DNA from: Patescibacteria group bacterium
GTDB lineage: Bacteria; Patescibacteriota; Patescibacteriia; Patescibacteriales; UBA12465
DNA: 64,000 nucleotides
NCBI GenBank assembly: GCA_041651195.1
Contig: JBAZJR010000003.1
Coordinates: 82,441 to 146,440 of the forward strand
Direction: 5' to 3'
Shown: one piece after another, positions 1 to 64,000 of the stretch
How the letters are laid out: each line of letters opens with the position of its first letter
How positions within the stretch are numbered: the first letter of the stretch is position 1
The notes under the pieces: model-generated
Told to the model about the DNA's origin: nothing
What the model saw: only the letters and a program-made list of their open reading frames with translations
Databases searched by the model: none
Made by a program: the position numbers and the translations under genes

Positions 1-658
1 AGATTTTTACGCCTTTTATGACGGCGTATCTCTTGACGCGGTCATATAAGATCTGCAACTCTTCTTTTGCCTCATTCAAGGAAGCTATTAATTTTTGTTC
101 CTTGGCTAGTGTCTGTTCCCAGTTTGGCGTCTTGGCTATAATGGCATCTTCCTGGTATTTTTCGGAGTAATTCAGGGAGAGGTAAATTACCGCCAGGTTA
201 TTACTGATACCGGTCAATAAAGTCTTGGCTGATGAGGTGCTTAGGTCACCGGTTTTAAAATCATGGAGCAAGGCTAGGAAATCGTCGGCGACATATGCCC
301 ACCCTTTATAGCCAGGGTCGGGAGATAAGAGCCTATAAGTTCTGGCGATAATTTCTCTCAGTTCGCTCATGATTTCCGCTTTAGTCGCTTCGTTTCCGAT
401 TTCTTCTTCTTCGGCTGATGTCGCCAATAGTAGCTTAGCCAAATAGAACAGGCTGAGTATCAGCAGCGGGGCAGATAATAATAAAAATATTAAATTGCGG
501 ATCGACCCATGTCCGGCATTAGCCGTGGCTGTAAGTTTCCAATAATTCGGGTCGGAGACCGCCAAGACCCATGGGCACGCTAAGACTAATGATATCAGGG
601 ATAATATCCAGATGCCCAATATCCTCATTTTTCTGGTAGTTAAAAATATTTTTAACAT
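1..658 (-). CDS. hypothetical secreted/membrane protein (N-terminal part; gene runs off window start)
   Basis: Minus-strand frame open from ATG (656-658) down to position 2, no stop across the whole stretch. SD-like aaaaaggagaaaaaacc precedes the ATG on the minus strand. N-terminal hydrophobic stretch ILGIWILSLISLVLA suggests a signal peptide or TM. Not in the ORF track because it is truncated by the window edge. Confidence 0.5.
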   Translation of the reverse strand, partial: MLKIFLTTRKMRILGIWILSLISLVLACPWVLAVSDPNYWKLTATANAGHGSIRNLIFLLLSAPLLILSLFYLAKLLLATSAEEEEIGNEATKAEIMSELREIIARTYRLLSPDPGYKGWAYVADDFLALLHDFKTGDLSTSSAKTLLTGISNNLAVIYLSLNYSEKYQEDAIIAKTPNWEQTLAKEQKLIASLNEAKEELQILYDRVKRYAVIKGVKI

Positions 659-989
659 GGTTTTTTCTCCTTTTTCCAATCCCGGCTAAGGGATACAGAG
701 ATTTAGGCCCACCAAAACGGTGCTGGTCCCTCGGCGTAGGCCGGCTGGGAAGGCTCAAGTGGATTTTATGATTTATCTCCACTAAAATAGCGCCAGGTTT
801 AGCGATATTTCGGTAGAGATAAATTTTTGTCAAAGAAGCATATTTTTAATAATTTATTTTAATAGGAAATATTATTCCTGTCAAATAGATCAGGCGGATA
901 AAAATATCAGGCGCCCCCTTTATCTTTTCTTAATCTCTAAATTTATAAAATATCGTGGTTGGTCATGACTGATCATAACGATATTTTTT

Positions 990-2390
990 ATGTTCCAAGC
1001 TAGGTTTTTTGGCCACAACTTTCGATTTACTCCGGCTAAGATTTTCTTTTTTACAAATTTAGCCTTTATTGCGGCTATCTTTATTTTTGGTTTCCGCCCG
1101 GGCGCTTTCCAGGCGCGGCCAGGCGAAAAAGACTTGGCTTATTATAACGGCCGCGACTTAAGTTTTAGCGGCCGGGTTTGCGAAGAAGCGGATCTGGATT
1201 ATAAGAGCCGGCGTTTGACGGTGTGCGTGAGCGGCCAGGCAAGCGGCCAAGTATTAGTGACAGCCGATCTCTACCCGGCTTATGATTACGGCGATTTCCT
1301 GCGCATCAGCGGAAAATTACAAGCCCCGCCGGAGATTGACGGCTTTGATTATGCTAGTTATCTGGCGCGCTATGACATCTATTCGGTGATGTATTACGTT
1401 AAGATCGAGCGTGTGAGCGGCAACTTAACTTGGCCCCAAGCGGCTTATCGGAGGTTGCTATATTTGAAGCAATCCTTAAAGAATATCATTGATTCCTCTC
1501 TCCCTGAGCCAGAGGCCGGACTAGCCGATGCGCTTCTTTTGGGCTATCGCCGGACCGTGGATAGGGAAGACCTGGATATTTTTGCGCGGGTCGGACTCAG
1601 CCATATGATCGCTATCTCTGGTTCGCATATTACGATCATGAGCGCTATGATCATTAATTTTCTCTTAGCGCTTGGTTTCAGCCGGCGCCGCTCCCTCCTG
1701 GTAGTTTTCGGATTTCTGGTTCTTTATCCGCTCGTGACTGGCCTGGCTGCTTCGGCTGTCCGTTCCTCGATCATGGGCGGCTTAGCTTTCCTGGCGATTT
1801 ATTATGGACGGTCCAGCTCCTTGATTAAGGCTTTAGCCTTTTCCGCCGCGCTGATGCTCGCTTTTAACCCGCGTTTATTGCGCGACGATATCGGCTTCCA
1901 ACTATCTTTCTTGGCGCTCTTAGGCATCATTTATCTTTACCCGCTCGGCGAAGGGATAAGCCGGCGTTTATTGGATAAGCTAAGGTTAAACCATCGCTTT
2001 CGTAATTTCTTAAAGGCTATCCTAGATACGGTCAATCTGACTTTAGTTTCTCAAATCGTTATTTTGCCGGTGGCCCTAGTTAATTTTAAGCAGCTGTCAT
2101 TGATCGCGCCTATCGCCAATATCTTGGTGCTTTGGACTTTCCCATTGCTTTTAGCTTCGCTCTTCTTCGGTATTTTTGCGTCTGCTCTGATGCCGACAGC
2201 CGGAGCCTTGTGGTTTCTGTCGCCTTATCTTTTGCTTAAGTTTATTTTTGTCGTTTCTGAAATATTGGCTGCGCCAAGTTGGGCTGCGGTCAAAATTGAA
2301 CATTTCTTTTGGTTTTTGGGAGGTATTTATTATTTGATTTTAATTTGTTTCGTTATTATCGGCCATAAATTTAAATCTAGGCTAGCTTGA
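990..2390 (+). CDS. ComEC/Rec2-family competence membrane protein (competence domain only, no beta-lactamase domain)
   Basis: 466 aa polytopic membrane protein. N-terminal TM, then DUF4131-like region (GFDYASYLARYDIYSVMYY), then multi-TM competence domain typical of ComEC. Confidence 0.6.
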   Translation: MFQARFFGHNFRFTPAKIFFFTNLAFIAAIFIFGFRPGAFQARPGEKDLAYYNGRDLSFSGRVCEEADLDYKSRRLTVCVSGQASGQVLVTADLYPAYDYGDFLRISGKLQAPPEIDGFDYASYLARYDIYSVMYYVKIERVSGNLTWPQAAYRRLLYLKQSLKNIIDSSLPEPEAGLADALLLGYRRTVDREDLDIFARVGLSHMIAISGSHITIMSAMIINFLLALGFSRRRSLLVVFGFLVLYPLVTGLAASAVRSSIMGGLAFLAIYYGRSSSLIKALAFSAALMLAFNPRLLRDDIGFQLSFLALLGIIYLYPLGEGISRRLLDKLRLNHRFRNFLKAILDTVNLTLVSQIVILPVALVNFKQLSLIAPIANILVLWTFPLLLASLFFGIFASALMPTAGALWFLSPYLLLKFIFVVSEILAAPSWAAVKIEHFFWFLGGIYYLILICFVIIGHKFKSRLA

Positions 2391-2479
2391 TTGACTATTA
2401 TTAATATTCGTGTTATTATTCCAAATTAAATGATCTTTAAGAAAAAAATAATAGAAAAATAAAAAACGGAGGAAGTACC

Positions 2480-3658
2480 ATGTTCAAGATCCCGCGCTTG
2501 GAGCAAGCCCTTCTTTTAGTTGATAATTCAGCCAGAAACTTTGAAGTGATTTGGTGGTCTCTGTATGATAAGAAGGTGATTGCTACCGCCCCTTTTGGAT
2601 TAGCGGTCAATTACCGTGAATTTCCAAATTATCTACTCAGTCTTAAGACGGCGATTAATAATCTTAATTTTCAGGTAAGCGAACGTTTCCTGCTGCCTGA
2701 TCTTGCCGATCAATATTTCGGAGCGATTACCGGTATCCATATTGATCTAGCCAATTGGATGGCTAAATCCCGTCGAGTTTACGTTTTATCTAGCGACTTG
2801 GCGGCGCGACTGGCTTTGACGCCGGTAGATGATATCACCTGGAATGACATTAAGTTTCCGTTTGATGCTTTTGCCATTAGCTTGGAGCAGCCCATCACCA
2901 CTATTTCGGGCAAGATTTTCGATTTCATAATTGTCGCCAAGATTATGGTCGATGGCCAGGAGTGCCTGGTGTTCGATCTCCTGTCGCCGGAATTGGCGAA
3001 TCTGCGTAGACGTAGCCAGGAAGAAAATAAGCTGATCAGCCGCTTGGTTAAGCGTAAAGAGTATGCCAAAGCCCTGGAGAAAATCAATTCCTATCAAGAG
3101 CAGGAAATAAGCCGAATGAATAATACGGAGCTAAACACTCGGGTGCTCATTTTGACTGAACTGCTCGGCAATCAATCAATTCATGCTTCTTTGGCCGCCT
3201 TATTCAATATTTCCAAAGCCAGCATGATGGAAAAACGTGTAGTGCCGCGTCGCTCGGCTAACCCTGAAGATTATCCGGAATGGGATCAAGCCGCTAATAT
3301 AATTTGCGGTTTATGCTTATATTTAGCTCAACATTCGAAGAAGCTTACTTATTCAGATATCGCCGGCTCCACTAAGGCCATCCATAGCGGCAAGTATGAT
3401 AATTCGGCGGTAACTTCCGTAGAGGATGTCTGCAGCGTTGCTTATAAGGGAGTCTTTAATCCAGATGAGCACGAAATTATTATTCAAGCCAGTGGTCGCA
3501 CCTTTGAGATGTCGGCCCATTTCCGTCGCGGGCATTGGCGAAAAGTAGATGACGGCAGCGGCAATACCAAGATAATATGGATTCATCCGACCCTGGTCAG
3601 AGCCGACCGTTTATCGGAAGGCAGTCTACCTGGCGGACTCCTTCAAAAAGTGGAATAA
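2480..3658 (+). CDS. hypothetical protein
   Basis: 392 aa ORF with SD-like GGAGGA 8 nt upstream. No motif recognised. Confidence 0.5.
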   Translation: MFKIPRLEQALLLVDNSARNFEVIWWSLYDKKVIATAPFGLAVNYREFPNYLLSLKTAINNLNFQVSERFLLPDLADQYFGAITGIHIDLANWMAKSRRVYVLSSDLAARLALTPVDDITWNDIKFPFDAFAISLEQPITTISGKIFDFIIVAKIMVDGQECLVFDLLSPELANLRRRSQEENKLISRLVKRKEYAKALEKINSYQEQEISRMNNTELNTRVLILTELLGNQSIHASLAALFNISKASMMEKRVVPRRSANPEDYPEWDQAANIICGLCLYLAQHSKKLTYSDIAGSTKAIHSGKYDNSAVTSVEDVCSVAYKGVFNPDEHEIIIQASGRTFEMSAHFRRGHWRKVDDGSGNTKIIWIHPTLVRADRLSEGSLPGGLLQKVE

Positions 3659-3661
3659 AAC

Positions 3662-3696
3662 AAAAAAGCCTTTCTTTTAGAAAGGCTTTTATTTTT
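3662..3696. terminator. bidirectional rho-independent terminator
   Basis: AAGCCTTTC-TTTTA-GAAAGGCTT 9-bp stem flanked by A-run upstream and T-run downstream. Sits between the convergent 2480-3658(+) and rpmB(-) genes. Confidence 0.6.
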
Positions 3697-3706
3697 GTCG
3701 CTTATC

Positions 3707-3961
3707 TTATTTTTTCGTCTTAGCCTTCTTTATTTTCGGAGCTTTCTTTTCGCCCTCTTTTAAGGCCGGCTTCCGTTTGGCTTTCACCCGTTTCGGCTTA
3801 TCTAAGGTGCGCAGGCAAGAAGTGCAGAGTTTGGCCTTTTCGCCGTCTATCATCTTAGTCTGCAGATTGATGCCTTGCCTCTTCAAAGTCTTGATCTTAG
3901 AATGGGATCGGCTCGCTCCCTTGGTCGCGCTGCGTCCGCATAAATCGCATTTTTTCGCCAT
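3707..3961 (-). CDS. rpmB: 50S ribosomal protein L28 (zinc-ribbon form, Lys-rich C-terminal tail)
   Basis: MAKKCDLCGRSATKGASRSHS...QGINLQ...CTSC matches L28 N-terminus and CxxC..CxxC. Lys-rich C-terminal extension. Confidence 0.75.
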   Translation of the reverse strand: MAKKCDLCGRSATKGASRSHSKIKTLKRQGINLQTKMIDGEKAKLCTSCLRTLDKPKRVKAKRKPALKEGEKKAPKIKKAKTKK

Positions 3962-4062
3962 ATTGATACTTATTTAAAATTAGATTCCCGGTCTCCGTTA
4001 CCAGAGAAGGGGATGGAGTCAGATTAACGATTCTATGTTAACAAGGTTTTTAAAATTAATCA

Positions 4063-4071
4063 AGCTATGGT
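4063..4071 (+). promoter_or_regulatory. extended -10 promoter element TGGTATAAT upstream of the site-2 protease gene
   Basis: TGnTATAAT consensus 14 nt upstream of the ATG at 4085. Confidence 0.35.
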
Positions 4072-4084
4072 ATAATGATTCCAT

Positions 4085-4696
4085 ATGTCTCAAGAATTGA
4101 GTATCGTTTTCCAAATAATCGTCCTAGTGTTTTCGGCTATCGCCCACGAGTATATGCATGGCTGGGCCGCTTTCCATTTAGGCGATCCGACAGCTAAGGA
4201 TGCCGGCCGACTGACCCTTAATCCGCTTGCCCATCTGGAATGGTTCGGCTCTTTTTTCTTGCCCTTGATCATGGTCATCACTAAGATGCCTTTTGTTTTC
4301 GGTTGGGCCAAACCAGTCCCTTATAATCCTCATAATTTAAAAGATCAGAGATATGGAGACGCGAAAGTAGCGGTCGCCGGACCGGCGACGAATTTAGTTA
4401 TTGCTTTATTTTTTGGCTTATTTTTAAGATTTTTTCCTGTTTTTAATCTGACTTTCGCTAGTCTTCTGGCAGTTATTATCTATATCAATCTAATCTTAGC
4501 TGTTTTTAATCTGATCCCGATTCCGCCTCTGGATGGGTCTAAAATATTGGCGACCTTCTTGCCGTCCGGCCCGCGTCAAAGGTATTTGGAGCTGGAACGC
4601 TATGGCTTTATTTTTATCATTTTATTTGTAATGTTGGCGGGAGAGCTTTTGATCCCGAGCGTTGATTTTTTGTTTAAAATTATCGTTGGCGTCTGA
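4085..4696 (+). CDS. site-2 protease family (peptidase M50) zinc metalloprotease
   Basis: HEYMH (HExxH) in a TM helix plus downstream PIPPLDGSKIL (LDG motif). Polytopic membrane protein. Confidence 0.75.
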   Translation: MSQELSIVFQIIVLVFSAIAHEYMHGWAAFHLGDPTAKDAGRLTLNPLAHLEWFGSFFLPLIMVITKMPFVFGWAKPVPYNPHNLKDQRYGDAKVAVAGPATNLVIALFFGLFLRFFPVFNLTFASLLAVIIYINLILAVFNLIPIPPLDGSKILATFLPSGPRQRYLELERYGFIFIILFVMLAGELLIPSVDFLFKIIVGV

Positions 4697-4718
4697 TTCC
4701 GCTGTTCTTGACTTATAT

Positions 4719-4747
4719 TTTAGATTTTGTTAAATTGAATGAGTAAA
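4719..4747 (+). promoter_or_regulatory. candidate sigma-70 promoter of the str operon (TTGACT-17 nt-TAAATT)
   Basis: Near-consensus -35 with 17-nt spacer and A/T-rich -10, in the gap before rpsL. A small hairpin plus T-run (4768-4791) follows. Confidence 0.3.
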
Positions 4748-4866
4748 AAAATCAGTAGCTTAAGCCTATCCTGAAGAATCAGGATTTTTATAATATTATT
4801 GTCAGCTGAGCGAGCGAAGAACGGATTTATCAGTTCTTCCGGGCGAGGTCGGGCAGTATCGTAGAT

Positions 4867-5286
4867 ATGCCAACTATAAATCAATTAGTAAAAAAAGGAC
4901 GGAAATCAATCGGTAAGAGGCGCAATGCTTTAGCGCTTCATACCAGCTTAGATTCTCTGCACCGCAAAAAGAAAGATACGGCCAAAGGCGCTCCTTTCAA
5001 GCAGGGGGTCTGTTTGAAGGTGACCACGACTACGCCGAAAAAGCCTAATTCTGCCTTACGGAAGATCGCTCGCGTGCGCTTGTCTAATGGCATGGAAGTG
5101 ACCGCCTATATTCCGGGCATGGGACATAACCTGCAGGAACACTCGATCGTTTTGGTCAAAGGCGGGAAAACTAAGGATTTGCCGGGCGTCCGCTATAAAG
5201 TAGTGCGCGGCGTTTTCGACGCGGCCGGCGTCGAGGCGAGACGGCAAGGGCGCAGCTGCTATGGCGCCAAGAAACCGAAGAAATAA
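4867..5286 (+). CDS. rpsL: 30S ribosomal protein S12
   Basis: [12 protein letters not shown]... classical S12 N-terminus and length. Confidence 0.95.
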
Positions 5287-5302
5287 TTAATCTTTAAATA
5301 TT

Positions 5303-5770
5303 ATGAGAGGTAAACCAGCCCCTAAGAGATCGATCGAAGGCGATGCGAAATATAACGATAAGAATATCGCTAAGTTTATAAATTACGTCATGGAGCGCGG
5401 CAAGAAAAGCGCGGCTGAAAAGATTACCTATGGCGCTTTTGAAATCCTGAAAGACAAGACTAAGCAGGATCCGCGCCATATCTTCAATAAGGCGATCAAG
5501 AAAGTTTCTCCTCTCGTCGAAGTTCGCGGCAAGCGCGTCGGCGGGGCGAACTACCAGGTGCCGTTCCAGGTGCGGGGTGAAAGGCGTTATTTTTTGGCCT
5601 GTAATTGGATCATTGACGCGGCTTTAGCCCGCAAAGGGCGCTCTAGCGCCGAAAAATTGGCGGGCGAGATCCTAGACGCTTCTAATGGTGAAGGGACGGC
5701 GGCCAAGAAACGGGAAGCGGTCCATAAGATGGCGGAAGCGAATAAGGCCTTCGCGCATTTCTCAAGATAA
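5303..5770 (+). CDS. rpsG: 30S ribosomal protein S7
   Basis: 155 aa, S7 sequence pattern (GKKS..A..I.Y.A...), position after rpsL. Confidence 0.95.
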   Translation: MRGKPAPKRSIEGDAKYNDKNIAKFINYVMERGKKSAAEKITYGAFEILKDKTKQDPRHIFNKAIKKVSPLVEVRGKRVGGANYQVPFQVRGERRYFLACNWIIDAALARKGRSSAEKLAGEILDASNGEGTAAKKREAVHKMAEANKAFAHFSR

Positions 5771-5795
5771 TTTCATTTTTAAATATCATTAAACT

Positions 5796-7877
5796 ATGGC
5801 TCGAGATTACGCTTTAGAAAACATCAGGAATATCGGCATCATGGCGCATATTGACGCCGGTAAGACGACTTTTACCGAGCGGGTTCTTTTTTATACCGGC
5901 AAGAAGCATAAGATCGGCGAAGTGCATGAAGGCGCGGCCGAGATGGACTGGATGGAACAGGAAAAAGAAAGAGGGATCACGATCACTTCCGCGGCGACCA
6001 CTTGTTTTTGGAAAAATAATAAGATCAATATCATCGACACTCCCGGCCACGTCGACTTTACCGTCGAGGTGGAGCGCTCTTTGCGCGTGCTTGACGGCGC
6101 GGTCGCCGTTTTTGACGGACAGGCCGGCGTAGAGCCCCAGTCCGAGACCGTCTGGCGCCAAGCCGATAAATACCAGGTGCCGCGTTTATGCTTCATCAAT
6201 AAGATGGATAAGATGGGCGCTGATTTTTATATGAGCCTGGATTCTATCCGGACGCGCTTGAATCAGAAAGCCGTCGCTATGCAGCTCCCGATCGGCGCGG
6301 AAAGCAATCTGAGCGGCGTAATCGATCTCTTGACCAAGAAGGCCTATCGCTTCACCGGCAATAACGGCGTGAATATAGAAGAAATCCCTGTGCCGGAAGA
6401 TATGCAGGCGAAAGTCGACGAATACCATAATGAATTAGTGGAGAAATCCGTGGAATGCGACGAGAAGACCATGGAAAAATATCTGAACGGCCAGGAAGTC
6501 GCCTTAGATGAACTTAAGGTCGCGATCCGCAAGGGCGTGATCGCTAACGCGATCTATCCGGTTTTTTGCGGAACCGCCCTGCAGAATATCGGCGTCCAAT
6601 TGGTTTTAGACGCGGTCAATGATTATCTCCCTTCGCCTTTGGATGTGCCGGATGTCGAAGCTTCCGATGTCCGCGACCTGGAACAGAAAATCGTGATCAA
6701 GGCGGATGATGGCAAGCCTTTCGTCGGCTTAGCTTTTAAGATCGCGACTGATCCTTTTGTCGGAAAATTATGTTTCGTCCGGGTCTATCAGGGCGTGCTT
6801 ACCGCTGGTTCCTATATCATTAATTCTTCAAAAAATAATAGCAAAGAAAGAGTCGGCCGCCTGGTTCGGATGCACGCTAACCACCGGGAGGAGGTCAAGG
6901 AAGTTTATGCCGGCGATATCGCGGCTGTGATCGGTCTGAAGAATACTACGACCGGCAATACGCTTTGTGAAGAGAACACCCCGGTCTTATTGGAGTCGAT
7001 TGTCTTCCCGGAGCCGGTCATCAAGATTGCCGTAGAACCGAAGACCAAGGCTGACCAGGAAAAGATGGGCGTCGCCTTGCAGCGTCTCGCTGAAGAAGAT
7101 CCGACCTTCCGGGTGGAGTCGGACGAAGAATCCGGACAAGTCCTGATTTCGGGCATGGGCGAATTACATCTGGAAATCATCGTCGACCGCATGAAGCGGG
7201 AATTTAGCGTGGAAGCTAATGTCGGCAATCCGCAGGTCTCTTATCGCGAAACGATCACGAAAGTGGCGGAAGCGGAGCATAAATACGTCAAGCAGTCCGG
7301 CGGCCGCGGCCAATATGGCCATTGTTCACTGCGGGTCGAACCGCAAGAGCAGGGTAAAGGCTTTGAATTCGTCGACGAGATCAAGGGCGGCATCATCCCG
7401 CGCGAGTATATTCCAGCGATTGAAAAGGGCGTCAAGGAAGCTCTGTTGTCTGGTACGGTAGCCGGCTATCCGATGGTGGATGTCAAAGCCGCGGTCTTTT
7501 ACGGCTCTTATCATGAAGTCGACTCTTCGGAAATCGCCTTCAAGATGGCGGCAATCTTTGCCTTTAAAGACGCTTGTCAGAAAGCCGGAGCGATTCTCTT
7601 GGAACCGATCATGAAAGTGGAAGTAACGACCCCGGAAGACTATATGGGTAATATCATCGGCGACTTGAGTTCGAAGCGCGGGCAGATTGAAGAGATGTCC
7701 GACCGGGCTAATATCAAGGTCGTAAAAGCCAAAGTCCCGCTTGCGGAGATGTTCGGCTATTCTACGAGCTTGCGTTCTATGAGCCAAGGCCGCGCCAATT
7801 ACGTTATGGAGTTCTCCCATTATTCCGAGGTGCCGAAAAATATCCTGGAAACCATCAAGGAAAAACAAGGGAAATAA
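5796..7877 (+). CDS. fusA: elongation factor G
   Basis: 693 aa, [15 protein letters not shown]1 motif, DTPGHVDF, full EF-G domain order. Confidence 0.97.
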
Positions 7878-7884
7878 TAAATAT

Positions 7885-8271
7885 ATGTTTCCGGAGCAAT
7901 TGCAGAAAATTCTAGATCTAATCAAGAAAACCGGGGATCGGGTAGTGATTTTTGATAGCCGTAATCCGGATGATTCTTACGTCGTTATGGATTTTAATAA
8001 CTATGCCAACCAGGCTGCGCGAGGGGCATCTGCTCCGGCCGCCGCTCCCTCCCATAACTCCCCTGAACCAGCAGCGCCGAAAGCCGAATTATCCCCAATG
8101 TCAGCTAAATCTGATAATTTGACAGAAGAAGATTTAACTGATAAGATAAATCGCGAGATCTCGATGTGGAAGAATCGGGATGTTTCGTCTTTTCTGGGGG
8201 AGGAAAATAAGTCAAAAAATGGCTGGCAGATCCCGCCGCAAGTGAAAGATAAGGCTCAAGAAGTAGAATAA
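7885..8271 (+). CDS. hypothetical protein inserted between fusA and tuf
   Basis: 128 aa ORF starting 8 nt after the fusA stop with the same ATATG start context as neighbours. Low-complexity Ala/Pro middle. No motif recognised. Confidence 0.45.
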   Translation: MFPEQLQKILDLIKKTGDRVVIFDSRNPDDSYVVMDFNNYANQAARGASAPAAAPSHNSPEPAAPKAELSPMSAKSDNLTEEDLTDKINREISMWKNRDVSSFLGEENKSKNGWQIPPQVKDKAQEVE

Positions 8272-8394
8272 GCGAGGTAAAAATATTTTTAATAATTTAT
8301 TAATAATTTAATTTAAGTTCGGCTGGTTTCCTAAGGGTCTAATCGCCCTTGTCAGGAAAGAAACCCCGTTTCACGGGGGCCTTACAACAAAAAC

Positions 8395-9585
8395 ATGGCA
8401 GCAGAAAAATTTGAACGCAGCAAGCCCCATGTTAACGTCGGTACCATCGGCCACGTTGACCACGGGAAAACCACTTTAACCGCCGCGATGTTAGCCGTTT
8501 TCGCCGCGAAAGGCATGAAAGCGTCTCACAAGGGCGTTAATGAAATCGATGCCGCGCCGGAAGAGAAGGCGAGAGGTATCACTATCGCGACCGCGCACGT
8601 GGAATATGAATCCGATAAGCGCCACTATGCGCACGTTGATTGTCCGGGACACGCCGATTATGTCAAGAACATGATCACCGGCGCCGCCCAGATGGATGGC
8701 GCTATCTTAGTTGTCTCCGCGACGGACGGTCCGATGCCGCAGACCAGAGAACATATCTTATTGGCTCGCCAGGTCGGCGTGCCGTATATCGTCGTCTTTT
8801 TGAACAAATGCGATATGGTCGAGGACAAGGAACTGATTGATTTGGTCGAAGAAGAGATCCGCGATCTACTCAAGAAATATGAATTCCCGGGCGACACTAC
8901 TCCGATCATCCGTGGTTCCGCTCTGAAGGCTCTAGAAAATCCGACTGGTCCGGACGCTGAACCGATGATGAAATTGATGGAGACCCTGGACACCTATATC
9001 CCGGAACCGATCCGCGATGTTGATAAGCCTTATCTGATGCCGATTGAAGACATCTTCTCGATTGAAGGCCGCGGCACGGTCGTGACCGGCCGTATCGAAA
9101 GAGGTATCGTCAAAGTCGGTGACGAAGTAGAGATTGTCGGTTTGATGGAAACGAAGAAAACTACCGTGACCGGCATTGAAATGTTCAATAAGCAATTAGA
9201 CCAAGGCCAGGCTGGCGATAATGCCGGGATCTTGCTGCGTGGCACCAAGAAGAATGAGGTGGAACGCGGCCAGGTTCTGTGCAAGATCGGTAGCGTCACG
9301 CCGCATACTGAATTTTCCGCCGAAGTCTACGTCCTGTCTAAGGACGAAGGCGGACGCCATAAGCCTTTCTTCAACGGCTATAAGCCGCAATTCTATTTCA
9401 AGACTACTGATGTGACCGGCGACATTACTTTGCCGGCGGGCACGGAGATGGTTATGCCGGGCGACACGGTCAACCTGAATATCAAGCTGATCGCGCCGAT
9501 CGCTCTTGAAGATAAGCAGAAGTTCACTATCCGTGAAGGCGGCCGGACTGTCGGCGCCGGTTCCGTCACCAAGATCATGAAATAA
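8395..9585 (+). CDS. tuf: elongation factor Tu
   Basis: 396 aa, [22 protein letters not shown] motifs. Confidence 0.97.
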
Positions 9586-9630
9586 TCACTTAGACCCGCT
9601 CTTCAACAAGGGCGGGTTTATAGTGACTAT

Positions 9631-9659
9631 TTGAGCAATTAAAATTTCAACTAAATAAT
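9631..9659 (+). promoter_or_regulatory. candidate promoter of S10 operon (TTGAGC-17-AATAAT)
   Basis: -35/-10-like hexamers with 17-nt spacer, 15 nt upstream of rpsJ ATG. Follows a tuf terminator-like hairpin (9608-9624, CCCGC..GGCGGG). Confidence 0.3.
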
Positions 9660-9673
9660 CATAAAAGTTCATT

Positions 9674-10009
9674 ATGTCGGAGACCAAAAAAGAAGAAAAA
9701 GATTTCAAGCAAAGAATCAGGATCAAGATCCGGGCTTTTGATCATAAGATCATTGATCAATCTACTAAGACGATTATCGAAACTATCGAGCGGAGCGACG
9801 CGCAATTCTTCGGGCCGATCCCGCTGCCGACCGAAAAACGGAAATATACGGTCAATCGTTCGACTTTCGTGCATAAAGATGCTCGCGACCAATACGAAAT
9901 GCGCACCCATAAGCGGATGATTGATATTATTGATCCGACTCAGAAAACTATCGAAGATTTGACGAATTTGGTCTTGCCGGCCGGGGTTGACGTAGAAATA
10001 AAAATGTAG
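9674..10009 (+). CDS. rpsJ: 30S ribosomal protein S10
   Basis: [17 protein letters not shown]...[32 protein letters not shown] pattern. Confidence 0.95.
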
Positions 10010-10217
10010 TAGGATTACGAAGTAATATTTAATTGGCTAATCACCGCCTAAATAACTCTGAATTTAAAGAAAGTGTTTGAGCGAAAATTAGCTAAATATT
10101 GGAGGTAAATCAGCTGGATAAAACAAAATAAAAAATAGGCGGAAAAAATTATTTTTTATTTTTGATTTTTTGAAGCTGGTTTAGGCAACCAGTTTTTGTT
10201 TTATAAAGGAACATTAT

Positions 10218-11015
10218 ATGAAATTTATCAGCGGAAAGAAATTGAGCATGACCCAGATCTGGTCGGGCGACAAGGTCGTAGCCGTGACCCCGGTTTTAGC
10301 CGGACCTTGCACGATTACCCAGGTTAAGGATAAGGCCAAAGACGGTTATACGGCGGTCCAGCTTTCTTATGGCGAACGCAAGCTTAAAAATATTAATAAG
10401 CCGCAACAGGGACATTTTAAGAAAGCGGGAATCGCGGCGGCGGCTTATGTGCGTGAATTTTTGACGCCGGAGGCCGCTAACTTTAAGATTGGCGACACTG
10501 TTTCTGCGGCTACTTTCCAGGTCGGCGACGTCGTTGCCGTGACCGGCACCTCCAAGGGCCGGGGTTTCCAGGGCGTAGTGAAGCGCCATCATTTCCATGG
10601 TTTTAGGGCGACGCACGGCAATAAGGACCAGGAACGCATGCCTGGTTCGATCGGCCCGAAAGGTCCGGCGCATGTTTTTAAAGGGACGCGCATGGGCGGC
10701 CGGATGGGCGGCGATAAAGTGACCGTGGCCAATTTAAAGATCGCGGCAGTTGACGCCGAAAAGAATATCCTATTTATCGCCGGCGCTATCCCGGGTGCGA
10801 TTAACAGTTTTGTGATGATCAAGGGTGCCGGTGATCTGCTGGTCAATCTGAAAGCGGAAAAGTCCGCGGTGGAAGCGCCGGAAGGAATAGTGGAAACAGC
10901 CGAGAAAGCCGAGGTGGCTGAGGCCGTCGAAGCAGTCGCGGCGGATAAGCCGACTGCGGCAGACGAGCCAGTAGCGGAAGTTCCGGCGGAAGTTCCAAGC
11001 GAAGCTAAGAATTAA
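10218..11015 (+). CDS. rplC: 50S ribosomal protein L3 (with acidic/Ala-rich C-terminal extension)
   Basis: GTSKGRGFQGVVKRH.F.G...THG motif. About 60-aa extra C-terminal tail (AEKAEVAEAVEAVA...). Confidence 0.93.
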   Translation: MKFISGKKLSMTQIWSGDKVVAVTPVLAGPCTITQVKDKAKDGYTAVQLSYGERKLKNINKPQQGHFKKAGIAAAAYVREFLTPEAANFKIGDTVSAATFQVGDVVAVTGTSKGRGFQGVVKRHHFHGFRATHGNKDQERMPGSIGPKGPAHVFKGTRMGGRMGGDKVTVANLKIAAVDAEKNILFIAGAIPGAINSFVMIKGAGDLLVNLKAEKSAVEAPEGIVETAEKAEVAEAVEAVAADKPTAADEPVAEVPAEVPSEAKN

Positions 11016-11043
11016 ACACGCGTTATTACCGTTTGCAAAATAT

Positions 11044-11691
11044 ATGAAAATCAAAGTTTATAATCAGAACGCCGAACCGGTCAAAGACTTGGAACTGTCA
11101 GTTAAGATTTTTGGCGTCAAGCCGAATAACGAATTATTGCATCAGGCGGTCGTCGCCAGCCAAGCCAATGCCCGCCAGGTCTTGGCTGATACCAAAGATC
11201 GGAGCGAAGTCTCCGGCGGCGGGAAGAAACCGTGGAAACAGAAAGGCACCGGCCGGGCGCGCGTCGGCTCTAGCCGTTCGCCGCTGTGGAAAGGCGGCGG
11301 CGTGATTTTCGGTCCGACCAAAGACCGTAACTTCAAACAGAAGCTGAATCAGAAGATGAAGCAGAAGGCTCTGTTTATGGCTTTATCCGATAAGTTTGCG
11401 GCGCAAACTCTTGTTGTCTTGGATGAACTGAAATTTTCGGAATACAAAACCAAGCTTTTCAACCAGCTTTTGGGCGCGGTGGAAAAGAAAATTTTAAATA
11501 ATGATCGGCGCGATATCCTGGTCATCAATGACGGGAAGAGCGAGACCGTGCGTTATTCCGGCCGGAACCTGGCTGGCGTCAAGATTATCAATCTAGAAAA
11601 TCTGAATCTGCTCGATCTCCTTAATTATAAAAATTTATTGCTGACGGAAGCGGGTATCAAGACTCTGACCGACCGCTATAATAATAAATAA
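11044..11691 (+). CDS. rplD: 50S ribosomal protein L4
   Basis: GGGKKPWKQKGTGRAR...SPLWKGGG motif. Confidence 0.93.
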   Translation: MKIKVYNQNAEPVKDLELSVKIFGVKPNNELLHQAVVASQANARQVLADTKDRSEVSGGGKKPWKQKGTGRARVGSSRSPLWKGGGVIFGPTKDRNFKQKLNQKMKQKALFMALSDKFAAQTLVVLDELKFSEYKTKLFNQLLGAVEKKILNNDRRDILVINDGKSETVRYSGRNLAGVKIINLENLNLLDLLNYKNLLLTEAGIKTLTDRYNNK

Positions 11692-11703
11692 ACTCCAAGA
11701 TAT

Positions 11704-12162
11704 ATGGCTTTATTCGGCGCTAAAAAAACAGGGCAAGATAATAAAAAAACTACCGCTGTGGCTGCGGTCAAGAAAGAAGCAGCCAAACCGGCCGCGGCCA
11801 GCATGCAGGATCTGTATGCCGATACGGCGGTGGCGGCCAAAGCCGGAGCCGGCAAGGGAACGGCGAGCGCGCTCCAACCAGGTCTCCAGAAGATCCTCCT
11901 AAAACCGGTGATTACGGAAAAGGCGACTCGCCAGGTTGAAAAGAATAAATATTCTTTCCTCGTCGCGGCTTCGGCCAATAAGATTTCGGTCGCTAAGGCG
12001 GTGCGCGCCTTGTATGGCGTCAAGCCGCTTGATGTCAATATCCTGAACCGCCGCGGCAAGAAAGTCGCGCGTGGCCGGATCCAGGGACAGCGGAGCGCGA
12101 CGAAGATCGCGTTAGTCACTCTCGCTAAGGGTGAAACCATCAAGATTTACGAAGGCGTTTAA
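11704..12162 (+). CDS. rplW: 50S ribosomal protein L23 (N-terminal extension)
   Basis: C-terminal about 95 aa match L23 (KILLKPVITEKAT...KGETIKIY). About 55-aa Ala/Lys-rich N-terminal extension. Confidence 0.9.
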   Translation: MALFGAKKTGQDNKKTTAVAAVKKEAAKPAAASMQDLYADTAVAAKAGAGKGTASALQPGLQKILLKPVITEKATRQVEKNKYSFLVAASANKISVAKAVRALYGVKPLDVNILNRRGKKVARGRIQGQRSATKIALVTLAKGETIKIYEGV

Positions 12163-12184
12163 TCAATAAATTTTCAAGGCATAT

Positions 12185-13021
12185 ATGGGCATTAAAAAAG
12201 TAAAAGCGAATACTCCCGGACGGCGCGAAGCCACTTTTGATACTTTCACCGACCTGACTAAATTTACGCCGGAGAAGAGATTGGTGGCCATCAAGAAGAG
12301 ACGGGGCGGCCGCAACGCGAGCGGCAAGATTACGGTCCGCCATCGCGGCGGCGGCGCTAAGCGCTATATTCGGTTAGTGGATTTCAAGCGTGATAAATAT
12401 AATGTGCCGGCGACGGTCGCGGCGATCGAATATGACCCGAATCGCGGCGCGCGTTTGGCTTTATTGCATTATGCCGACGGCGCGAAAAGATATATCATCG
12501 CTCCGTCCGATCTGACGATCGGCGAAAAGGTCATGAGCTCCCAGGAATTGATCGAAATCAAGAATGGCAACGCTCTGCCGTTGCAATTCATTCCGGCCGG
12601 CATGGCGGTCAGCTGCGTCGAGTTGGAACCGGGCCAGGGCGCGAAGATCGCGCGCGGTGCCGGTAACGTCGTTTATGTCATGGGCGTGGAAGGGAAATAC
12701 GCGCAGCTGAAGATGCCATCGGGCGAAATCCGCCAGGTAAAGAAAGAGTGCCTGTGCACGATCGGCCGGGCCAGCAACGCGGATCGCCGCCATATCTCCT
12801 TAGGCAAGGCCGGCCGTAACCGCCATTTAGGCATCCGTCCGACGGTGAGAGGCACGGCTATGAATCCGGTCGATCATCCGCACGGCGGCGGCGAAGGCAA
12901 CCAGCCGATCGGTCTGCGCCACCCGAAGACCCCGTGGGGCAAGCCGGCTCTGGGCGTCAAGACGCGGCGCAAGCGCCATAGCGATCGCCTGATAATTAAC
13001 CGTCGAACTAAGAGGAAATAA
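12185..13021 (+). CDS. rplB: 50S ribosomal protein L2
   Basis: 278 aa, GRNASGKITVRHRGGG, HPHGGGEG motifs. Confidence 0.96.
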   Translation: MGIKKVKANTPGRREATFDTFTDLTKFTPEKRLVAIKKRRGGRNASGKITVRHRGGGAKRYIRLVDFKRDKYNVPATVAAIEYDPNRGARLALLHYADGAKRYIIAPSDLTIGEKVMSSQELIEIKNGNALPLQFIPAGMAVSCVELEPGQGAKIARGAGNVVYVMGVEGKYAQLKMPSGEIRQVKKECLCTIGRASNADRRHISLGKAGRNRHLGIRPTVRGTAMNPVDHPHGGGEGNQPIGLRHPKTPWGKPALGVKTRRKRHSDRLIINRRTKRK

Positions 13022-13030
13022 TAAACATAT

Positions 13031-13318
13031 ATGTCCAGAAGTCTAAAAAAGGGACCCTACGTCAATCTGCGGCTCCTGAATAAGATAAAAAAGCTGAAAG
13101 CGGGCGATAAGGCCGTCATCAAGGTCTGGGATCGCGCCTGCACGGTCACGCCGGAGATGGTCGGTTTCACCCTCGGCGTACATAACGGCAAGACCCATCT
13201 GCCCATCTATATCGTAGAGAATATGGTCGGCCATCGCTTAGGCGAATTTTCTCCGACCCGCAAGTTCCCGGGTCATGGCGGCAAGATGGCTAAATCGCAG
13301 GCCGCGGATAAGAAATAA
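13031..13318 (+). CDS. rpsS: 30S ribosomal protein S19
   Basis: [11 protein letters not shown]...GHRLGEF..TR.F.GH pattern. Confidence 0.95.
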
Positions 13319-13335
13319 TTTTTAATCATGATCAT

Positions 13336-13842
13336 ATGGAAGTGAAAGCCAGTTTAAAACATTTACGGATGTCGCCCCGGAAGATCCGGTTAGTGATCGA
13401 TGTCATCCGGAAGATGCCGGTCGCGACGGCCTTGGATCAATTGCGCTTTATCAATAAGTTAGCGGCGGAACCAGTCGCTAAGCTGATCAAGTCGGCGATT
13501 GCCAATGCGGAAAATACTTTCAGCTTGGAGCGCGCCAATCTCTATATCAAAGAGATCCGGTCTGATGAAGGCGTGATGCTGAAACGCTGGATGCCGCGCG
13601 CGCACGGCCGAGCAACTTCGCTCCGGAAACGCGGTTGCCACCTGTCCCTGGTCTTAGGCGAGATCAAGGCGAGCGGCCAGAAGGAGAAGAAGACGGTCAA
13701 AGTCGCGGATCCGGTCAAGCTGGAAAAGCTAGCCAAAGAAGGCGAAGCGGCCGTTGCTAAGACCGCCCTGAAAGCGGCCAAAGAAAAGGGTCGGAAAGCC
13801 GCCGGCGAAAAGACTAAGATGTTCAGGCGCAAGGCCGGTTAA
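13336..13842 (+). CDS. rplV: 50S ribosomal protein L22 (C-terminal Lys/Ala-rich extension)
   Basis: MEVKASLKHLRMSPRKIRLVIDVIR N-terminus typical of L22. Confidence 0.92.
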   Translation: MEVKASLKHLRMSPRKIRLVIDVIRKMPVATALDQLRFINKLAAEPVAKLIKSAIANAENTFSLERANLYIKEIRSDEGVMLKRWMPRAHGRATSLRKRGCHLSLVLGEIKASGQKEKKTVKVADPVKLEKLAKEGEAAVAKTALKAAKEKGRKAAGEKTKMFRRKAG

Positions 13843-13869
13843 TATTAAATATTCGTAATTTTGAATACT

Positions 13870-14550
13870 ATGGGTAAAAAAGTTAATCCAAAAATCCTGC
13901 GCATGGGCATCACCAAGACTTGGCCGTCCTTATGGTTTGAAAAAGGCGATAAGTATGTGAAGAATATCCGCCAGGACATCGGCCTCCGGAAGTATATGAT
14001 CAAGGAATTCCGGGAAGCGGGCGTGGATAAGGTAGAAATCGTGCGCAGTATCAGCAAGGTGGAAATCAATATCGCGACGGCTAAACCGGGCCTCATCATC
14101 GGCCGCGGCGGCAATGGCGCCGAAGAATTAAAAAAGAAATTACACGATAAGTTTTTAAAAAATCTACGTTTAGGCGAAATTAGCCTGAATATCAAAGAGT
14201 GCAATCGGCCGAACCTGAGCGCCCAGATTACCGTGCAGGGGATGATCCTGGAGATCGAGAAGCGCATGCCTTTCCGGAAAGTGATGAAACAGACGCTCGG
14301 CAAGATCGAGCGGGCCGGCGCGCTCGGCGCCAAGATCGTGATTTCCGGACGCTTGAACGGCGCGGAAATCGCCCGGACCGAGAAATTGGTCTGGGGCAAG
14401 GTGCCGCTCGCTACTTTGCGCGCGGATATCGATTATGCCCGCGGCGCGGCGCAGACGACCTACGGTTCGATCGGAATCAAGGTTTGGATCTATAAGGGCG
14501 AAGTATTTTCCAAGGAAAAAGCGGCTAAAGGCGAAGTGATCGCCGAATAA
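13870..14550 (+). CDS. rpsC: 30S ribosomal protein S3
   Basis: MGKKVNPKILRMGITKTW..., KH domain. ORF-track start 13861 (MNTM...) is possible, but MGKKVNP matches canonical S3 N-terminus. Confidence 0.93.
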   Translation: MGKKVNPKILRMGITKTWPSLWFEKGDKYVKNIRQDIGLRKYMIKEFREAGVDKVEIVRSISKVEINIATAKPGLIIGRGGNGAEELKKKLHDKFLKNLRLGEISLNIKECNRPNLSAQITVQGMILEIEKRMPFRKVMKQTLGKIERAGALGAKIVISGRLNGAEIARTEKLVWGKVPLATLRADIDYARGAAQTTYGSIGIKVWIYKGEVFSKEKAAKGEVIAE

Positions 14551-14570
14551 AATAAACATCGAGAAATTAT

Positions 14571-14978
14571 ATGTTAATGCCAAAGAAAACTAAATGGAGG
14601 AAGGACCAGAAGCGCCGCCGCGGCGGTAAAGCGAGCCGTAATCTGAATATCAGTTTCGGAAGCTTCGGCCTGAAGAGCTTGTCGGCCTGCTGGGTGACTT
14701 CCCGCCAGATTGAAGCGGCACGTCGCGTTATGACCCAATACGTCAAGAAAGGCGGCCAGATCTGGATCCGCATTTTCCCGGATAAGCCGGTTACGGCGCA
14801 TGGCGGCGAGATCCCGATGGGTAAAGGCAAAGGCGCGGTCGATTATTATGTCGCGGTTATCAAGCCGGGCATGGTCATGTTCGAGATGGAAGGTATTACT
14901 AAAGACACGGCCAAGAAAGCGATGGAGCTGGCCGCGTATAAGCTGCCGGTGAAATGCCAGTTTATCAGTAAAGAATAA
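14571..14978 (+). CDS. rplP: 50S ribosomal protein L16
   Basis: MLMPKKTKWRK... canonical L16 start, 135 aa. Confidence 0.95.
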   Translation: MLMPKKTKWRKDQKRRRGGKASRNLNISFGSFGLKSLSACWVTSRQIEAARRVMTQYVKKGGQIWIRIFPDKPVTAHGGEIPMGKGKGAVDYYVAVIKPGMVMFEMEGITKDTAKKAMELAAYKLPVKCQFISKE

Positions 14979-14984
14979 AATTAT

Positions 14985-15170
14985 ATGGATTTTAAAGAAT
15001 TAACAACCAAGGGCGCGGCCGATTTACAGAAATTATTGACGTCTTCCCGGGAAAGATTGCGGGAGCTGCGTTTCAAGGATTCTAATAAACAGCTCAAGAA
15101 TATCCGGGAGATCAGAGCGGCCAAGACTTTAGTGGCCCAGATTTTAACTTTGTTAAATAAGCAAAAATAA
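14985..15170 (+). CDS. rpmC: 50S ribosomal protein L29
   Basis: 61 aa, LRELRFK...QLKN.REIR pattern. Confidence 0.9.
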   Translation: MDFKELTTKGAADLQKLLTSSRERLRELRFKDSNKQLKNIREIRAAKTLVAQILTLLNKQK

Positions 15171-15171
15171 T

Positions 15172-15456
15172 ATGGCCAGCAGCAAAGAGAAAAAACAAAA
15201 CGCCACGACCGTCGCCGCCCCCGCCGCCGTCATCAGCAAGAGATTCCAGGGCGTTGTCGTGAGCGATAAGAACGATAAGACTATCATCGTTAAGGTCGAA
15301 TCGGTCAAGAAGCATCCGAAATATCAAAAGCGTTATGTCGTCAGCCGGAAATATAAGGTCCATGACGAGGCTAACCAGTATCATGTCGGCGATCAGGTCG
15401 TCTTTATCGAATGCCGCCCGCTCAGCCGTGATAAGCGCTGGCGCGTTATAAAATAG
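15172..15456 (+). CDS. rpsQ: 30S ribosomal protein S17
   Basis: [37 protein letters not shown] motif. Confidence 0.93.
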
Positions 15457-15478
15457 TCCGCGGATAATCAATAAATAT

Positions 15479-15853
15479 ATGGTGCAAGTACAAACTTATT
15501 TGAAGATTGCCGATAATTCCGGCGCGAAAGAAGCGCAATGTATCCGCGTTTTGGGCGGCTATAAGCGCCGCTACGGCCGTGTGGGCGATATCATCGTCGC
15601 GGCGGTCAAGTCCGCCGTACCGCATGCTGGCGTCAAGAAAGGCGACGTCGTTAAGGCTGTCATCGTCCGGACCAAGAAAGAGATCCGCCGGCCGGACGGT
15701 TCTTATGTGCGTTTTGATGATAACGCCGCCGTCATTATCGTCGATATCGAGAAGAAAGACCCGAAGGGCACCCGTATTTTCGGTCCGGTCGCCCGGGAAG
15801 TGCGGCGCGCCGGCTTTGTTAAGATCGCTTCTTTGGCGCCAGAAGTTTTATAA
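15479..15853 (+). CDS. rplN: 50S ribosomal protein L14
   Basis: [20 protein letters not shown]... canonical L14. Confidence 0.95.
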
Positions 15854-15925
15854 CGGACGCCGGCAAGAGAAAATTTGCTTTTCTAAGCCGGGGGATTCAT
15901 AGAGAATATAAATGACATAGACTAT

Positions 15926-16252
15926 ATGTATATCAAAAAGAACGACACCGTAAAAATATTAGCCGGCAAGGATAAGGGGAAGACCGGCAAGGTTTTGCAG
16001 ATCCTGCCCGAGGAAGGCCGTGCCAGCGTCGAGGGCTTGAATCTCCTGATCAAGCATCTTCGGCCGCGCAAGAGCGGGGAGAAGGGGCAACGGATCGAAT
16101 TCCCGTCTTTCGTGGATATTTCTAATCTTGCCTTAGTTTGCCCGAAGTGCGGCAAAACGACTCGGGCGGGAGCTAAGATCATCCCGTCATCGGCGGGCCA
16201 ACCGGCCAAGAAGTCGCGCGTCTGCAAGAAATGCCAGGAAGTAATTGAGTAA
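15926..16252 (+). CDS. rplX: 50S ribosomal protein L24 with C-terminal C4 zinc-ribbon
   Basis: KOW region IKKNDTVKILAGKDKGKTGKV. C-terminal CPKCGK...(19 aa)...CKKC zinc-ribbon-like motif. Confidence 0.9.
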   Translation: MYIKKNDTVKILAGKDKGKTGKVLQILPEEGRASVEGLNLLIKHLRPRKSGEKGQRIEFPSFVDISNLALVCPKCGKTTRAGAKIIPSSAGQPAKKSRVCKKCQEVIE

Positions 16253-16267
16253 AGACAAAATATCCAT

Positions 16268-16813
16268 ATGACATTAAAAGAAAAGTATAAAAAAGAAATC
16301 GTGCCGAAGATGGAAGAGAAATTCGGCTTTAAGAACGATATGCTCGTGCCTAGCCTGACTAAGGTCGTCTTAAACGTCGGTTTCGGCAGCCACCCGAAAG
16401 AAAAAGAATTTATGGCCAGCGTGGAGAAAGGCCTGATGAAGATTACCGGGCAGAAACCGGTCTTCACTAAGGCCAAGAAATCCATCTCCGCCTTCAAGAT
16501 CCGGGAAGGCTTGGTGATCGGCGCTAAAGTGACTTTACGGGGCCAGCGGATGTATGATTTTACCGATAAGCTGGTCAATATCACTTTCCCGCGCGTCCGC
16601 GATTTCCGCGGTATCAGCGAAAAGGCAGTCGATAATACCGGCAATTTGACCGTTGGCTTTAAAGATTATACGGCTTTTCCGGAAATCCGCTTAGAGGAAG
16701 TAGATAATAATTATGGCCTGGAAGTCTGCTTATCGACCAGCGCCCGGAACCGGGCAGAAGGCCTGGAACTTTTCCGTTTCCTAGGGTTCCCGTTTAAAAA
16801 AGACAGCAAATAA
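16268..16813 (+). CDS. rplE: 50S ribosomal protein L5
   Basis: 181 aa, LKEKYKKEIVPKM...NYGLEVC..T pattern. Confidence 0.95.
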   Translation: MTLKEKYKKEIVPKMEEKFGFKNDMLVPSLTKVVLNVGFGSHPKEKEFMASVEKGLMKITGQKPVFTKAKKSISAFKIREGLVIGAKVTLRGQRMYDFTDKLVNITFPRVRDFRGISEKAVDNTGNLTVGFKDYTAFPEIRLEEVDNNYGLEVCLSTSARNRAEGLELFRFLGFPFKKDSK

Positions 16814-16824
16814 TTTAAATATAT

Positions 16825-17010
16825 ATGGCTAGAACTGCTTTAATCGTCAAAGCATCAAGAAAACCGAAATTTTCCACCCGGATCATCCACCGGTGTTGGC
16901 GCTGCGGCCGCAATCACGGCTATATGCGGGATTTTAAATTATGCCGTATCTGTTTCCGCGAACTCGCTGACAACGGGGACTTGCCGGGCATCCGGAAGTC
17001 CAGTTGGTAA
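16825..17010 (+). CDS. rpsZ: 30S ribosomal protein S14 type Z (zinc-binding)
   Basis: 61 aa, CWRCGR...CRIC zinc motif. Confidence 0.93.
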
Positions 17011-17036
17011 ACATATAATTAAACACCAAGAATAAT

Positions 17037-17447
17037 ATGATGGATCCCATCGCAGACATGTTCACAAGAATTAGAAACGCTTCCGCGGTCCGGAAGCCGG
17101 AGATCGTTTTGCCATTCAGCAAATTGAAATACGAAATCGCTAAGATTTTGGAAACGGAAGGCTGGGTGAAGAAAGTGGCAATCGTGGCCGGCGGGCTGAA
17201 AGGACGGCATAATAATTTTGACGAACTGCAAATTCAATTGAAATATCGGAAGAACGGCAAGCCGCAGATCGCCGAGATCAAGCGGATCAGCCGGCCGGGC
17301 TTGAAGATCTATGTCAGCAAGGACGAGATTCCGACAGTCTTGAATAATTTCGGGATCGCGATCATCTCCACATCCAAGGGCTTGATGACGAATCGGGAGG
17401 CGAAGAAGCAGCGGATCGGCGGCGAAGTCTTGGGAGAGATCTTTTAA
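17037..17447 (+). CDS. rpsH: 30S ribosomal protein S8
   Basis: DPIADMFTRIRNA signature. Confidence 0.95.
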   Translation: MMDPIADMFTRIRNASAVRKPEIVLPFSKLKYEIAKILETEGWVKKVAIVAGGLKGRHNNFDELQIQLKYRKNGKPQIAEIKRISRPGLKIYVSKDEIPTVLNNFGIAIISTSKGLMTNREAKKQRIGGEVLGEIF

Positions 17448-17468
17448 TCATCTTAAAGTATTACCAAT

Positions 17469-18014
17469 ATGTCACGTTTAGGAAAATTGCCAATCAAATT
17501 GACCCCGCCCGCCCAAGTCTCCATCAGCGACGTGGAAATGGTCTTTAAAGGGCCGAAAGGCGAATTGCGCGTTCCGCTTAATCCGCTGATTGCCGCGCGC
17601 GTAGAAAATAATGAATTGACTTTAGCCCCGAAAGATAAGGCGGCTAAAGCGGCGAGCGCGGTCTGGGGCCTGATGTGGAGCCTGGCTCGCAATGCCGCGG
17701 CCGGAGTGAGCACCGGCTTTGTCCGGAAGCTAGAAATCAACGGTGTCGGTTATCGGGCGGCCGTCGCTGGCGATAAGCTGAATATGAATCTCGGCTTTTC
17801 CCATCCAGTGGAATTCAAGCTGCCGAAAGGAGTGACCGCGAGCGTCGCGGCTAACGTCATCACTTTAGAAAGCGCGGATAAAGCGCTCTTAGGCGAAACC
17901 GCCGCGCAGATCCGGAAGATCCGTAAGCCGGAGCCGTATAAGGGGAAAGGCGTCAAATATGCGGAAGAAGTTATTAGGCGCAAGGCCGGTAAGTCGGCGG
18001 CGAAGGGTAAATAA
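17469..18014 (+). CDS. rplF: 50S ribosomal protein L6
   Basis: MSRLGKLPI... two-repeat L6 fold, 181 aa. Confidence 0.94.
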   Translation: MSRLGKLPIKLTPPAQVSISDVEMVFKGPKGELRVPLNPLIAARVENNELTLAPKDKAAKAASAVWGLMWSLARNAAAGVSTGFVRKLEINGVGYRAAVAGDKLNMNLGFSHPVEFKLPKGVTASVAANVITLESADKALLGETAAQIRKIRKPEPYKGKGVKYAEEVIRRKAGKSAAKGK

Positions 18015-18037
18015 TCGTTTATCAGCATTTTAATCAT

Positions 18038-18391
18038 ATGGATAAAATAACAGCCAAAAATTTGCGTCAGGAACGCCGCCACGGCCGCGTTCGCGCTAAA
18101 GTCTCCGGTACGGCGGCGCGTCCTCGTTTGAGCGTCTACCGTTCTAATACCGGCATGTTCCTGCAACTCATCGATGACGCGAGCGGCCAGACTTTGGCGA
18201 GCGCCACCTTGAAAGAAGTCAAGGCGGCTGAGAATCGGATCGCGACGAGCAAAGAGCTCGGCAAATTGATCGCTCAGAAAGCCGGTGCGAAAAAGATTAC
18301 GAAAGCCGTCTTTGACCGCGGTTTTTATAAATATCACGGACGCGTTAAAGCGGCGGCCGAAGGCGCGCGCGAGGGCGGTCTGGAATTTTAA
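18038..18391 (+). CDS. rplR: 50S ribosomal protein L18
   Basis: RPRLSVYRSN....QLIDD pattern. Confidence 0.93.
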   Translation: MDKITAKNLRQERRHGRVRAKVSGTAARPRLSVYRSNTGMFLQLIDDASGQTLASATLKEVKAAENRIATSKELGKLIAQKAGAKKITKAVFDRGFYKYHGRVKAAAEGAREGGLEF

Positions 18392-18428
18392 TTAAGCGAT
18401 CACTTTTGCTAAAAGCAACATATATCAT

Positions 18429-19079
18429 ATGGAAGACAAAAAAATAAAAACCGAAGATAAGGCTAAAGATATTTCCCAAGGGGCGGCGAAGACGGTCGCG
18501 CAGGATGTCTATGGCGCTCCGAAGCGCGGCGGACAGGGCGGACGCGACAGCGGCCGTGGCCGAGGCGGCAAAGGCTTTAATCGCGGCGAACGCCCGAAGG
18601 AAGAGATCGAACAGCGGATCCTGGAGGTCGCGCGGGTGACGCGCGTTATGGCGGGCGGCAAGAGGATGAATTTCCGAGCTTGCGTGGCGATCGGCGATCG
18701 GAAGGGGAATGTCGGCGTCGGCTTAGGCAAAGGCGCGGATGTGACCATGGCCGTCAATAAAGCGGTTAATCGGGCCAAGAAGAGCATGGTCAATGTTCCG
18801 ATGGTCAATGAGACTATCCCGCACGCAGTGGCTCATAAGATGGGCGCGGCGCGCTTGATATTGAAGCCGGCCAAGAAAGGCCGCGGCGTCATCGCCGGCG
18901 GGGTGACGCGGGCGATTTTAGAATTAGCCGGCGTCAGCAATATCACCAGCAAGACCTTGGGTTCCAAGAATAAGATCAATAACGCCCGTTGTACTTTGGA
19001 GGCTCTGGCCAGCCTGCGCCGGGGAGAAGGGAAAGAAGCGGTTCAGGCCGATAAGAAAGAAGCTAACAAGGAAAAATAA
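18429..19079 (+). CDS. rpsE: 30S ribosomal protein S5 (N-terminal Gly/Arg-rich extension)
   Basis: RVTRVMAGGKRMNFRACVAIGDRKGNVGVGLGKGADV signature. About 50-aa extension. Confidence 0.94.
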   Translation: MEDKKIKTEDKAKDISQGAAKTVAQDVYGAPKRGGQGGRDSGRGRGGKGFNRGERPKEEIEQRILEVARVTRVMAGGKRMNFRACVAIGDRKGNVGVGLGKGADVTMAVNKAVNRAKKSMVNVPMVNETIPHAVAHKMGAARLILKPAKKGRGVIAGGVTRAILELAGVSNITSKTLGSKNKINNARCTLEALASLRRGEGKEAVQADKKEANKEK

Positions 19080-19084
19080 AATAT

Positions 19085-19498
19085 ATGTTATCACTTAATA
19101 CCATAACCCAGGCCAAGGGGCGCGCTAAGAAAAATAAACGGGTCGGCCGCGGCAACGCTTCCGGCCACGGCACTTATAGCACGCGCGGTTTGAAGGGCCA
19201 GAAATCCCGGTCCGGCGTCTCCGGCCTGAAACGTTTGGGCTTAAAAAAACAATTGCTGCAGATTCCTAAATCGCGCGGCTTCAAATCTTTGAATCCGAAG
19301 AATCAGGTCGTCTCGGTCAAGGCGATCAATAATAATTTTAAAGATGGCGAGACGGTCAGCCCGGATTCTTTGATGGCCAAGCGGCTGGTCTCTTCCGCCG
19401 CCAAGCCGATCAAGATTCTGGGTAAAGAAAAATTGACCGTTAAGGCCAAATTTGAGAAGATTAAGATGAGCGCGAGCCTGACCCAACAGTTAAATTAA
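19085..19498 (+). CDS. rplO: 50S ribosomal protein L15
   Basis: RVGRGNASGHGTYSTRGLKGQKSRSG. Starts 5 nt after rpsE stop, so no rpmD (L30) between. Confidence 0.94.
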   Translation: MLSLNTITQAKGRAKKNKRVGRGNASGHGTYSTRGLKGQKSRSGVSGLKRLGLKKQLLQIPKSRGFKSLNPKNQVVSVKAINNNFKDGETVSPDSLMAKRLVSSAAKPIKILGKEKLTVKAKFEKIKMSASLTQQLN

Positions 19499-19502
19499 TT
19501 TT

Positions 19503-20774
19503 ATGTTCGATAAATTAGAGCAAATTTGGAAGGCGAAAGATTTGCGGAATAGCATCCTTTTCGTATTAGCCATGCTGGTGATTTTTCGCTTAGTCGCGCA
19601 CATCCCGGTGCCAGGCGTGAACGCAGTCGCCTTGAAGAATCTTTTCGCCTCCAACCAGATCTTAGGGCTCTTGAACCTGTTCTCCGGCGGCGGCATGGAG
19701 AATTTTTCTTTAGTGATGATGGGCGTCGCCCCCTACATTACTTCTTCCATTATTTTCCAGCTTCTGGGAATGATCTCCCCGAGCATCGAAGAGATGCAGA
19801 AGGAAGAAGCGGGGCGCCAGAAAATAAATATGTGGACCCGTTGGCTGACTGTGCCCTTAGCCTTATTTCAGGCTTACGGCATGATTACCTTATTGCGTCG
19901 CGGTTCAGCCGGCATTTTGGGCGATATCGCCCCATTTGATTTCGGCGTGATGCTGGTGACGATTACGGCTGGTTCGATTTTCTTGATGTGGCTGGGAGAG
20001 CTCATTACTGAGAAGAAGGTCGGTAACGGCATTTCGCTCTTGATTTTCGCCGGCATCGTGGCGGCTTTGCCGACCGCGGTGCAGCGGATCTTTGTCACTT
20101 TTGACCAGACCCAGCTCTTCATGCTGATCGGTTTCGTCGTCATCGGCTTAATTACGGTAGTCGGCGTCGTCGTCATCAACGAAGGGCAGCGCAATATTCC
20201 GGTCCAATACGCCCGTCAGGTCCGGGGCAACCGGACTTTCGGCGGCACGAGCACCCATTTGCCTTTGCGGGTCAATATGGCCGGCGTTATCCCGATTATT
20301 TTCGCGGTTTCCGTAGTCTTATTCCCGTCGATGATCGCCCAGTTCCTGGTTCATGCCAAGACCGCCTGGATCGCTTCAGCTGCCGAGAGCACGATCAGCC
20401 TTTTTAACAATCAATTATTTTATGGCGTGATCTATTTTGTCCTAGTCTTCGCTTTTACCTATTTTTATACGGAAGTAGTCTTCCATCCGGCACAGATCGC
20501 GGAAAATCTCCAGAAGCAGGGCGGCTTTATCCCCGGCATCCGGCCTGGCAAGAATACCAGCGACTATCTGTCAGCGACGACCCATAAGATAATCTTGGTC
20601 GGCGCCCTATTCCTCGGCTTGATCGCGGTCTTGCCGCTCATCATGCGTTATTTCACCGGCATCGAATCCTTGTCCGTGGGCGGGACCAGCCTGCTCATCG
20701 TCGTTTCCGTGGTGATCGAGACCGTCAAGCAGATCGAATCCCAGCTGACCATGCGGGAATACGACGGTTTATAA
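19503..20774 (+). CDS. secY: preprotein translocase subunit SecY
   Basis: 423 aa, 10 TM. LFSGGGMENFS... and C-terminal motif pattern typical of SecY. Follows rplO. Confidence 0.95.
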   Translation: MFDKLEQIWKAKDLRNSILFVLAMLVIFRLVAHIPVPGVNAVALKNLFASNQILGLLNLFSGGGMENFSLVMMGVAPYITSSIIFQLLGMISPSIEEMQKEEAGRQKINMWTRWLTVPLALFQAYGMITLLRRGSAGILGDIAPFDFGVMLVTITAGSIFLMWLGELITEKKVGNGISLLIFAGIVAALPTAVQRIFVTFDQTQLFMLIGFVVIGLITVVGVVVINEGQRNIPVQYARQVRGNRTFGGTSTHLPLRVNMAGVIPIIFAVSVVLFPSMIAQFLVHAKTAWIASAAESTISLFNNQLFYGVIYFVLVFAFTYFYTEVVFHPAQIAENLQKQGGFIPGIRPGKNTSDYLSATTHKIILVGALFLGLIAVLPLIMRYFTGIESLSVGGTSLLIVVSVVIETVKQIESQLTMREYDGL

Positions 20775-20802
20775 AATCAGGCATTTTTTATCCCTTATCA
20801 GG

Positions 20803-20830
20803 AAGCCGGCTTTTCTTGCCGGCTTTTTTG
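20803..20830 (+). terminator. rho-independent terminator after secY
   Basis: AAGCCGGC-TTTTCTT-GCCGGCTT 8-bp GC stem followed by TTTT. Confidence 0.7.
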
Positions 20831-20862
20831 TAGTATAATAAAGCGGTAATCATAATAATCAT

Positions 20863-21162
20863 ATGGATTTACAAGACATTACTAAGGATATTACCGAACA
20901 GAATAATTATCGGATTGCCCAGCGCATGGAGAAAATGATGCGCGTCAATCCCGGCTACAAGAATCTGAGCGACGCTAACCGCAAGCTTATTTTCGACCTG
21001 ATCAAGAAATATCAGGAGAAAGTGCGCCACGGGATCAAGACTTCGGCCTTGATCGTGCGGGAGGATAAATATCGCCTTTATCAGAATCGTTTCAAGCTCG
21101 GCTTGTCGCCGGCCGATCTGGATCAGATCAATGACTTATTAGATAGTTTTAAAGATTATTAA
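20863..21162 (+). CDS. hypothetical protein
   Basis: 99 aa ORF, CATATG start context, no motif recognised. Confidence 0.4.
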   Translation: MDLQDITKDITEQNNYRIAQRMEKMMRVNPGYKNLSDANRKLIFDLIKKYQEKVRHGIKTSALIVREDKYRLYQNRFKLGLSPADLDQINDLLDSFKDY

Positions 21163-21163
21163 T

Positions 21164-21796
21164 ATGGGCTTAGATATCCTGCCGAAAGGCGGCATCGGCT
21201 TTAAGGCCAGTTCCGGCACCGGCAATTTTAAAGCGAAATTAGATAAGCTGACGCGCAATCAGGGTGGCGAATTCGGCATGCTCCGGAATAACCGGCAGGC
21301 CATCAACGCCGCGATCGCTAAGAAGGCTAGCGCCATTAAGCTCAAGGGAGGATTAAACCGTATGGAACGGAAAAGCGTCCTAGCCGAGATAATGCGGAAC
21401 GATAAGACGATTACGAAGCAGGATAAATATAAAGTAAAAGAGCTTTTGGAGCATTACGCGCGCGATCAGAAAGCCGCAGCGGAGAAAACATTGAAAAAGC
21501 CGGCGGTCAATATGGCTCTGGACGATGCGGAGGCGCCGCCGAAACGCCCGAGTTTCGCCCATGTCAGCAACCCGGATTTCTTTAAAGGAGCGAGTGCTGA
21601 TAATCAGGGACTTGGCCGGGGCTTGGCCGCGCGGAGCGCCATCAATTACAACCGGATGAAGAATCTTGGTTCGGGCGAAGCGGCGCGGAAGCTGCAAGAA
21701 GACGCTTTCGCTAAATTACAGCAGAGTGCCGGCGGCGCTGGACGGCCTGGCCTGGCTCGCGGATCGAGCCTCGGCCCGCTTAAATTATTGAAATAA
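21164..21796 (+). CDS. hypothetical basic protein
   Basis: 210 aa Lys/Arg-rich ORF immediately following the previous one. Confidence 0.4.
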   Translation: MGLDILPKGGIGFKASSGTGNFKAKLDKLTRNQGGEFGMLRNNRQAINAAIAKKASAIKLKGGLNRMERKSVLAEIMRNDKTITKQDKYKVKELLEHYARDQKAAAEKTLKKPAVNMALDDAEAPPKRPSFAHVSNPDFFKGASADNQGLGRGLAARSAINYNRMKNLGSGEAARKLQEDAFAKLQQSAGGAGRPGLARGSSLGPLKLLK

Positions 21797-21799
21797 ATT

Positions 21800-22630
21800 A
21801 TGATCCGTCTTAAGACCACGGAAGAAATCAGAATCATCAGAGAAGGCGGCCGACGTTTGGCCGCTATTTTGACGCGCCTCTTAGCCGAAGTTAAGCCGGG
21901 CGTCCGGACCGATTATCTGGAAGATCTGGCTAACCAGCTGATTACGTCCGCTGGCGGCTATTCCGCTTTCAAGGATTATCCGATGGGCGGTGGCATATTT
22001 TTCCCGTCTACGCTTTGTGTTTCGATCAATGATGAAGTGGTGCATGGTGCCGCCTTGCCGCCTCGTCTTATCCGAGAGGGGGATATTGTCGATCTGGATA
22101 TCGGTATGGAATGGCCGGTGACATCGGCGGCGCGCGCCGCCGTTCAAGCGCCGCTTAATCCCTTTTCTAAACGGGGCGGATTTTTTACGGATATGTGCGC
22201 CACAGTCGGCGCCGGGCCAGTCAGCGCGTCGGCGAAAAAGCTCTTGCAGACGGCGCGGGAATGCTTAGAGCTCGGCATCCAGGCCGCCCAGCCGGGTAAT
22301 ACTTTGAATGATATCGCCCGAGCGGTCCAAGGGCACGCGGAAAAGCGCGGCTATGGCGTGGTGCGCGACCTGGTCGGCCATGGCGTCGGCTACTTTGCCC
22401 ACGAGCAGCCGGACGTCTTTAATTTCGTGATCAAGGAAAAATCTCCGGAAAATTTAGTCCTTAAGCCGGGAATGGTGTTGGCTATAGAACCAATGATCAA
22501 TCTGGGCGATTGGCCGGTTAAAACCGCGGATAATGACTTTACGGTCTTGACGGCCGATGGCAGCCTGAGCGCGCATTTTGAACATACGGTCGCCGTGACT
22601 GAACAGGGTCCGGAAATATTAACGCGATAA
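21800..22630 (+). CDS. map: methionine aminopeptidase type I
   Basis: Pita-bread fold motifs: DLDIG, HGVGY..HE, VLAIEPMI, FEHTV. Confidence 0.9.
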   Translation: MIRLKTTEEIRIIREGGRRLAAILTRLLAEVKPGVRTDYLEDLANQLITSAGGYSAFKDYPMGGGIFFPSTLCVSINDEVVHGAALPPRLIREGDIVDLDIGMEWPVTSAARAAVQAPLNPFSKRGGFFTDMCATVGAGPVSASAKKLLQTARECLELGIQAAQPGNTLNDIARAVQGHAEKRGYGVVRDLVGHGVGYFAHEQPDVFNFVIKEKSPENLVLKPGMVLAIEPMINLGDWPVKTADNDFTVLTADGSLSAHFEHTVAVTEQGPEILTR

Positions 22631-22631
22631 T

Positions 22632-23015
22632 ATGGATAAGATCAAAAAATATCTTGGTATCGATTGGGGAGAAAAACGGATCGGGCTTGCGACCGCGGAC
22701 GAGGAAGTCCGCTTGGCCCTGCCTTTAAAGACCGTCGCCAGCCTGGCGGAAGTCTTAAGCGCGATTAATGAAGAAGAGGCGGATGTCATCGTTTTGGGAG
22801 CGCCGCAAAAAATGAGCGGCGCAGCGGCCGACAATCCGTTGTGGCGGGATTTTTTGTCCCAACTCAAAGAGCGGAGCGGCCGGACAGTCGTCTTGGCCGA
22901 TGAACGTTTGACCAGCCAGGCCGCTGATTCTTTGGAGGGAAGCGCCGCGGAAAAAGCGGAGCGCGACGAGATCGCTGCTACCCTGATTTTGCAGGATTAT
23001 TTAGATCAGAATTAA
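22632..23015 (+). CDS. ruvX: Holliday-junction resolvase-like RuvX/YqgF
   Basis: YLGIDWGEKRIGLATADEEVRLALPL. 127 aa RNase H-like YqgF. Confidence 0.85.
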   Translation: MDKIKKYLGIDWGEKRIGLATADEEVRLALPLKTVASLAEVLSAINEEEADVIVLGAPQKMSGAAADNPLWRDFLSQLKERSGRTVVLADERLTSQAADSLEGSAAEKAERDEIAATLILQDYLDQN

Positions 23016-23016
23016 T

Positions 23017-23760
23017 ATGGACGGAACCAAGAATACGGTTGCCTTGATCTTGAACCGCCAGTTATATCGCGAGCACGATTCGCTCGTGACAGCCTATACG
23101 CCGGATTACGGCAAGCTCAGCCTGGTGGCGCGTGGTGCCCAGAAATTAGGGTCCAAGCTGGCCGGGCACATTGAGCCTTTGACCATGGCCGATATCATGA
23201 TTATCCCCGGTAAGGGTTTTGATTATGTCGGGAGCGCGGTTAGTCGGAACGTCTATACGTCTATCCGCCAGGATTTGAATAAGCTCTATTATGCCGGTCA
23301 AGCTTTGCAGATTTTGCATCAGCGAGTTAAAGAAAATCAGGCGGACGCACCGTTGTTTTTTTTAATATCCGAGTGGCTCGACATCTTGGACGCAAGGACC
23401 TGTTGCCGAGCGGATCAGGGGGAATTGTTACTGTCTTTTTTTATCTGGCGCTTGATGGCGGAATTAGGTTATCAGCCGGAATTATACCGGTGCTTGGATT
23501 GCCATCGGCCGATCAGCCCCGGACAGAATTATTTTCATTTGTTAAAGGGCGGACTGATCTGCCTTAATTGTTTCGAGGCTGAAAAAGGGGCGCCGGATTT
23601 TAATGGTAATTATTTATTGACAATTTCTGATAATTGTGTTAAGATATTGAGATTTATTATGGAAAAAAATTTTTTACAATTGGAAAAGCTGAGAATAGAA
23701 ACAAAATTAGCCAAAGAATCACTTAAATTAGCTAAAAGTTTCCAGAGTTTCCATATCTGA
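23017..23760 (+). CDS. recO: DNA repair protein RecO
   Basis: N-terminal OB fold (ALILNRQLYREHDSLVTAYT..GKLSLVARGA) and CxxC...CxxC zinc finger (CLDCHRP...CLNC). Confidence 0.85.
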   Translation: MDGTKNTVALILNRQLYREHDSLVTAYTPDYGKLSLVARGAQKLGSKLAGHIEPLTMADIMIIPGKGFDYVGSAVSRNVYTSIRQDLNKLYYAGQALQILHQRVKENQADAPLFFLISEWLDILDARTCCRADQGELLLSFFIWRLMAELGYQPELYRCLDCHRPISPGQNYFHLLKGGLICLNCFEAEKGAPDFNGNYLLTISDNCVKILRFIMEKNFLQLEKLRIETKLAKESLKLAKSFQSFHI

Positions 23761-23831
23761 AATATTTTTGTTTTTTAGTTAAAGTATGATATTATCTAAA
23801 CTGTAACGCTATCATTAAGTTTAGAGATTAT

Positions 23832-24008
23832 ATGACTCCTCCTAAGAATATAAGACAATCATTACGGGAAATAGAGCGTATTTTTCAGGCGACCATGAAG
23901 AAGATAGACAGCCTGCATCAGGAAAAGATGGCGCTGATTAAGCATTATTATGATTTAGAGAGCAAGGAAAGCTTAGAAAAAATAAGGCGGCATATTAAGA
24001 AGGACTGA
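23832..24008 (+). CDS. small hypothetical protein (58 aa)
   Basis: Short ORF below ORF-track threshold. Ends directly at a strong terminator hairpin. Confidence 0.3.
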   Translation: MTPPKNIRQSLREIERIFQATMKKIDSLHQEKMALIKHYYDLESKESLEKIRRHIKKD

Positions 24009-24031
24009 CCTGGTCGGTCCTTTTTATTTTT
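24002..24031 (+). terminator. rho-independent terminator
   Basis: GGACTGA-CCTGG-TCGGTCC stem followed by TTTTTATTTTT. Confidence 0.6.
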
Positions 24032-24048
24032 AAATCGCCATCAATTTT

Positions 24049-24393
24049 ATGTTCAACCCATTTTCGCACCAATCGGCTGGCGCAGACTCTTTAGAAAATT
24101 TAGCCGAAGAAGTTATCAAGCAGTCCGGCTTAGAAGGCTTGCCGGCCGGTGATCACAAATTTCTCAAAGATAATCTGATCGCCCAATTGGAAAGACGTCT
24201 GGGGCAGATAATGGCCGCTAATTTAGGTGAAGACGGCCTGGCTGATTATGAGCAATTGCTAGCCGAAGGACCGACCGCGGATCCGGCAAAGTTTGAAGCT
24301 CTGATGAATAAATATTCACCAAACTACCAGGCTAAGGTTAAGGCCGGCTTGGATGAGTTTATTCCGCAAATGGTGGAGAGTTTGAGGAAATAG
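24049..24393 (+). CDS. hypothetical protein
   Basis: 114 aa ORF, no motif. Confidence 0.4.
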   Translation: MFNPFSHQSAGADSLENLAEEVIKQSGLEGLPAGDHKFLKDNLIAQLERRLGQIMAANLGEDGLADYEQLLAEGPTADPAKFEALMNKYSPNYQAKVKAGLDEFIPQMVESLRK

Positions 24394-24420
24394 CTTCTTA
24401 CTTATTTAAATTACAAACAT

Positions 24421-27400
24421 ATGACTGGAATAATAGAGAATAAAGGTCATAAGCTTGACAGCGAAAAAGCGGCCGAACTTATTCAGCAGTCTGCCGAAGT
24501 TGAGAATGTCGAAATGCCGGAAAGCTTGGAGCAGACAGCCCAGAAAAAAATAGACGACATTAATCAGACAGCTCTTAGTCAAGAAAAAATAGAAGATCAG
24601 GCTTCCGGGGGAATCTCGTCGCCGGATTTTTCGCCGGCGGCTGAAAAAATCGACGCTCAGCGGGTTGCCGCTATTACCGTTGGCACCGAAAATATAGAAT
24701 CGGTTGCCCAGGGCAATAGTCCTCTTTCGGCAGAAACAGCTAAAAAAGAACCTGAGCCGAAAAAAGTGACAGAATCCCAGTTGAAGTCTGATTTGGAGGC
24801 AATCAAAGATTATCATAATCAGATTAAAGAATTAACCAGCAAGAAACGCGGCAATTACCAAAAAGATAAGATTATTGTGGATCAGATTCACACAATCAAA
24901 GGCAAGCTAGAGGCAGAGTTCGGTTTGGATAAGTATTCGCCCTCTTTCAATGTCATGAGCAAGGCCTATCAGGAAAATATCAATGTAATTCCCGATGAGC
25001 CAGAATCAGGACCGGTCGCAACAGCCGACTCGCTGTCTAAGATGGGCCGGCAAGATTTGGAAAATATCAAGATCAAAGAAGGGAAAATCCAGGGAGTCGA
25101 GTATAAAGAATTAAAATATGCCCGAGAGAATTTACAAGAGGAATTATCATCCTTGGTAGAATCATTAGTATCAACAAAAATAAATAATGATTTTGAAGGC
25201 AGAATAGAGGCTTTGGCTAATAAGACCGGTTTGAGCCCGGAAGCCCTCAGAGAGATCTGCCAGGATCAGGAAGCAGCTATTGTTGCTGAAGCCAAAGGAG
25301 AATTAAGCAAGAACAGCGGTTTTTGGAAAAAGGCAGCTAATATAGGAATCACCTCTTCGGTTTATATCGGCGCCGGTATATTAGCCGGGACTTCAATCGC
25401 CGCGACTTTGGGTCTCGGCGGCTTGGCCGGCATGTCGATAATCGGCGGAGCCAGAATCGTCGATCGCTCAATTCGCGAATATATCGGAAAGAATAAGCTC
25501 GATAAAAAAGTAGCGGAAATAAAAGGCTATAAGACCGAGGCGGACAAGACAGCTTTGCAGGATCGTCTGGCCGCAGCCATCAGCTTGAAGAAGACTCTGG
25601 AGATAGATCGGGTCGACTTGAAAGATCAGGAAGCGCGCGCCAAGCTTATTGATAATTATATTGATGAACAAGCCGCGGCCGGCCTGTCGCCGGTCCAGCC
25701 AGAAGAACTAGCCGGCTATAAGGAGAAGATGGCCAGGATACTTAACGGTTTAGACGATATTGATCGTCTAAATGATCAGCAGGAGCAAAAGCTTAATAAA
25801 TCAGGTATATTAGGCAAGCTCCAAAAGGTTGAAAAATTTATTTCCGGCGATTCCGCGGCCGGTCGAACCAGTACCGCCGCCGTCTTTGTCGGCTTAGGCT
25901 TTGTTGCCAGACAGGTCCCGATAGTGCGCCAAGTATTGGCCGGTTATGCCGGTTATCGTTTCGGCGCAGTGATAGGTGATTCGATTTTGGACAGGAAGAA
26001 AAAAGGTTTGGCGGAAAATACAGACGGGGCAGTCACGGCTGAAAATTATGCGACGCTGCGTCAGCGGTTGCTGGATCAGGATTTCCAGAAGAGCAAGCCG
26101 GAAGAATTCATTAAATTGCGGCAGGCAGTAGCGGCTTTTGAAGATCAACAAGCGACATCGGCCGATGGGCATAAGTTGTCTGAATTAAATGAACAGCTGC
26201 AAGATGGACTGCTTAAGAGTCAGGAAAAGAGCGCCTACAAGAAGCTCAAGAAATTCGCTTTCCGGGCCGGCGGCGCCGTCTTGGGCGCCATAGGCGGGGA
26301 AGCCTTGCATGATGTATTAAGCCATAAGCCGACGGCTGGCGGCGGCAATATGGTTGAAACCGCCAACGCTAAGGGGAGTCTTAAGGGAGTGAGCGTTGAT
26401 GATATCCTCAGCCGCGGACAAAAAGGGGTTATAGAGACGGTGCGCATGGATGAGGCTGTTGCTGATGCCTCTAGTTCTAAAGGCAGCGTAGATGTCGATG
26501 AGATGTTGGCGCGCAGCCAGCAAAGTGATTACGTATCTCCAGAAAATAATATTCCCAGCAGCGATAAATCGCATTTATTCGAAGATGTTGTGTCCAATAA
26601 GGATCTTAAACCTGGCCAGCATGATTCGCTTTGGCGTTCCACTGAACAGATTTTCAAGAATCATGCCTCGGAGCTGGGCTATAAAGGTGATATGAGCGAC
26701 AAAACCGCTCTGGAACACTGGGCGCAGGGTCAGACGGCCAAGACCTTAAATAATTCCGGTGATCTGTTGGACAAGGTTTATGAGGGTAATAAGATAATTA
26801 TAGAACAAGATGAAACCGGCAATTATCGTATTCATGTTGAACAAGGGGAAGGTCTTGAACCTGGTCATTTGGAACATCCGGTTAAATCCGGTGGCGCGAA
26901 TTTAGATGAAAATATGGTAAAAGGCAGCTCTAAATATGACGCTGAAGAAATCGCTAGGAATTTGAAAGATAGAGCTTTCGATCCAAGCGGCCGAAACCCG
27001 TATGATATTAATACCGGCCTCCATCATGATCCGATGGCGGTAGAAGCGGGAAGCGCCGATTCGGGGACTCATGATCTTGGCGACGAGCTACATGAAATGA
27101 ATAAAACCCTGCATGGCCAGACCGATATCAAATCTCCGCTTTATCCCGATCCTTTCTCCTTTTCTGCCGAGCAAGCCGTCCATCCGGTTGAGCATCCTTC
27201 CCCACACGTTGATCATTCTGTCTCTGGCGGGAAGGGGACAGAGTCTGATATTAAGGTAGATAAGCCGGTCGAGGTCATACCGCCCAAGAATCAGTCGCTA
27301 GTAGAGAATTTAGAAGGATCCGGTGGCGGCAATAAGACTATTGATTCTATTGCGGCGCTGAAAGATATGCCTAATGGCGCGAAGATACCGGTCGGCGAGC

Positions 27401-27678
27401 TGACTCTAGTTAAGCAGGATAATCGTTATAATTTTACTAATGCCCAAGGAGAGACGATTAAGATGACTATCAATAAATTTGGCGGATTCGGCCAGAATGA
27501 TAGATTTGGCATCATCAGAGATGGCCGCATTTTAGATGGCAAATTATTGTCTGAGGCAATCCCTCTCAAACAGACGATTTATAATAATCTGCCTGATAAG
27601 CAATCGGCTTTAGCTAAGGAATTGCTGGAGGAGATAGCTAAAAATAAGGAAGAGGTAGAATTTTTATCAGGATTTTAA
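24421..27678 (+). CDS. giant hypothetical coiled-coil/membrane protein (1085 aa)
   Basis: Long ORF. Gly/Ala-rich hydrophobic segments (GITSSVYIGAGILAGTSIAATLGLGGLAGMSIIGG; AAVFVGLGFVARQVPIV) embedded in charged coiled-coil-like sequence. Confidence 0.65.
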   Translation: MTGIIENKGHKLDSEKAAELIQQSAEVENVEMPESLEQTAQKKIDDINQTALSQEKIEDQASGGISSPDFSPAAEKIDAQRVAAITVGTENIESVAQGNSPLSAETAKKEPEPKKVTESQLKSDLEAIKDYHNQIKELTSKKRGNYQKDKIIVDQIHTIKGKLEAEFGLDKYSPSFNVMSKAYQENINVIPDEPESGPVATADSLSKMGRQDLENIKIKEGKIQGVEYKELKYARENLQEELSSLVESLVSTKINNDFEGRIEALANKTGLSPEALREICQDQEAAIVAEAKGELSKNSGFWKKAANIGITSSVYIGAGILAGTSIAATLGLGGLAGMSIIGGARIVDRSIREYIGKNKLDKKVAEIKGYKTEADKTALQDRLAAAISLKKTLEIDRVDLKDQEARAKLIDNYIDEQAAAGLSPVQPEELAGYKEKMARILNGLDDIDRLNDQQEQKLNKSGILGKLQKVEKFISGDSAAGRTSTAAVFVGLGFVARQVPIVRQVLAGYAGYRFGAVIGDSILDRKKKGLAENTDGAVTAENYATLRQRLLDQDFQKSKPEEFIKLRQAVAAFEDQQATSADGHKLSELNEQLQDGLLKSQEKSAYKKLKKFAFRAGGAVLGAIGGEALHDVLSHKPTAGGGNMVETANAKGSLKGVSVDDILSRGQKGVIETVRMDEAVADASSSKGSVDVDEMLARSQQSDYVSPENNIPSSDKSHLFEDVVSNKDLKPGQHDSLWRSTEQIFKNHASELGYKGDMSDKTALEHWAQGQTAKTLNNSGDLLDKVYEGNKIIIEQDETGNYRIHVEQGEGLEPGHLEHPVKSGGANLDENMVKGSSKYDAEEIARNLKDRAFDPSGRNPYDINTGLHHDPMAVEAGSADSGTHDLGDELHEMNKTLHGQTDIKSPLYPDPFSFSAEQAVHPVEHPSPHVDHSVSGGKGTESDIKVDKPVEVIPPKNQSLVENLEGSGGGNKTIDSIAALKDMPNGAKIPVGELTLVKQDNRYNFTNAQGETIKMTINKFGGFGQNDRFGIIRDGRILDGKLLSEAIPLKQTIYNNLPDKQSALAKELLEEIAKNKEEVEFLSGF

Positions 27679-27764
27679 TTTCTGATTATTAAGCCGCTGT
27701 GCTATAATAATTAAGAATATAATTAAGTAAATTTTTCGATCCAAAGGACGAAAATATTATCAAT

Positions 27765-28073
27765 ATGACTAACAATAACTTTTCTCCGTCGCTAGAGCAG
27801 TTCGTTAGCCGTTTGTTGGAAGAAAAAAAACTGGTGAGTCTAGAGCTGGAGGTCCTTAAGCAGGCTAAAGAGGATCTCTTAAGCAAGGCTGAGGATAAAG
27901 TTAAGGCGGCGATTTTTGATAATATCCCAGGAGATAAATTAGAGGAGTTCAGCCGTGTGATGGAAGCGAATGATGAGGCGAAATTACAGTCTTTTATCCA
28001 GGCGGCCGTACCCAATTTGGAGCAGGTAGTCGCCCAAGCCTTGCTGGAATTCCGTACCGCCTATTTAGGCTAA
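27765..28073 (+). CDS. hypothetical protein
   Basis: 102 aa ORF, helical/charged. Confidence 0.35.
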   Translation: MTNNNFSPSLEQFVSRLLEEKKLVSLELEVLKQAKEDLLSKAEDKVKAAIFDNIPGDKLEEFSRVMEANDEAKLQSFIQAAVPNLEQVVAQALLEFRTAYLG

Positions 28074-28299
28074 GCGCCGTATGCCTTTATCAAATAGTGA
28101 TAAAATTAAATTAATTAACGATATCTATCGGGATTTTTCATCTAAAGTCCGATCGATCGAGGCGGAACGCGATCAGAAGATAAATTCGCTCCTCCGGGAC
28201 GACGACCAAGCTCAGATCGCGCAAATTAGGCGTGATTTATCGATAAAGATCAAAGATTAGTCCGGTCCCCTAGTTTAGCACCGGATTTTATTTAAATAT

Positions 28300-31200
28300 A
28301 TGTCAAAATTTTACTCTGGCTTAAAAAAGTTTTTTAACCTAAAGGAAGACGCTCAGAAGCAAAGGGCGACTGAAATAGAAGTCGAGCCGAGCCAACCGGC
28401 AGTGGAGGAAAAGCTAGTCGAGACCGAAATGAAAATCAAGAGCCAGGAATTATCTCCAGCCGCTATTGATATTCAGGGATTATCTGATGATAAGAAGCCG
28501 ATTGTCGCGGCGACGCTAGGTCGAGCGGATTCGGAGCTTGTCGCCGCCAAGCAGGATTCTTTAGGTAGTCTGTCCGAGATTAAAAAATTAAGTTTTACAG
28601 CCGGCGTAGTAGATACTTCAGATATTTTACGGAGTCGAGCCTATCGGGTAGCTTCGGAACAGATGACGGCTGAGAAAGGCGAGCTGAAAGGCTTCAAAGG
28701 TATCCTGAAGAAGATCTGGAAGTATAATTATGCGGAAAATTATTTGCACGGCAAAGCTCGGGTAGAAATAAAGAAAAAGATGGTCGAAAGCGATAATCTG
28801 TATATTGGCGAGAAGCTGAGCCCGTCCGAGCAGGCGGCCGCTAATGCCGATTTCCAGGCCGCGACTCTGTCCCGCTTCACTTCCGAGATCAAGGAAATGG
28901 TCGAAGAAAATCTGGGAGAAAAGAAAGAGGAGCTTAAGGATAGCCCGGAAACCAAGAAGATAAAAAGTGACCTAAAAAAGATCATTAACGATTATGCGGA
29001 CGGCCGCTTGGATCAGGCGGGATTCGAAGGCGCGAAGCGGACTATTTTTGCCGCGATTGAGGGCAGCCAAGACCAGACTACGATCAAGAAGAGCGAGATG
29101 TATGTCGATAATTTCTTGGCAATCGCCGTGCAAGTTAAAGAGATCAAAGACAATATCCGCTTGGCCGCCGACCACCAGGCGAAACTAGCCCAGTTTGATT
29201 TTGATATTAATTTGGTCTTGGGAAAAGCAAAAGAGGGGGTCAAGACCGAAACCCATTATAATCTAGCGGAAAGGACCGTGGAAAGATTGCGCCAGACAAA
29301 GTTAGGTAGTCTAGTCAATGAGACGACTTTAGCGGCGGCCGTCGGCCTGACCTATTCGGCCGGCTCCTTCGTGTCCCAGCGCGTGATCCGTTCCAAAGCT
29401 TTAGCGATCGGCACCTTAGGCTTAGCGGCCGGCGTGTCTGGCGCTTATGCCGGCGTCAAGGAAAGCCAGATGCAGAAGCGGGAGCGGCAGACTTTAGAGG
29501 CGCGCACGGCGATTCAGACCTTGAATATCCAAGTAGAAAAAAATCGTCTCGCTAGCGAAATAACAGCTCTAGAAAGCGCCCGACAGAGCTCTAGCAATCC
29601 CAAGGAGCTACAAAAGATCAAGAAGAGCATCAAGGCTTTAGAGCAGGAGCAGGAAAAACTAGAGTCTCAGGAAAAGTTTCTGTACGAGAAGGTTACGGCG
29701 AATGAATTAAATGCTAATTTGGACAAAGCTTTAGAAAAACAACTGCAATCCGCTCCAGAAGTAGACGCGCTTTTAGATAATTTAGCTGATATTGAGGCGC
29801 GCTTGGAACTTTCCAATGAACGGAAGATAGATTTGATCAGCTATTCCAGCCTGACCAGCGTGGAAAAGGAGCGGCAGAAATTACTTCAGTCCAAATGGCA
29901 GGCGAAACAGAAGTTAGCCAGCTTGCCAGCGGGTATCGCTCAGGATTGGGAGAAACGGCTGAAAGATCTGACGACTCTGCATCGCGGCGCGCTCTTGGAC
30001 GATGAAAAAGGCGGCATCAAACAGAAAGATAAGGAATTCAATAAGCATAAGAACAAGGAAGTTTTTAAGAAAGTAACGCAGAACCTGATTATCGGCTTGA
30101 CGGTCGGCGCTGCGGCGCAGGAAGGCTTTGCTCTCTTGAGCGATAAGCAGGAAGGCCTGGTCGAGAATCTGATCAAAGGCAATGACCGGGCGATCGGCAG
30201 CCGTGATACGGCGTTAGAAACTTTAAAGAATTTTATCACCGGTAACGCCAGTGCCGGCAAGTTGCACGAAATAGCTATCGATAATGGCCTGATCAAGATG
30301 CCGGCTAATTGTAATTGGCTGCCTAATCCGGACGGCTCTTTCAATCTCGTGCGCGGATCAGAGGTTTTAGCCGAACACCTAACAGTCAATCCGGACGGAT
30401 CCTTGACTGAAGAAGCGAAAGGCGTCTTGGCAGCAGAAAATATTCAGGCCAATGTTAGCCAGTATGTGATCCAACCGGGCGAGACGGTGACCGCGGCCAC
30501 CCAGACCGGGCCAGCCGACTATATTGCTAAGCATCCCGAGAGCTTTAAGCAGGTCAGCCGCGAGTTATGGTATGCCAATGACACCCCGATGTATATGGGC
30601 GAGGATGGCAAGCTGCATGGCGCGGATTTGAACGAATTGCGGGAACAATGGGGCGGCGATCGCGGCTCGGGCATCAACCTGAAGACTAATAGCTATGAAA
30701 TGACGGCTTTCAAGATGACGCCGGACGGCTCATTCGAAACCGTGGGCGGCACTAAATTGAGCGAGAACGCCGCGGAGCTTATCAAGGAAGGGAAGATGAA
30801 ATTCCTATTCTCCCTATCTGACGGCACTCAGGATCAGGTCATTGAAATCCCAGTCGATCCGGCGACCGGCAAAATCAGCGTGGAGCGCGAGAGCGACCTG
30901 GGCAGGCTATTGTTCGGTGAAAAGGACGGGCGCGCCGTCCTGAAGGCACGCTTTTCCGAGGTAGCAGTTTCCGCTGGCTTGGGCAAGGATGGAGTCGAGA
31001 AAGTACATGTTTTCGCGACTGCGGTTGGTGAGGGTCTAAAGGAGATTGATGAGAGCGTCGTGACTAATGTGCCGCCGCACATGGGGACGGCGACCGCATT
31101 AGACATCCCGCGAGAAACAGATCTGCCGCCCTTTGTCCCGATCGGCTGGCGGAAGCCTTTGGAGCCGGTAAAGAAGAAAACAAAACCAGGAGTGCCGCCG

Positions 31201-33012
31201 GTCCCGACTCTGATGCCCAGCTCTTATTACGACCGTTATTATGGAGGCAAGCAAAAAGAAGATTATGTCGATCTTAATCGTTATCGGGCGTCGTCGGGTA
31301 ACGCCAATCTATTAGCGGCGCGATTCGGCTTGACGCCGGAGTCGGCTCAGGCCACGAAGCCGGACTCAGAGTCGGGGGTTAATATAGCAGAAGATAATCA
31401 GGATTCCGATGCTGAAGACAACGCCAAACTTAAAGCCAGAGGATTAAACGTTACCCTGGACAGGGAAGATAATAGCGCCATCCTCAAGAACGACGCCAAA
31501 TCTAAACGGAAGGGCTTGCGTATTACCTTAGATAGAGAAGACGCCTATAATCCGGGCAATCAGAATAAAACGGACGTGATCGATTTACAGGGCTATAAAG
31601 ATAAGAGCAGCGAAGAAGGAAAAGAGGCAGCGGCAGCCGAAAAGCGCCAGAAATATTCTTTTATTTTTGATCAATTAGCCGTACTCCAGAATTATGATCA
31701 GCAGAGTGACAAGGTAAAAGCCAAGATCAATAAAGATTGGGATCATTTCAACAAGCAGCGCCATAGCGGCAGCCCCTTGAGCCTCAATGAATATATCGGT
31801 CAGCAGATCACCCGGCTTTATCATCAGATCGACAATGTCTTGATGAGTGAAGCTAAGGTGGGAGACAAGCCCTTCAGTCCCGAATTCTATCAGAACGCTC
31901 CTTTAGTCAAGGGCTTGGAACGGGCGCAAGAGGTAGTTATCATCTTGGATACGCCGATTGGCGACGCGGTATTGACCATCCCAGCTCTACTGGCTGTCCA
32001 GAAGTATTTGGAACTCAATAAGATGAATAAGCCGATCAAGTTGGTGACCAGTCCGATGGGCATGGATCTTTTCAAATGCATGAAAGACCAATTTCCTAAG
32101 GATGTAGAATTGATCAACTATGAAGAAATGGGTTCGGCTTTCGCCAATGACAAACAGGAAAAGTTTGTCATCAATGCTCATAAAGACTTTAAAGACTATG
32201 CCTCGCTGAATTTACAGGACGGCGATAATAAAGATCTTTCCCGCGTCATGTCTGTAGCCTGGGATAGCTGGACTAAAGAGGAGGTGCCGAAAAGAGCCGG
32301 CTTCTTGGAAAAATATGATGCTATTCCCGCCCGGATCATGAGAAATTTTGAAAATATGTTCGGCCAGAAACTGTTCGGGGATATCAATAAGATGGACCAT
32401 TACCTGGGAAAAAACAAGGATTTCGATAAAGTTTCGACTGAACTGAAAGATAAATATAAGATCAAGCCAGACGAGCAGATAGTAGTCATTTCGGCCGGGT
32501 CATCCGTTCAGCCCAAAGAATATGAGCCGGAAAAATGGGAGAAAGTTATCGATGATACTATCCAGAAATATCCGAAAGCGCACATCCTATTCTTGCAAGA
32601 TCCTAATCCAGAACGGTGGGCCAGATATAGTCCGATGATAAATAAGATCACCAGTCAAAAGAGCGGCCGCTTTGACGTCGTGGCTGAGCCGACCTCGCGC
32701 TTGAACGCCATGATGTCTATGGCTGATGTCACGGTGACTCCCGATACGGGCCTAGGTCATTATGCCAGCGCCTTGGGTCGGCCGAATATCATGTTAATCT
32801 TGGGTGATCCGGTACGCTGGTCAAATGCCAAGACGGATCGGATCATGCATAAAAAAGCTCGAGAAACTTATGCTAAGAATGCCGGGACTTATTCTATCGC
32901 CTGGACAGCGGATGCTGGTTACTATGTTAATGATAGAGGGGAGATGATAGGCTCATCCAATCTTGATCCGGCGCTGATTAATCAATCTCTGGAAAAATAT
33001 CTGAAAAAGTAA
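28300..33012 (+). CDS. giant hypothetical protein (1570 aa) with C-terminal glycosyltransferase family 9 (heptosyltransferase-like) domain
   Basis: N-terminal about 1200 aa charged/coiled-coil with Gly/Ala-rich hydrophobic segments analogous to the upstream giant protein. C-terminal about 360 aa: VVIILDTPIGDAVLTIPAL (GT9 N-terminal motif) and TSRLNAMMSMADVTVTPDTGLGHYASALGRPNIMLILGD (GT9 C-terminal donor-binding motif). Confidence 0.65.
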   Translation: MSKFYSGLKKFFNLKEDAQKQRATEIEVEPSQPAVEEKLVETEMKIKSQELSPAAIDIQGLSDDKKPIVAATLGRADSELVAAKQDSLGSLSEIKKLSFTAGVVDTSDILRSRAYRVASEQMTAEKGELKGFKGILKKIWKYNYAENYLHGKARVEIKKKMVESDNLYIGEKLSPSEQAAANADFQAATLSRFTSEIKEMVEENLGEKKEELKDSPETKKIKSDLKKIINDYADGRLDQAGFEGAKRTIFAAIEGSQDQTTIKKSEMYVDNFLAIAVQVKEIKDNIRLAADHQAKLAQFDFDINLVLGKAKEGVKTETHYNLAERTVERLRQTKLGSLVNETTLAAAVGLTYSAGSFVSQRVIRSKALAIGTLGLAAGVSGAYAGVKESQMQKRERQTLEARTAIQTLNIQVEKNRLASEITALESARQSSSNPKELQKIKKSIKALEQEQEKLESQEKFLYEKVTANELNANLDKALEKQLQSAPEVDALLDNLADIEARLELSNERKIDLISYSSLTSVEKERQKLLQSKWQAKQKLASLPAGIAQDWEKRLKDLTTLHRGALLDDEKGGIKQKDKEFNKHKNKEVFKKVTQNLIIGLTVGAAAQEGFALLSDKQEGLVENLIKGNDRAIGSRDTALETLKNFITGNASAGKLHEIAIDNGLIKMPANCNWLPNPDGSFNLVRGSEVLAEHLTVNPDGSLTEEAKGVLAAENIQANVSQYVIQPGETVTAATQTGPADYIAKHPESFKQVSRELWYANDTPMYMGEDGKLHGADLNELREQWGGDRGSGINLKTNSYEMTAFKMTPDGSFETVGGTKLSENAAELIKEGKMKFLFSLSDGTQDQVIEIPVDPATGKISVERESDLGRLLFGEKDGRAVLKARFSEVAVSAGLGKDGVEKVHVFATAVGEGLKEIDESVVTNVPPHMGTATALDIPRETDLPPFVPIGWRKPLEPVKKKTKPGVPPVPTLMPSSYYDRYYGGKQKEDYVDLNRYRASSGNANLLAARFGLTPESAQATKPDSESGVNIAEDNQDSDAEDNAKLKARGLNVTLDREDNSAILKNDAKSKRKGLRITLDREDAYNPGNQNKTDVIDLQGYKDKSSEEGKEAAAAEKRQKYSFIFDQLAVLQNYDQQSDKVKAKINKDWDHFNKQRHSGSPLSLNEYIGQQITRLYHQIDNVLMSEAKVGDKPFSPEFYQNAPLVKGLERAQEVVIILDTPIGDAVLTIPALLAVQKYLELNKMNKPIKLVTSPMGMDLFKCMKDQFPKDVELINYEEMGSAFANDKQEKFVINAHKDFKDYASLNLQDGDNKDLSRVMSVAWDSWTKEEVPKRAGFLEKYDAIPARIMRNFENMFGQKLFGDINKMDHYLGKNKDFDKVSTELKDKYKIKPDEQIVVISAGSSVQPKEYEPEKWEKVIDDTIQKYPKAHILFLQDPNPERWARYSPMINKITSQKSGRFDVVAEPTSRLNAMMSMADVTVTPDTGLGHYASALGRPNIMLILGDPVRWSNAKTDRIMHKKARETYAKNAGTYSIAWTADAGYYVNDRGEMIGSSNLDPALINQSLEKYLKK

Positions 33013-33031
33013 ATTTGCTTTTGATCAGTGG

Positions 33032-33070
33032 CCCGGGCTTTAAATCAGCCCGGGTTTTTAGTTTTTTTTC
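33032..33070 (+). terminator. rho-independent terminator
   Basis: CCCGGGCT-loop-AGCCCGGG followed by TTTTTAGTTTTTTTT. Confidence 0.7.
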
Positions 33071-33162
33071 TTGCTTAAATCCCTAAAATAAGTTAATATT
33101 TTAGAGAACAAAAGCTTAATTTTTCTTCAAATTTTAGAAGAGTTTGAAATATTTTTTATTTT

Positions 33163-34467
33163 ATGTCAAGAGTATCAATCTCAGAAGCTAAAAAACAGGG
33201 GGCTGGCCAGGTCACAGTCGCCGGCTGGGTGCGCAATATCCGAGCTCATAAGGGAGTGGCCTTCGTCGATCTGTGCGATTTGTCGGGCGCGATGCAAGTC
33301 GTCTTTGCCGGCGATAATGAAGTTTATGCTAGGGCTGAGAAATTACGGTTGGAAAGCGTAATCGAAGTTACCGGTCTTTTGCAGACCAGGCCGCCCAAGA
33401 AGAATGACCCCAATCCGACGCCGGATTTTGAATTAGCGGCTAGCGCGCTCCAGGTCGTTTCTTTAGCTGACGAAAATCTGCCGATCCCGGTCTTGCTCAA
33501 GGGCGATAATGAAGCTAGTTTGGATAATCGCCTTGATTGGCGCTGGCTGGATCTGCGGCAGGAGAAGAACCAGATGATCTTCAAAACTTGGACTAAATTA
33601 GAGGAGGGCTTCCGCGAGTATTTTTCCCGGCAAAATTTCATCCAGGTCTATACTCCTTGCCTGATGAGCACTTCTTCGGAAACCGGTTCCGAGGTTTTTG
33701 AAGTAAAATATTTTGAAAAGAAAGCTTATTTATCACAGTCGCCGCAATTCTACAAGCAGATGGCGATGGCTTCCGGTTTGGAAAAAGTTTTTATGGTCGG
33801 GCCGGTCTTCCGCGCCGAATTATCTTTTACGACCCGGCACGTGACGGAGTTCACCGGCTGGGATTTTGAGGTTTCTTATCCTGATTCTCATTTAGACGTG
33901 ATGGCGATCGAAGAGGATCTTCTGATTTCGGGATTCAAGAAAGTCAAAGAAGACTTAGGGCTCGATTTAGCCGTGCCGACGAAGCCTTTCCCGAAGATCA
34001 CGCTCGCCGAAGCGAAAGAAAAATTGAAAGCGGCCGGCGTGACCGGCGAGAAAGAATTTGATTTTTCGACCGAAGAAGAGAAGGAGCTCGGTGAGATCAT
34101 CAAGCGGGAAACCGGGCATGATTTCGTCTTCGTGACCGATTATCCGATCGAGGCCCGCCCTTTCTACCATATGCGTCATGCTGATCAGCCGAATCTGACC
34201 AAGAGTTTCGATCTCTTATATCGTGGCTTAGAAATAACGACCGGGTCGCAACGCGAGCACCGCGTGGAAGTTCTAGAGAAACAGGCGATCGAAAAGGGAA
34301 TGAGTTTGGAAGAATTGAAAGATTATTTGAATTTTTTCCGCTATGGCTGCCCGAGCCATGGCGGCGCGGGAATCGGCCCGGCGCGTATTATCATGAAGAT
34401 GCTGGACTTAAGCAGCGTCAAAGAGGCCTGTTTCTTGCCGCGAGATGTGAAACGGCTGACGCCGTAA
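33163..34467 (+). CDS. aspS: aspartate--tRNA ligase, archaeal/short type (class IIb)
   Basis: 434 aa. N-terminal OB anticodon-binding domain (VAGWVRNIRAHKGVAFVDL). FRAE..TRHVTEFTGWDFE motif 2, GGAGIGPARI motif 3. No GAD insertion domain; length fits archaeal-type AspRS. Confidence 0.75.
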   Translation: MSRVSISEAKKQGAGQVTVAGWVRNIRAHKGVAFVDLCDLSGAMQVVFAGDNEVYARAEKLRLESVIEVTGLLQTRPPKKNDPNPTPDFELAASALQVVSLADENLPIPVLLKGDNEASLDNRLDWRWLDLRQEKNQMIFKTWTKLEEGFREYFSRQNFIQVYTPCLMSTSSETGSEVFEVKYFEKKAYLSQSPQFYKQMAMASGLEKVFMVGPVFRAELSFTTRHVTEFTGWDFEVSYPDSHLDVMAIEEDLLISGFKKVKEDLGLDLAVPTKPFPKITLAEAKEKLKAAGVTGEKEFDFSTEEEKELGEIIKRETGHDFVFVTDYPIEARPFYHMRHADQPNLTKSFDLLYRGLEITTGSQREHRVEVLEKQAIEKGMSLEELKDYLNFFRYGCPSHGGAGIGPARIIMKMLDLSSVKEACFLPRDVKRLTP

Positions 34468-34540
34468 GGATCGCGCCCCGGAAGGAATAAGGCGCGCCGA
34501 AACTAGCCTGTCTAGCCGAGCAAATTAACGCCATTTTATT

Positions 34541-35932
34541 ATGCCTATCATCTTAATTAAATCATTATATCGTTCTACCGCGGAATATTTAAATAAAGAG
34601 ATTATGGTCGCCGGCTGGGTGCGCACCGCGCGCAGTTCTAAGGATTTTGGTTTCATCGAGATCAACGACGGCTCTTTTTTCAAGGGCTTGCAGGTCGTTT
34701 TCGCCTCTGACCTGGCGAATTTTTCCGAAATAGAGCATATCAGCGTCGGTTCTTCACTGGAAATAGAGGGGACATTAGTAGAATCTCCGGCCGCCGGCCA
34801 GGCCTTCGAGCTCAAAGCGACCAAGATTACGATCATCAACCTGGCGCCAGCCGACTATCCGCTCCAGAAGAAGAAGCACAGCTTTGAATTCTTGCGCACG
34901 ATCGCCCACCTGCGCGGCCGCAGCAATACTTTTTCCGCGGTTTTCCGCCTGCGCTCCGTCCTGAGCTTCGCGATCCATAAATTTTTCCAAGAAGAAGGCT
35001 TCAGCTATATCCAGACCCCGATAATTTCCACGAGCGACTGCGAAGGCGCCGGTGAGATGTTTCAGGTGACGACCTTAGACCTCAAGAAGCCGGCCCGGGA
35101 TGAAAAAGGGGAGACGGATTATGCCGCTGATTTCTTCGGGAAAAAAGCGGGCTTGACCGTGAGCGGCCAGCTCAATGCCGAGGCTCTGGTGATGGGATTG
35201 AATAAGGTTTATACTTTCGGTCCGACTTTCCGGGCGGAAAATTCCAATACGACCAGGCACGCCTCGGAATTCTGGATGATGGAGCCGGAAATGGCTTTTG
35301 CCGACCTGAATGATGATATGATGCTAGCCGAGAAGATGCTGAAGTATCTGATCGCTCATATCCTGAAAGAATTGCCGGAAGAGATGGAATTCTTCAATAA
35401 ATTCATTGATCCGGGCATCGCGGAGCGCTTGAATAATATCTTGAACTCTGAATTCGGACGCGTTACTTATACGGCCGCGATCGAAATATTAGAAAAGTCT
35501 GGCGAAAAATTTGTCTTTCCGGTCAAATGGGGGATCGATCTGCAGACGGAACACGAAAGGTATCTGACCGATAAAGTCTACCAGAAACCGGTCTTCGTCA
35601 CCGATTACCCGAAGGATATCAAGGCTTTCTATATGCGCTTGAACGAAGACGGGAAGACGGTCGCGGCGATGGATCTGCTCGTGCCTGGCATCGGCGAGAT
35701 CATCGGCGGCAGCCAAAGGGAAGAACGTTTGGAATATCTGGAGAAACGGATGGGTGAGATGGGCCTGAAAAAGGAAGATTACGCCTGGTATCTGGATTTG
35801 CGTAAATACGGTTCGGTCAAACATGCCGGTTTCGGCTTAGGCTTTGAGCGCCTGATCATGTATCTGACCGGTATGGCGAACATTCGTGACGTGATCCCGT
35901 TCCCGCGGACGCCGAAGAACGCGGAATTTTAA
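34541..35932 (+). CDS. asnS: asparagine--tRNA ligase
   Basis: 463 aa. C-terminus [36 protein letters not shown], nearly identical in pattern to E. coli AsnRS C-terminus. [11 protein letters not shown] motif 2. Confidence 0.85.
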
Positions 35933-35950
35933 TCTTAGTATATTTAATTT

Positions 35951-36958
35951 ATGAGCCTGTTCTTTCTCGCTTTTATATCTATCGCGGCGTTTCTGGTCAT
36001 AGCTTTGATCTTAGCGATCCGCGAAGACAATAACCATATGCCTAATAAACAAAACGCCAAGTATGCTTTTTATTATCTCCTGTCGCTCGTGGCTCTGATT
36101 TTCACGGCCCAAGCGGTCGGGATGATCTCTTTCCACATCATCAATCAGACCGTGGCCGATGTCTTGAACAGTTACAGCGGCAACGATGGCCAATTGAAGT
36201 TTGCTATTTCCGCCTTATTCATCGCCGCGCCGATCTTTTTCGCTATTTCCGCGCTGATTCTGAAGGGGCTGCGTGGCGGCGAATTAGATAAGGATTCCGC
36301 TATCCGCCGCTGGCTGACTTATTTCATCCTTTTCGTTTCCTCTTTGGTGGTCCTCGGGGTATTCATCAGCGCGATCAACGCTTTCTTAGACGGGGAACTC
36401 ACTAGCCGCTTCGCTCTGAAAGCGCTGACGATCTTCGTGATCGCCGCCGTGGTCTTTTCTTATTATTTTTATGACATTAAGCGGGAGAACCCTGAGCAGA
36501 AAGACACTGTCGTGAAGATCTACTTCTGGGCCTCTTTAGCCCTGGTCTTAGCCGCTTTTATCGCCGCCTGGTTCTTCGTGGAGTCGCCGGCCACTGCTCG
36601 CGCCCGCCGCTTGGACCAGTCTTTGGTCAACAATATCTCTAATCTGGAAGTGGCCGTCAACAGCTACTATGAACGCCATAAGAAATTGCCGGACACGCTG
36701 GAAATCCTGGCTAGCGATGCCAATGTCTACCTGGACAGCGAATCACTGTTCGATCCGGAAACTAAGTCCCCGATCGTCTATCAGTTAGTAGGCGCTCAGG
36801 ATTTTGACCTCTGCGCCACTTTCCGCCTAGATAGCGCCGAAGATGGCAGCGGACAGATGAAGGTCTCTTACCCGGGCGACAAGAGCCATCGAGCTGGCTA
36901 TCAATGTCTGCGCGGCAATCTTTATGTCTTGCCAGAGGCGTCGTTAAAGCAATTATGA
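35951..36958 (+). CDS. hypothetical polytopic membrane protein
   Basis: 335 aa, about 7 TM segments. Stop overlaps scpA start (ATGA). Confidence 0.5.
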   Translation: MSLFFLAFISIAAFLVIALILAIREDNNHMPNKQNAKYAFYYLLSLVALIFTAQAVGMISFHIINQTVADVLNSYSGNDGQLKFAISALFIAAPIFFAISALILKGLRGGELDKDSAIRRWLTYFILFVSSLVVLGVFISAINAFLDGELTSRFALKALTIFVIAAVVFSYYFYDIKRENPEQKDTVVKIYFWASLALVLAAFIAAWFFVESPATARARRLDQSLVNNISNLEVAVNSYYERHKKLPDTLEILASDANVYLDSESLFDPETKSPIVYQLVGAQDFDLCATFRLDSAEDGSGQMKVSYPGDKSHRAGYQCLRGNLYVLPEASLKQL

Positions 36959-37683
36959 TAGAGGTCACGACCGAAAAATTTTCCGGGCCGCTCGGCCTGC
37001 TCTTGAGCTTGATCGAGAGCGAAGAGCTGGATATTACCGAAGTTTCTCTGGCGAAGATCGCGGACGAGTATGTCGCCTATATCCGGGCCGCCCAGGATAT
37101 CAATCCGGAAGAGCTGGCAGATTTTTTAGTGATCGCCGCCAAGCTCTTGTTTATAAAATCCAAGGCTTTATTACCCTATCTGTATTCCGGTGAAGAAGAG
37201 GAGGAAATCAATGACCTGGAACGGCAACTCAGGATGTATAAGGAATTCGTGGCGGCCAGCCAGACGGTCAAAGCCTTGATCGGCGAGGGGCGCTGGCTGT
37301 ATCTACCGCCCTTTGCCGGCGCCAAGAGCCGGCGCGGCCAATTCAATCTACCGGTCTTTTCACCCCCTGCTAAATTGACGCCTATCCTCTTGCATGAGAA
37401 ATTCTTATTGCTCCTGGCCCGCCTAGAGAAGCAGCGGGAAGAGGTCTTGCCGGAAGCGACCTTGGAACCGAAAATAAATATCGAGGACCGGATCGCGGCG
37501 ATCAAGCAATTGCTCGTCGATAAGATCAAGGTTAATTTTTCCCGCCTCCTGGCTAGCGCGGCTACGAAAACGGAGGTCATTGTCAGCTTTTTGGCCGTCC
37601 TAGAACTAGCTAAACAGAAAGAATTATGCTTTGAACAGGATGAGCTCTTTAGCGAAATCCGGATCAGCCGGCAGATAGATTAA
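36955..37683 (+). CDS. scpA: segregation and condensation protein A
   Basis: FSGPLGLLLSLIESEELDITEVSLAKIADEYVAYI ScpA N-terminus. ATG at 36955 overlaps the upstream stop. Confidence 0.8.
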   Translation: MIEVTTEKFSGPLGLLLSLIESEELDITEVSLAKIADEYVAYIRAAQDINPEELADFLVIAAKLLFIKSKALLPYLYSGEEEEEINDLERQLRMYKEFVAASQTVKALIGEGRWLYLPPFAGAKSRRGQFNLPVFSPPAKLTPILLHEKFLLLLARLEKQREEVLPEATLEPKINIEDRIAAIKQLLVDKIKVNFSRLLASAATKTEVIVSFLAVLELAKQKELCFEQDELFSEIRISRQID

Positions 37684-37692
37684 ATCAATCAT

Positions 37693-38238
37693 ATGTCTCT
37701 AAAATCACAATTAGAATCATTATTATTCGTTTCCCTAAAGCCGCTCGCGGCCAAGGATCTGGCTGGTTTGACGAAAACCAAGGCTAAAGAAGTAGAGGAA
37801 GCTCTGGCGGAATTGGCTCAGGATTGCCAGGCGGGCGGACGCGGCCTGACTTTGGTGAAAAATAATAATCAGTATCAGCTCGCGACTACGGGCGATAATT
37901 CCGGTTTGATCAAGGAATTCTTAAAGGATGAGACGAGCGGGGAATTATCCCAGCCCAGCCTGGAAGCTTTAACTATTATCGCTTACCGTGGGCCGATCGC
38001 TAAGCTAGAGCTCGATCGGATCCGGGGAGTCAATTGCGCACTTATTATCCGCAATTTACTCCTGCGCGGCTTGATCGAGGAAAGATTCGAGAAGAGCAAG
38101 AATGAATATTTTTATACGGTGACCCATGATTTTATCCGTTTCTTAGGTTTGAGCAAAGTGTCCGACCTGCCGGATTACGAAAGATTAAATCAGGTCGAAA
38201 CGATTGCGGCCAGCCTGGCTGACTCGCAGAACGAGTAA
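37693..38238 (+). CDS. scpB: segregation and condensation protein B
   Basis: ESLLFVSLKPLAAKDLAGL... tandem winged-helix ScpB pattern. Follows scpA. Confidence 0.8.
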   Translation: MSLKSQLESLLFVSLKPLAAKDLAGLTKTKAKEVEEALAELAQDCQAGGRGLTLVKNNNQYQLATTGDNSGLIKEFLKDETSGELSQPSLEALTIIAYRGPIAKLELDRIRGVNCALIIRNLLLRGLIEERFEKSKNEYFYTVTHDFIRFLGLSKVSDLPDYERLNQVETIAASLADSQNE

Positions 38239-38248
38239 TCCTGTCCAC

Positions 38249-39121
38249 ATGTTTTGGAATATTATAATCAATCTAATCTTCATTTTTTTGTTGGGAGGGA
38301 GCAGTCCGGCAGCCCGCCTTAATCCGGATTTTAATTTGATCGCTTTGAAGCCGGAGGCGCCGCGCCTAGAATTGGACGCGCCGCGCGGTGCGGTTTTGGC
38401 GGCTAGTGGCCGTTTTTTTCTCTTCGCTCGCAACGCCGATGAAGTCCAGCCGATCGCCAGCATTACCAAGCTCATGACCGCCCTGGTCTTCCTGGAGAAT
38501 AATCCAGGCTGGGATCAGGTTTATAAGATCACGCCGGCGGATGAGATTGAAGGCGGGCGCTGGCACCTATTCCGGGGCGAGCAGCTAACGATCAAGGATT
38601 TGTTTTATACCAGTCTGGTCGCCTCTGACAACGGCGCGACGATCGCCTTGGTCCACGCGAGCGGCTTGAGCGAAGCGGATTTTGTCGCGCGGATGAATGC
38701 TGAAGCGCGGCGCCTGGGCTTAGCCCGGACGAATTTCGCCGATCCGATCGGACTGAGCGACCGGAATGTTTCTACGGCGCGCGAAGTCGCTTTCCTGGCC
38801 CAAGCGGCACTTGGTATTCCGGAGATCAGCGAGGCGACGACGAGGAGCGCCTATCGTTTCACGACTTTAGACGGCCGAGAAAAATATATCGAGTCCACTG
38901 ATTATTTATTATTTGATCCGGCGCCGGAGACGCTTGAGGTCTTGGGCGGCAAGACCGGCTATACGGAAAAAGCGGGTTACTGTTTTGTCGGCCGTTTGCG
39001 GGATCAGGGCGGCCGGGAAGCAATCGCGGTCATCCTGAACGCGCGCGGCAAGAACGAGCGCTTCCGGGAAATTAAGAGTCTGGCTAATTGGGCCTTTAAT
39101 AGCTATAATTGGAAGAGGTAA
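38249..39121 (+). CDS. D-alanyl-D-alanine carboxypeptidase (peptidase S11, PBP5-like)
   Basis: SITK (SxxK), SDN (ASDNGAT), KTG (GKTGYT) motifs, N-terminal signal-like hydrophobic segment. Start taken at ATG 38249, after the scpB stop. Confidence 0.8.
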   Translation: MFWNIIINLIFIFLLGGSSPAARLNPDFNLIALKPEAPRLELDAPRGAVLAASGRFFLFARNADEVQPIASITKLMTALVFLENNPGWDQVYKITPADEIEGGRWHLFRGEQLTIKDLFYTSLVASDNGATIALVHASGLSEADFVARMNAEARRLGLARTNFADPIGLSDRNVSTAREVAFLAQAALGIPEISEATTRSAYRFTTLDGREKYIESTDYLLFDPAPETLEVLGGKTGYTEKAGYCFVGRLRDQGGREAIAVILNARGKNERFREIKSLANWAFNSYNWKR

Positions 39122-39145
39122 ATATCATTAATCTTAATCTCGGCT

Positions 39146-39628
39146 ATGTCTTATATCCGCCAATTCTATAATCAGTTTCGTTCCTATTTTTCCGCTAATT
39201 TTCCAAGAATTTTTTCAATATTTAACCGTTACAAGTCGGTAATAAAATTTATCGTCGCGGGTTGCTTTTCCGGCGGCACGGATCTGCTCCTCTTGTTTTT
39301 TTTCCATGGCCTCTTCGGTTTAGACATCGTCTGGTCGACCAGCCTAGCTTTCATCCTCGCTTTTCTAGTTAGCTTCACCCTGCAGAAGTTCTGGACTTTC
39401 CGTAATTATTCGCAAAGCAAGGCCTTCCACCAATTATTCCTGTACATCCTCAATGCCGCGCTCGGGCTCTATCTGAACGGGCTCCTGATGCATATCTTAG
39501 TCAATAAGTACGCTATCTGGTATATCTTATCGCAGATTATCGTAAACCTATCTTTGGCGATCTTGAATTTCGTAGTCTATAAATTCATTATTTTTAAGAT
39601 CGGTCACCATGAAACTGACAGTCAATAA
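39146..39628 (+). CDS. GtrA-family membrane protein
   Basis: 160 aa, 4 TM. IKFIVAGCFSGGTDLLLLFF...SFTLQKFWTFRN, typical GtrA. Confidence 0.7.
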   Translation: MSYIRQFYNQFRSYFSANFPRIFSIFNRYKSVIKFIVAGCFSGGTDLLLLFFFHGLFGLDIVWSTSLAFILAFLVSFTLQKFWTFRNYSQSKAFHQLFLYILNAALGLYLNGLLMHILVNKYAIWYILSQIIVNLSLAILNFVVYKFIIFKIGHHETDSQ

Positions 39629-39938
39629 AAGACAATTAGGCGAAGCGCCGGAGATGTGGCTGCGGCGGGCCGGTTATGGCTTGGTGCCGGATCGGGAGGC
39701 TGGCCAGATCAGTTTCGCCCGCCGGCTGAGCCGTGATTTTTATCCGCGCTTCCATATTTATTTTACGAGCGAGACTCAGGCGGACGGAGAGCTCGTCACT
39801 TTTAATCTGCACCTTGACCAGAAGCGCCCGGGCTACCAGGGCGTCAGCCGCCATAACGCTGAATATGACGGAGCGGTCGTCGAAGCGGAAATAGCGCGCT
39901 TGAAAAAATTCTTAATATCTGATATCTTTAACCCCTAA
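39609..39938 (+). CDS. hypothetical protein
   Basis: 109 aa ORF overlapping GtrA end by 20 nt and ending 1 nt before dnaG. Confidence 0.35.
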   Translation: MKLTVNKRQLGEAPEMWLRRAGYGLVPDREAGQISFARRLSRDFYPRFHIYFTSETQADGELVTFNLHLDQKRPGYQGVSRHNAEYDGAVVEAEIARLKKFLISDIFNP

Positions 39939-39939
39939 T

Positions 39940-41739
39940 ATGGGCCAAGCAGAAGAGATAAAATCTAAGCTGGATATCGTGGAGGTGATCCGCGAATATG
40001 TGCCGGTCAAGGCGGTTGGCGCGAATTTTCAGGCGCTTTGTCCTTTCCATAACGAAAAGACGGCGTCTTTTGTCATTTCGCCGGAAAAGCAGATTTGGCA
40101 TTGTTTCGGCTGCGGCCGCGGCGGCGACGTTTTCGCTTTCGTGATGGAAAAAGAAGCTTTGGGTTTTATGGAAGCTTTGCGCCTCTTGGCGCCGAAAGCC
40201 GGCGTTGTCTTGAAGCATGAGAACCAGCAGGATTATTCCGAACGCAACCGCCTTTTGGATATCCTGGAACTGGCCGGCAAATATTATGCCCATCTCCTGG
40301 GGACGCCGACCGGGCAAGCCGCCCGCGCCTATCTGGCTCAGCGCGGCCTGACAACGGAAATCATCAATGATTGGCAGCTGGGCTATAGTCCGGATGCCTG
40401 GGATAATTTATATCAATTCTTGAAAGCCCGGCCTTTAAGCGGCAAGAAATATACGGATGAGGAAATTTTTGCCGCCGGACTAATTATCAAGAAAGAGGGC
40501 GGCCGCGGCTATTATGACCGTTTTCGCGATCGGATCATGTTTCCGATCTGGGACGCCAATAATAATATCATTGCTTTTACCGCCCGCGTTAACCCGGCCA
40601 AAGAGAAGACCGAGAAGATGGGTAAATACATCAACAGCCCTCAGACCAAAGTTTATGACAAGAGCCGCGCGCTCTTCGCCCTGAATAAGGCGAAAGCCGC
40701 TATCCGCGAGGCGGATCTAGCGATTGTCGTGGAGGGCCAGATGGACGCTATTGCCTGCCATCAGCATGATTTTAAGAATGTCGTGGCTTCTTCCGGCACG
40801 GCGCTCACGACCGAACAGGTAGCGCTCATCAAGCGTTTTACCAATAATGTCGCCTTGCTCTTCGATATGGACGCGGCCGGTCAATTAGCCGCGGATCGGG
40901 GTATCAAGGAAGTCCTGGCGCAAGAGATGAACCTAAAAATAATCGTCCTAGGTTCCGGCAAGGATCCGGATGAATGCCTGCGTAACGATCCGGACGATTT
41001 CCGGGCGGCCGTAGCGCAAGCTAAGCCGATGTTAGATTATTATTTTACCAAGATCAGCGCGGGCCTGGACCTAGAAGTACTGGATAATAAGCGTTCCGTC
41101 CGCGATCAGATGTTCGCGATGATCAACCTGGTAGCCAATAAGAGCGAGCAGGGCTATTGGCTGAAGAAGATCAGCGAGGATTTAAGCTTCTTTGAAGCTG
41201 ATATCCGGGAAGAATTCTTGAAGTGGCAGAGCAAGCACGGCGTATTAAAGGGCAAGGAAGCGGCTCCGGCCGAGAAAATTTTGGATCAAGCGCCGGAAAG
41301 CAGCCGCGAAGATAAGCTAGCCGAGCTCCTCTTAGCTCTCCTCGTCAAATTTCCGGAATTTATAAATTATAGTGTCAGCAACCTGGAGCCAGAATATCTT
41401 CCCGCTGATTTCGCCAGGTTTTACAAGGGTTTCATAATCTATTATAATAAGACTGCCGCCTTAGATTATGAGAATTTCCGGGCGTATCTGGCCGAGCAGG
41501 GAGGCGGCGACGAAAAATTATTGGATAAGCTGATCCTTTTAGGCGAAAAGGATTTTTATAATTTTGAGCAGCCGCAGATCAAGGCGGAAATCGTCGGGAT
41601 CATCAGTGAGCTGAAGAAATACGGCCGCAAAGCCCGGATCCAGAAGATCCAGCGCGCTATCGCCGCGGCGGAAAAGACAGGTCAGACAGCCGAGATTGAT
41701 CGGCTGATGAATGAATTGAAAGACTTAATGGTCCTATAA
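39940..41739 (+). CDS. dnaG: DNA primase
   Basis: CHC2 zinc finger [11 protein letters not shown]...[17 protein letters not shown] region ([14 protein letters not shown]). Confidence 0.93.
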
Positions 41740-41743
41740 TCTT

Positions 41744-43036
41744 ATGGCAAAAAAATTTTTAAAAAAAATTAAGAAGCATAGCGCGGCGCGTCCGGCCAAA
41801 GCGGTTGCTTCGAGCCGTCCAAAAAAGAGCCAGGGCAGTAAAACAGCTAAGGGCAAGCGGAAGAATAGCCAGAAGAATAAGACCCATCTGATCCGCGGCG
41901 TGAAGATCGCGCGCGCGCGCGAAGAGCGCCAGGCCGTCAAACCGACCGAGGAGCAGATCAGGAAACTGATCGATAAGGGAAGGTTGCGCGGTTTCGTGAC
42001 CGAAACCGAGCTCTTATACCTTTTCCCGGAAGTGGAAGAATATGTCTATGAATTTGATGTCTTTTTGGGCGATCTCCAGAAGAGCGGCGTCCGGATCATG
42101 GAAGACTCCGGCCGGATCTTGGATACGGCGGAGAAGAAAGCGCAGGAGCCGCCCCTGACCGGCAAGGCCCTCGCGCATCAGAACGCTCTGAACATCGACC
42201 TGTCGAAACTGAGCGCCGACTCCATTCAGATGTATCTGAAAGAGATCGGCAAGGTGCCGCTTTTAAGCGGCGATGAAGAAGTCGAGCTTGCCAAGCGCAA
42301 AGAGAAGGGCGACAAGGAGGCGGAGCGGCGGATTATTGAAGCTAATCTGCGCCTAGTCGTTTCGATCGCTAAGAAATTCGCCGGCGCCAAAGGCATGAGT
42401 CTCTTAGACCTGATCCAGGAAGGGAATATCGGCTTGTTCCGGGCCGTTGAGAAGTTCGAATACCGCAAAGGCTTTAAGTTCTCTACCTACGCGACCTGGT
42501 GGATCCGCCAGGCGATCACCCGCGCTTTAGCCGACCAGTCGCGGACTATCCGTATTCCGGTCCATATGGTGGAAAATATCAATAAATTCCAGCAGGTCCA
42601 GCGCAATCTGATCCAAGAGTTGGGCCGCGAGCCTTTAGCCGAAGAGATCGCCTCAGAGATGGGCGAGCCCTTAGAAAAGGTCCGCTATATCATGAAGATT
42701 TCCCAGGACACGATTTCTTTAGAGACGACGATCGGCGATGACGGCGAAGACTCTACCCTGGAAGACTTTATCGAGGATGTGAAGAACGTGACGCCGGATC
42801 GCGCTGCCGCCCTGCAGCTCCTGAGAGATTATGTGAAGAATATCGTCGCCCAGCTCTCGCCGCGCGAACAGAAGATTCTGGAGATGCGCTTCGGGCTGGT
42901 AGATGGCGTCGCCCATACCTTAGAAGAAGTCGGCCAGGAATTCGAGGTCACCCGCGAGCGTATCCGCCAGATCGAGTCCAAGGCCTTGGAGAAGATACGG
43001 AAGTTCAAGGGTTTGGAGAAATTGAGGGATTACTAA
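41744..43036 (+). CDS. rpoD: RNA polymerase sigma-70 factor RpoD
   Basis: Region 2 [37 protein letters not shown], regions 3 and 4 present. Basic N-terminal tail. Confidence 0.95.
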
Positions 43037-43037
43037 T

Positions 43038-44054
43038 ATGAAGCCGACGGTAGTCTTTTCCAAACATTATACCCGAGATACCTCTCTCATTATCCAACAA
43101 TTCTGGCTGGAGAGTCTGAGCCAGGGCGTCAGGAGATTAGGTATCAATATTAGGCAGCCAGTAGGAGTTGATTTTGTAAATAACGGCGTCATTGAAATCT
43201 GGGAGGACCGAATAACTATCCGACAGATCAAATCAGGATTAGTAGATTTTTGCCGACAAGAGCCGCAGCAGGCCCTTGCTTTATTAAAGAGATATCAGGC
43301 GGGGCTCAAAGACTTGCAATCTGTCTGGCGCCGCGGCTATCTGGAAAATTTAAATACTTTTAATCAATATTTAGCCGAGGTCAGGAGCTTAGTAATCGGC
43401 GATCTGTTTATTGCTTTCATGGGTCCGGAGGAACGTGTAAAAGGTAGAGTTAAGGCAGTCGCCCTGCGTCTGAGGAGCGAGGACCATTTCTTTGCTTATA
43501 ATAATCGAGTAATGATGGCAACTTTGCACCGTCTCTTCCCGCATTTGAAATCTTATGTGAATGTTTTGCGCCTTGAAGATCTTGATAAGCCACCGACATT
43601 AGCCGAGTGCCGCCGCCGTTTCCAGAAATTCATCTCAGCGCCGGACGGTTACCATAAGATCCAGAGCCTAGCTGCTTATGCTCGGAGCCGCGGCTATATC
43701 CTAGCTAAAGATGAACCGGAAAGAATAAAAGGCGGATTGCTTGGCCGTACGGCGATGCCAGGACAGGCTAAGGGTCGGGCCAAATTAGTATTTTCTGTTC
43801 GGGATTCTTTCAAAGTCAGGCGCGGAGACATCATTATTTCCCCGATGACTACGCCTGAGATGTTACTGGCTATGAAGAAGGCGGCAGCGATAGTGACGGA
43901 TGAGGGTGGCGTTATCTGCCATGCGGCGATAGTCGCCAGGGAGATGAAGAAACCCTGCCTGATAGCGACCAGGACTGCGACTAAGGTCTTTAAAGATAAT
44001 GAACTGATCATGGTCGATGCCGGAGCCGGGACAGTCCGGAGGGTCGGTAAATAG
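43038..44054 (+). CDS. PEP-utilising-enzyme mobile (phosphohistidine) domain protein
   Basis: C-terminal about 100 aa: GRAKLVFSV...RGDIIISPMTTPEMLLAMKKAAAIVTDEGGVICHAAIVAREMKKPCLI matches PEP-utilisers swivel domain with catalytic His. N-terminal about 220 aa unknown. Confidence 0.65.
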   Translation: MKPTVVFSKHYTRDTSLIIQQFWLESLSQGVRRLGINIRQPVGVDFVNNGVIEIWEDRITIRQIKSGLVDFCRQEPQQALALLKRYQAGLKDLQSVWRRGYLENLNTFNQYLAEVRSLVIGDLFIAFMGPEERVKGRVKAVALRLRSEDHFFAYNNRVMMATLHRLFPHLKSYVNVLRLEDLDKPPTLAECRRRFQKFISAPDGYHKIQSLAAYARSRGYILAKDEPERIKGGLLGRTAMPGQAKGRAKLVFSVRDSFKVRRGDIIISPMTTPEMLLAMKKAAAIVTDEGGVICHAAIVAREMKKPCLIATRTATKVFKDNELIMVDAGAGTVRRVGK

Positions 44055-44194
44055 CTGATTATATAGGAAGAACTAAGGGACGGAGGGCAGTTATTGACAT
44101 AATAGGGTGATTTGCTATCATATTAGTAAATATTTCGTTGAAATATTTTGTTTTTTAGAGAGCGCCGTTGGGCGCTCAAGAGACAATTTAATAT

Positions 44195-44266
44195 TCCCGG
44201 GTAGCGCAGCGGTAGCGCAGTTGGCTGTTAACCAATTGGTCGTCGGTTCGAATCCGACCCCGGGAG
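44195..44266 (+). tRNA. tRNA-Asn (anticodon GUU)
   Basis: Cloverleaf folded by hand: acceptor TCCCGGG/CCCGGGA, D-stem GCGC with GG loop, anticodon stem GTTGG/CCAAT with loop CTGTTAA (anticodon GTT), T-arm GTCGG-TTCGAAT-CCGAC, discriminator G. Confidence 0.9.
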
Positions 44267-44267
44267 C
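44247..44267 (+). repeat. attL core: 3' end of tRNA-Asn, direct repeat of 51422-51442
   Basis: 21-nt TTCGAATCCGACCCCGGGAGC identical at both sites. Confidence 0.85.
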
Positions 44268-44276
44268 ATAGAAAAG

Positions 44277-44304
44277 ACGAGAGTAAAATCTCGTTTTTTC
44301 TTTT
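44277..44304 (+). terminator. tRNA terminator hairpin
   Basis: ACGAGA-GTAAAA-TCTCGT followed by TTTTTT. Lies between tRNA end and integrase stop codon. Confidence 0.5.
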
Positions 44305-44306
44305 GT

Positions 44307-45449
44307 TCACGGGCGTATTTCTCGTTTTGACCAATCGGAATTTTGAACCCCCAAATTCTCGATTGTGACGCTATTGTGCCGTAAGTTTATAACTTGTGGC
44401 GTTTCTAACACTTTTATTGCGTCTCTTAAAGTGTGTTGTCCTAAATGCGCATAACGCATAGTCGTTCTAATGTCCGAGTGACCCATTAACTCTTTTATAG
44501 CGGTCATAGAGACCCCTTTCTCGGCTAATCGGGAGGCAAAGGTATGTCTGAGCTTATGCCAACCGATTTGGCGTAATTTTGCCTTATCACAAATCATGTG
44601 AATATTTGTCCGAGAGCATTCCGGTCGAAATCTTAATCCGTCCGGGCCTTTCAAAACAAAACCCTCTTTCGGCGATAAAGCGATTAGGTGATTATACAGG
44701 TCTTGCGTCATGGGAATATATCTAATCTTATTGCCTTTAGTCGAGCCTAAAACTCCGACCGAGAAATTGTCTTTGACTATAACTTGCTTTTTAAGGAAAT
44801 CAATCTTTTCCCAATTTAAGGCCATGAGTTCGCCGATACGCATTCCGGTATGTAGAGCCAAGAGAATCGCTGTCTTATAAGGCTCGGAAGCGGTCGCCAG
44901 TAAGCGATTAGCCTCTTCCTCGTTTAAGTAATCAAACTCTTCCGGGTCAGAGCGCAGAGGTCGAATTATTGGCACTTTATCTAGTTCGCCCCATTCGACA
45001 GCCGTTTTAAGACATTTCGCTAAAGTTCCCATTTGGCCGTTAATAGTTTTAGGCTTTAACCTTTTTAATTGCAGAGCTTTAAACTCTTCAATATCGAGGC
45101 TAGAAATCTCGTCTAATCTTTTTTTGCCGAAGAACGGCAAGAGGCATGATCTTAGATAAGTCTTTTTATTCTTAATTTCCGAGGGCTTATTATTAACTTC
45201 GACATACGACTTAACCCATTTTTCGGAAAATTCTTTGAGGGTTAAACATTTCCTTTTTTCTTTCGGAAATAAATCTTCGCCCCTGGTTAGCCGTTGCCTT
45301 AAAACCGCTTCATAAAATTGAGCCCCGGATCGAGTATTGGTTGGACTCGGTAGGCGGTATCTTCGCGCCTTAAAGCTGAAGTCCACCCACCATTTATTTG
45401 CACGCTTGATTGCACTCATAAATAATTTACTTAAATTTTTAAGGAGCAA
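44307..45449 (-). CDS. tyrosine-type site-specific integrase (phage integrase family)
   Basis: C-terminal catalytic box HTGMRIGEL...HKLRHTFASRL...GHSDIRTTMRYAHL (R..H..R..Y). 3' end abuts tRNA-Asn. Alternative start at Met11 (45419). Confidence 0.9.
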   Translation of the reverse strand: MLLKNLSKLFMSAIKRANKWWVDFSFKARRYRLPSPTNTRSGAQFYEAVLRQRLTRGEDLFPKEKRKCLTLKEFSEKWVKSYVEVNNKPSEIKNKKTYLRSCLLPFFGKKRLDEISSLDIEEFKALQLKRLKPKTINGQMGTLAKCLKTAVEWGELDKVPIIRPLRSDPEEFDYLNEEEANRLLATASEPYKTAILLALHTGMRIGELMALNWEKIDFLKKQVIVKDNFSVGVLGSTKGNKIRYIPMTQDLYNHLIALSPKEGFVLKGPDGLRFRPECSRTNIHMICDKAKLRQIGWHKLRHTFASRLAEKGVSMTAIKELMGHSDIRTTMRYAHLGQHTLRDAIKVLETPQVINLRHNSVTIENLGVQNSDWSKREIRP

Positions 45450-45598
45450 TACAAGAGCGCGGGGGTTCGCGTCAATTATTATTACTTTATCACAGGCTCT
45501 TAATTGCTGTCTATTTTAGGAATTATCTTGAAAATAGACACTTTGGTTCTTAAGTGTGCATATAATCAAGTTAATGATGTATATATTATTAAATTAGG

Positions 45599-45632
45599 AT
45601 TAGACCTTGCTTAGCCAAGCGTTAGGTCTAAT
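45599..45632. repeat. hairpin (8-bp stem ATTAGACC/GGTCTAAT)
   Basis: Inverted repeat in int-cargo intergenic region. Confidence 0.4.
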
Positions 45633-45644
45633 GTTTATCCGATC

Positions 45645-45701
45645 GCGTTTTTCTTTTTTCGGCTCGCTAGCAGAGCTCGCCGAAAAAAAGAAAAAAAGCG
45701 C
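45645..45701. repeat. long imperfect palindrome (bidirectional terminator-like)
   Basis: GCGTTTTTCTTTTTTCGGC...GCCGAAAAAAAGAAAAAAAGCGC arms around a GC core, symmetric A/T runs. Confidence 0.5.
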
Positions 45702-45726
45702 GTGCCGGAATAAACTATTAATAATC

Positions 45727-46010
45727 TAACCGATTGGGCTTGACCAAAATCTACGTAAAGATTTAGGTCAAGAAATTAGCCTTATTATTTCTAATCCTAG
45801 CAAATCAAAGTTACCGAAAGTTACGGGTAAAATTTAGGGTAAGAAAACGAGCTTATTTAATCTAATATTAAACAATCGAACTTTGACCATCTTCGGTCGA
45901 AAGAACGGTCAAAGAATTAGCTGTATTCTATTTGATGTTAGCAAAACAGGTTTGGATAAAATTTGGCTAAAGGTTTGGTCTAAGTTTTTTAATAAAAATC
46001 CAATAAAATT
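45727..46010 (+). repeat. four degenerate ~70-bp tandem repeats, each a hairpin followed by GGTCAAG-AAATTAGC-like box
   Basis: Units start about 45727, 45796, 45867, 45941. Recurring TTGACC...GGTCAAG(A)AATTAGC..TATT..TCTAAT/GTTAGCAAAA elements. Followed by strong hairpin AAACGTAAAT-GCACGTGCAG-ATTTACGTTT (46017-46046). Confidence 0.45.
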
Positions 46011-46225
46011 CTACAATATTAAAATAAACGTAAATGCACGTGCAGATTTACGTTTAGTTTTTAGGCTTATTTTTGATCTAATTTTTTTGACTTTTGAGAT
46101 CCTGGGTGGTATATTTTAAGTATATTTTTAGTGTTATCAGGGGCATGTCAATGCCTATTTCGAGGGATTAGTTCTAATTGGTTTGTTGATCGAAATAAAA
46201 TTAGCAAAAAGAATTCTTAAATTAT

Positions 46226-47758
46226 ATGAAAAAACAAACACTATCAAATGAGGCAACCGTAGTGAAGGCTTTAAAAGTCAATCAATGGCTTGATGTTTGG
46301 AAATCGGTTGATTTTGCTAAAAAAAATCATCGCAGAGAACCTGAAAAATGTTTTTACATTTTTTCATTATCTGCCAGACAGTTGCGCTCTTTGTCTGGAG
46401 TAAATCGTAGAGACGTAAAAGATGGGGTAAAAAGATCTCGCGATTTAGGAATACAGCGAGCTCATGAGCAATCTCGTTCTAGGAATATTGCTGAGTATAT
46501 TAAATATGGTTACCCATGGTCAGATTTAAGTAAATCTCAACGTGAAGATATTAGATTTAATGATCTCCGCAAACCAGGTTGGTTGCCAACTGCTATTGTG
46601 GTAAATATATTAACAAAAGATGACAGACGTAATGGGTTAGGTGTTGCGTCAAAGGATTTAATAACTATAAATAATAATGATAATAATGAATTTGTAGAAA
46701 TTAAAATACCAATGTCAAAGAGTAATAAGAAGTGGATCTCTGAGCAGGTTTTACCCCTAGAAGTTATTGATGGCCAACATAGATTACTGGCCTTTGATGA
46801 AAATATCGATGAAGATTATGAATTGCCGGTTGTTGCTTTTTATGGTTTAGATTTGAGCTGGCAAGCATATTTATTTTGGACTATAAATATAAAACCAAAA
46901 AGAATTAATCCCAGTCTTGCTTTTGATTTATATCCTCTTTTACGCACTGAAGATTGGTTAGATAGATTTGAAGGACATAAAGTTTATCGAGAAGCAAGGG
47001 CTCAAGAAATAGTAGAATCACTATGGTCTGAACCAATGAGTGCTTGGTATCATCGTATAAATATGTTAGGAGAAAGCGGGATTGCTTCCGTCACTCAGGC
47101 AGCCTGGATAAGAGCATTACTAAAAACATATATTAAAACTTCCGAAGGTAGAGGGGTAACTATAGGGGGTTTATTTGGGGCTCCGGCTGGTCACGATGAA
47201 ATGACTATACCTTGGAATCGTAGTCAACAGACCGCTTTATTAATTTATCTTTGGAATTCCATAGAAAAATTTACTAAAGAAACGTCGGCACTATGGACAA
47301 AAAAAATAAGAGCAACTGAATACAAACGTAAAATAAAAGGTGATCCAGCATTTTCTGGGCCGCATACACTTTTAAATAATGATCAAGGTATTTCAGTTGT
47401 TCTTAATATTTCAAATGACCTATTATTTTTAAATGCGGAAACGCTACAGCTTAAAAAATGGCGAGTTAGTCAAGAGTTTGGAGTATCAGAGGCCCTTGAA
47501 GATTTAATTAAAAAACAAAAAGATATTATTTTGTTTGTGAATAAAATTGCAAAAGCATTTACAACTTTTGACTGGAGATCTTCTGGGGCGGAAAAACTTA
47601 CAGACTCCGAAAGAACTCTTAAACTTTCATTTCGCGGCGGTAGCGGCTACAGAGAGTTTAGACGATTATTGCTTAAACATTTAATGAAAAATAGCGATTT
47701 AGCCGCCGACGCAAAGACAATTTTCAATAATCTTGGATTTGAGGAAGACTCTAATTGA
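46226..47758 (+). CDS. DGQHR-domain protein (DndB-like, ParB/Srx-fold superfamily)
   Basis: Exact DGQHR motif at residues 182-186 (nt 46769-46783) in context PLEVIDGQHRLLAF. 510 aa. First gene of island cargo operon. Confidence 0.65.
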   Translation: MKKQTLSNEATVVKALKVNQWLDVWKSVDFAKKNHRREPEKCFYIFSLSARQLRSLSGVNRRDVKDGVKRSRDLGIQRAHEQSRSRNIAEYIKYGYPWSDLSKSQREDIRFNDLRKPGWLPTAIVVNILTKDDRRNGLGVASKDLITINNNDNNEFVEIKIPMSKSNKKWISEQVLPLEVIDGQHRLLAFDENIDEDYELPVVAFYGLDLSWQAYLFWTINIKPKRINPSLAFDLYPLLRTEDWLDRFEGHKVYREARAQEIVESLWSEPMSAWYHRINMLGESGIASVTQAAWIRALLKTYIKTSEGRGVTIGGLFGAPAGHDEMTIPWNRSQQTALLIYLWNSIEKFTKETSALWTKKIRATEYKRKIKGDPAFSGPHTLLNNDQGISVVLNISNDLLFLNAETLQLKKWRVSQEFGVSEALEDLIKKQKDIILFVNKIAKAFTTFDWRSSGAEKLTDSERTLKLSFRGGSGYREFRRLLLKHLMKNSDLAADAKTIFNNLGFEEDSN

Positions 47759-47773
47759 TATATATACAACATA

Positions 47774-49141
47774 ATGGCCATAAATCCGCTTAAAGAATCT
47801 CTAAGAAATGCTTCTCGTGACTCTATTAAAGAGGCGATTAAAAATCTTCGTCCTCATTTTTTGTCTGGGCAATGGATTGGAACAGGTAATATTTATGCTA
47901 AATATTATAAAACGAATGCCTATAAAGATCTTCTTACGCGACGTTCTAGTTTAAAAGATAAACAAATTAAGGATTATATCGCGGCATCTGTTTTTAACCA
48001 TTGTGGCGATGGTTGGAGTCTGCTTGGACGAGCGCTTAGTCTACATATTAAGGGGGATGGTAATAGCTCTATTCATCTTGCTTATTATGCTGAACTAAGA
48101 GCAGCGATGTCTTTACTCGCATCTGAAGGTATCGGTGTTTTTAACAACCGACATGTTATTGTAAAAGATGGGGCTGTTGATCTTACTCCAAGTCTCAAGA
48201 GAAAAAATCGTAGTCTAGGAAGGACACATCAATTTGTTTGGATGGCCCTAGAACATTGGACAGATAGAAGATTATCAGCGGATACATTGGCTAATATCAT
48301 TTGTCCTGGATCAATTACTCTTTTTGAATGGTTAGATGCTTTCGGTGTTGCCAATAACATTCATCCAATTGGTAGCAAGTGGATGAGGTTATGGGGCATT
48401 GATATTAAACAATTCGGTGACGACCAAATATTACGAAATTATTCCAGTTATAGACCATCTAGAATACTTCCAAAATCAAATACAACCGCCCCACATTCGC
48501 TTGCTTTTTTTAGCGAACTTTGGCGTATGTGTGAGCCAAGCCCGTCATCCAGATTTAATGAAATTGATAAACATCTTTTAAGATCTAGTTTGTCACAAGC
48601 GTATAAGGCGGTATATGGTATAGAGCCTCACACGTCGACAAATCTAGATGATTATAGGGCTTGGATTGAAAAAAAAATTATAACTCTCAACTTCTCAGCG
48701 CCAGTACAAAAAGAATGGGTTAATTTTCTTACATGGGCCATACAGCCAGATGACTCAAAAATTATTGAGGAAGCGGGTAAGTTTACTTCTGTTGATGATC
48801 CAAGCCATCATTTACAAGTACTCGCAAGAGCTACACTTTTATTAAGAATTTCTACTGGTATTAACGCAAAGTTACTTAAGGAGGCCGGTTTTACAAAAAA
48901 AGATTTAGAATTTTGGTGGGGACCGTATGCTGTCGATAATGGAATAATTAAAAATGCTGGCGCTATATCTAATTTTTTAGATCTTTGGGATGATGTTAAT
49001 ATAGCTCTTCAAGATATAATGGTTTGGGAAAAATCACAAAGTAAAAATTATACTTATAGCGATTTAGTAATGGATATCTCTAAGCCAATTTTAAGATTAA
49101 GTGAGTGTGAGCGAATATCTCTGTGGGGTCTAGGAATATGA
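47774..49141 (+). CDS. hypothetical protein (455 aa), partner of DGQHR protein
   Basis: 15 nt after previous stop. Stop overlaps next start (ATGA at 49138-49141). No motif recognised. Confidence 0.5.
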   Translation: MAINPLKESLRNASRDSIKEAIKNLRPHFLSGQWIGTGNIYAKYYKTNAYKDLLTRRSSLKDKQIKDYIAASVFNHCGDGWSLLGRALSLHIKGDGNSSIHLAYYAELRAAMSLLASEGIGVFNNRHVIVKDGAVDLTPSLKRKNRSLGRTHQFVWMALEHWTDRRLSADTLANIICPGSITLFEWLDAFGVANNIHPIGSKWMRLWGIDIKQFGDDQILRNYSSYRPSRILPKSNTTAPHSLAFFSELWRMCEPSPSSRFNEIDKHLLRSSLSQAYKAVYGIEPHTSTNLDDYRAWIEKKIITLNFSAPVQKEWVNFLTWAIQPDDSKIIEEAGKFTSVDDPSHHLQVLARATLLLRISTGINAKLLKEAGFTKKDLEFWWGPYAVDNGIIKNAGAISNFLDLWDDVNIALQDIMVWEKSQSKNYTYSDLVMDISKPILRLSECERISLWGLGI

Positions 49142-50337
49142 AATACATGGGTTCAAAACGTTTTATGTTAAACAATGGGCTCGGGGATTTACTCCGCGAG
49201 CAGCTTCCTCGTGCAAATAGATTTATCGATCCATTTTGTGGCTCTGGAGGTATAATAAATTTTGTGGCTACAGATCAAAATTTTAAAGGAGAAATTATCG
49301 CTGGTGATCTGCAAAAATATGCTGTCGTCCTAGCTAAAGCCGTGATTGGACGAACTGAAATATTTGATGTTGAATATTTAAAAAATATTTGGATAGAAGA
49401 AGCAAAAAAAGGCTTAAATTCTTCAAAATTTTTAAATAGAATTGATGAAATCGATAAAAAATATCATAACGATATTAAACTAAGAGTAAAAAAAGCGAGA
49501 AAGCTTTGCGAATCTCCATCTCAAATCGGTCCTATTTGGAATGCCTATGGCGGCCACTATTTTAGTCCAAAGCAAGCGCTGGTACTCGACTATCTTTTAA
49601 AAACATTACCCAAACAAACTAAATACAGAAATGTTTGTTTGGCTGCTATAATTATTGCTGCCTCGAGAGCCGCCGCTTCTCCTGGCCACACCGCGCAACC
49701 TTTTCAGCCAACAAAAGGAGCTGGAAAATTTATTGAAATTTCATGGCACATAGATATTTTTAAATCTTGTGAAACTGCCCTAAAAGAGATCTCTATTTTA
49801 TATGCCAAGATAAAAGGAAAAGCGGTTGTTTCTGATGCAAAAAAGCTTATATCAAAATTAAAAAAGGGAGATCTGGTCCTTCTTGACCCACCTTATTCAG
49901 GCGTACAATATAGTCGCTTTTACCATGTACTTGAAACAATCGCCCGTGGTTATTGTGGAGAGATAACAGGGATTGGGCGTTATCCGGCTATTTCTGAACG
50001 TCCACAATCAGAATTTAGCAACGCAGGACAATCTCTTAAAGCGCTAGAACAGCTTTTGTCAGATTTATCAAAAAAAGAAGCTACGGTTATTTTTACTTTT
50101 CCCAAGGGTAGATGTAGTAATGGCTTGTCAGGAGATAAAGTTATTGAATTAGCAAGTAAATATTTTAATCTAGATAAAAATAAAAGCCGAATTCATGAGC
50201 ATGTTATTACAGGTAGATTTAGCACTCTGGGTGGCAACAATAAGCTTAATAAAAATAATCATGAAAAAAAGTCAAGGGTAAAGTCAGAAGAACTAGTATT
50301 ACTTTTAAAACCAAAAACTATTCAGCATAAAAAATAA
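49138..50337 (+). CDS. Dam-family (D12 class) N6-adenine DNA methyltransferase with C-terminal extension
   Basis: N-terminal KYMGSKRFML (cf. Dam KWAGGKRQLL), AdoMet motif I FIDPFCGSGGI, catalytic DPPY (LLDPPYSG, nt 49885-49896). ATG 49138 preferred over the track's upstream GTG at 49123. Confidence 0.7.
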   Translation: MKYMGSKRFMLNNGLGDLLREQLPRANRFIDPFCGSGGIINFVATDQNFKGEIIAGDLQKYAVVLAKAVIGRTEIFDVEYLKNIWIEEAKKGLNSSKFLNRIDEIDKKYHNDIKLRVKKARKLCESPSQIGPIWNAYGGHYFSPKQALVLDYLLKTLPKQTKYRNVCLAAIIIAASRAAASPGHTAQPFQPTKGAGKFIEISWHIDIFKSCETALKEISILYAKIKGKAVVSDAKKLISKLKKGDLVLLDPPYSGVQYSRFYHVLETIARGYCGEITGIGRYPAISERPQSEFSNAGQSLKALEQLLSDLSKKEATVIFTFPKGRCSNGLSGDKVIELASKYFNLDKNKSRIHEHVITGRFSTLGGNNKLNKNNHEKKSRVKSEELVLLLKPKTIQHKK

Positions 50338-50342
50338 AATTT

Positions 50343-51221
50343 ATGCATCAAGGAAAAAAGATTACAATTTATTTAGCTGCCGGTCTTCCGAAAGGAATAA
50401 GGGAAATAAGAATTGATCAATGGAGCGGTAAAGCCATTTGTGGTCCGCGCAATGCTTTAAGTGAGATTATCTCCTTGCCAGAAACAGAAAATGGAGCATG
50501 TGTTTATTTCTTAATAGGAAATTCTGATGAAGGTGGGTTGCTCGCTGTATATGTCGGGGAGGCTGACGGTTTTAAGGAGAGAATAAGAGATCATGATTAT
50601 AAAAAAGATTGGTGGCAGGATGTTGTTGTTTTTGTAAGTCAGGATGGATCGCTAACTAAGACAGGTATCCAGTATCTTGAGAGCGTTTGTATTGAACGCC
50701 TAATAAAAATTGGGAAATGCAATCTTAAGAACATCAATAAACCGAGCATGCCAACTATTCCAAAAGAAGATATAAGCGGTTTGGAGGTGTTTTATGAAAA
50801 TTTAGGAATTATAATGCCGTTACTCGGGTATGATATATTCGTTCAAGCAGAACTAATATCTGGAAAAGTGCTGGACGCCTCATCTGTTTTTACATGCAAA
50901 AAAGGAACAAATGTTATTGCTACTGGGCATCTTTTGGAAGATGGAAAAATGAAAGTTTTAAAATTATCTACGGCTTCATTAGAAGAAACTCCATCTTTTC
51001 AAACGCATCCTTACAAAAAACTTAGAGAAGAGCTTATTGCCATGAAACGAATTATTGCTCATGGGCCTGTTCTTATTTTTACCGATGATTATGTTTTTGA
51101 TAGCTCAAGCGCTGCCTGCGGAGTAATATTTGGGAGATCTGCCTCCGGTCCGTTGGAGTGGAAAAATAGCGATGGAGCTTCCCTTAAAGAGACTCTAAAT
51201 TCGAAATTGAAAGCTGAATAA
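50343..51221 (+). CDS. GIY-YIG-like nuclease domain protein with unknown C-terminal domain
   Basis: GACVYFLIG-(11 aa)-VYVGEADGFKERIRDH followed by conserved-position Glu (LESVCIERL) and Asn (KNINKP), matching GIY..YIG..R..H..E..N spacing. 292 aa. Confidence 0.55.
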   Translation: MHQGKKITIYLAAGLPKGIREIRIDQWSGKAICGPRNALSEIISLPETENGACVYFLIGNSDEGGLLAVYVGEADGFKERIRDHDYKKDWWQDVVVFVSQDGSLTKTGIQYLESVCIERLIKIGKCNLKNINKPSMPTIPKEDISGLEVFYENLGIIMPLLGYDIFVQAELISGKVLDASSVFTCKKGTNVIATGHLLEDGKMKVLKLSTASLEETPSFQTHPYKKLREELIAMKRIIAHGPVLIFTDDYVFDSSSAACGVIFGRSASGPLEWKNSDGASLKETLNSKLKAE

Positions 51222-51421
51222 CTATTTATAAAATAAACACGATTCTACCACCTCCTCTTGTATTGCTAGCGAAACAAAAAGTTGTGACGCTATTGTGACT
51301 GAAAAGTGGTAAAATCGTGATATTTCGGACTAAAACTGGTTAATCAAAAAAGTTAAAATATTCTCTAATGCTAGTAAAAATTTGCTAACATTAAATCATA
51401 TATAAAAATCTCGATTTTGTT

Positions 51422-51442
51422 TTCGAATCCGACCCCGGGAGC
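51422..51442 (+). repeat. attR core: direct repeat of tRNA-Asn 3' end
   Basis: TTCGAATCCGACCCCGGGAGC identical to 44247-44267. Followed by hairpin plus T-run (51455-51480). Confidence 0.85.
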
Positions 51443-51586
51443 TTAGGACAATGACGCCAATCTTGGCGTTATTCTTTTGTAATCAGAGCCAGCATCCGGA
51501 TTTAGTCAGCGGTTTATGGTTATTAAAAATTTACAGAATAGTATGAAATGTGCTATTTTAGTTTTATAAACTAAAATTATAAATTT

Positions 51587-52795
51587 ATGTCTTTTGGATG
51601 GCCGACCCCGTCGTCTGATAATTCGATAAGTAAAGCTGAAGGCGAAAAATTTATTGAAAGTGATAAAAAAAAGTTTGGAAGGAAAGGATATTCTGAGGAG
51701 CGGAATATTTATGAGCAGAGGCGTCAGGCCGTGGAAAATTATTTGATTGACCCGGAAAATTTAAAAATGGTAGAGACTGAGTTTGGCTCAGCCAAGGTCC
51801 GGACGGTTATCGCGCGTTGGGATGCTCCCGAAGATCTTAGGGAAGTCGGAGCCAAACCAGATACCTTGCGGATTACCATATATGTTCCGGGGATGTTTGA
51901 ATGTGATAAGCCTAATTTTGGTAACTATCCTCTAGAAATAAAATTAGCCGGTACGATGCTAATGGGTGATGCCGAATCTTTCGTGGTTTTAAAGGCTGAA
52001 GGTTTGAATAAGGAGGCCTATATTGACGATGGCGGACAGGGACGAGGACAAGGTTTGGTGGCGGAAGAAGCCGTCAAGCAACTGGAGAAGTCATTACAAG
52101 CAATGAAACAAAAGATGGGGCTAGGAGAAGAAGCTAAAATAGAATTTGAGGTCGTTGGATCCTCTGAGGGCAGTACTCAGGGAGCGAGTATCGCCGAGAA
52201 AATAGTTGAGCGCAATTTAGGCAAGGTTAATGCTTTTACCTCAATTGGTGGAGTGGGCTTAGCTGGCGGAGAGGATCAAACAGAAGTCGCTGTTATTAAT
52301 CAACTGAGAGCGAAGATAGATCCCAAAAATGAATATCAAATGCCAAAAACTTATTCGGAAGTCGGAGAGGATACTTTTTTAATAAATCGTCAGATGATCG
52401 GCGACGCTAAGCAGGGCGGGTATGAATATTCTTTAGGCAAAGCTTATGTTGATCCTAAAGGTGATATTAGGAATGTCGCTAAGTGGGGTTGGAGATATTT
52501 AAAAAGTAAATTGGGTCTGGCCGAAGAAGTCCCTCACGAACGGGTGCAGGCGGTTTTTATTAAAAATCATGACTTTGATAAGTTAGCTACGAATGGGGTT
52601 CCAATTGTGGTTTTAGCTGGCTCCGAGGATAGAATATTCCCGGCGGCCGAGATTCAAAAAGGAGTTGAAGATTTGCGGTCACGGGGAGGCAAAGCATTGT
52701 TATTAATTACCAATATGGGACACAGCTTTCCGCACGAGAACCCATCAGGCGCCGCTATGGCCTTAAGATTATTTAGAAATAAAGCTGGAATATAG
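51587..52795 (+). CDS. hypothetical protein with alpha/beta-hydrolase-like C-terminal half
   Basis: GSSEG nucleophile-elbow-like (GxSxG) in VVGSSEGSTQG, downstream Asp (GSEDRIFP) and near-C-terminal His (GHSFPHE). AT-rich composition like the island. Confidence 0.45.
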   Translation: MSFGWPTPSSDNSISKAEGEKFIESDKKKFGRKGYSEERNIYEQRRQAVENYLIDPENLKMVETEFGSAKVRTVIARWDAPEDLREVGAKPDTLRITIYVPGMFECDKPNFGNYPLEIKLAGTMLMGDAESFVVLKAEGLNKEAYIDDGGQGRGQGLVAEEAVKQLEKSLQAMKQKMGLGEEAKIEFEVVGSSEGSTQGASIAEKIVERNLGKVNAFTSIGGVGLAGGEDQTEVAVINQLRAKIDPKNEYQMPKTYSEVGEDTFLINRQMIGDAKQGGYEYSLGKAYVDPKGDIRNVAKWGWRYLKSKLGLAEEVPHERVQAVFIKNHDFDKLATNGVPIVVLAGSEDRIFPAAEIQKGVEDLRSRGGKALLLITNMGHSFPHENPSGAAMALRLFRNKAGI

Positions 52796-52986
52796 TTTTT
52801 ACAATTTTTTTTATTTTTTTATTGAGTGCGAGCGTATAATTTATTTATCTGATTTTGGTATATATGTTCTATTATGAGTAGTCATAAAATAGATTCGTGC
52901 TTCCTTTATCACGCCGAGTTATAAAAAAGAGGCTATAATCAGTAGCCTCTTTTATCTTATCATGTTTTGTAGATTAACTATGGCAA

Positions 52987-53253
52987 TTATAGAGACAGCC
53001 AAGCAGTATATGCAGAATTAAGATTTTTGGCTTCATCTGCGCTAATGTCTAAATTTTCAAAATTTTCAAAACCCTTGTTTTTCATTTCTGTAACTAAAGA
53101 ATCAATCTCACTCCCAATGCCATTTTGATCGAAATTTACTGAGTCTCCCGACCTGTCGAATTCTGCGGCTATTCTAGCCGCTAGCCCTTTTGCCGTCATG
53201 GCTAGCTGTTCTTTACTTGTCTTATTCATTTCGAAAGATTTTTCACCTATCAT
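52987..53253 (-). CDS. hypothetical small protein
   Basis: 88 aa minus-strand ORF in AT-rich region. Confidence 0.3.
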   Translation of the reverse strand: MIGEKSFEMNKTSKEQLAMTAKGLAARIAAEFDRSGDSVNFDQNGIGSEIDSLVTEMKNKGFENFENLDISADEAKNLNSAYTAWLSL

Positions 53254-53489
53254 ATACTTATTGTTTAATAATAGCTTATATTTATTATATCACTAGTAAA
53301 TAAATAAACAAGAGGGGCTTTAATTGACAAATATTACTATATGTGATAAATTATCCTAATTCCTAACGACTGGAATTATGTGGTAAAGAAAAATACCATG
53401 AAAGGCATGTAGCCAACAAAATCCGTTCTCTGGCGACGGTCGCTAGATAGTCCCCCATGGTGCTGGGACAATAAACTGCACATTAAAAA

Positions 53490-54362
53490 ATGAAAAATTT
53501 AATTAATTTTTTCGTGAATTTTATTGGCGGTTTTAATAAAATCGTCAAATCTTTTTTCGGGGGTAAGAAAAAAAATATTGTCGGATCAGATATTGATCAG
53601 GTTGATCCCCAGTTAGCCCCGGAAAAATCCGCGGCAGATCCCGATATCGATCCTGATCAAGATAAATTCAATCACGCATTGGCGCAGAAAATAATGGCTG
53701 CGATTAAGAACGGGGCTGACGCTGCCGACGCGGAATATCTGGTCGATAAAGAAGACGCCCGGCTTTTCCATAGCGCGCGCGATCTTCGGCTCAAAATCCG
53801 GATCCTCAACGCCTTCCAAGACGGGAAAAAAAGTAAGGACAAATTAGTTTTTGCCGCCTCGCTGCCGCATGGCTTGGGCACAAGTTTAAAGGATGAAATG
53901 CTTGCCACCTTCCAGGAATTAATCGATGTCTATGGGAATAATACCCATGAATTATCGGTGGTAAAGTCGGCAGCCAGCGATTTCCGTGATTTAGAGGCGC
54001 CTATATTAGAATTCTTATTCCGCCATTTATACCGTAAATATAGCTGGAAATTCGTTAGGCAGGTCGTCAGAGTCAGCACTTGTCCGAACCCGGATTTTCT
54101 CATTTTTCGTTTAAGGACCGAAATTTGTCTGCATTTGCCGCTGGTGATAGCCTTGGTATGCTTAGATGGCATAAGCAGCCCAATCGGCGACAGTAAAATG
54201 CCGTTAATTATGGATTTCGAGGATAGATATGATTTCAGCCTGGAAAAAGACGGAGGATTTACCTGGGAAGAGATATGGCCGGGGATCAAGGCCGTATTCA
54301 ATAATTACTTCCTGGGGGGAGTAGATTTTATCATAGACTGCCAGGCGGTAAATAACGACTGA
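53490..54362 (+). CDS. hypothetical protein
   Basis: 290 aa ORF, AT-rich. No motif. Confidence 0.4.
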   Translation: MKNLINFFVNFIGGFNKIVKSFFGGKKKNIVGSDIDQVDPQLAPEKSAADPDIDPDQDKFNHALAQKIMAAIKNGADAADAEYLVDKEDARLFHSARDLRLKIRILNAFQDGKKSKDKLVFAASLPHGLGTSLKDEMLATFQELIDVYGNNTHELSVVKSAASDFRDLEAPILEFLFRHLYRKYSWKFVRQVVRVSTCPNPDFLIFRLRTEICLHLPLVIALVCLDGISSPIGDSKMPLIMDFEDRYDFSLEKDGGFTWEEIWPGIKAVFNNYFLGGVDFIIDCQAVNND

Positions 54363-54514
54363 TGGCCTAAGAACTTAAGCGGTGTTCATTTAACGCCGCT
54401 TTTTAATTGAGATTGGCGATCCGGATATAGTATAGTATACTAGGAAAGCTGGCGGAGACTTTTAGGCAGGTAGCCGCTAGGGAAACGGACAGAGCTAAAA
54501 TAATTTTTAAAACA

Positions 54515-55057
54515 ATGGATATAAGATTAGATTCAAAAAAATTGCGGACGATAGACCCCGCGCAGGCTCTGGAGCTGAGCCGGAAATTGAAAAGGACGGA
54601 TATCTATCTGGTTTTAGAGGATGTCCTGGACACTTATAACATCGGCGGCTTCTTTCGGCTAGCTGACGCCATCGGCGCTAAGAAGCTGTATCTCTGCGGC
54701 GCCACCAGCACGCCGCCGGACAGCAAGATCCAGAAAGCTTCGGTCGGCACCTATAAATTTCAGCCTTGGGAGTATCGGCGGACCGTTCTTGAGGCGATTA
54801 AGGATCTGAGGCGGATCAAGGGCTTGCGGGTCGTGGCGATCGAGCAATGCCTCGGCTCGATCGATTATCGCGCCTTTGATTATCGCGCTCCTTTAGCTTT
54901 CGTTTTAGGCAACGAAACTTATGGCCTGTCTAAGAAGACGCAGAAACTCGTCGACGCGGTGGTTGAGATCCCGATGTACGGGATCAATAAGTCTTTGAAC
55001 GTCATGATCGCCTCCGGCATCGTGGTCTATACCGCTTTGGGCAGGATGATGGAATAA
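54515..55057 (+). CDS. SpoU-class (SPOUT) RNA 2'-O-methyltransferase
   Basis: LVLEDVLDTYNIGGFFRLADAIGAKKLYLCG...AFVLGNETYGLS...IPMYGINKSLNVMIASGIVVY: SpoU motifs I-III. Confidence 0.75.
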   Translation: MDIRLDSKKLRTIDPAQALELSRKLKRTDIYLVLEDVLDTYNIGGFFRLADAIGAKKLYLCGATSTPPDSKIQKASVGTYKFQPWEYRRTVLEAIKDLRRIKGLRVVAIEQCLGSIDYRAFDYRAPLAFVLGNETYGLSKKTQKLVDAVVEIPMYGINKSLNVMIASGIVVYTALGRMME

Positions 55058-55075
55058 AAAGCTGAAGATGGTATA

Positions 55076-55888
55076 ATGACTATACAGATGATAGTCATCT
55101 TAAACCATAATATTATGTTTTTAAAGATTCTCGCCGCCGCGCTCTTCCTGCTTATGGTCGCGGTCAACTCTCTGGCGAATATCCTGCCGATCAACGGCCG
55201 GGATACCGGCATGATCTCTGACGCCTATCCGAACCTCTTTGCTCCGGCTGGATTGACTTTCTCTATCTGGGGCCTGATTTATATCCTGCTGGCCGCTTAT
55301 ACGATCTATCAATTCGGGTTTTTCCGGGGCGATCCCGGGGCGGGGAAAGGAAAGATCTTACGGTCCGTCAATATCTATTTCATTATCAGCTCTTTGCTCA
55401 ACATCTCTTGGATCTTTGCCTGGCATTATGATCTGATCTGGCTGTCGTTCCTGATCATCTTAGCGCTTTTCTTTTGTCTGCTTAAGATCACAAGGATGCT
55501 GTCGCACGAAAGATTTACTGCTCTTAGCAAGGCGCTGCTTGTCTTGCCATTCAGCATTTATCTCGCCTGGATAACGGTCGCCAATATCGCTAATTTCACG
55601 GTTTTCCTAGTTAGCCTGGGTTGGAACGGCCTGGGTCTCGGCGGACAGATTTGGACTATGCTCGCCTTATTGCTGGGCGCCGCTTCGGGCGCCATCTTGA
55701 TGCTCAAGGATAAGAATCTCGCTTACAGCCTGGTTTTTATTTGGGCTTATGCGGGCATACTCATAAAACATCTATCAGCCTCGGGTTTCAACGGGGAATA
55801 CCCGGCGGTCATCATTACCGTCATCCTTTCTTTAGCCTTTTTTATCCTGATCGGCGGGCGCCTAGTTTATAGCCGGACGAAGAGTTAA
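55076..55888 (+). CDS. polytopic membrane protein, TspO/MBR-like (tryptophan-rich)
   Basis: LFAPAGLTFSIWGLIYILLAAYTIY and WIFAWHYDLIW resemble TspO helices. Longer than canonical TspO, so tentative. Confidence 0.4.
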   Translation: MTIQMIVILNHNIMFLKILAAALFLLMVAVNSLANILPINGRDTGMISDAYPNLFAPAGLTFSIWGLIYILLAAYTIYQFGFFRGDPGAGKGKILRSVNIYFIISSLLNISWIFAWHYDLIWLSFLIILALFFCLLKITRMLSHERFTALSKALLVLPFSIYLAWITVANIANFTVFLVSLGWNGLGLGGQIWTMLALLLGAASGAILMLKDKNLAYSLVFIWAYAGILIKHLSASGFNGEYPAVIITVILSLAFFILIGGRLVYSRTKS

Positions 55889-56003
55889 GGAGAGGGCTAA
55901 ATATTTTTGATTAATGGCTCGCGCGGCGGGCCGTTTTTATTTTTTGCCAGCTACCTTGTATTACATAGTATTAGGTGCTATAATGTAAATAGTTTATTAT
56001 TCA

Positions 56004-56366
56004 TTGTGGATAAGTATGGCTAATCAACAGCAAATCGACACGGAAAATACTCAGGCGCAGATGCGCAAAGGGATCTTAGAATTCTGTATCCTGCTCGTCA
56101 TTTCGCGGGGCAAGGTCTATTGCTCGGATATCTTGAGCGAGCTGCGGGAAGAGGATCTCCTGGTAGTCGAAGGTACGGTCTATCCTCTTTTGACGCGCCT
56201 GAAGAACTCCGGCTTGCTTTCCTATGATTGGGAAGAATCGCCAAGCGGACCGCCGCGCAAATATTATTCCCTGACTCCGAAAGGCCGCGAGACCCTGCGG
56301 CAATTGACGCTCACTTGGCGGGCGCTCAATAAATCCGTTAATTCATTGATTAAAAAGTTTAAATAA
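56004..56366 (+). CDS. PadR-family transcriptional regulator
   Basis: ILEFCILLVISRGKVYCSDILSEL...EGTVYPLLTRLKNSGLLSYDWEES....KYYSLTPKG winged-helix PadR signature. Confidence 0.85.
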   Translation: MWISMANQQQIDTENTQAQMRKGILEFCILLVISRGKVYCSDILSELREEDLLVVEGTVYPLLTRLKNSGLLSYDWEESPSGPPRKYYSLTPKGRETLRQLTLTWRALNKSVNSLIKKFK

Positions 56367-56424
56367 TTTTTTCCTCATTCCGATTCCTGTCCCCGCATGC
56401 GGGAGGGAAAGGACCATCGCTCAT

Positions 56425-58362
56425 ATGAAAAAAAGCATTAACATCACCCTGAACGGCTTAGTCTTCAGCTTGGAGGAAGACGCTTATGAAAAACTACAGG
56501 CCTATCTGGATTCTATCAAGGAGTATTATGAAGCGCCGGAAGAAGGGAAAGAGATTTTGGCTGACATCGAGTCGAGCATCGCTGAAAAATTCGGTCAGAA
56601 ATTGAAATCAGCCAAGCAGGCGATCACGTTGGCCGATGTCGCGGAAGTCATCAAGGTCATGGGAACGGTGGCGGAGATTACGGAGTCGGAGGAAACCAGC
56701 CAGCCGGCAGCCGTAGAATCAAGCCGTTCAGCGCCAGAAACGCCGCTTTCCAAGAAAAGACTGTATCGCGATCCTGATGACGTCATTATCGCCGGCGTCG
56801 CCTCCGGCATCGCCGCTTATTTTGGCATCGATCCGGTTTTTGTCCGCCTGATCTTTATCATCTTAGTCTTCGCTAATGGCCTAGGCGTCTTAGCTTATTT
56901 AATCTTTTGGATCGCGATGCCTAAAGCCGCGACCAACGCCCAGAAATTAGAGATGCGCGGTAAGCCGGTCAATCTGGCGGAAATCCAGCAGGCCGTCAAG
57001 GAAAAGTCTAAGACTATCGGCGCCGAAGGCCGGGACGCGCTCGGCCATCTGCGCCGGAATAATGCCGTGCGCCAGATCTTGGGTTTTCCCGTCCGGGTCG
57101 TGGAGGCGCTCTTCCTGTTTTTGAAAAATATCGGCCGCTTCCTTTTGCCGGCAATCAGTATATTTTTAGGCTTAGTCTTCCTGGCGGCCTCGCTCTTTAG
57201 CATCCTCGGCCTCAGTATCGCTTCCGCTCTGATGGTTTTCAATATCAATTCGCCTTATCTGGTCTCTGACTTGCCTTTAGCCGAGATTGCCAGCCAGCCC
57301 GGGTATTATGTCGGCGTCATCTCTTTATATGCGATCTGCGTCCTACCCTTGATCTTCTTATCCTCTTTGGGCCTGACGATGATCAGGCGAAAAAATTCTT
57401 TTAATCTAGTCGCCTCCAGCATCCTGATCGGGATCTGGATGGCCGCTATCGCCGTTTTCGTCGTAGCGGCGGTCGATCTTGTGCCGCTCGTCAAGACGCG
57501 GGTCGAGGAGATCAACCGCCAACAGGCAACCAGCCAAAGCTTTGCCTATCGAGATTTTAATAAATTATATCTGAGCGGTTACCAGGATATCAAGGTTGTC
57601 AAAGGGGATGATTTTGCGATCAATCTGTCCGGCCGGCCGGAAGACTTGGCTCGCCTATCGTTTAAGATCGAAGAGGGACAGCTGCAGGTGACGCAGCGCA
57701 GCCGGGAAAATAAAGGGATCTGCATTTTCTGTTTCGATAAGAAGATTAGCGGCGAGATCGTAATGCCGCGCCTAGACTCTTTCGTCGGCGTCAATCGTTC
57801 CGAGGCGGAGCTAAAAGGCTTTGATCAGGATATCTATATCAGTTTAGGGGAAACAGCCGAGGCCCGTTTGGAAATGCAGGGACAGAATCTGAACGGCAGC
57901 CTGAGCGGTCTGGGCAGCGAATTAAGGCTTAGCGGCACGGCTGATAGCCTAGATTTGAAGATGGACGGATCAGCGGAATTAGCTGCTGATGATCTGACGG
58001 CGCAAAAGATTAAATTGACCATGAGCGTCTTTAGCGAGGCTCGCCTGTCGGGGAGCGTGGCTGCATTGACGGCCGACTTGAAAGGGCATAGCGAGTTATT
58101 CGCGGATGACCTATCTGCCGGCCTGGTAAAAATCACCGCGCGCGACTTTTCTAGCGCCGACTTATGGGCGCGGGAAGCGTTAGAAGCGGAAACTTTTGAT
58201 AATGCTTCCGTAACTTATCGGGGCGGTCCTCAGAGCGTTCTGAAGCGATCGGCCGGACACAGTTCTATCATCGGCTGGTTCGACGAGGAGCGGTTAGATG
58301 AGCCAGAGAGCGGCGTTGACGGGAATGAACCAGTCACTTTTATTATTCCGCCGCAACAATAA
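56425..58362 (+). CDS. PspC-domain membrane protein with DUF4097/adhesin-like C-terminal repeats
   Basis: KRLYRDPDDVIIAGVASGIAAYFGIDPVFVRLIFIILVF = PspC domain. Multiple TMs. C-terminal beta-rich repeats (LSGSL..LSGTADSLDLKMDGSAEL...). Downstream of PadR. Confidence 0.6.
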   Translation: MKKSINITLNGLVFSLEEDAYEKLQAYLDSIKEYYEAPEEGKEILADIESSIAEKFGQKLKSAKQAITLADVAEVIKVMGTVAEITESEETSQPAAVESSRSAPETPLSKKRLYRDPDDVIIAGVASGIAAYFGIDPVFVRLIFIILVFANGLGVLAYLIFWIAMPKAATNAQKLEMRGKPVNLAEIQQAVKEKSKTIGAEGRDALGHLRRNNAVRQILGFPVRVVEALFLFLKNIGRFLLPAISIFLGLVFLAASLFSILGLSIASALMVFNINSPYLVSDLPLAEIASQPGYYVGVISLYAICVLPLIFLSSLGLTMIRRKNSFNLVASSILIGIWMAAIAVFVVAAVDLVPLVKTRVEEINRQQATSQSFAYRDFNKLYLSGYQDIKVVKGDDFAINLSGRPEDLARLSFKIEEGQLQVTQRSRENKGICIFCFDKKISGEIVMPRLDSFVGVNRSEAELKGFDQDIYISLGETAEARLEMQGQNLNGSLSGLGSELRLSGTADSLDLKMDGSAELAADDLTAQKIKLTMSVFSEARLSGSVAALTADLKGHSELFADDLSAGLVKITARDFSSADLWAREALEAETFDNASVTYRGGPQSVLKRSAGHSSIIGWFDEERLDEPESGVDGNEPVTFIIPPQQ

Positions 58363-58497
58363 TCTAATTACTAAGCGATAGCCGGGTATGAATAAAGTAT
58401 TGACGATTCGTGAGTATATGATAAACTACTTTGTTATCTAAATAGTTATTTTAAAACTCAAATCTATTATTTCTAAATAAAGAGGAGGCAATCTCTC

Positions 58498-59286
58498 ATG
58501 TGGTATTTAACGTATAAGCTTTTCCGTCCGATCCTGCCTGTTTCCGGCGGTTTGGCCGCCTGGATAGTTTCCCAAACCTGCGGGGCGGATTTTCAGTTGT
58601 CACTGGCCGCCGCCCTGACCGTCGCGTTTGGCACCATTGGCGCTAGTTTCTATCATTACGGCGGCGCAAACTGGATGTATGCGCGTAAATCAGAGCGTTT
58701 GCAATTCAAGGATCCGCAGGTAATAATGCTCATCGGCCTTGTCATCTTCAGCCTATCTATCGTCATAGCGGTGCAGTGGTTGCCGAAGCAATGCGTGTAT
58801 ATCGCTCTCTTCAATACTATCGCGGTAGCCGCCTATTCAGCTAAGTTATCCTCGCACTGGATAACGAAAAATCTGACCATGAGTCTGGTCTGCGCCACGC
58901 CGGTTGCCATCGGTTGGCAAGCCGGGCACTTGACTCACCCCATAGTCCCTTGGGCGCTCGCCATAGCGATGTTGGCCCATCTATCGCGGGAAATGATCAA
59001 GGATGTCAAGGATATCATCGCCAATAACGGCCGTCGGGTCACCCTGCCGATGGTGCTGGGAACCGATAGAGTCCTGCAGATCGCCGGCAGCCTACTGCTT
59101 ATTGTCGGCGTTATGATGATTTCTTTATTGCGCTTTACCGGAAATATATTTCAGCAGACTATGGTCGCTATAGCTGTAACCTTATTCGTTTTAACCGCTT
59201 GGCGCCTTATCCTCCGTAAGCAGGCCAGGCGAAGCGAGACCGTGATTACCTTCGGACTATTCTGTATTTTACTGGCTTTAGCGTAA
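58498..59286 (+). CDS. hypothetical polytopic membrane protein
   Basis: 262 aa, about 8 TM. SD AAGAGGAGG upstream. No catalytic motif recognised. Confidence 0.45.
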   Translation: MWYLTYKLFRPILPVSGGLAAWIVSQTCGADFQLSLAAALTVAFGTIGASFYHYGGANWMYARKSERLQFKDPQVIMLIGLVIFSLSIVIAVQWLPKQCVYIALFNTIAVAAYSAKLSSHWITKNLTMSLVCATPVAIGWQAGHLTHPIVPWALAIAMLAHLSREMIKDVKDIIANNGRRVTLPMVLGTDRVLQIAGSLLLIVGVMMISLLRFTGNIFQQTMVAIAVTLFVLTAWRLILRKQARRSETVITFGLFCILLALA

Positions 59287-59304
59287 GCTCATTGTTAAGA
59301 CTTG

Positions 59305-59336
59305 ATGACTGTTTTTAAAGGCAGTCATTTTTATTT
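59305..59336 (+). terminator. rho-independent terminator
   Basis: ATGACTG-loop-CAGTCAT followed by TTTTTATTT. Confidence 0.5.
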
Positions 59337-59373
59337 ACTTTGTTTACAAAAACAGTTTCTATTAAAAGATATC

Positions 59374-60444
59374 TTAATTGGTCACCGACTTGCCTATCTG
59401 GTAGTTGGTAAAAAAAGTATCAGGGACATCTTCCACCTGCTTCGCCCAATTCGCGCCGTAATATTTAGCGGCGATCGCCGGCGTGATCATCAGACGGAGG
59501 GTGCCGTTTCGGTCAACGGCGTAGACCCGGGGGTCGGTCGTGATCTTCACTAATTTGATGCCCGGCCGATAGGTCACGTTGCCGCCCAGAGGGATCTTGC
59601 CCATATCTTCGGGCGTAATGGTCTGTACCGTAGAAAAATCTTTATACCAAGTCGCGTAAGTCTGGGCATTAGGGAAGACATAGCGTTTGCCATCTGAACC
59701 GCAGTAATAGACCGAAGAGAGCGCGGGTATCCGGATGAGTGATCCGGGCGTGCAATAGAGAGTTGTGGCCGGATTGACGATCAGGCCCTTATCGGAATTG
59801 ATGGTCGGACTGGCGGCCGTGGCCGTAGTCGGGTCGTAAGTATAGATTTTCAAAGCGGCATTTAGGTATTGGTATGGATTGATAGCGCTGCCGTCCGTCA
59901 GGCGGATTTCGAAATGGAGATGGGGGCTGGTCTCTTCGGCGTTGCCGGAATCACCGACCCAAGCGATGTGCTGGCCTTGGACAATGGTTGTGCCTTGGTT
60001 GATTCCGGGCGCGTAAGCATATAGCAGTCCGCCTTGGCCATCGTCAGTTCCGGGCGTGTCATTGTTGATATGGAGGTAGTTATATTTATAACCATCGTCG
60101 CCAGCAATAGAGATCATATAGCCGTAGCTAGGTTCGGTAAGCGAAGCGGAAATGATCCGGCCGCCCCGGGCCGCAACGATCGGCGTCATCTTAGGAGCCA
60201 TTAGATCATTACCTTCATGGACGCGCCCGCCGCTGCGCCCGTCGCCGAAATCATCGCTAAAATTGACGATGCCTTGTACCGGGAAAACTATATCCGGCGG
60301 TCCGGATATCGTGATAGAGGGGGCGTTATACCAGCCATAATCAGAATAGGGCTGTCCGTCCAGGGGATAATATTGCGCGTCAGCTAGGGAGGGAATCAAG
60401 AAGCTGAAAGCGATCAAGATATATAAAACATGGCGATTTTTCAT
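59374..60444 (-). CDS. M23-family metallopeptidase (LytM-like) with signal peptide and C-terminal extra domain
   Basis: HEGNDL...HLHFEIR M23 motifs. Start chosen at internal Met (MKNRHVLYILIAFSFLIPSLADA signal peptide) rather than track start 60570. Confidence 0.75.
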   Translation of the reverse strand: MKNRHVLYILIAFSFLIPSLADAQYYPLDGQPYSDYGWYNAPSITISGPPDIVFPVQGIVNFSDDFGDGRSGGRVHEGNDLMAPKMTPIVAARGGRIISASLTEPSYGYMISIAGDDGYKYNYLHINNDTPGTDDGQGGLLYAYAPGINQGTTIVQGQHIAWVGDSGNAEETSPHLHFEIRLTDGSAINPYQYLNAALKIYTYDPTTATAASPTINSDKGLIVNPATTLYCTPGSLIRIPALSSVYYCGSDGKRYVFPNAQTYATWYKDFSTVQTITPEDMGKIPLGGNVTYRPGIKLVKITTDPRVYAVDRNGTLRLMITPAIAAKYYGANWAKQVEDVPDTFFTNYQIGKSVTN

Positions 60445-60611
60445 ATTTTTAAATTTATTGATTGGGTACTGAGCATAGCATTTTCTAGGGGGAATAGCTA
60501 TTATCCTGGTTTTGTATTTTGTTGACAAAAATAATGCGCGGTTCTTTTTTATATATTCAAAAATCGCCAATCCGGCGTTTTTTGTTAGAATATCATTAAG
60601 ACTAGCAGCTT

Positions 60612-62540
60612 ATGAATAATGGAAAAATTAAGACTAAAGGGAGTCTGCGTCTGCCCTTGATTATCGGCGCCCTAGGCATCGTTTTTGGCGATATTGGCAC
60701 ATCCCCACTATACGCTCTGAAAGAAACTTTTTTTGGCCTCCACCCCCTCGAGCGTAGCGCAGTTAATGTCCTAGGCGTCCTATCCCTGATTTTTTGGACT
60801 TTGATGGTGGTCGTTACGGTCAAGTATATTTTTTTGATCATGCGTGCCGATAACCGCGGCGAAGGCGGCATCTTTACTTTATTAGCCCTATTGCGGCGGG
60901 GCAAGGTTAAGAAGATTTTCGGCTTTAGCGTTACGGCCATCGTCTTGATCGGGGCGACCTTGCTTTACGGCGACGGGGTGATTACGCCGGCCATCTCCGT
61001 CTTATCGGCTGTCGAAGGCTTAGGCGTTTTGTCACCGGATCTGTCCCGCTATATCGTGCCGATCACGATCGCTCTCTTGATCGCTTTATTCGCTATCCAG
61101 AAAAAGGGAACGGGCAAAGTCGGCCGCTTATTCGGTCCGATCATGATCCTTTGGTTCGGAACCTTGATTTGGCTCGGCCTGCCCCAGATCATCAGGCACC
61201 CCCAGATCTTAGCGGCCTTGAATCCGCTCGCGGCCTATCATTTTATCCTCCAGCATTCTCTCGCCACTTTTTTTGTCCTGAGCTCCGTGGCTCTATGTAT
61301 CACCGGCTGCGAGGCGCTTTATGCTGATATGGGCCATTTTAACCGGCGCGCGATCACTTGGGCTTGGGCTGGCCTGGTTTATCCGGCGCTTATCATCAAT
61401 TATTTTGGCCAAGGCGCCCTGCTTTTGTCCGGCGCCCCGATCATTAATAATAATATTTTCTACGCCTTGGTTCCGTCTGGCGCCTTCTTGGGCGTCGTTG
61501 TCTTAGCTACGGCGGCGACGATAATCGCCAGCCAAGCTTTGATTTCCGGCGCCTATTCTTTGACCAGCCAGGCCATCGCTCTGGACCTTTTCCCGAAGAT
61601 CAAGATCATCCATACCAATCCCGAGATCGAGGGGCAGATCTATATCCCGTTTATGAATATGGCTTTAGCGCTCAGCTGCATCGCCCTAGTCTTAATCTTC
61701 AGGGCTTCCGGCGGACTGGCCGCCGCTTACGGGATCGCCGTCACTGGCACGATGATCATTACGACGCTGGTTTTTTACTCTATTATCCGTAATCTTTGGA
61801 AATGGCCGCTTTGGGCCGCTCTTCCGATTTTCGCATTTTTTATCATCATCGACTTATCTTTCTTTTCCGGCACGCTTTTGAAATTTTGGCACGGCGGTTT
61901 TGTGCCGATCATCATCGCCGCCGTCTTATTTTTAATCATGTCTACTTGGGATTGGGGAAAAGCCTTATCCCGCGCCGCCCACCTGGCTTTGCCCGGCTTA
62001 TCGGTAAATCGTTTAGCCGCCCAGCAGGCGGCGCAGTCGGGCGATCTTTTGAACCGCTCGGTCGTCGTTATGTCTTCGCGGCCGATCCTGATGAGCACGG
62101 ATCGCATTCCGGTCGCCCTAGATTCCTTTTTCGCGAAATGGGGAACAGCCGTTCCGAAGCATATTATTTTTTTGAATATTACTTTTTCAGACAGTCCGCG
62201 CGTCGCTAAAGCCGACCGCTATCAGATCCTCGATTTCCAGGCCGCCGCCATTCCGGGGAGCATTACTTCTATCCAGGCGATTTACGGTTATATGCAAACG
62301 CCGGATGTCCGTCGTATCTTATTGGAATTGAAGAAAGACGGCCGGATAAAAATTCCGACCGATCCCAAAAAATGGCTGATCCTTCTGGCGGTAGACCGCT
62401 TCGTGACCAGGCCGCGCCATCTGTTCAGGCGCCTCAAGGTCAAATTACTGAATTTAATTTCTGGCTACGCCAAGCCGGCTACGAGCTATTACGGGCTAGG
62501 GTATGACGATCAGGTTGATATAGAGATCATCAATATATAA
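60612..62540 (+). CDS. kup: KUP/HAK/KT potassium uptake transporter
   Basis: GALGIVFGDIGTSPLYALKETF signature. 642 aa, 12 TM plus cytoplasmic C-terminal domain. Confidence 0.9.
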   Translation: MNNGKIKTKGSLRLPLIIGALGIVFGDIGTSPLYALKETFFGLHPLERSAVNVLGVLSLIFWTLMVVVTVKYIFLIMRADNRGEGGIFTLLALLRRGKVKKIFGFSVTAIVLIGATLLYGDGVITPAISVLSAVEGLGVLSPDLSRYIVPITIALLIALFAIQKKGTGKVGRLFGPIMILWFGTLIWLGLPQIIRHPQILAALNPLAAYHFILQHSLATFFVLSSVALCITGCEALYADMGHFNRRAITWAWAGLVYPALIINYFGQGALLLSGAPIINNNIFYALVPSGAFLGVVVLATAATIIASQALISGAYSLTSQAIALDLFPKIKIIHTNPEIEGQIYIPFMNMALALSCIALVLIFRASGGLAAAYGIAVTGTMIITTLVFYSIIRNLWKWPLWAALPIFAFFIIIDLSFFSGTLLKFWHGGFVPIIIAAVLFLIMSTWDWGKALSRAAHLALPGLSVNRLAAQQAAQSGDLLNRSVVVMSSRPILMSTDRIPVALDSFFAKWGTAVPKHIIFLNITFSDSPRVAKADRYQILDFQAAAIPGSITSIQAIYGYMQTPDVRRILLELKKDGRIKIPTDPKKWLILLAVDRFVTRPRHLFRRLKVKLLNLISGYAKPATSYYGLGYDDQVDIEIINI

Positions 62541-62566
62541 ATTATTTAATATTAGAAAAAAAATAA

Positions 62567-62594
62567 ATAGGACAGGATGTCCTATTTTTGTTTG
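62567..62594 (+). terminator. rho-independent terminator after kup
   Basis: ATAGGACA-GGA-TGTCCTAT followed by TTTTTGTTTG. Confidence 0.65.
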
Positions 62595-62718
62595 ACATAA
62601 ATAAATATTCGTGATAATATTTTTTATCAGTCCTTTGCCAAGATGTTTGGTTGCCAGCCGGGCTTATCTAGTTAGGTTATTCCGGCTGACAATCAAACTA
62701 ATAAAAAGGAAGAAGAAA

Positions 62719-63291
62719 ATGGAAAATTATCAGAACCCGGAATATTTTGACAGCATTTTAGAGGAAAAACGCCGCTTTTTCCAAAATGTGTTTGGGATAG
62801 AGCTGGCTGATTTCAGCGGCCTAAAATTACCGCTCCGGCCGGAAGGAGACCTTGCTTATGATCTCCTGATCAAGCCCCGAGGCTTGAATATGCAAGAAAT
62901 AATAAAGCTGAACCGCAGCGATTGTAAGATCATGGTCGATGCGCGGATCGATTTAGGCGCGATCGATATCCGGGCTGATGGATCAAAATATAAAACAAGC
63001 ATCGGCTGGATCATCGACAGTTTAAAGGCTGATTATGTCGGCAGCCATTCGCAGATGTCCCATCATGACACGGAGACGATATCCGATCGCCTGATCCACG
63101 GTCTCTTCGTCTATTATAAAACTCAGCGGCATCTGGATGAAATCCAGCCGACGATCACGAAGAGCTATATTATGCTCAAAGATCGCTATCCCCTAGTCGT
63201 TAAGTTCAGCGGCGGCGGCATGCTGGTAAGCTATCTGCCAAAAAACACTTTTGGCGGCGGGCGCATTGTCCGGGACCGGATTGAGTTTTGA
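62719..63291 (+). CDS. hypothetical protein
   Basis: Start at ATG 62719 with SD AAAGGAAGAAG upstream (track start 62611 lacks SD). 190 aa. No motif. Confidence 0.45.
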   Translation: MENYQNPEYFDSILEEKRRFFQNVFGIELADFSGLKLPLRPEGDLAYDLLIKPRGLNMQEIIKLNRSDCKIMVDARIDLGAIDIRADGSKYKTSIGWIIDSLKADYVGSHSQMSHHDTETISDRLIHGLFVYYKTQRHLDEIQPTITKSYIMLKDRYPLVVKFSGGGMLVSYLPKNTFGGGRIVRDRIEF

Positions 63292-63448
63292 GCTGGTTTT
63301 ATCTTCAATATAGCGTTGTTTATGACAACGCTTTTTTATTATTGAAAGCTTTGTCCGCTAGATCGGATAAAAGATATTTGAGCTTTGCCCTGATTTTTGT
63401 TATAATTTAAGAAAATGCGCTATATAAAAATAAAGATAAAAACTCATT

Positions 63449-63751
63449 ATGTTCAAAGAGTTGAAAATCGACAAGGTTAATTATTTCCTGTTCTTCATTT
63501 TTTTAACCTTGGTGCCGATCGCGATCATCCAGAGCTTGCTGGAAGCTCTGTATATAAAACAGATCTTAGCTCAAGGGCTCGTGCCGCAGACCTATCATTT
63601 TTTAGGAGTTAATTCCTATCTGTCTCCGATCGTCAAATCAGCGATGCTCCTGATCGGCATCGTTCTCGGCTATTCGATCGGCCGGAAGAACTGGCATCTG
63701 GTCGCGTCTGCTCAGCCCGCGCCGGTTAAGGCGAAGAAGAGCAAGAAATAA
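63449..63751 (+). CDS. small hypothetical membrane protein
   Basis: 100 aa, two hydrophobic helices, Lys-rich tail. Confidence 0.4.
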   Translation: MFKELKIDKVNYFLFFIFLTLVPIAIIQSLLEALYIKQILAQGLVPQTYHFLGVNSYLSPIVKSAMLLIGIVLGYSIGRKNWHLVASAQPAPVKAKKSKK

Positions 63752-63775
63752 GCATCGGCATATCAGGACCTGATA

Positions 63776-63805
63776 ACAGCCCCAGCCGCGGGCTGTTTTT
63801 GTTTG
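63776..63805 (+). terminator. rho-independent terminator (plus strand)
   Basis: ACAGCCC-loop-GGGCTGT followed by TTTTTGTTTG. Confidence 0.55.
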
Positions 63806-63820
63806 TCCGGTTGAGTGATA

Positions 63821-63853
63821 ATAAAAAACCCCGATCTTAGTCGATCGGGGTTA
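63821..63853 (-). terminator. rho-independent terminator (minus strand gene)
   Basis: CCCCGATC-TTAGTC-GATCGGGG with A-run on plus strand, which is a T-run for the minus-strand transcript. Confidence 0.6.
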
Positions 63854-63856
63854 GGT

Positions 63857-64000
63857 TCATGATAATATCAATTCTTCTCCTAATTTAGGGATTTGGATAT
63901 TTTTTAGCCAATATCCGTTACCGTCAGCAAGAGCATTGATTAGCTCCATCTTTAGGGACGCAGAACTCATTTCTTCGCCATGATTCAGGAAGATCTTTTT
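63857..64000 (-). CDS. hypothetical protein (C-terminal 47 aa; gene continues beyond window end)
   Basis: Minus-strand frame open from window end to TGA at 63857-63859 (...GNGYWLKNIQIPKLGEELILS*), followed by a terminator. Confidence 0.35.
   Translation of the reverse strand, partial: KKIFLNHGEEMSSASLKMELINALADGNGYWLKNIQIPKLGEELILS

Follow-up and report, generated by a model that had tools for sequence, protein, structure and literature searches.

The closest described relatives of the enzyme domain discussed here are WaaC and WaaF, together with the Veillonella protein of PDB entry 3TOV (CAZy family GT9, Pfam PF01075). These enzymes have the GT-B fold and share with our domain an N-terminal GD, a K-x-[YW]-x-P-E-x-W motif and the heptosyltransferase signature D(T/S)(G/A)XXH. 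The signature is taken from PMC3559599, and the roles of WaaC residues D13, K192 and D261 from PMC5713226 and PMC3559599. The autotransporter heptosyltransferases TibC and AAH resemble GT9 enzymes and act in the cytoplasm on a large partner protein, and they set a precedent for a protein acceptor outside LPS (protein O-heptosylation). According to the title of its PDB entry (4RB4), TibC is a separate dodecameric iron-containing protein, whereas the GT9 domain described below is fused to a much larger polypeptide and no autotransporter was seen near it in the DNA analyzed.

Two other kinds of system are relevant for their architecture or logic. Polymorphic toxins (Rhs, CdiA, LXG) join a conserved N-terminal body, through a boundary motif, to unrelated C-termini that are exchanged by recombination, and the family described here is built likewise. 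In Staphylococcus aureus, wall teichoic acid is modified by the GT-A glycosyltransferases TarS and TarP and by the GT-B enzyme TarM, with strain-level variation of the surface as the outcome. That GT-A and GT-B enzymes can fill one kind of role there is the functional analogy on which the explanation preferred below draws, although the Tar proteins are separate soluble enzymes encoded at different loci rather than cassettes on one scaffold.

The gene of interest begins with ATG and is the longest ORF in a 64-kb stretch of DNA (the window). An identical NCBI protein, P0001, is named 'glycosyltransferase family 9 protein [Patescibacteria group bacterium]', so that the source is a Patescibacteria MAG, in line with the CPR origin that a first-pass annotation of the bare sequence had considered. 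That annotation had also described a 1570-residue ORF with a GT9-like C-terminus; the ORF is continuous, and its last 382 residues form the GT9 domain. The gene, its partner and the regions of the encoded protein are as follows.

27765..28073, + strand: DUF5663 partner gene (Pfam PF18908), 102 aa, acidic, predicted helical
28300..33012, + strand: whole gene, 1570 aa, comprising scaffold, linker and GT9 cassette
28300..28581, + strand: variable charged N-terminus without a signal peptide, residues 1-94
28582..29304, + strand: conserved N-terminal alpha/beta domain, residues 95-335 (AF2, pLDDT mostly >90)
29323..29457, + strand: bilobed Gly/Ala-rich hydrophobic pair, H1 (residues 342-360) and H2 (residues 367-386)
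29458..30081, + strand: long-helix stalk, residues 387-594 (AF2 helices)
30082..30138, + strand: third hydrophobic segment, H3, residues 595-613
30202..31125, + strand: beta-rich domain, residues ~635-942 (AF2 strands)
31126..31167, + strand: boundary motif PPFVPIGWRKPLEP, residues 943-956, end of scaffold and start of cassette
31168..31653, + strand: low-complexity linker, residues 957-1118, with two copies of a short motif
31654..31863, + strand: pre-GT9 segment, residues 1119-1188, conserved in GT9-type relatives
31864..33009, + strand: GT9 (GT-B) glycosyltransferase domain, residues 1189-1570

The Glyco_transf_9 profile (PF01075, gathering cutoff 22 bits) scores 31.4 bits against the whole protein and 33.8 bits (E 2.8e-8) against its C-terminal 380 residues, with a match that spans only profile positions 101-208 of 247, the C-terminal Rossmann half. 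In a Foldseek comparison of an AF2 model of residues 1189-1570 (pLDDT 89.9, pTM 0.88) with the PDB, ranks 1-9 are all GT9 structures: 3TOV, WaaF (1PSW) and WaaC (6DFE, 2H1H, 2H1F and 2GT1). These nine best matches have E values of 1e-11 to 1e-9 and target-normalized TM-scores of 0.57-0.69. They are followed by other GT-B families (UDP-GlcNAc 2-epimerases), and TibC appears only as the 46th match, with a TM-score of 0.52. The profile search and the structure model, both suggested in the first-pass annotation, therefore bear out its GT9 assignment.

The residues expected of such an enzyme are in place. Both strings that the annotation had quoted as GT9 hallmarks are present, in the regions of residues 1219-1226 and 1481-1487. 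The segment IILDTPIGDAVLTIPALL includes PIGDAVLT (residues 1219-1226, 31954-31977), whose invariant G-D, with the key site D1222, aligns with the LGDV motif of 3TOV in a domain match of weak score. The invariant K1406 lies in a PKEYxPExW motif (QPKEYEPEKW at 32509-32538) that aligns with EKRWP of 3TOV. The equivalence of D1222 and K1406 to WaaC D13 and K192 is one of motif-level alignment, not of structural superposition. PDTGLGH (residues 1481-1487, 32740-32760) contains the key sites D1482 to H1487, which fit the heptosyltransferase signature as D-T-G-L-G-H and fall on WaaC residues 261-266 (D261 to H266) in an HMM alignment. Across 17 aligned domains the D, T, G and second G of this signature are invariant, and H1487 is found in at least 90%. 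Sequence and predicted fold mark the C-terminal domain as a genuine GT-B enzyme of the GT9 type, apparently intact and with its catalytic and donor-binding residues present.

This enzyme differs from WaaC, WaaF and 3TOV in several respects. It is about 60 residues longer and is tethered to a 1190-residue N-terminal region. It shares only 11-16% sequence identity with the GT9 enzymes of solved structure. Scores against the three NCBIfam equivalogs for LPS heptosyltransferases (TIGR02193, TIGR02195 and NF008204) are far below the cutoffs, at 27.8-31.5 bits against 185.3, 15.8-18.4 against 134.6, and 17.4-21.6 against 437. There are no LPS or heptose genes in the 64-kb window, and neither ADP-heptose nor other sugar-nucleotide genes occur near any GT9-type locus examined. 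Literature searches combining Patescibacteria with heptosyltransferases returned nothing relevant. A standalone GT9 relative, P0167 (34% identical), has an upstream neighbor that is SecA-like by eye rather than a scaffold, which implies that free-standing members of this GT9 subfamily exist.

The fusion of the large N-terminal region to GT9 is real, as the annotation had proposed, but it does not stand alone. Four relatives from other assemblies (P0002-P0005, 51-70% identical) and 14 further representatives are continuous across the junction, and the fusion is found in at least 19 proteins from independent assemblies. The junction is also conserved at the protein level (EAKVGDKPF). A comparison of split and fused relatives, which the annotation had recommended, did recover one lineage (L001-L004) in which scaffold and GT9 are separate overlapping ORFs, split by a 1-nt frame difference at the equivalent of window nt ~31860-31875. 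In L001 the scaffold gene aligns to residues 1114-1188, and the pre-GT9 segment thus stays with the scaffold. Because a TTG start within the overlap is required for it, the split form is the derived state. This lineage is the one observation that would suit an assembly or frameshift artefact joining two genes, an explanation whose chances are practically nil given the uninterrupted window ORF and the independent fused relatives.

The annotation had described the first ~1200 residues as charged, repeat-containing, coiled-coil-like sequence. A long-helix stalk is indeed predicted, and the GLNVTLDRED repeat exists in two copies, both in the linker (GLNVTLDRED at residues 1048-1057, 31441-31470; GLRITLDRED at residues 1072-1081, 31513-31542); the orthologs P0002-P0005 have one or two. 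The region is not generic, however. Its N-terminal ~950 residues are, on the strength of alignments and AF2 models, a conserved multidomain scaffold that constitutes a previously unrecognized family with domains of its own. An AF2 model of the scaffold (pLDDT 84.8) contains an alpha/beta domain, the long-helix stalk and a beta-rich domain, and the scaffold has no match in Pfam, NCBIfam, PADLOC, the PDB or viral folds. Most phmmer matches to relatives begin at residue ~95-105, and the N-terminal extensions of relatives are charged and of low complexity. Conserved blocks of the alpha/beta domain include WKYNxxE, RFTSE and GKAKEGVKTE. Most relatives align as two stretches that break within a variable part of the stalk (residues ~398-445), and the stalk also carries the conserved block ARLELSNERKIDLISYS. 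Within H3 there is a Q-E pair; among 82 sequences the E is invariant and at least 90% keep the Q. The beta-rich domain motifs WYxNDT and NELxxxWGGxxGxG contain invariant alignment columns.

The scaffold family comprises 776 clusters at 50% identity with E<=1e-3, and 445 with E<=1e-30. Since the 82-sequence alignment was too diverse to serve as a query for loci, a 9-sequence block of the beta-rich domain was used instead, and it retrieved 55 loci from genome collections. Their MAGs are named as Saccharibacteria, Paceibacteria, Moranbacteria, Microgenomates, Uhrbacteria, Gracilibacteria and Minisyncoccia, and the named loci are mostly from Patescibacteria. Scaffold identity across Patescibacteria classes is 30-35%, and dN/dS values of 0.025 and 0.085 indicate purifying selection.

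The scaffold has a small companion. The gene upstream of it in the window matches DUF5663 (PF18908) at 34.6 bits against a gathering cutoff of 23.7. Among 44 informative loci, DUF5663 adjoins the scaffold in 42, directly upstream in 39 and directly downstream in three, and its homologs can be aligned across the sampled Patescibacteria loci. These data show that DUF5663 (~100 aa) and the ~950-residue scaffold form a two-gene module found mostly in Patescibacteria. DUF5663 has no PADLOC match, and no mention of it was found in the searchable literature. Weak chaperone-like hints come from a profile match to the C-terminal region of trigger factor (E 0.14) and from the Foldseek and ECOD labels of SEML1_0163 (PMC10633639, supplementary file 2). 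In the Tn-seq data for Southlakia epibionticum, a 767-residue hypothetical gene directly adjoining two DUF5663 genes is classed as essential (PMC10633639, supplementary files). The synteny of SEML1_0161, the candidate scaffold homolog in this species, does not match that of the Saccharibacteria loci L035 and L016.

Family members generally have housekeeping neighbors, including SecY, Map, RecO, aaRS and ScpAB, and in the window the next gene after the fusion is an aaRS. The defense-type island of the window (44-54 kb) is separate from the scaffold gene. Secretion genes are absent from the loci examined except for a sub-threshold coupling-protein-like match in L009. A 1085-residue ORF upstream (24421-27678) was considered as a scaffold paralog or a further member of the module and rejected on both counts: it has no similarity to the scaffold, occurs in no other locus and is absent from the syntenic locus L008.

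Beyond the motif PPFVPxxxRxPLE and a flexible linker, the C-terminus of the scaffold proves to be an exchangeable catalytic cassette. The R..PL core of this motif is near-invariant in the 82-sequence alignment, and 80 of 166 sequences match when the full motif is written as a stricter regular expression. Similarity between the window protein and its GT-A relatives stops at residue ~950. The commonest cassette is GT-A, with or without a protein-kinase-like domain, and GT9 is a minority alternative that accounts for about 12% of the sample. Some scaffolds end without a glycosyltransferase, in a Pro-rich or DnaJ-like tail or in a tail with a DHH-like motif (seen by eye, without a Pfam match). These few classes recur across very distant lineages.

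Different cassettes are found on scaffolds that are 73-93% identical. L063 and L064 have near-identical scaffolds at the same locus with either GT9 or GT-A. P0056 and P0058 are ~100% identical over residues 1-517; their identity ends right after the PLE motif and returns for the last 19 residues, and synteny between their contigs holds on either side of a 1.5-kb block that is not homologous. The window and L008, again with near-identical scaffolds, share the order Map-RecO-DUF5663-scaffold...AsnRS and differ in carrying GT9 or GT-A. These comparisons show that cassettes are exchanged by recombination inside the gene. In L063/L064, the one pair that can be checked, the exchanged block ends 19 codons before the stop, the downstream NDK gene is conserved, DUF5663 lies in the conserved flank without co-varying, and no immunity-like gene co-varies with the cassette. 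The GC3 of cassette and scaffold (0.53 and 0.59) differs only modestly and was not counted as evidence.

The three hydrophobic segments correspond to the membrane-like segments of the first-pass annotation and are conserved in hydropathy across the family (mean Kyte-Doolittle 1.1-1.5), but their transmembrane nature is doubtful. Simple sums over 19 residues on the Hessa scale give +3.4 to +6 kcal/mol for the three segments, with medians of +6.1 for H1 and +3.8 kcal/mol for H2, so that H1 and H2 do not appear to be classical transmembrane helices. H1 is the low-confidence part of the AF2 model. H3 is flanked family-wide by an N-terminal Lys/Arg-rich and a C-terminal acidic stretch, and by the positive-inside rule it looks N-in/C-out. 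If all three segments cross the membrane, the GT9 domain would be extracellular. Family members tend to have a basic C-terminal end (+1.8 over the last 20 residues, compared with -0.39 for background windows), only weakly so in the window protein (+1); this tendency is statistically real in the family and not interpretable alone.

A signal-like hydrophobic stretch occurs within the first 60 residues of none of 164 family members. The GT-A, GT-B and kinase domains at the C-termini depend on NDP-sugars or ATP, which are cytoplasmic cofactors, and the DHH-motif tail would also be a cytoplasmic enzyme. Given these cofactors and the lack of a signal peptide, it is improbable that the enzyme is exposed at the surface, except if another cell receives it by delivery. 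Localized glycosylation of a cell-surface structure, as the first-pass annotation had suggested from the sequence, is possible.

We tentatively prefer, at somewhat less than even confidence, to view the scaffold as a membrane-associated platform in the cytoplasm, to which a modifying enzyme that varies between strains is tethered. The protein would stay in the cytoplasm of the producing cell, where the three marginally hydrophobic, glycine-rich segments would keep it at, or partly embedded in, the membrane's inner face and DUF5663 would act as a small chaperone-like partner. The missing signal peptides, the dependence of the cassette enzymes on NDP-sugars or ATP, the marginal hydrophobicity of the segments and the housekeeping gene context speak for this location. 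The ~160-residue linker would enable the GT9 domain, while tethered, to pass a sugar from a nucleotide-sugar donor, which analogy alone suggests to be ADP-heptose-like, to an acceptor positioned by the scaffold. Candidate acceptors are lipid or polymer precursors bound to the envelope and proteins, among them perhaps the scaffold. Replacement of GT9 by GT-A or a kinase would change the modification and generate diversity between strains. Several observations run against such a platform. Tails without a glycosyltransferase (DHH-like, Pro-rich and DnaJ-like) fit generic enzyme delivery better than glycan building, and genes for ADP-heptose or other sugar nucleotides are missing around the GT9-type loci examined. 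The N-in/C-out flanks of H3 would place GT9 outside if every segment spans the membrane. Cassette swapping between close relatives next to a small acidic partner gene is also typical of secreted effectors.

The competing explanations differ widely in plausibility. An ordinary LPS-core heptosyltransferase of the WaaC/WaaF type with an N-terminal extension, which the database name could suggest if taken literally, would account for the Pfam match, the GT9 fold and the signature residues, but it is exceedingly improbable in view of the equivalog scores, the low identity to solved structures, the lack of LPS and heptose genes in the window and the replacement of GT9 by GT-A at the same locus in close relatives. 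The source is, moreover, a Patescibacteria MAG, and Patescibacteria are understood to be monoderm and to have neither an outer membrane nor LPS. Anti-phage defense, with the scaffold as sensor and the variable domain as abortive-infection effector, is improbable to a lesser degree. Swapping of effector domains on a conserved body is common in defense systems, the kinase tails resemble defense-associated Ser/Thr kinases (a generic domain homology only), and in L022 an AbiE pair lies ~1 kb downstream. Against this, the scaffold, DUF5663 and window protein are without PADLOC matches, those found in the family being only to generic kinase domains, and the family is widespread in housekeeping neighborhoods (the same one in two syntenic pairs) rather than patchy or island-borne; the window's own defense-type island lies elsewhere. 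A classical polymorphic toxin, in which a variable toxin against competitors is joined to a conserved N-terminus for trafficking and is paired with a cognate immunity protein, is a very unlikely account. The conserved N-terminus, the divergent C-termini of close relatives and the sharp boundary motif are what such a toxin would have. However, the L063/L064 block lies wholly inside the gene and swaps no immunity gene, DUF5663 stays constant beside it, and domain searches showed neither a known toxin nor a known trafficking domain. The cassettes are glycosyltransferases, kinase and DHH-motif types in a few recurring classes instead of a hypervariable set, and they sit in housekeeping neighborhoods over many Patescibacteria classes.

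A host-directed effector is the more serious competitor, although we consider it rather unlikely. The scaffold would serve as an export and membrane-insertion module and DUF5663 as its secretion chaperone; the C-terminal GT9, GT-A, kinase or phosphoesterase-like domain would work in or on the cell to which the Patescibacteria epibiont clings, drawing on the nucleotide sugars or ATP of this host. Polymorphic cassettes at an orthologous locus in close relatives, forming a recombination mosaic, favor this possibility, as do the repertoire of glycosyltransferases, kinase and DHH-like motif (by eye), which resembles that of effectors, and the restriction of named loci mostly to Patescibacteria. Moderate hydrophobicity is typical of secreted membrane-targeted substrates, and the hydrophobic segments here are only moderately hydrophobic. 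The small acidic helical DUF5663 gene with its chaperone-like hints, the H3 flank charges that predict an outside C-terminal part and the basic-leaning last 20 residues point the same way. No recognized secretion signal or trafficking domain was found, however, and T4SS or pilus linkage is absent from the loci examined apart from the L009 match. Housekeeping neighborhoods, scaffold conservation across classes under strong purifying selection and the weak basic tail of the window protein also argue against an effector. In its broadest form, in which scaffold and DUF5663 make up a Patescibacteria-specific, phylum-wide, chaperoned and self-inserting device that delivers a strain-variable enzyme onto or into the host of these obligate epibionts, the proposal may be correct but probably is not.

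The finding adds a large undescribed family, with no relative in Pfam, the PDB or viral folds, to a group that makes up a large share of bacterial diversity and whose envelope building and dealings with hosts are largely unknown. The GT9 cassette shows that the 'LPS heptosyltransferase' family has non-LPS members in a Patescibacteria MAG. Exchange of GT-A and GT9 at one locus in near-identical backgrounds is a pattern that normally marks diversifying pressure, for example on surface chemistry or on interaction with hosts or phages. S. epibionticum, as the one Patescibacteria species with Tn-seq data, offers a possible experimental handle; should its gene classed as essential be homologous to the scaffold, growth on the host requires the family. 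Should delivery prove to be the function, cassette recombination would tune host range or host manipulation, and the module would be an effector system of a new class and a candidate for what underlies, at the molecular level, the epibiotic way of life, an explanation long sought.

The longest open reading frame (ORF) of the window encodes a 1570-aa protein, and its gene follows one for a small DUF5663 protein.

27765-28073, + strand: DUF5663 protein, 102 aa (Pfam)
28300-33012, + strand: 1570-aa protein, ATG start

The 1570-aa protein is identical to the public database entry P0001, which lies on a 153-kb contig. Both sequence strings quoted in the first-pass annotation occur in its translation, and the GT9 assignment made there is borne out by Pfam. 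Glyco_transf_9 scores 31.4 bits with the whole protein and 33.8 bits (E 2.8e-8) with the last 380 aa, against a gathering cutoff of 22 bits, and the profile covers the C-terminal Rossmann half only. This call is already known, as it stands in the NCBI name of P0001, 'glycosyltransferase family 9 protein [Patescibacteria group bacterium]'. Because the Pfam match is above its cutoff and the NCBIfam equivalog models for LPS heptosyltransferases I and II score far under theirs, the domain is, on profile scores, GT9-like and not a WaaC or WaaF ortholog. These low equivalog scores effectively exclude a role in LPS synthesis. No LPS, heptose or other sugar-nucleotide genes were found near this gene or near two other GT9-type loci.

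Structure modeling agrees with the proposed heptosyltransferase-like domain. An AF2 model of residues 1189-1570, built from an alignment of 17 homologous domains, is confident (pLDDT 89.9, pTM 0.88). Its nine top solved-structure matches are all GT9 folds (3TOV, WaaF 1PSW and WaaC 6DFE/2H1H/2H1F/2GT1), with E values of 1e-11 to 1e-9 and target-normalised TM-scores of 0.57-0.69 among these best nine. GT-B enzymes of other kinds rank after them, and the protein heptosyltransferase TibC ranks just 46. Hallmarks of heptosyltransferases are a catalytic Asp13, Lys192 and the signature D261(T/S)(G/A)XXH266 (PMC5713226, PMC3559599). The equivalents in the window protein are D1222 (within PIGD), K1406 (within PKEYxPExW) and D1482-T-G-L-G-H1487. 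D1222, K1406 and the D1482 signature are invariant across the 17 domains, with H1487 kept in at least 90%, and profile alignments place all of these residues on corresponding WaaC and 3TOV positions. With its key residues retained and so aligned, the domain looks catalytically competent as far as sequence can tell.

An assembly or frameshift artefact joining two genes is effectively excluded, since the same fusion recurs in other assemblies. P0002-P0005 are uninterrupted full-length homologs (51-70% identical), and 14 further representative proteins have the same architecture. A comparison of relatives also turned up a split form in one lineage. In four independent assemblies of that lineage (L001-L004), scaffold and GT9 are encoded by distinct ORFs (1126-1132 aa and 487 aa) with a 20-nt overlap. 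The split site, around 'GGAAAAGGTTTTCGGTAA' (L001 9990-10025, and also in L002-L004), is equivalent to the junction of EAKVG and DKPF at window nt ~31860-31875. It arises from a reading frame that differs by one base, and a TTG within the overlap is the start of the GT9 ORF. A genuine split, translational coupling or programmed frameshifting could each account for this arrangement. The L002 scaffold is additionally divided into two ORFs. Free-standing GT9 relatives (~410 aa, 34-37% identity) adjoin a SecA-like gene, NUDIX and Mur ligases.

The protein thus combines a plausible GT9 catalytic domain, a ~160-aa low-complexity linker and a conserved N-terminal scaffold of ~950 aa that has a constant small partner. 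An AF2 model of residues 95-950 (pLDDT 84.8) divides the scaffold as follows.

Residues 95-335: alpha/beta domain
Following the alpha/beta domain: hydrophobic segment H1, low confidence
Residues ~367-613: long-helix stalk with hydrophobic segments H2 and H3 as its ends
Residues ~635-942: beta-rich domain

No match to the scaffold was found in Pfam, NCBIfam, PADLOC, PDB sequences, PDB folds or viral folds. H1-H3 are kept as hydrophobic Gly/Ala-rich segments across the family, and H3 has a conserved Q-E (E invariant, Q in at least 90% of sequences). The segments are marginally hydrophobic (family medians +3.8 to +6.1 kcal/mol by a simple Hessa-scale sum), and none of 164 family members has a signal peptide. 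For these reasons the earlier 'coiled-coil/TM' label is partly right in character, and any membrane spanning is putative. The last 20 residues of the 164 proteins have a mean net charge of +1.8 versus -0.39 in random windows from the same proteins (Mann-Whitney p 3e-24). This basic tail is strongest in the GT-A class described below; that of the window protein (32950-33009, …EKYLKK) is only +1.

An exhaustive phmmer search with residues 1-950 recovers 776 clusters with E<=1e-3, of which 445 have E<=1e-30 (clusters defined at 50% identity, proteins of 680-2050 aa). When one genome per species was scanned with a pattern, 55 scaffold loci came up, mostly in MAGs named Saccharibacteria/Saccharimonadia, Paceibacteria/Parcubacteria, Moranbacteria, Microgenomates, Uhrbacteria, Gracilibacteria or Minisyncoccia. 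A few are in bins labelled Gammaproteobacteria, Bdellovibrionales or Babeliales; one locus with such a label, L010, is on a 717-kb contig. Some of these bins are suspected to be mislabelled. Distant homologs (23-27% identity) in MAGs labelled Bdellovibrionota (L061 and L062, the latter at 3272-6934) have the stalk, H3 and an NELxxWGG motif in common with the scaffold. An enolase gene is nearby, and no DUF5663 gene adjoins them.

DUF5663 genes directly adjoin the scaffold gene in 42 of the 44 loci with readable flanks (39 upstream, 3 downstream). The window's DUF5663 protein is acidic and predicted to be helical. The sole match of the DUF5663 profile is a trigger-factor C-terminal region (E 0.14), and a Foldseek/ECOD table assigns the Southlakia epibionticum DUF5663 protein SEML1_0163 to 'trigger factor C-terminal domain' and 'LTXXQ family' (PMC10633639 supplement). 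Both matches hint at a chaperone-like fold and do not amount to evidence for one. In S. epibionticum, two DUF5663 genes directly follow the gene of the 767-aa hypothetical protein SEML1_0161 (PMC10633639 supplementary files 1 and 2); this protein is a candidate cassette-less scaffold homolog. Tn-seq classifies SEML1_0161 and the first DUF5663 gene, SEML1_0162, as GD/ES/ES (PMC10633639), and the second DUF5663 gene as NE/GD/GD (PMC10633639 supplementary files).

Beyond the scaffold, family members carry a variety of C-terminal cassettes. Clustering the tails of 164 members, a sample biased towards relatives of the window scaffold, gave 121 GT-A-like, 20 GT9-class, 6 of a third type and a few singletons, which are Pro-rich or DnaJ-like. 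GT-A-like tails match Pfam Glycos_transf_2 just below cutoff (22.3 bits), and some then carry a protein-kinase domain or DUF362. The third type (P0161, P0017, P0125) has no Pfam match; by eye it contains DHH-phosphoesterase-like motifs (H..PD.DA, DTS, DHHG), with an additional metallophosphatase-like GDxxG...GNHD stretch in P0161. At one locus, L030, a GT-A cassette is fused to the scaffold and the third type is a separate gene downstream. The alternation between GT-A and GT-B is reminiscent of S. aureus and its alternative teichoic-acid glycosyltransferases.

Scaffolds carrying GT9 form no clade, and their nearest relatives often bear GT-A, with scaffold identities of 93% (P0056/P0058), 84% (P0003/P0006) and 73% (P0055/P0091) in such pairs. 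P0056 (GT9) and P0058 (GT-A) are nearly identical at residues 1-517 and highly similar to ~818. Similarity ends right after PPFLPLPWxRRPLE and resumes in the last 19 residues. The two contigs belong to one project and come from two of its samples. They are collinear on either side of a non-homologous 1.5-kb block, sharing the 3' end of Map and DUF5663 upstream of it and the start of NDK downstream. The scaffold gene of this pair (L063 490-4509 and L064 7069-11121, from two near-identical populations) is a recombination mosaic. Its dS is 0.20 in codons 1-517 and 1.41 in codons 518-818, with purifying selection in both parts (dN/dS 0.025 and 0.085). As the breakpoint is just past H3, exchange of the cassette seems to include the beta-rich domain.

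The window and L008, a locus from a related MAG, have in common the order Map-RecO-DUF5663-scaffold ... AsnRS and a short intergenic stretch past the stop codon (84% identical). At the position of the window's GT9, L008 has GT-A plus kinase (1755 aa). The window cassette therefore spans roughly residues 957-1570 (nt 31168-33009), and at one locus GT9 and GT-A (alone or with kinase) are alleles of each other.

The rest of the window has ordinary chromosomal content (EF-G, EF-Tu, SecY, Map, RecO, ScpA/B, DnaG, RpoD and two class-II aaRS), with the following features.

24421-27678: 1085-aa ORF, no Pfam match, between RecO and DUF5663
33163-35932 (L008 9145-12375): two tandem class-II aaRS, Asp/Asn/Lys type
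44195-44267, + strand: tRNA-Asn, directly adjoining the integrase
44307-45449, - strand: tyrosine integrase
46226-47758: DndB-like protein
49123-50337: D12 adenine methyltransferase
50343-51221: DUF4357 protein

The second aaRS (AsnRS-like) has 81.5% DNA identity between the window and L008. The first is a 434-aa short form in the window and 597 aa long in L008, which means that the aaRS adjoining the cassette is likewise replaced between these relatives. The 1085-aa ORF has its own Gly/Ala-rich hydrophobic segments and a GC3 of 0.47, below its neighbours; it is not homologous to the scaffold. Found in no other locus and absent from syntenic L008, it is a lineage-specific insertion. Separately, in the region 44195-54400 the tRNA and integrase are followed by a low-GC stretch (0.34-0.40 versus ~0.50 elsewhere), which encodes the last three proteins listed and several ORFs without Pfam match. 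The region looks like a tRNA-targeted integrative island with restriction or defence genes. The window also encodes a fusion of a PspC-domain membrane protein with a DUF2807 'adhesin head' domain, and a competence channel of ComEC type (56425-58362 and 990-2390); both may be worth attention with regard to envelope stress and DNA uptake in this organism.

The reading we tentatively favour is a cytoplasmic, membrane-associated platform, because the identifiable cassette enzymes all need a cytoplasmic cofactor (NDP-sugar or ATP), no export signal is present at the N-terminus and H1-H3 are marginally hydrophobic. Its main rival, a platform for host-directed effectors, is judged less likely, yet a number of features agree with it no less well: cassette polymorphism, cassettes other than glycosyltransferases, moderately hydrophobic segments together with a small acidic partner gene, the charges flanking H3, the family-wide basic tail and a distribution largely confined to Patescibacteria. 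Against it, the module is without a secretion signal or linkage to secretion genes. None was seen beside it in the loci examined, save a sub-threshold match in a Saccharibacteria locus, where a 918-aa protein (L009 4842-7595) directly downstream of scaffold and DUF5663 has P-loop matches to TrwB_AAD_bind, a T4SS coupling protein (20.2 versus 20.5 bits), and HerA/DUF87. A classical polymorphic toxin would also have exchangeable tails, but in the P0056/P0058 pair the cassette changes without an accompanying immunity gene, which speaks against this reading. Nothing positive points to a role in defence, with PADLOC giving no match for the scaffold.

No description was found in the searchable literature for the scaffold family, its obligate association with DUF5663 or the exchange by recombination of cassettes (GT9, GT-A, kinase and DHH-motif) within one locus, and all three appear new. 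The cytoplasmic platform would stay associated with the membrane and present a strain-variable modifying enzyme to its acceptor. Candidates for this acceptor are an envelope precursor and a protein, which might be the scaffold itself, much as TibA is the protein acceptor of TibC.

Follow-up and report, generated by a model that had tools for sequence, protein, structure and literature searches.

Genomic islands that carry a tyrosine integrase and target tRNA genes are well known, among them the Yersinia high-pathogenicity island, which is located at asn tRNA genes, and the islands with integrases of the P4 type. Actinomycete integrative elements of the pSAM2 type contain a rep-xis-int module, and P4-like satellites and defence islands combine a conserved backbone with a variable defence "hotspot". 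In the 64-kb stretch of Patescibacteria DNA analysed here (from now on, the window), we observed an island that is ordinary in kind, being 7.2 kb long, placed at the end of a tRNA-Asn gene and inserted by its own integrase. It is very probable, in our judgement, that positions 44247-51442 are an integrase-built mobile island in a cut-down form, which has lost xis and rep and carries a four-gene defence-like cassette. This cargo is the more interesting part of the island.

The tRNA-Asn target and the att cores

The sole tRNA gene of the window, as detected with ARAGORN, is a tRNA-Asn (anticodon gtt) at 44195-44267 on the plus strand, which is intact, contains no intron (Rfam tRNA score of 71.5 bits over 44195-44266) and is the integration target. 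The initial annotation had described a tRNA-Asn(GUU) followed by a minus-strand tyrosine integrase, and this arrangement was confirmed, the stop of the integrase gene lying at 44307, 39 nt beyond the tRNA. The same annotation reported that the 21-nt tRNA 3' end recurs exactly at 51422-51442. The repeat was present on re-inspection, the 21-mer TTCGAATCCGACCCCGGGAGC having exactly two copies in the window, both on the plus strand, at 44247-44267 (attL core) and 51422-51442 (attR core). The attL core spans the T-loop, the 3' strands of the T-stem and of the acceptor stem, the discriminator base and one further base (+1), and the attR core is the original tRNA-Asn 3' end, now displaced. Identity reaches 25 nt if one mismatch is allowed. 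None of 100 shuffled sequences gave such a 21-mer repeat, the number of chance matches expected being about 3e-8. The same 21-mer delimits related islands in other genomes (L017, L018, L024 and L014).

Hairpin terminators, also proposed earlier for both junctions, were found in a terminator scan. A bidirectional terminator-like hairpin at 44270-44301, inside the left (P') arm, is predicted to terminate the tRNA and int transcripts alike; the hairpin at 51450-51473 (plus strand) is the displaced native terminator of tRNA-Asn and belongs to the host DNA just outside the island.

We infer integration and mobility from structure and comparison. Judging from the anatomy of the locus, a circular form containing attP (P arm, 21-nt core and P' arm) would have recombined with attB, corresponding to the last 21 nt of tRNA-Asn, in a reaction catalysed by the element's own tyrosine integrase. 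At the left junction, the core copy brought by the element would have made the tRNA whole again, the element also supplying its own terminator, and the original tRNA end would have been displaced, together with the native terminator, 7.2 kb downstream. The predicted junctions are GGTCGTCGG-core-TTAGGACAATGACGCC for attB and GATTTTGTT-core-ATAGAAAAGACGAG for attP.

Integrase, arms and leader

The integrase gene occupies 44307-45419 on the minus strand and encodes a full-length protein of 370 aa in which R, HxxR, H and Y are all present. The start was assigned to the ATG at 45419, and not to the TTG at 45449 given by the ORF lister, because all homologues are 370 aa long at 99-100% coverage. The protein matches Pfam Phage_integrase (2e-31) and Phage_int_SAM_3 as well as PHROG 1 (integrase, 4e-66), and its R...HxxR...H...Y residues align with those of the structures of XerA (5hxy), HP1 integrase and the integrase 5c6k. 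The earlier description of a full-length integrase with an R-H-R-Y box is therefore supported by Pfam, by structure alignment and by homologue length. At 90% identity, the protein falls in a cluster of 20 distinct sequences encoded on long Patescibacteria contigs, and the nine retrieved members differ from it at only a handful of positions. Its identity to any integrase from phage records is only about 28%.

The P' arm (44268-44400, plus strand), as defined by the attL alignment of the window, L017, L018 and L014, is conserved across the element family. At the right end, the attR alignment of the window, L017, L018a, L018b and L014 revealed a conserved non-coding P arm of about 180 nt (51240-51421, plus strand). 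The 15-mer TGTGACGCTATTGTG occurs only twice in the window (0.06 copies expected), once in the P' arm within the 3' end of int (44364-44378) and once in the P arm (51283-51297), and is retained in each of the five att regions compared. These copies, which flank the reconstructed attP core at a distance of about 100-125 nt, are most likely arm-type sites for the N-terminal domain of the integrase. The P arm also contains CTCTTGTATTGCT (51255-51267), which occurs again in the int leader. This int-operon leader (ATGATAGAGTAATA...CTTGTATTGCTCCTTAAAAATTTAA; 45420-45500, minus strand) is conserved in the alignment with L015, L017 and L018; in these relatives it precedes an excisionase gene, and in the window island it is fused straight to the int start.

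Between the leader and the cargo lies an AT-rich non-coding spacer (45501-46225), which contains a bidirectional terminator-like palindrome (45648-45694), three to four degenerate direct repeats of about 70 nt each (45738-46020) and, upstream of the cargo operon, a promoter-like TTGACT-17-TATATT sequence with TG (46087-46115). No traces of rep or xis and no Rfam family at gathering score were found in this spacer.

Composition of the island

The interior of the island (44268-51421) has a GC content of 36.2%, as compared to 48.6% in the rest of the window. In 425 segments of 7.15 kb taken outside the island, GC averaged 49.3% (sd 1.7%) with a minimum of 45.5%, which places the island about 7 sd below comparable segments. 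Third-position GC is 23-29% in the cargo genes vs. 50-70% in the flanking core genes. The AT-rich interior noted in the initial annotation is evident in both measures. The GC content of the integrase gene (42%) lies between that of the cargo (35-38%) and that of the host (49%).

The element family and the loss of xis and rep

The window island belongs to an element family of Patescibacteria (Falkowbacteria-like) genomes. Next to tRNA-Asn, at least three other genomes encode an integrase that is 70-85% identical to that of the window (80% in L017, 70% in L018 and 83% in L024, all 40 nt from the tRNA). The family members all keep the 21-nt core, both arms (P and P') and the 15-mer, and their cargo is entirely different; a comparison of the window, L017 and L018 islands gave no homology between their cargoes. 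The cargo consists of a short DndB protein and HEPN_AbiV in L017, of NERD and DUF4145 in L018, and of PIN, DpnII and DUF2726 in L014. None of the family members examined had an FtsK-like transfer gene. The occurrence of the same integrase family, core and arms at tRNA-Asn in other Patescibacteria bears out the original reading of the locus as a tRNA-Asn-targeted island of foreign composition.

In L015, L017 and L018, a 65-aa gene of the excisionase family lies directly upstream of int, and this ORF, missing from the window island, matches the TIGR01764 excisionase model with 58.4 bits (cutoff 28.8). In two of these three relatives (L017 and L018) a rolling-circle rep gene is located just upstream of the excisionase gene; the rep genes of L017, L018, L023 and L024 match REP_ORF2-G2P with E-values of 1e-20 to 1e-22. 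Fuller members of the family encode rep (the rolling-circle initiator), xis and int, of which the window copy has kept int, along with both arms. In the window island, about 205 nt that include the excisionase ORF have been cleanly lost, with the junction at about 45430. Tblastn searches detected no Xis-like sequence in the whole 64-kb window (E<=1) and no Rep remnant in the island (E>0.8).

The initial annotation considered the island to be possibly still excisable. The intact repeats and the full-length integrase on which this proposal was based do stand, but xis has been lost and rep is absent, and therefore excisability is doubtful. From the gene content, we infer that the island may have lost the ability to excise: it is probably locked in, or leaves only with help in trans. 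A low rate of excision is, however, possible for some integrases even when no excisionase is present, and the missing protein could also come from another locus of the genome.

The cargo cassette

The cargo is one operon of four genes, all on the plus strand (46226-51221). The first gene (46226-47758) encodes a 510-aa DGQHR/DndB-like protein of the ParB/Srx superfamily, which passes the NCBIfam DGQHR model (TIGR03187, 2.9e-21) and matches Pfam DndB (4.9e-10) and, weakly, PADLOC DpdB, with equivalog scores far under the cutoffs (65 vs. 450 for DndB and 25 vs. 300 for DpdB). The second gene (47774-49141) encodes an all-alpha protein of 455 aa with a candidate HEPN-like helical domain, which belongs to no described family and always adjoins the DGQHR gene. 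In an alignment of 60 sequences, R221-N222...Y226 (RNxxxY) is invariant, and there is no invariant RxxxxH (the HEPN catalytic motif being Rx4-6H).

The third gene (49138-50337) encodes a D12-class N6-adenine DNA methyltransferase with FxGxG and DPPY motifs (Pfam MethyltransfD12, 2.6e-15; PADLOC MTase_II, 1.6e-20), which appears to be active, judging from its sequence. Its start is likely the ATG at 49138, although the ORF lister gives a GTG at 49123; this ATG overlaps the stop of the second gene (ATGA), and an identical 4-nt overlap is found in L008. The fourth gene (50343-51221) encodes a 292-aa protein with a C-terminal DUF4357 (Pfam, 5.6e-16), which matches the PADLOC candidate PDC-S14 (6.9e-81 over residues 1-285). 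Its N-terminus shows only a weak resemblance to GIY-YIG (E=0.14), the matching PHROG 12629 is of unknown function, and a single-sequence structure model was unusable (pLDDT 35). No demonstrated function of PDC-S14 was found in the literature.

The genes for the DGQHR protein, the 455-aa protein and the D12 methyltransferase also lie side by side in L008, L010, L011, L020, L021 and the Zymomonas plasmid pZZM405, which gives the trio a range that extends from Patescibacteria to a plasmid of Zymomonas. L020 also has the fourth gene, and L021 has a truncated form of it. We found no description of this trio in the literature. The cassette probably has a low-GC origin, and its GC content agrees with that of hosts of low GC, for example L008 and L020 (36-38%). 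A Type II restriction endonuclease was not recognised in the cassette, and none of dndACDE, dndFGH and dpdA/dpdC lies beside the DGQHR protein gene, which only the D12 methyltransferase accompanies.

The likeliest function of the cassette, which we put forward as a hypothesis, is a restriction-modification-like anti-phage defence. In such a system, the methyltransferase would mark host DNA, and the ParB-like NTPase/nuclease with its obligate 455-aa partner would sense or attack unmarked DNA, or trigger a HEPN-type effector; the DUF4357 protein might be an add-on nuclease. DGQHR/ParB-fold proteins can be nucleases.

Alternative explanations

A fully autonomous element, still excising and transferring, would account for the intact integrase, the perfect 21-nt cores, the conservation of both arms with their 15-mer and a composition that has not been ameliorated, and other assemblies do break near the island ends. 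However, these breaks do not fall where a mixture of empty and occupied sites would put them (the L001 contig extends into the island by 55 nt), exact scans of viral contigs with the attP pattern found no circular attP junction, and both the clean absence of the excisionase gene and the lack of rep argue against autonomy, which we regard as unlikely. A comparably low probability is given to a tRNA-Asn hotspot in which the integrase gene has long been resident and is inherited vertically, whereas the cargo alone would be exchanged through tandem integration, recombination and deletion, and the 7.2-kb unit would never have been acquired whole. The window shares the host synteny block DUF5671-ScpA-ScpB-S11-GtrA-DnaG-sigma70 with L017 and L018, and the integrase identities (80% and 70%, respectively) rank in the same order as those of DnaG (66% and 51%), and therefore part of the pattern could reflect vertical descent with cargo turnover. 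The intermediate GC content of the integrase gene is also in line with this, as are the tandem and composite arrays seen in L018, which has three cores, and in L014 and L023, which have pseudo-core junctions. On the other hand, L004, the nearest host relative and as near to the window host as L017, has a PEP-utilizer followed by tRNA-Asn without an integrase, and the L024 element lies at a tRNA-Asn in a gene neighbourhood other than that of the window. Moreover, the best identity of a flank protein in the collections is 67%, with none between 67% and 100%, and this gap, set against the 20-sequence integrase cluster, suggests a horizontal spread of the backbone. An isogenic empty site was not found in the collections; since there is no close relative (flank identity of 67% at most) and the right flank is non-syntenic, no strict attB was recovered.

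A decayed prophage or a remnant of a phage satellite is very improbable. The integrase matches a phage orthologous group (PHROG 1) and the REP_ORF2-G2P domain of the relatives' rep genes is found also in ssDNA phages, but neither the window island nor its 6-7-kb relatives contain genes for capsid, packaging or lysis or genes of satellite type, and the only PHROG matches are those to the integrase, the methyltransferase and a single family whose function is unknown. The integrases at the two matching viral-contig loci are only 27-29% identical, and the att-junction pattern is unmatched. One might suspect an assembly chimera created at the short repeat derived from the tRNA, given that the source is a metagenome-assembled genome and that the GC jump is abrupt. 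Nevertheless, the left junction (attL) is independently present in assembly ERZ27247363 (L001) and the right one (attR) in SRR8542065 (L003), and therefore the island is not a mis-join; several further genomes show this architecture, too, and the 21-nt repeat is shorter than the k-mers of those assemblers, which leaves an artefact with a negligible probability.

Comparison with known systems

As in the Yersinia high-pathogenicity island and P4-type islands, integration at the window locus involves the 3' end of a tRNA gene (also tRNA-Asn), with regeneration of the tRNA, a short repeat, an adjoining integrase and a foreign composition. Unlike those islands, the window island measures only 7.2 kb, resides in a host of the Patescibacteria/CPR, bears a defence-like rather than a virulence or metabolic cargo and is missing the recombination directionality factor. 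The gene order of L017 and L018 (rolling-circle rep, xis and int, beside a tRNA attachment site) is like that of pSAM2, although similarity of the relatives' Rep to RepSA is weak and below threshold (Pfam/NCBIfam), the significant match being to REP_ORF2-G2P. In contrast to pSAM2, the window island contains neither rep nor xis, and the members examined have no FtsK-like transfer gene.

With regard to the cassette, the first cargo gene is related to Dnd and Dpd systems in that it passes the DGQHR model; the absence of dndACDE, dndFGH and dpdA and the DndB/DpdB equivalog scores under the cutoffs set it apart from them. The D12 adenine methyltransferase with its DPPY motif recalls Dam-type Type II restriction-modification, from which the cassette differs in having no recognisable endonuclease and in the obligate 455-aa partner of no described family. 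Finally, although the elements of the family contain no satellite or phage genes, are much smaller and belong to another phylum, they resemble P4-like satellites and defence islands in that a conserved backbone, made of int and the att arms, is combined in each copy with an unrelated, defence-flavoured cargo.

Structure and composition of the island

ARAGORN reports a single tRNA gene in the window, a plus-strand tRNA-Asn(GTT) at 44195-44267, which Rfam also detects (71.5 bits). The 21-mer TTCGAATCCGACCCCGGGAGC, spanning this gene from the T-loop to the 3' end, has exactly two copies in the window (44247-44267 and 51422-51442); it was not recovered from any of 100 dinucleotide-preserving shuffles (0/100), and the expected number of chance matches is about 3e-8. 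An integrase open reading frame on the minus strand stops 39 nt past the tRNA gene. Its start was placed by the ORF lister at a TTG (45449); the homologues, all of 370 aa, point to the ATG at 45419. The protein contains the Pfam domains Phage_integrase (2e-31) and Phage_int_SAM_3, and its R, HxxR, H and Y residues line up with those of solved tyrosine recombinases. The tRNA-Asn with an adjacent minus-strand integrase, as proposed in the initial annotation, was thus confirmed by ARAGORN, Rfam, Pfam and the alignment of catalytic residues, and the repeat that it had placed at the distal end was re-found as an exact one. Its description of an AT-rich interior with skewed codon choice also holds, as the GC content is 36.2% in the island interior vs. 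48.6% in the remainder of the window, lower than in every one of 425 same-size windows taken outside the island, and GC3 is 23-29% in the cargo genes vs. 50-70% in the core genes nearby. Terminator-like hairpins lie 3' of each repeat copy, in agreement with the terminators that had been suggested at both junctions. The predicted attB is ...CCAATTGGTCGTCGG-TTCGAATCCGACCCCGGGAGC-TTAGGACAATGACGCCAATC and the predicted attP is ...AAATCTCGATTTTGT-TTTCGAATCCGACCCCGGGAGC-ATAGAAAAGACGAGAGTAAAATC.

Related elements and attachment-site arms

Close relatives of the integrase are numerous, and related elements were found in other assemblies and genomes with the integrase gene 40 nt from a tRNA-Asn. L017 (integrase identity 80%) has two cores delimiting a 6.1-kb island and L018 (70%) has three cores, with a 7.2-kb island and a 1.9-kb tandem segment; both lie in the same DUF5671-to-sigma-70 block as the island of the window. 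L024 (83%) is in another neighbourhood, and one core, at the tRNA end, is seen on its short contig. The four cargo proteins of the window have no homologues in L017 and L018, except for a distant short DndB protein in L017.

The non-coding arms of the attachment sites are kept across the elements: the P' arm, on the integrase side (44268-44400), reaches from the core as far as the integrase gene's 3' end and includes the terminator hairpin, and the P arm, on the distal side (51240-51421), covers about 180 nt upstream of the core. The 15-mer TGTGACGCTATTGTG is present in both arms of every element compared. The window contains only two copies of it, at 44364 and 51283 (0.06 expected), which in a reconstructed attP would flank the core at about 100-125 nt. 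From this layout, we infer that the 15-mers are putative arm-type integrase sites. The 13-mer CTCTTGTATTGCT also occurs exactly twice in the window (0.09 expected), in the integrase leader (45445-45457, minus strand) and at the start of the distal arm (51255-51267, plus strand); both copies are kept in related elements, and proteins may bind at this motif as a second site.

At 90% identity, the cluster that includes the integrase contains 20 distinct sequences, from long Patescibacteria contigs, and the nine retrieved from it show a handful of differences from the integrase of the window. The clusters of the flank protein and of the 455-aa cargo protein have one member each. Therefore, the backbone is much more widespread than either the host lineage or the cargo, which argues for its horizontal spread. 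In L017 and L018, the integrase identities follow the same rank order as those of the host proteins, and some of the pattern may reflect vertical descent with cargo replacement.

Several of these loci show further peculiarities. In L018 (2102-11173), the 1.9-kb segment between core copies has a conserved P arm of its own and no integrase, and a near-identical terminator hairpin follows both distal cores; this segment looks like the remnant of a tandem array. In two other elements, L014 (11113-11291; integrase 85%) and L023 (1406-1500; integrase 82%), the integrase-side junction is not tRNA-Asn and consists of a longer pseudo-core, GGTTCGAACATCATCTATTCTCCTGAGC and TGTTCCAATTGTATCCCATCCTCCGAGC, respectively, preceded in L023 by genes of another Rep-bearing element. 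These junctions could represent a secondary site or a composite or tandem array. The L017 contig (1-3000) carries Patescibacteria-type genes on one side and TonB-dependent receptor/SusC-like genes, unusual in Patescibacteria, on the other; it may be a chimeric long-read contig, and this locus calls for some caution.

Loss of the excisionase and replication genes

In L015, L017 and L018, the integrase gene is directly preceded by a conserved gene encoding 65 aa. Its product scores 58.4 bits against the NCBIfam excisionase model TIGR01764, above the cutoff of 28.8, and matches Pfam HTH_17. In L017 and L018, a rolling-circle initiator gene is found directly upstream of the excisionase gene; in L024 the rep gene precedes the integrase gene, and L023 carries rep too. 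The Rep proteins of the relatives match REP_ORF2-G2P (1e-20 to 1e-22) and also give a weak signal for RepSA. In the window, the conserved leader (...CTTGTATTGCTCCTTAAAAATTTAA) is kept and is joined straight to the integrase start codon, and the approximately 205 nt holding the excisionase open reading frame are cleanly missing. With the Xis proteins of the relatives, tblastn gave no Xis-like sequence in the whole 64-kb window, tblastn with their Rep proteins gave no remnant in the island, and the relatives' HTH proteins, searched together with Rep and Xis against the island and the window, gave no match either.

The site of the lost genes is occupied by a 776-nt AT-rich spacer, which includes a bidirectional terminator-like palindrome and a promoter-like site before the cargo, and in which no Rfam family was detected at the gathering score. 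At 45738-46020, upstream of the promoter-like site, it contains three or four direct repeats, degenerate and about 70 nt long (mean column identity 63%), which could be operators of the DndB-like protein or remains of iterons. Each repeat opens with a short hairpin-like motif, and the repeats are not kept in the relatives.

The island is a reduced derivative, with integrase and attachment sites intact and without a directionality factor or a replication gene. The initial annotation had considered it possibly still excisable on account of its intact repeats and full-length integrase: both features stand, and the suggestion itself is weakened by the missing xis and rep genes. Judging from this gene content, the island probably excises seldom or needs a helper element to do so. 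As regards circular forms, the exact attP and attL patterns were not found in viral contigs, and the 7.4-kb contig of L023 has no terminal overlap.

The cargo genes

The cargo consists of four tightly packed genes on the plus strand, separated by 15 nt, a 4-nt overlap (assuming that the methyltransferase starts at ATG 49138) and 5 nt. The first product is a DGQHR/DndB-like protein of 510 aa (TIGR03187, 2.9e-21). The second, of 455 aa, has no match in Pfam, NCBIfam, PADLOC, PHROGs or PDB sequences, and Foldseek searches against PDB and BFVD gave nothing under E=0.03. Its invariant residues include H101, Y104, Y105, E107, R109, T151, H152, D210, D217 and R221-N222...Y226; a canonical Rx4-6H motif could not be placed in it. 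The third is a D12 N6-adenine methyltransferase with FxGxG and DPPY motifs. The fourth, of 292 aa, has a C-terminal DUF4357 and corresponds to the PADLOC candidate PDC-S14 (7e-81); its N-terminus shows a weak likeness to GIY-YIG (E=0.14), and the single-sequence AlphaFold model was unusable (pLDDT 35).

As a working hypothesis, the cassette could be a hybrid of restriction-modification-like or abortive-infection type, in which host DNA would be marked by the methylase, and unmarked DNA would be detected or attacked by the ParB-fold NTPase/nuclease together with its HEPN-like partner.

Distribution of the cassette

The 455-aa family is uniform in length (about 450 aa) and large, with more than 860 matches in a collection clustered at 90% and about 1,100 clusters in one clustered at 50%. 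In every context examined, its gene lies directly 3' of a DGQHR gene of about 505 codons, and in all of them a D12 methyltransferase gene lies to one side of the pair, before or after it. All four genes are present in L020 (Patescibacteria-like), and three, followed by a truncated fourth, in the likewise Patescibacteria-like L021; L008 (Pacebacteria) has three. Three genes, with the methyltransferase first, are found in L010, a 4.2-Mb contig of an uncultured bacterium, and in Reyranella (L011). Plasmid pZZM405 of Zymomonas mobilis ZM4 (L022) carries the set annotated as DGQHR protein, hypothetical protein and Dam. The pair ranges over Patescibacteria, Alphaproteobacteria, cyanobacteria and the Z. 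mobilis plasmid. Homology between the methyltransferase of the window and those of the distant cassettes is not detectable; therefore, the conserved core is the DGQHR and 455-aa pair, and the Dam-type methylase is swappable.

In the Pacebacteria-like genomes of L008 (3075-12555) and L020 (7393-13172), the cassette adjoins tRNA-Gln. In L008 it lies behind a serine recombinase gene, whose sequence overlaps the 3' end of the tRNA, and a rep gene with Phage_CRI. This is a different mobile element, so that two or more unrelated integrative backbones carry the cassette. With a GC content of about 36%, the cassette in the window matches the hosts of L008 and L020 (36-38%) and differs from its own host (49%), which suggests that a low-GC Patescibacteria donor supplied it fairly recently.

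Host and occupancy of the tRNA-Asn site

The genes flanking the island encode DUF5671, ScpA, ScpB, peptidase S11, GtrA, DnaG, sigma-70 and a PEP-utilizer-domain protein. On the basis of these genes and of database names, the host is an uncultured Patescibacteria (CPR) bacterium near Candidatus Falkowbacteria. Among genome and metagenome contigs, the closest relative of the upstream flank protein is 67% identical and the second 53%. With this protein as query, neither the contig scans nor the full protein search gave an isogenic attB, because the host lineage is poorly sampled. In the 67% relative (L004), the PEP-utilizer gene is followed by tRNA-Asn without an integrase; the genes further downstream are unrelated to the right flank of the window, and the DNA after the tRNA has a GC content of 30.8% vs. 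42.4% in the L004 host. L004 is not a strict attB, and the tRNA-Asn site acts as a variable hotspot. The contigs L001, L002 and L003 were also considered as a mixture of empty and occupied sites. They break 55 nt past the left end of the island, within the tRNA and 8 nt short of attR, respectively, which does not fit this reading; every visible junction is an occupied one.

Just outside attR, the segment 51443-53489 is also GC-poor (39%; GC3 0.39 and 0.31) and includes a 402-aa open reading frame, weakly alpha/beta-hydrolase-like (51587-52795), and an 88-aa one on the minus strand (52987-53253). It has no counterpart in the flanks of the relatives and contains no third att copy and no arm 15-mer; it may stem from an earlier acquisition at this hotspot.

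In three related genomes, a group I intron (Rfam Intron_gpI) interrupts the anticodon loop of tRNA-Asn(GTT), and ARAGORN misses the split gene: in L004 (7860-8489, 88.6 bits), in L017 (11153-11800, minus strand, 80.7 bits) and in L024 (2488-2800, minus strand, 95 bits). The L004 intron holds a 102-aa HNH-like open reading frame. In L017 and L024, the island family is inserted in the 3' exon, downstream of the intron; the tRNA-Asn of the window has no intron.

Nature and significance of the element

In mechanistic terms, the element belongs to the classical islands that a tyrosine integrase inserts at the 3' end of a tRNA gene. At the level of sequence, it appears as a structurally complete integrative island, apart from the absent directionality factor, and no strict empty site was recovered. 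An assembly artefact was considered and rejected, since independent assemblies reproduce both junctions (the left one in L001, the right one in L003), so that the arrangement is not a mis-join. A prophage was rejected as well, since the island is without phage genes, and so was a Dnd or Dpd system, since the partner genes are absent.

Taken alone, the island is a textbook element, valuable mainly as a clean, well-delimited example: it yields exact attL and attR, predicted attB and attP, and candidate arm sites for an integrase family that many Patescibacteria carry. As Patescibacteria are not yet genetically manipulable, a small module for site-specific integration into a universal tRNA gene could find use as a tool. 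Interest in the island is raised somewhat by its cargo and relatives. The DGQHR protein, the 455-aa HEPN-like protein and the Dam-type methyltransferase form a compact, conserved trio and a testable candidate defence system, a copy of which lies on a plasmid of the tractable Z. mobilis ZM4, and the comparison indicates that minimal integrative backbones carry defence cassettes from one very small, host-dependent bacterium to another. No paper describing the trio was found within the limited literature covered (DGQHR, DndB-like, DUF4357, PDC-S14 and Zymomonas restriction-modification topics). It is possible, although we rate it a little short of an even chance, that the pair with its swappable D12 methyltransferase is an undescribed methylation-linked anti-phage system and that, jointly, the island stands for an uncatalogued family of tiny integrative rep-xis-int replicons of 6-7 kb. 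These replicons may shuttle defence cassettes among Patescibacteria via tRNA-Asn, including genes split by group I introns.

Among known elements, tRNA-Asn is also the target of the Yersinia high-pathogenicity island. The rep-xis-int module of the fuller relatives (L017 and L018) is like that of pSAM2-type elements, from which these relatives differ in being without transfer genes.

What the first reader, a model, noticed from the sequence alone, without database searches (positions are those of the whole stretch)
46226..51221. Candidate undescribed four-gene defence/R-M-like module: DGQHR (DndB-like) protein + unknown 455-aa partner + Dam-family m6A methyltransferase + GIY-YIG nuclease
Gene layout:
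- Four co-directional genes with near-zero gaps (15, -4, +5 nt; ATGA stop/start overlap at 49138-49141) are the sole cargo of an integrase-bearing tRNA island.

The four products:
- **A (46226-47758):** carries an exact DGQHR motif (residues 182-186), the signature of the DndB/DGQHR ParB-like family seen in dnd, dpd and related DNA-modification loci.
- **B (47774-49141):** has no motif I can recognise.
- **C (49138-50337):** has KYMGSKR (cf. Dam KWAGGKR), FxGxG (IDPFCGSGG) and DPPY motifs, so it is a D12-class N6-adenine DNA methyltransferase. It also carries a long extra C-terminal region.
- **D (50343-51221):** begins with a GIY-YIG-type nuclease motif (VYFLIG...VYVGEA...RIRDH...E...N) followed by about 160 aa of unknown sequence.

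Interpretation:
- C plus D alone would resemble a type II R-M pair with a GIY-YIG restriction enzyme.
- The obligatory-looking coupling to a DndB-like protein and a large unknown partner is not an architecture I recognise as described.
- Two possibilities: an m6A-based restriction system whose nuclease or MTase is gated by the DGQHR protein, or a modification-sensing system.
Basis: partly seen in the sequence, partly recalled or inferred. Interest (0 to 1): 0.9.

Follow-up and report, generated by a model that had tools for sequence, protein, structure and literature searches.

The report
DGQHR–HEPN-like pair with swappable DNA methylase
A small mobile island in a Patescibacteria genome carries a widespread but undescribed gene trio (a ParB-like DGQHR protein, an unknown HEPN-like partner and a DNA adenine methylase), here with an extra GIY-YIG nuclease; it looks like a new restriction-modification-type defence cassette.

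Summary
The four genes, their spacing, motifs and island setting are all as described. Comparative genomics changes the picture.

- **Invariant core:** the pair A (DGQHR, ParB/Srx fold) plus B (455 aa; no Pfam, NCBIfam or PADLOC model; HEPN-like helical core). A sits directly upstream of B in 102 of 103 well-flanked loci, from at least 15 bacterial phyla and one archaeon.
- **Swappable partner:** a DNA-modification gene always sits beside the pair. It is the C-type D12 methylase in 70/103 loci and a true Dam-family methylase in 18/103. Other loci have N6_N4, MT-A70 or N6_Mtase enzymes, or phosphorothioation genes.
- **Gene D:** a GIY-YIG nuclease with a DUF4357/RAMA-like domain (PADLOC candidate PDC-S14). 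It is not universal, but it is a real, recurrent fourth gene in a sub-clade. Four of six sampled D homologues abut A-B-C.
- **Other accessories:** elsewhere BglII-type or Mrr-type nucleases take accessory positions.

My best reading is a methylation-based self/non-self defence system in which A-B is the modification-status-dependent sensor/effector and D is an add-on DNA cutter. This is inferred, not shown. I found no description of the trio in the searchable literature or in PADLOC v2. Cultured carriers such as Zymomonas mobilis plasmids make it testable.

The parts
44195..44267 (+). tRNA-Asn (GTT), the integration target of the island
   Evidence: ARAGORN; Rfam tRNA, 71.5 bits
44247..44271 (.). 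attL: left copy of the 25-nt direct repeat (3' end of the tRNA)
   Evidence: the repeat finder family D2, 24/25 identical to the copy at 51422-51446
44307..45449 (-). Tyrosine integrase
   Evidence: Pfam Phage_integrase 2.1e-31 plus Phage_int_SAM_3
45450..46225 (.). AT-rich non-coding spacer. It holds a promoter-like site at 46087-46115 (TTGACT-17-TATATT with TG), the palindrome AATAAACGTAAAT-N10-ATTTACGTTTAGT at 46021-46060, three repeats spaced about 70 nt apart (45766, 45837, 45907) and a hairpin at 45648-45694.
   Evidence: The elements are not conserved upstream of A in relatives, so their function is unknown.
46226..47758 (+). Gene A: DGQHR-domain protein. N-terminal ParB/Srx fold, C-terminal helical domain of unknown fold.
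47774..49141 (+). Gene B: obligate partner of A. All-alpha protein with a HEPN-like four-helix core and an invariant R221-N222-x-x-S225-Y226 motif.
49138..50337 (+). Gene C: D12-class N6-adenine DNA methyltransferase; its start overlaps the B stop (ATGA).
   Evidence: Pfam MethyltransfD12 at 57.4 bits (cut-off 22); PADLOC MTase_II 6.5e-20. FxGxG and DPPY are at least 97% conserved. Lies directly after B in 70/103 loci.
50343..51221 (+). Gene D: GIY-YIG-type nuclease with a C-terminal DUF4357 (RAMA-like) domain. Accessory fourth gene.
   Evidence: PADLOC PDC-S14 6.9e-81; Pfam DUF4357 5.6e-16. phrog_12629 2.8e-55. Named 'GIY-YIG nuclease family protein' by NCBI. Homologues give sub-threshold RAMA and GIY-YIG hits. 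Contexts.
51422..51446 (.). attR: right copy of the 25-nt direct repeat, the end of the island

Best explanation
The island carries a restriction-modification-like defence cassette made of two separable modules.

**Module 1 (the invariant, undescribed part)** is the pair A+B.
- A is a ParB/Srx-fold DGQHR protein. By analogy with DndB, DpdB and the DUF262 domains of SspE, GmrSD and BrxU, it is expected to bind an NTP and DNA.
- B is an all-alpha protein with a HEPN-like core.

**Module 2** is a DNA-modification enzyme, here the D12-class m6A methylase C. It marks the host's own DNA.

**Proposed mechanism (inferred)**
- C methylates a short adenine-containing site on resident DNA.
- A, gated by nucleotide binding, engages DNA and distinguishes unmodified (incoming) from modified DNA.
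- B, whose gene overlaps the start of C and co-evolves with A, is the effector or adaptor that turns this into restriction or growth arrest.
- In this window's sub-variant, D adds a conventional DNA-cleaving arm. D is a GIY-YIG nuclease with a RAMA-like, m6A-discriminating DUF4357 domain, and its activity is expected to depend on the adenine-methylation state set by C.

**What is shown:** gene order, conservation, domain identities and the swapping of modification genes.

**What is inferred:** defence function, which protein cuts what, and any sensing of methylation.
For: 1. A is directly upstream of B in 102 of 103 loci with enough flank; the one exception is frameshifted. The loci come from at least 15 bacterial phyla and one archaeon. 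A and B distances co-vary, r=0.76.
2. The neighbour is always a DNA-modification gene, but of different families:
   - C-type D12 methylase in 70/103 loci;
   - Dam-family (TIGR00571, 229-239 bits) in 18/103, either upstream or downstream;
   - N6_N4 in L037 and L106;
   - MT-A70 in L056 and L106;
   - N6_Mtase in L043;
   - dnd_assoc_4 beside dndCDE in cyanobacteria.

   The partner type is scattered over the A-B tree, which implies repeated swaps. An invariant effector with a swappable modifier is the pattern expected of R-M-like systems.
3. The catalytic motifs of C are conserved. The B stop and C start overlap here and in most loci.
4. Bona fide nucleases are recruited repeatedly:
   - D lies after C (L085, L086, L169, L172, the P0379 locus) or before A (L124/L171);
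   - BglII-family REases lie directly upstream on the same strand in L014, L047 and L080;
   - an Mrr_cat protein is present in L031.
5. Contexts are mobile or defence-related:
   - a tRNA island with integrase here;
   - serine recombinases (L084-L086);
   - TniB/Mu transposase (L168);
   - a Zymomonas plasmid next to DUF4433+macro genes (L167);
   - GmrSD-HNH (P0379 locus) and HEPN_AbiU2 (L171) neighbours.
6. Folds: A has the ParB/Srx fold; B has a HEPN-like core.
7. RAMA domains fused to URI(GIY-YIG), ParB and other nucleases were predicted to be restriction components of N6A-modifying R-M systems (PMC4738411).
Against: - There is no experiment of any kind.
- The known DGQHR proteins act on the modification side, not the restriction side. 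DndB is a repressor of phosphorothioation and DpdB is an ATPase for preQ0 insertion.
- A and B are very conserved, with no obviously hypervariable target-recognition segment. It is therefore unclear how they would read sites made by methylases of different families.
- B lacks the canonical HEPN Rx4-6H motif. It has RNxxxY instead, so nuclease activity is not implied.
- Some loci have A-B with no adjacent modification gene (L022/L151/L153, L126, L007).
- Flanking genes are mostly housekeeping rather than defence.
- The literature check covered only open-access text, and PADLOC is the 2023 release.
Confidence: 0.55

Rival explanations
1. A-B is a control or assistance module for the modification enzyme, following the DndB/DpdB paradigm. 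A (with B) would regulate transcription or activity of the methylase, or load it on DNA. Any restriction would be done only by add-on nucleases such as D or BglII-like enzymes. Where no nuclease is present, the cassette would be an epigenetic or anti-restriction device of mobile elements.
For: - Both characterised DGQHR proteins work on the modification side.
- In cyanobacteria, A-B sits inside a dnd cluster that lacks a canonical dndB.
- A palindrome lies just upstream of the promoter-like site of A in the window.
- B and C are translationally coupled.
- A and B lack a recognisable canonical nuclease active site.
Against: - About 965 aa of highly conserved protein is a lot to regulate methylases that work alone elsewhere.
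- The same A-B pair accompanies at least five unrelated modification enzymes, which argues against a specific protein-protein or operator relationship.
- The upstream palindrome is not conserved in relatives.
- More than 90% of loci have no other nuclease, yet the trio is maintained and spreads on mobile elements.
Confidence: 0.25
2. The cassette is mainly an addiction (post-segregational killing) module that stabilises the island or plasmid. Cells that lose it lose methylation and are attacked by long-lived A-B (and D). Defence would be a by-product.
For: - It is the sole cargo of a 7.2-kb integrase island.
- It is found on plasmids and next to recombinases or transposases.
- Classical type II R-M systems behave this way (established knowledge).
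Against: - Many copies are chromosomal, among housekeeping genes with no mobility gene nearby.
- This explanation is not mutually exclusive with the best explanation and needs the same molecular mechanism.
Confidence: 0.1
3. Chance juxtaposition: an ordinary type II R-M pair (C+D) that happens to sit beside two unrelated genes (A, B).
For: C+D alone matches a predicted R-M architecture, a GIY-YIG/URI nuclease with a RAMA-like reader plus an m6A methylase. D-family proteins also occur alone.
Against: - The order A-B-C is conserved in 70/103 loci across phyla.
- A-B-C-D or D-A-B-C recurs in at least 8 independent loci with overlapping reading frames.
- Four of six sampled D homologues abut A-B-C.
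Confidence: 0.03

Closest known systems
Dnd phosphorothioation system, DndB component (and TIGR04172 'DNA phosphorothioation-associated DGQHR protein 1')
   Same: A has the DGQHR ParB-like domain and passes the Pfam DndB threshold. A subset of A-B pairs (L002, L016, L019, L021) lies beside dnd_assoc_4 and dndCDE.
   Different: The window has no dndA/C/D/E. NCBIfam DndB (TIGR03233) gives no hit and TIGR04172 scores 65 against a cut-off of 450. The modification here is m6A methylation. The obligate partner B has no counterpart in dnd.
Dpd 7-deazaguanine system, DpdB
   Same: A DGQHR ParB-like ATPase encoded next to a DNA-modification enzyme.
   Different: DpdB model NF041060 scores 25 against a cut-off of 300. 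There is no DpdA (TGT) or DpdC. The partner genes are different.
DUF262/ParB-like modification-sensing nucleases (SspE, DndI, GmrSD, BrxU)
   Same: A ParB/Srx-fold NTPase domain with a DGQ(H/Q)R motif, used in modification-based immunity.
   Different: Those are single polypeptides with an HNH/DUF1524 nuclease. A has no such domain and instead pairs with the separate HEPN-like protein B. They sense modified DNA, whereas this cassette carries its own methylase.
Type II R-M systems with GIY-YIG restriction enzymes, and RAMA-domain nucleases predicted by Iyer et al. 2016 (PMC4738411)
   Same: C (m6A methylase) plus D (GIY-YIG/URI nuclease with a DUF4357/RAMA-like domain) matches that predicted architecture.
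   Different: In most relatives the methylase is tied to A-B and not to D. The D family is also listed as a stand-alone candidate (PADLOC PDC-S14).
Multi-gene methylation-based defence systems (BREX, DISARM, MADS)
   Same: A methylase embedded in an operon with non-canonical partners, giving presumed self/non-self marking.
   Different: There are no shared components. A and B hit none of the PADLOC models for these systems. This cassette has only three core genes.

Membership tests
DGQHR domain family (TIGR03187) | Profile score above the curated cut-off | tested here: met
   76.4 bits against a cut-off of 58.85
DGQHR domain family (TIGR03187) | Signature motifs: QR pair, DGQHR pentapeptide and FxxxN (as listed in PMC4619093) | tested here: met
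   Q77-R78, D182-G-Q-H-R186 and F217...N221 are invariant or at least 97% conserved
DGQHR domain family (TIGR03187) | ParB/Srx fold | tested here: met
DndB proper (dnd system) | Equivalog-level profile match (TIGR03233 or TIGR04172) | tested here: not met
   TIGR03233 gives no hit for A. TIGR04172 scores 65.4 against a cut-off of 450.
DndB proper (dnd system) | Linked dndCDE genes | tested here: not met
   The island holds only the integrase and A-D
DpdB (dpd system) | NF041060 equivalog score and a linked DpdA (TGT) | tested here: not met
   25.1 bits against a cut-off of 300. There is no TGT gene in the island.
HEPN superfamily (for B) | Four-helix HEPN fold | tested here: inconclusive
HEPN superfamily (for B) | Catalytic Rx4-6H motif | tested here: not met
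   The only comparable invariant motif is R221-N222-x-x-S225-Y226, with Y in place of H
D12-class N6-adenine DNA methyltransferase (for C) | Pfam PF02086 above threshold, plus the SAM-binding FxGxG and catalytic DPPY motifs | tested here: met
   57.4 bits against a cut-off of 22. D31/F33/G35 and D250-P-P-Y253 are at least 97% conserved.
Dam family (TIGR00571), for C | Subfamily profile above the cut-off | tested here: not met
   32.6 bits against 114.85, N-terminal part only. The alternative partner methylase of other loci does pass, at 229-239 bits.
D12-class N6-adenine DNA methyltransferase (for C) | Motif-specific m6A on DNA | not testable with these tools
   Needs a SMRT or nanopore methylome
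GIY-YIG nuclease superfamily (for D) | Pfam PF01541 match | tested here: inconclusive
   No hit for D at E<=1. Homologues P0470 and L124 hit at E 0.07-0.08, below threshold. NCBI names the protein a GIY-YIG nuclease family protein.
GIY-YIG nuclease superfamily (for D) | Conserved Y...Y-x-G, R, H, E and N catalytic pattern | tested here: met
   Y55, Y70, G72, E73, R80, H84, E113 and N130 are invariant in 5 homologues down to 31% identity. The R-to-H spacing of 4 matches my recollection of I-TevI.
PADLOC candidate PDC-S14 / DUF4357 proteins (for D) | Full-length PDC-S14 profile match and a C-terminal DUF4357 | tested here: met
   PDLC04925 6.9e-81 over residues 1-285. DUF4357 scores 58.7 bits against a cut-off of 38.4.
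RAMA domain (PF18755) | Profile match above the gathering score | tested here: inconclusive
   Not hit in D itself. Four D homologues (P0416, P0407, P0470, L124) hit at E 6e-6 to 1.5e-4, 22-27 bits against a cut-off of 35.2, overlapping DUF4357.
tRNA-integrated genomic island | tRNA gene, adjacent integrase, flanking direct repeat of the tRNA 3' end, and deviant composition | tested here: met
Restriction-modification-like defence system | Protection from phage or foreign DNA, and toxicity of the effector without its methylase | not testable with these tools
   Experimental only

The most novel reading that the evidence does not exclude
A-B is a new kind of modification-status sensor/effector pair that is agnostic to who makes the mark. 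It works with four classes of m6A methylase and with phosphorothioation. A ParB-like NTP-gated DNA-scanning protein (A) would license a non-canonical HEPN-like effector (B, RNxxxY motif) when it meets unmarked DNA. This would be a third route to modification-based immunity, distinct from classical REases and from BREX-type systems.
Probability: 0.25. Interest if true: 0.85.

Novelty: new variant of a known kind. Interest (0 to 1): 0.72.

Why it matters
- **If A-B-methylase is a defence system, it is a widespread one.** The B family has about 1,200 clusters at 50% identity and occurs in at least 15 phyla, in candidate-phyla-radiation bacteria, in an archaeon and on plasmids.
- **Current annotation misses it.** B has no Pfam, NCBIfam or PADLOC model.
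- **It would give DGQHR proteins a restriction-side role.** They are so far known only as helpers of DNA modification. It would also add a HEPN-like protein without the canonical catalytic motif.
- **It could teach a general lesson about modularity.** The free exchange of methylase families, and even phosphorothioation genes, around a constant A-B pair may show how self-marking and effector modules are combined.
- **It is testable in the laboratory.** Cultured, genetically tractable carriers exist, including Zymomonas mobilis plasmids, Rhizobium tumorigenes and Bradyrhizobium.

Tried and rejected
- **PDB sequence searches.** Single-sequence or profile searches for A, B, C and D gave nothing useful beyond a weak T4 Dam/DpnM N-terminal similarity for C.
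- **Foldseek of the B model against PDB.** No match at E<=0.001. The afdb50 library was unavailable.
- **hhalign of the B profile against the 285-aa B' of L172.** Not significant (E 0.05). Homology rests only on collinear motifs seen by eye.
- **Palindrome usage in the window as a clue to C's target.** GATC is not avoided (O/E 1.15), so this is uninformative.
- **A conserved operator upstream of A.** Palindromes exist in the window, L085 and L020, but none is shared.
- **Zymomonas ZM4 methylome paper.** It reports only CAGN4CTG, GAAGN7TCC and GANTC and does not mention this cluster. I cannot tell whether the sequenced strain carries pZZM405, so it is not used as evidence.
- **Literature searches.** Searches for DGQHR, DndB-like, DndB+HEPN, PF14072/TIGR03187, PDC-S14 and DUF4357 found no description of the trio.
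- **Phage search.** B has no homologue in 50,697 phage records.
- **Neighbour census.** No further conserved gene beyond A, B and the modification gene.


Full report
**Observation**

- Four co-directional ORFs lie at 46226-47758 (A, 510 aa), 47774-49141 (B, 455 aa), 49138-50337 (C, 399 aa) and 50343-51221 (D, 292 aa).
- They are separated by 15, -4 and +5 nt. The ATGA overlap is readable at 49138-49141.
- They are the only cargo of a 7.2-kb island. The island is bounded by a 25-nt direct repeat of the 3' end of tRNA-Asn, at 44247-44271 and 51422-51446, matching 24/25.
- The island also carries a tyrosine integrase at 44307-45449 on the minus strand.
- GC is 0.32-0.40 inside the island against about 0.5 outside.
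- The host is a Patescibacteria MAG: A, B and D have 100% matches in NCBI records from that group.

**What the four proteins are**

*Protein A*
- A passes the NCBIfam DGQHR domain model (76.4 bits, cut-off 58.85) and Pfam DndB (39.4 bits, cut-off 29.1).
- It fails the equivalog models for DndB-associated DGQHR protein 1 (65 against 450) and DpdB (25 against 300).

*Protein B*
- B hits nothing in Pfam, NCBIfam, PADLOC, PHROGs or PDB sequences.
- Its model is confident (pLDDT 90.8) and all-alpha.
- The canonical HEPN Rx4-6H motif is absent. The comparable invariant motif is R221-N222-x-x-S225-Y226.

*Protein C*
- C is a D12-class m6A methylase with conserved FxGxG and DPPY motifs.
- It does not reach the Dam-family model (32.6 bits against 114.85).

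*Protein D*
- D is a full-length member of the PADLOC candidate PDC-S14 (6.9e-81) and of phrog_12629, with a C-terminal DUF4357 domain.
- Its invariant Y55, Y70-x-G72-E73, R80, H84, E113 and N130 fit the GIY-YIG pattern, and NCBI names it a GIY-YIG nuclease.
- In four homologues the DUF4357 region also gives sub-threshold RAMA hits.
- RAMA was defined as a putative m6A-discriminating domain fused to URI(GIY-YIG), ParB and other restriction nucleases (PMC4738411).

**Comparative genomics: the core is A-B**

A profile of B recovered 80 loci from species-representative genomes and 80 from metagenomes. Targeted look-ups added more.
- Of 103 loci with at least 3 kb upstream and 1.4 kb downstream, A is directly upstream of B in 102. 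The remaining one has a frameshifted A.
- The loci span Patescibacteria, Ignavibacteria, Acidobacteriota, Planctomycetota, Chloroflexota, Nitrospinota, Verrucomicrobiota, Elusimicrobia, Cyanobacteria, Actinomycetota, Armatimonadota, Alpha- and Gammaproteobacteria, Desulfobacterota, Binatia, Poribacteria and a Methanoregula.
- The B family has 1,228 clusters at 50% identity, all about 450 aa.
- A and B pairwise distances correlate at r=0.76.

**Comparative genomics: the third gene is swappable**
- The C-type methylase follows B, usually with overlapping stop and start, in 70/103 loci.
- A different, genuine Dam-family methylase (TIGR00571, 229-239 bits) lies upstream or downstream in 18/103.
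- Other loci carry an N6_N4-type methylase (L037, L106), MT-A70 (L056, L106) or an N6_Mtase fusion (L043). In cyanobacteria the neighbour is dnd_assoc_4 next to dndC/D/E.
- Partner types are interspersed on the A-B tree, so the modification gene has been exchanged many times.
- A few loci have no adjacent modification gene (L022/L151/L153, L126, L007).
- A census of 120 flanking ORFs found no other conserved neighbour.

**Gene D**

In B-anchored loci, D is rare.
- It occurs in L085, L086, L061 and L124, and as a 67-aa stub in L088.
- It is absent from the closest Pacebacteria relative L084, whose C is 80% identical.

Anchoring on D gives a different view. I sampled six D homologues.
- The three at 80, 73 and 65% identity sit directly after A-B-C.
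- The one at 51% identity sits directly before A, overlapping it.
- The two at 58 and 57% identity are elsewhere, one next to a type III R-M and one next to a YoeB toxin-antitoxin pair.
- At least 11 further D homologues share contig lengths with A or B hits.

D is therefore a real, recurrent accessory of a sub-clade, acquired in two orientations. It is not part of the universal core.

Other nucleases play a similar accessory role. BglII-family REases lie directly upstream on the same strand in three phyla (L014, L047, L080). An Mrr_cat protein is present in L031.

In L172 and the P0379 locus, close C-D homologues (69% and 65% identity) are preceded by a divergent pair.
- The first is a DGQHR protein (456 aa; hhalign probability 92% to A).
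- The second is a 285-aa protein that shares only collinear motifs with B: YY..R..LLG.F.N, (T/E)HxxxW and RNxxxY. Its hhalign E-value is 0.05.
- This suggests the DGQHR+partner module and the methylase(+nuclease) module recombine freely, and that the family is wider than my B profile sees.

**Mechanism**

An invariant pair next to interchangeable DNA-modification genes is the signature of a modification-based self/non-self system in which A-B is the effector or sensor side. So are repeated recruitment of true nucleases, residence on islands and plasmids or near recombinases, and occasional defence neighbours (GmrSD-HNH, AbiU2, DUF4433+macro).

I therefore favour this model, at about 0.55:
- C marks resident DNA.
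- A is an NTP-gated DNA-binding ParB-like protein. A DndB-like protein bound ATP and GTP in vitro.
- Together with B, A responds to unmarked DNA.
- D adds a conventional m6A-sensitive DNA-cutting arm in this sub-variant.

The main rival, at about 0.25, follows what is known for DndB and DpdB: A-B would control or assist modification rather than restrict.

Weak points of my model:
- A-B has no variable target-recognition region.
- B has no canonical catalytic motif.
- Some loci have A-B without a methylase.

None of the mechanism is shown. Only the architecture, the conservation and the domain assignments are.

**Novelty**

PADLOC v2 would call only D (PDC-S14) and a type II methylase here. Neither Pfam (2025) nor NCBIfam (June 2026) models B. 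Full-text searches for DGQHR, DndB-like, DndB+HEPN, PF14072, PDC-S14 and DUF4357 found no description of the trio.

Parts of it were already anticipated. ParB- and URI-RAMA nucleases were predicted in m6A R-M systems, and DGQHR proteins were known near dnd.

I rate it a new variant of a known kind: modification-based immunity with an undescribed effector pair. The caveats are that only open-access text was searched and that DefenseFinder could not be run.

**Cultured carriers**

Cultured carriers make direct tests possible:
- Zymomonas mobilis plasmid pZZM405 and identical plasmids in strains CP4 and NRRL B-12526 (DGQHR, hypothetical protein, Dam methylase);
- Rhizobium tumorigenes pRt932;
- several Bradyrhizobium, Mesorhizobium, Sphingomonas and Herbiconiux genomes.

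Noticed in passing
L014:5810-6403, L047:4838-5449, L080:5554-6198: BglII-family type II restriction endonucleases (Pfam Endonuc-BglII, 1e-12 to 3e-34) lie directly upstream of the A-B(-methylase) unit on the same strand. The three loci come from three different phyla and have both C-type and Dam-type methylases. This could hint at the methylase target (BglII/BstYI sites contain GATC).
   Followed up: partly
L172:3596-5820 (also the P0379 locus, no DNA): A divergent DGQHR protein (456 aa) and a 285-aa partner replace A and B in front of close C-D homologues. The partner shares only short collinear motifs with B, including RNxxxY. It may be a 'mini-B' consisting of the HEPN-like core.
   Followed up: partly
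L167 (Zymomonas mobilis plasmid pZZM405, NC_013788.1 4808-8470): A cultured, engineerable host carries the Dam-type variant (DGQHR, hypothetical protein, Dam methylase) about 2 kb from DUF4433 + macro-domain genes (DarTG-like). The published ZM4 methylome lists no motif assigned to this methylase (PMC8432527).
   Followed up: partly
window 45450-46225: The 776-nt AT-rich spacer between the integrase and A holds three repeats spaced about 70 nt apart (45766, 45837, 45907). It also has a 21-nt-arm hairpin (45648-45694) and a 13-nt-arm palindrome with a 10-nt spacer (46021-46060) just upstream of a promoter-like site. These could be integrase arm sites or an operator. They are not conserved in relatives.
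   Followed up: partly
window 51447-54400: Low GC (0.35-0.45) continues beyond attR. It covers ORFs 51587-52795 (weak alpha/beta-hydrolase hits), 52987-53253 (-) and 53490-54362. This may be an older, decayed island inserted at the same tRNA.
   Followed up: no
L038, L077, L088: Decayed copies. In L038, A and C are each split by insertions of about 1.7-4.8 kb. In L077, A is frameshifted. In L088, D is truncated to 67 aa while A-B-C stay intact.
   Followed up: partly
L022, L151, L153 (Candidatus Binatus soli and related contigs): An intact A-B pair sits between an adenosine kinase gene and a PBP gene with no modification gene nearby. Either the methylase is elsewhere in the genome or A-B can exist without one.
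   Followed up: no
L002:5991-17208 (Pseudanabaena): A-B lies behind dnd_assoc_4 inside a dnd neighbourhood (dndC, dndD, dndE, two AAA_16 genes, an SNF2 helicase) that lacks a canonical dndB. A may stand in for DndB there.
   Followed up: no
window 49123-49141: The C reading frame is also open from a GTG at 49123, 5 codons upstream. Homologues align from the ATG at 49138, which gives the ATGA overlap with B.
   Followed up: yes
window 39940-44054: The island is inserted just downstream of a housekeeping block: a 599-aa ORF (39940-41739) that reads like DnaG primase, a 430-aa ORF (41744-43036) that reads like a sigma-70 factor, and a 338-aa ORF (43038-44054). These identifications are by eye from the translations only.
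   Followed up: no
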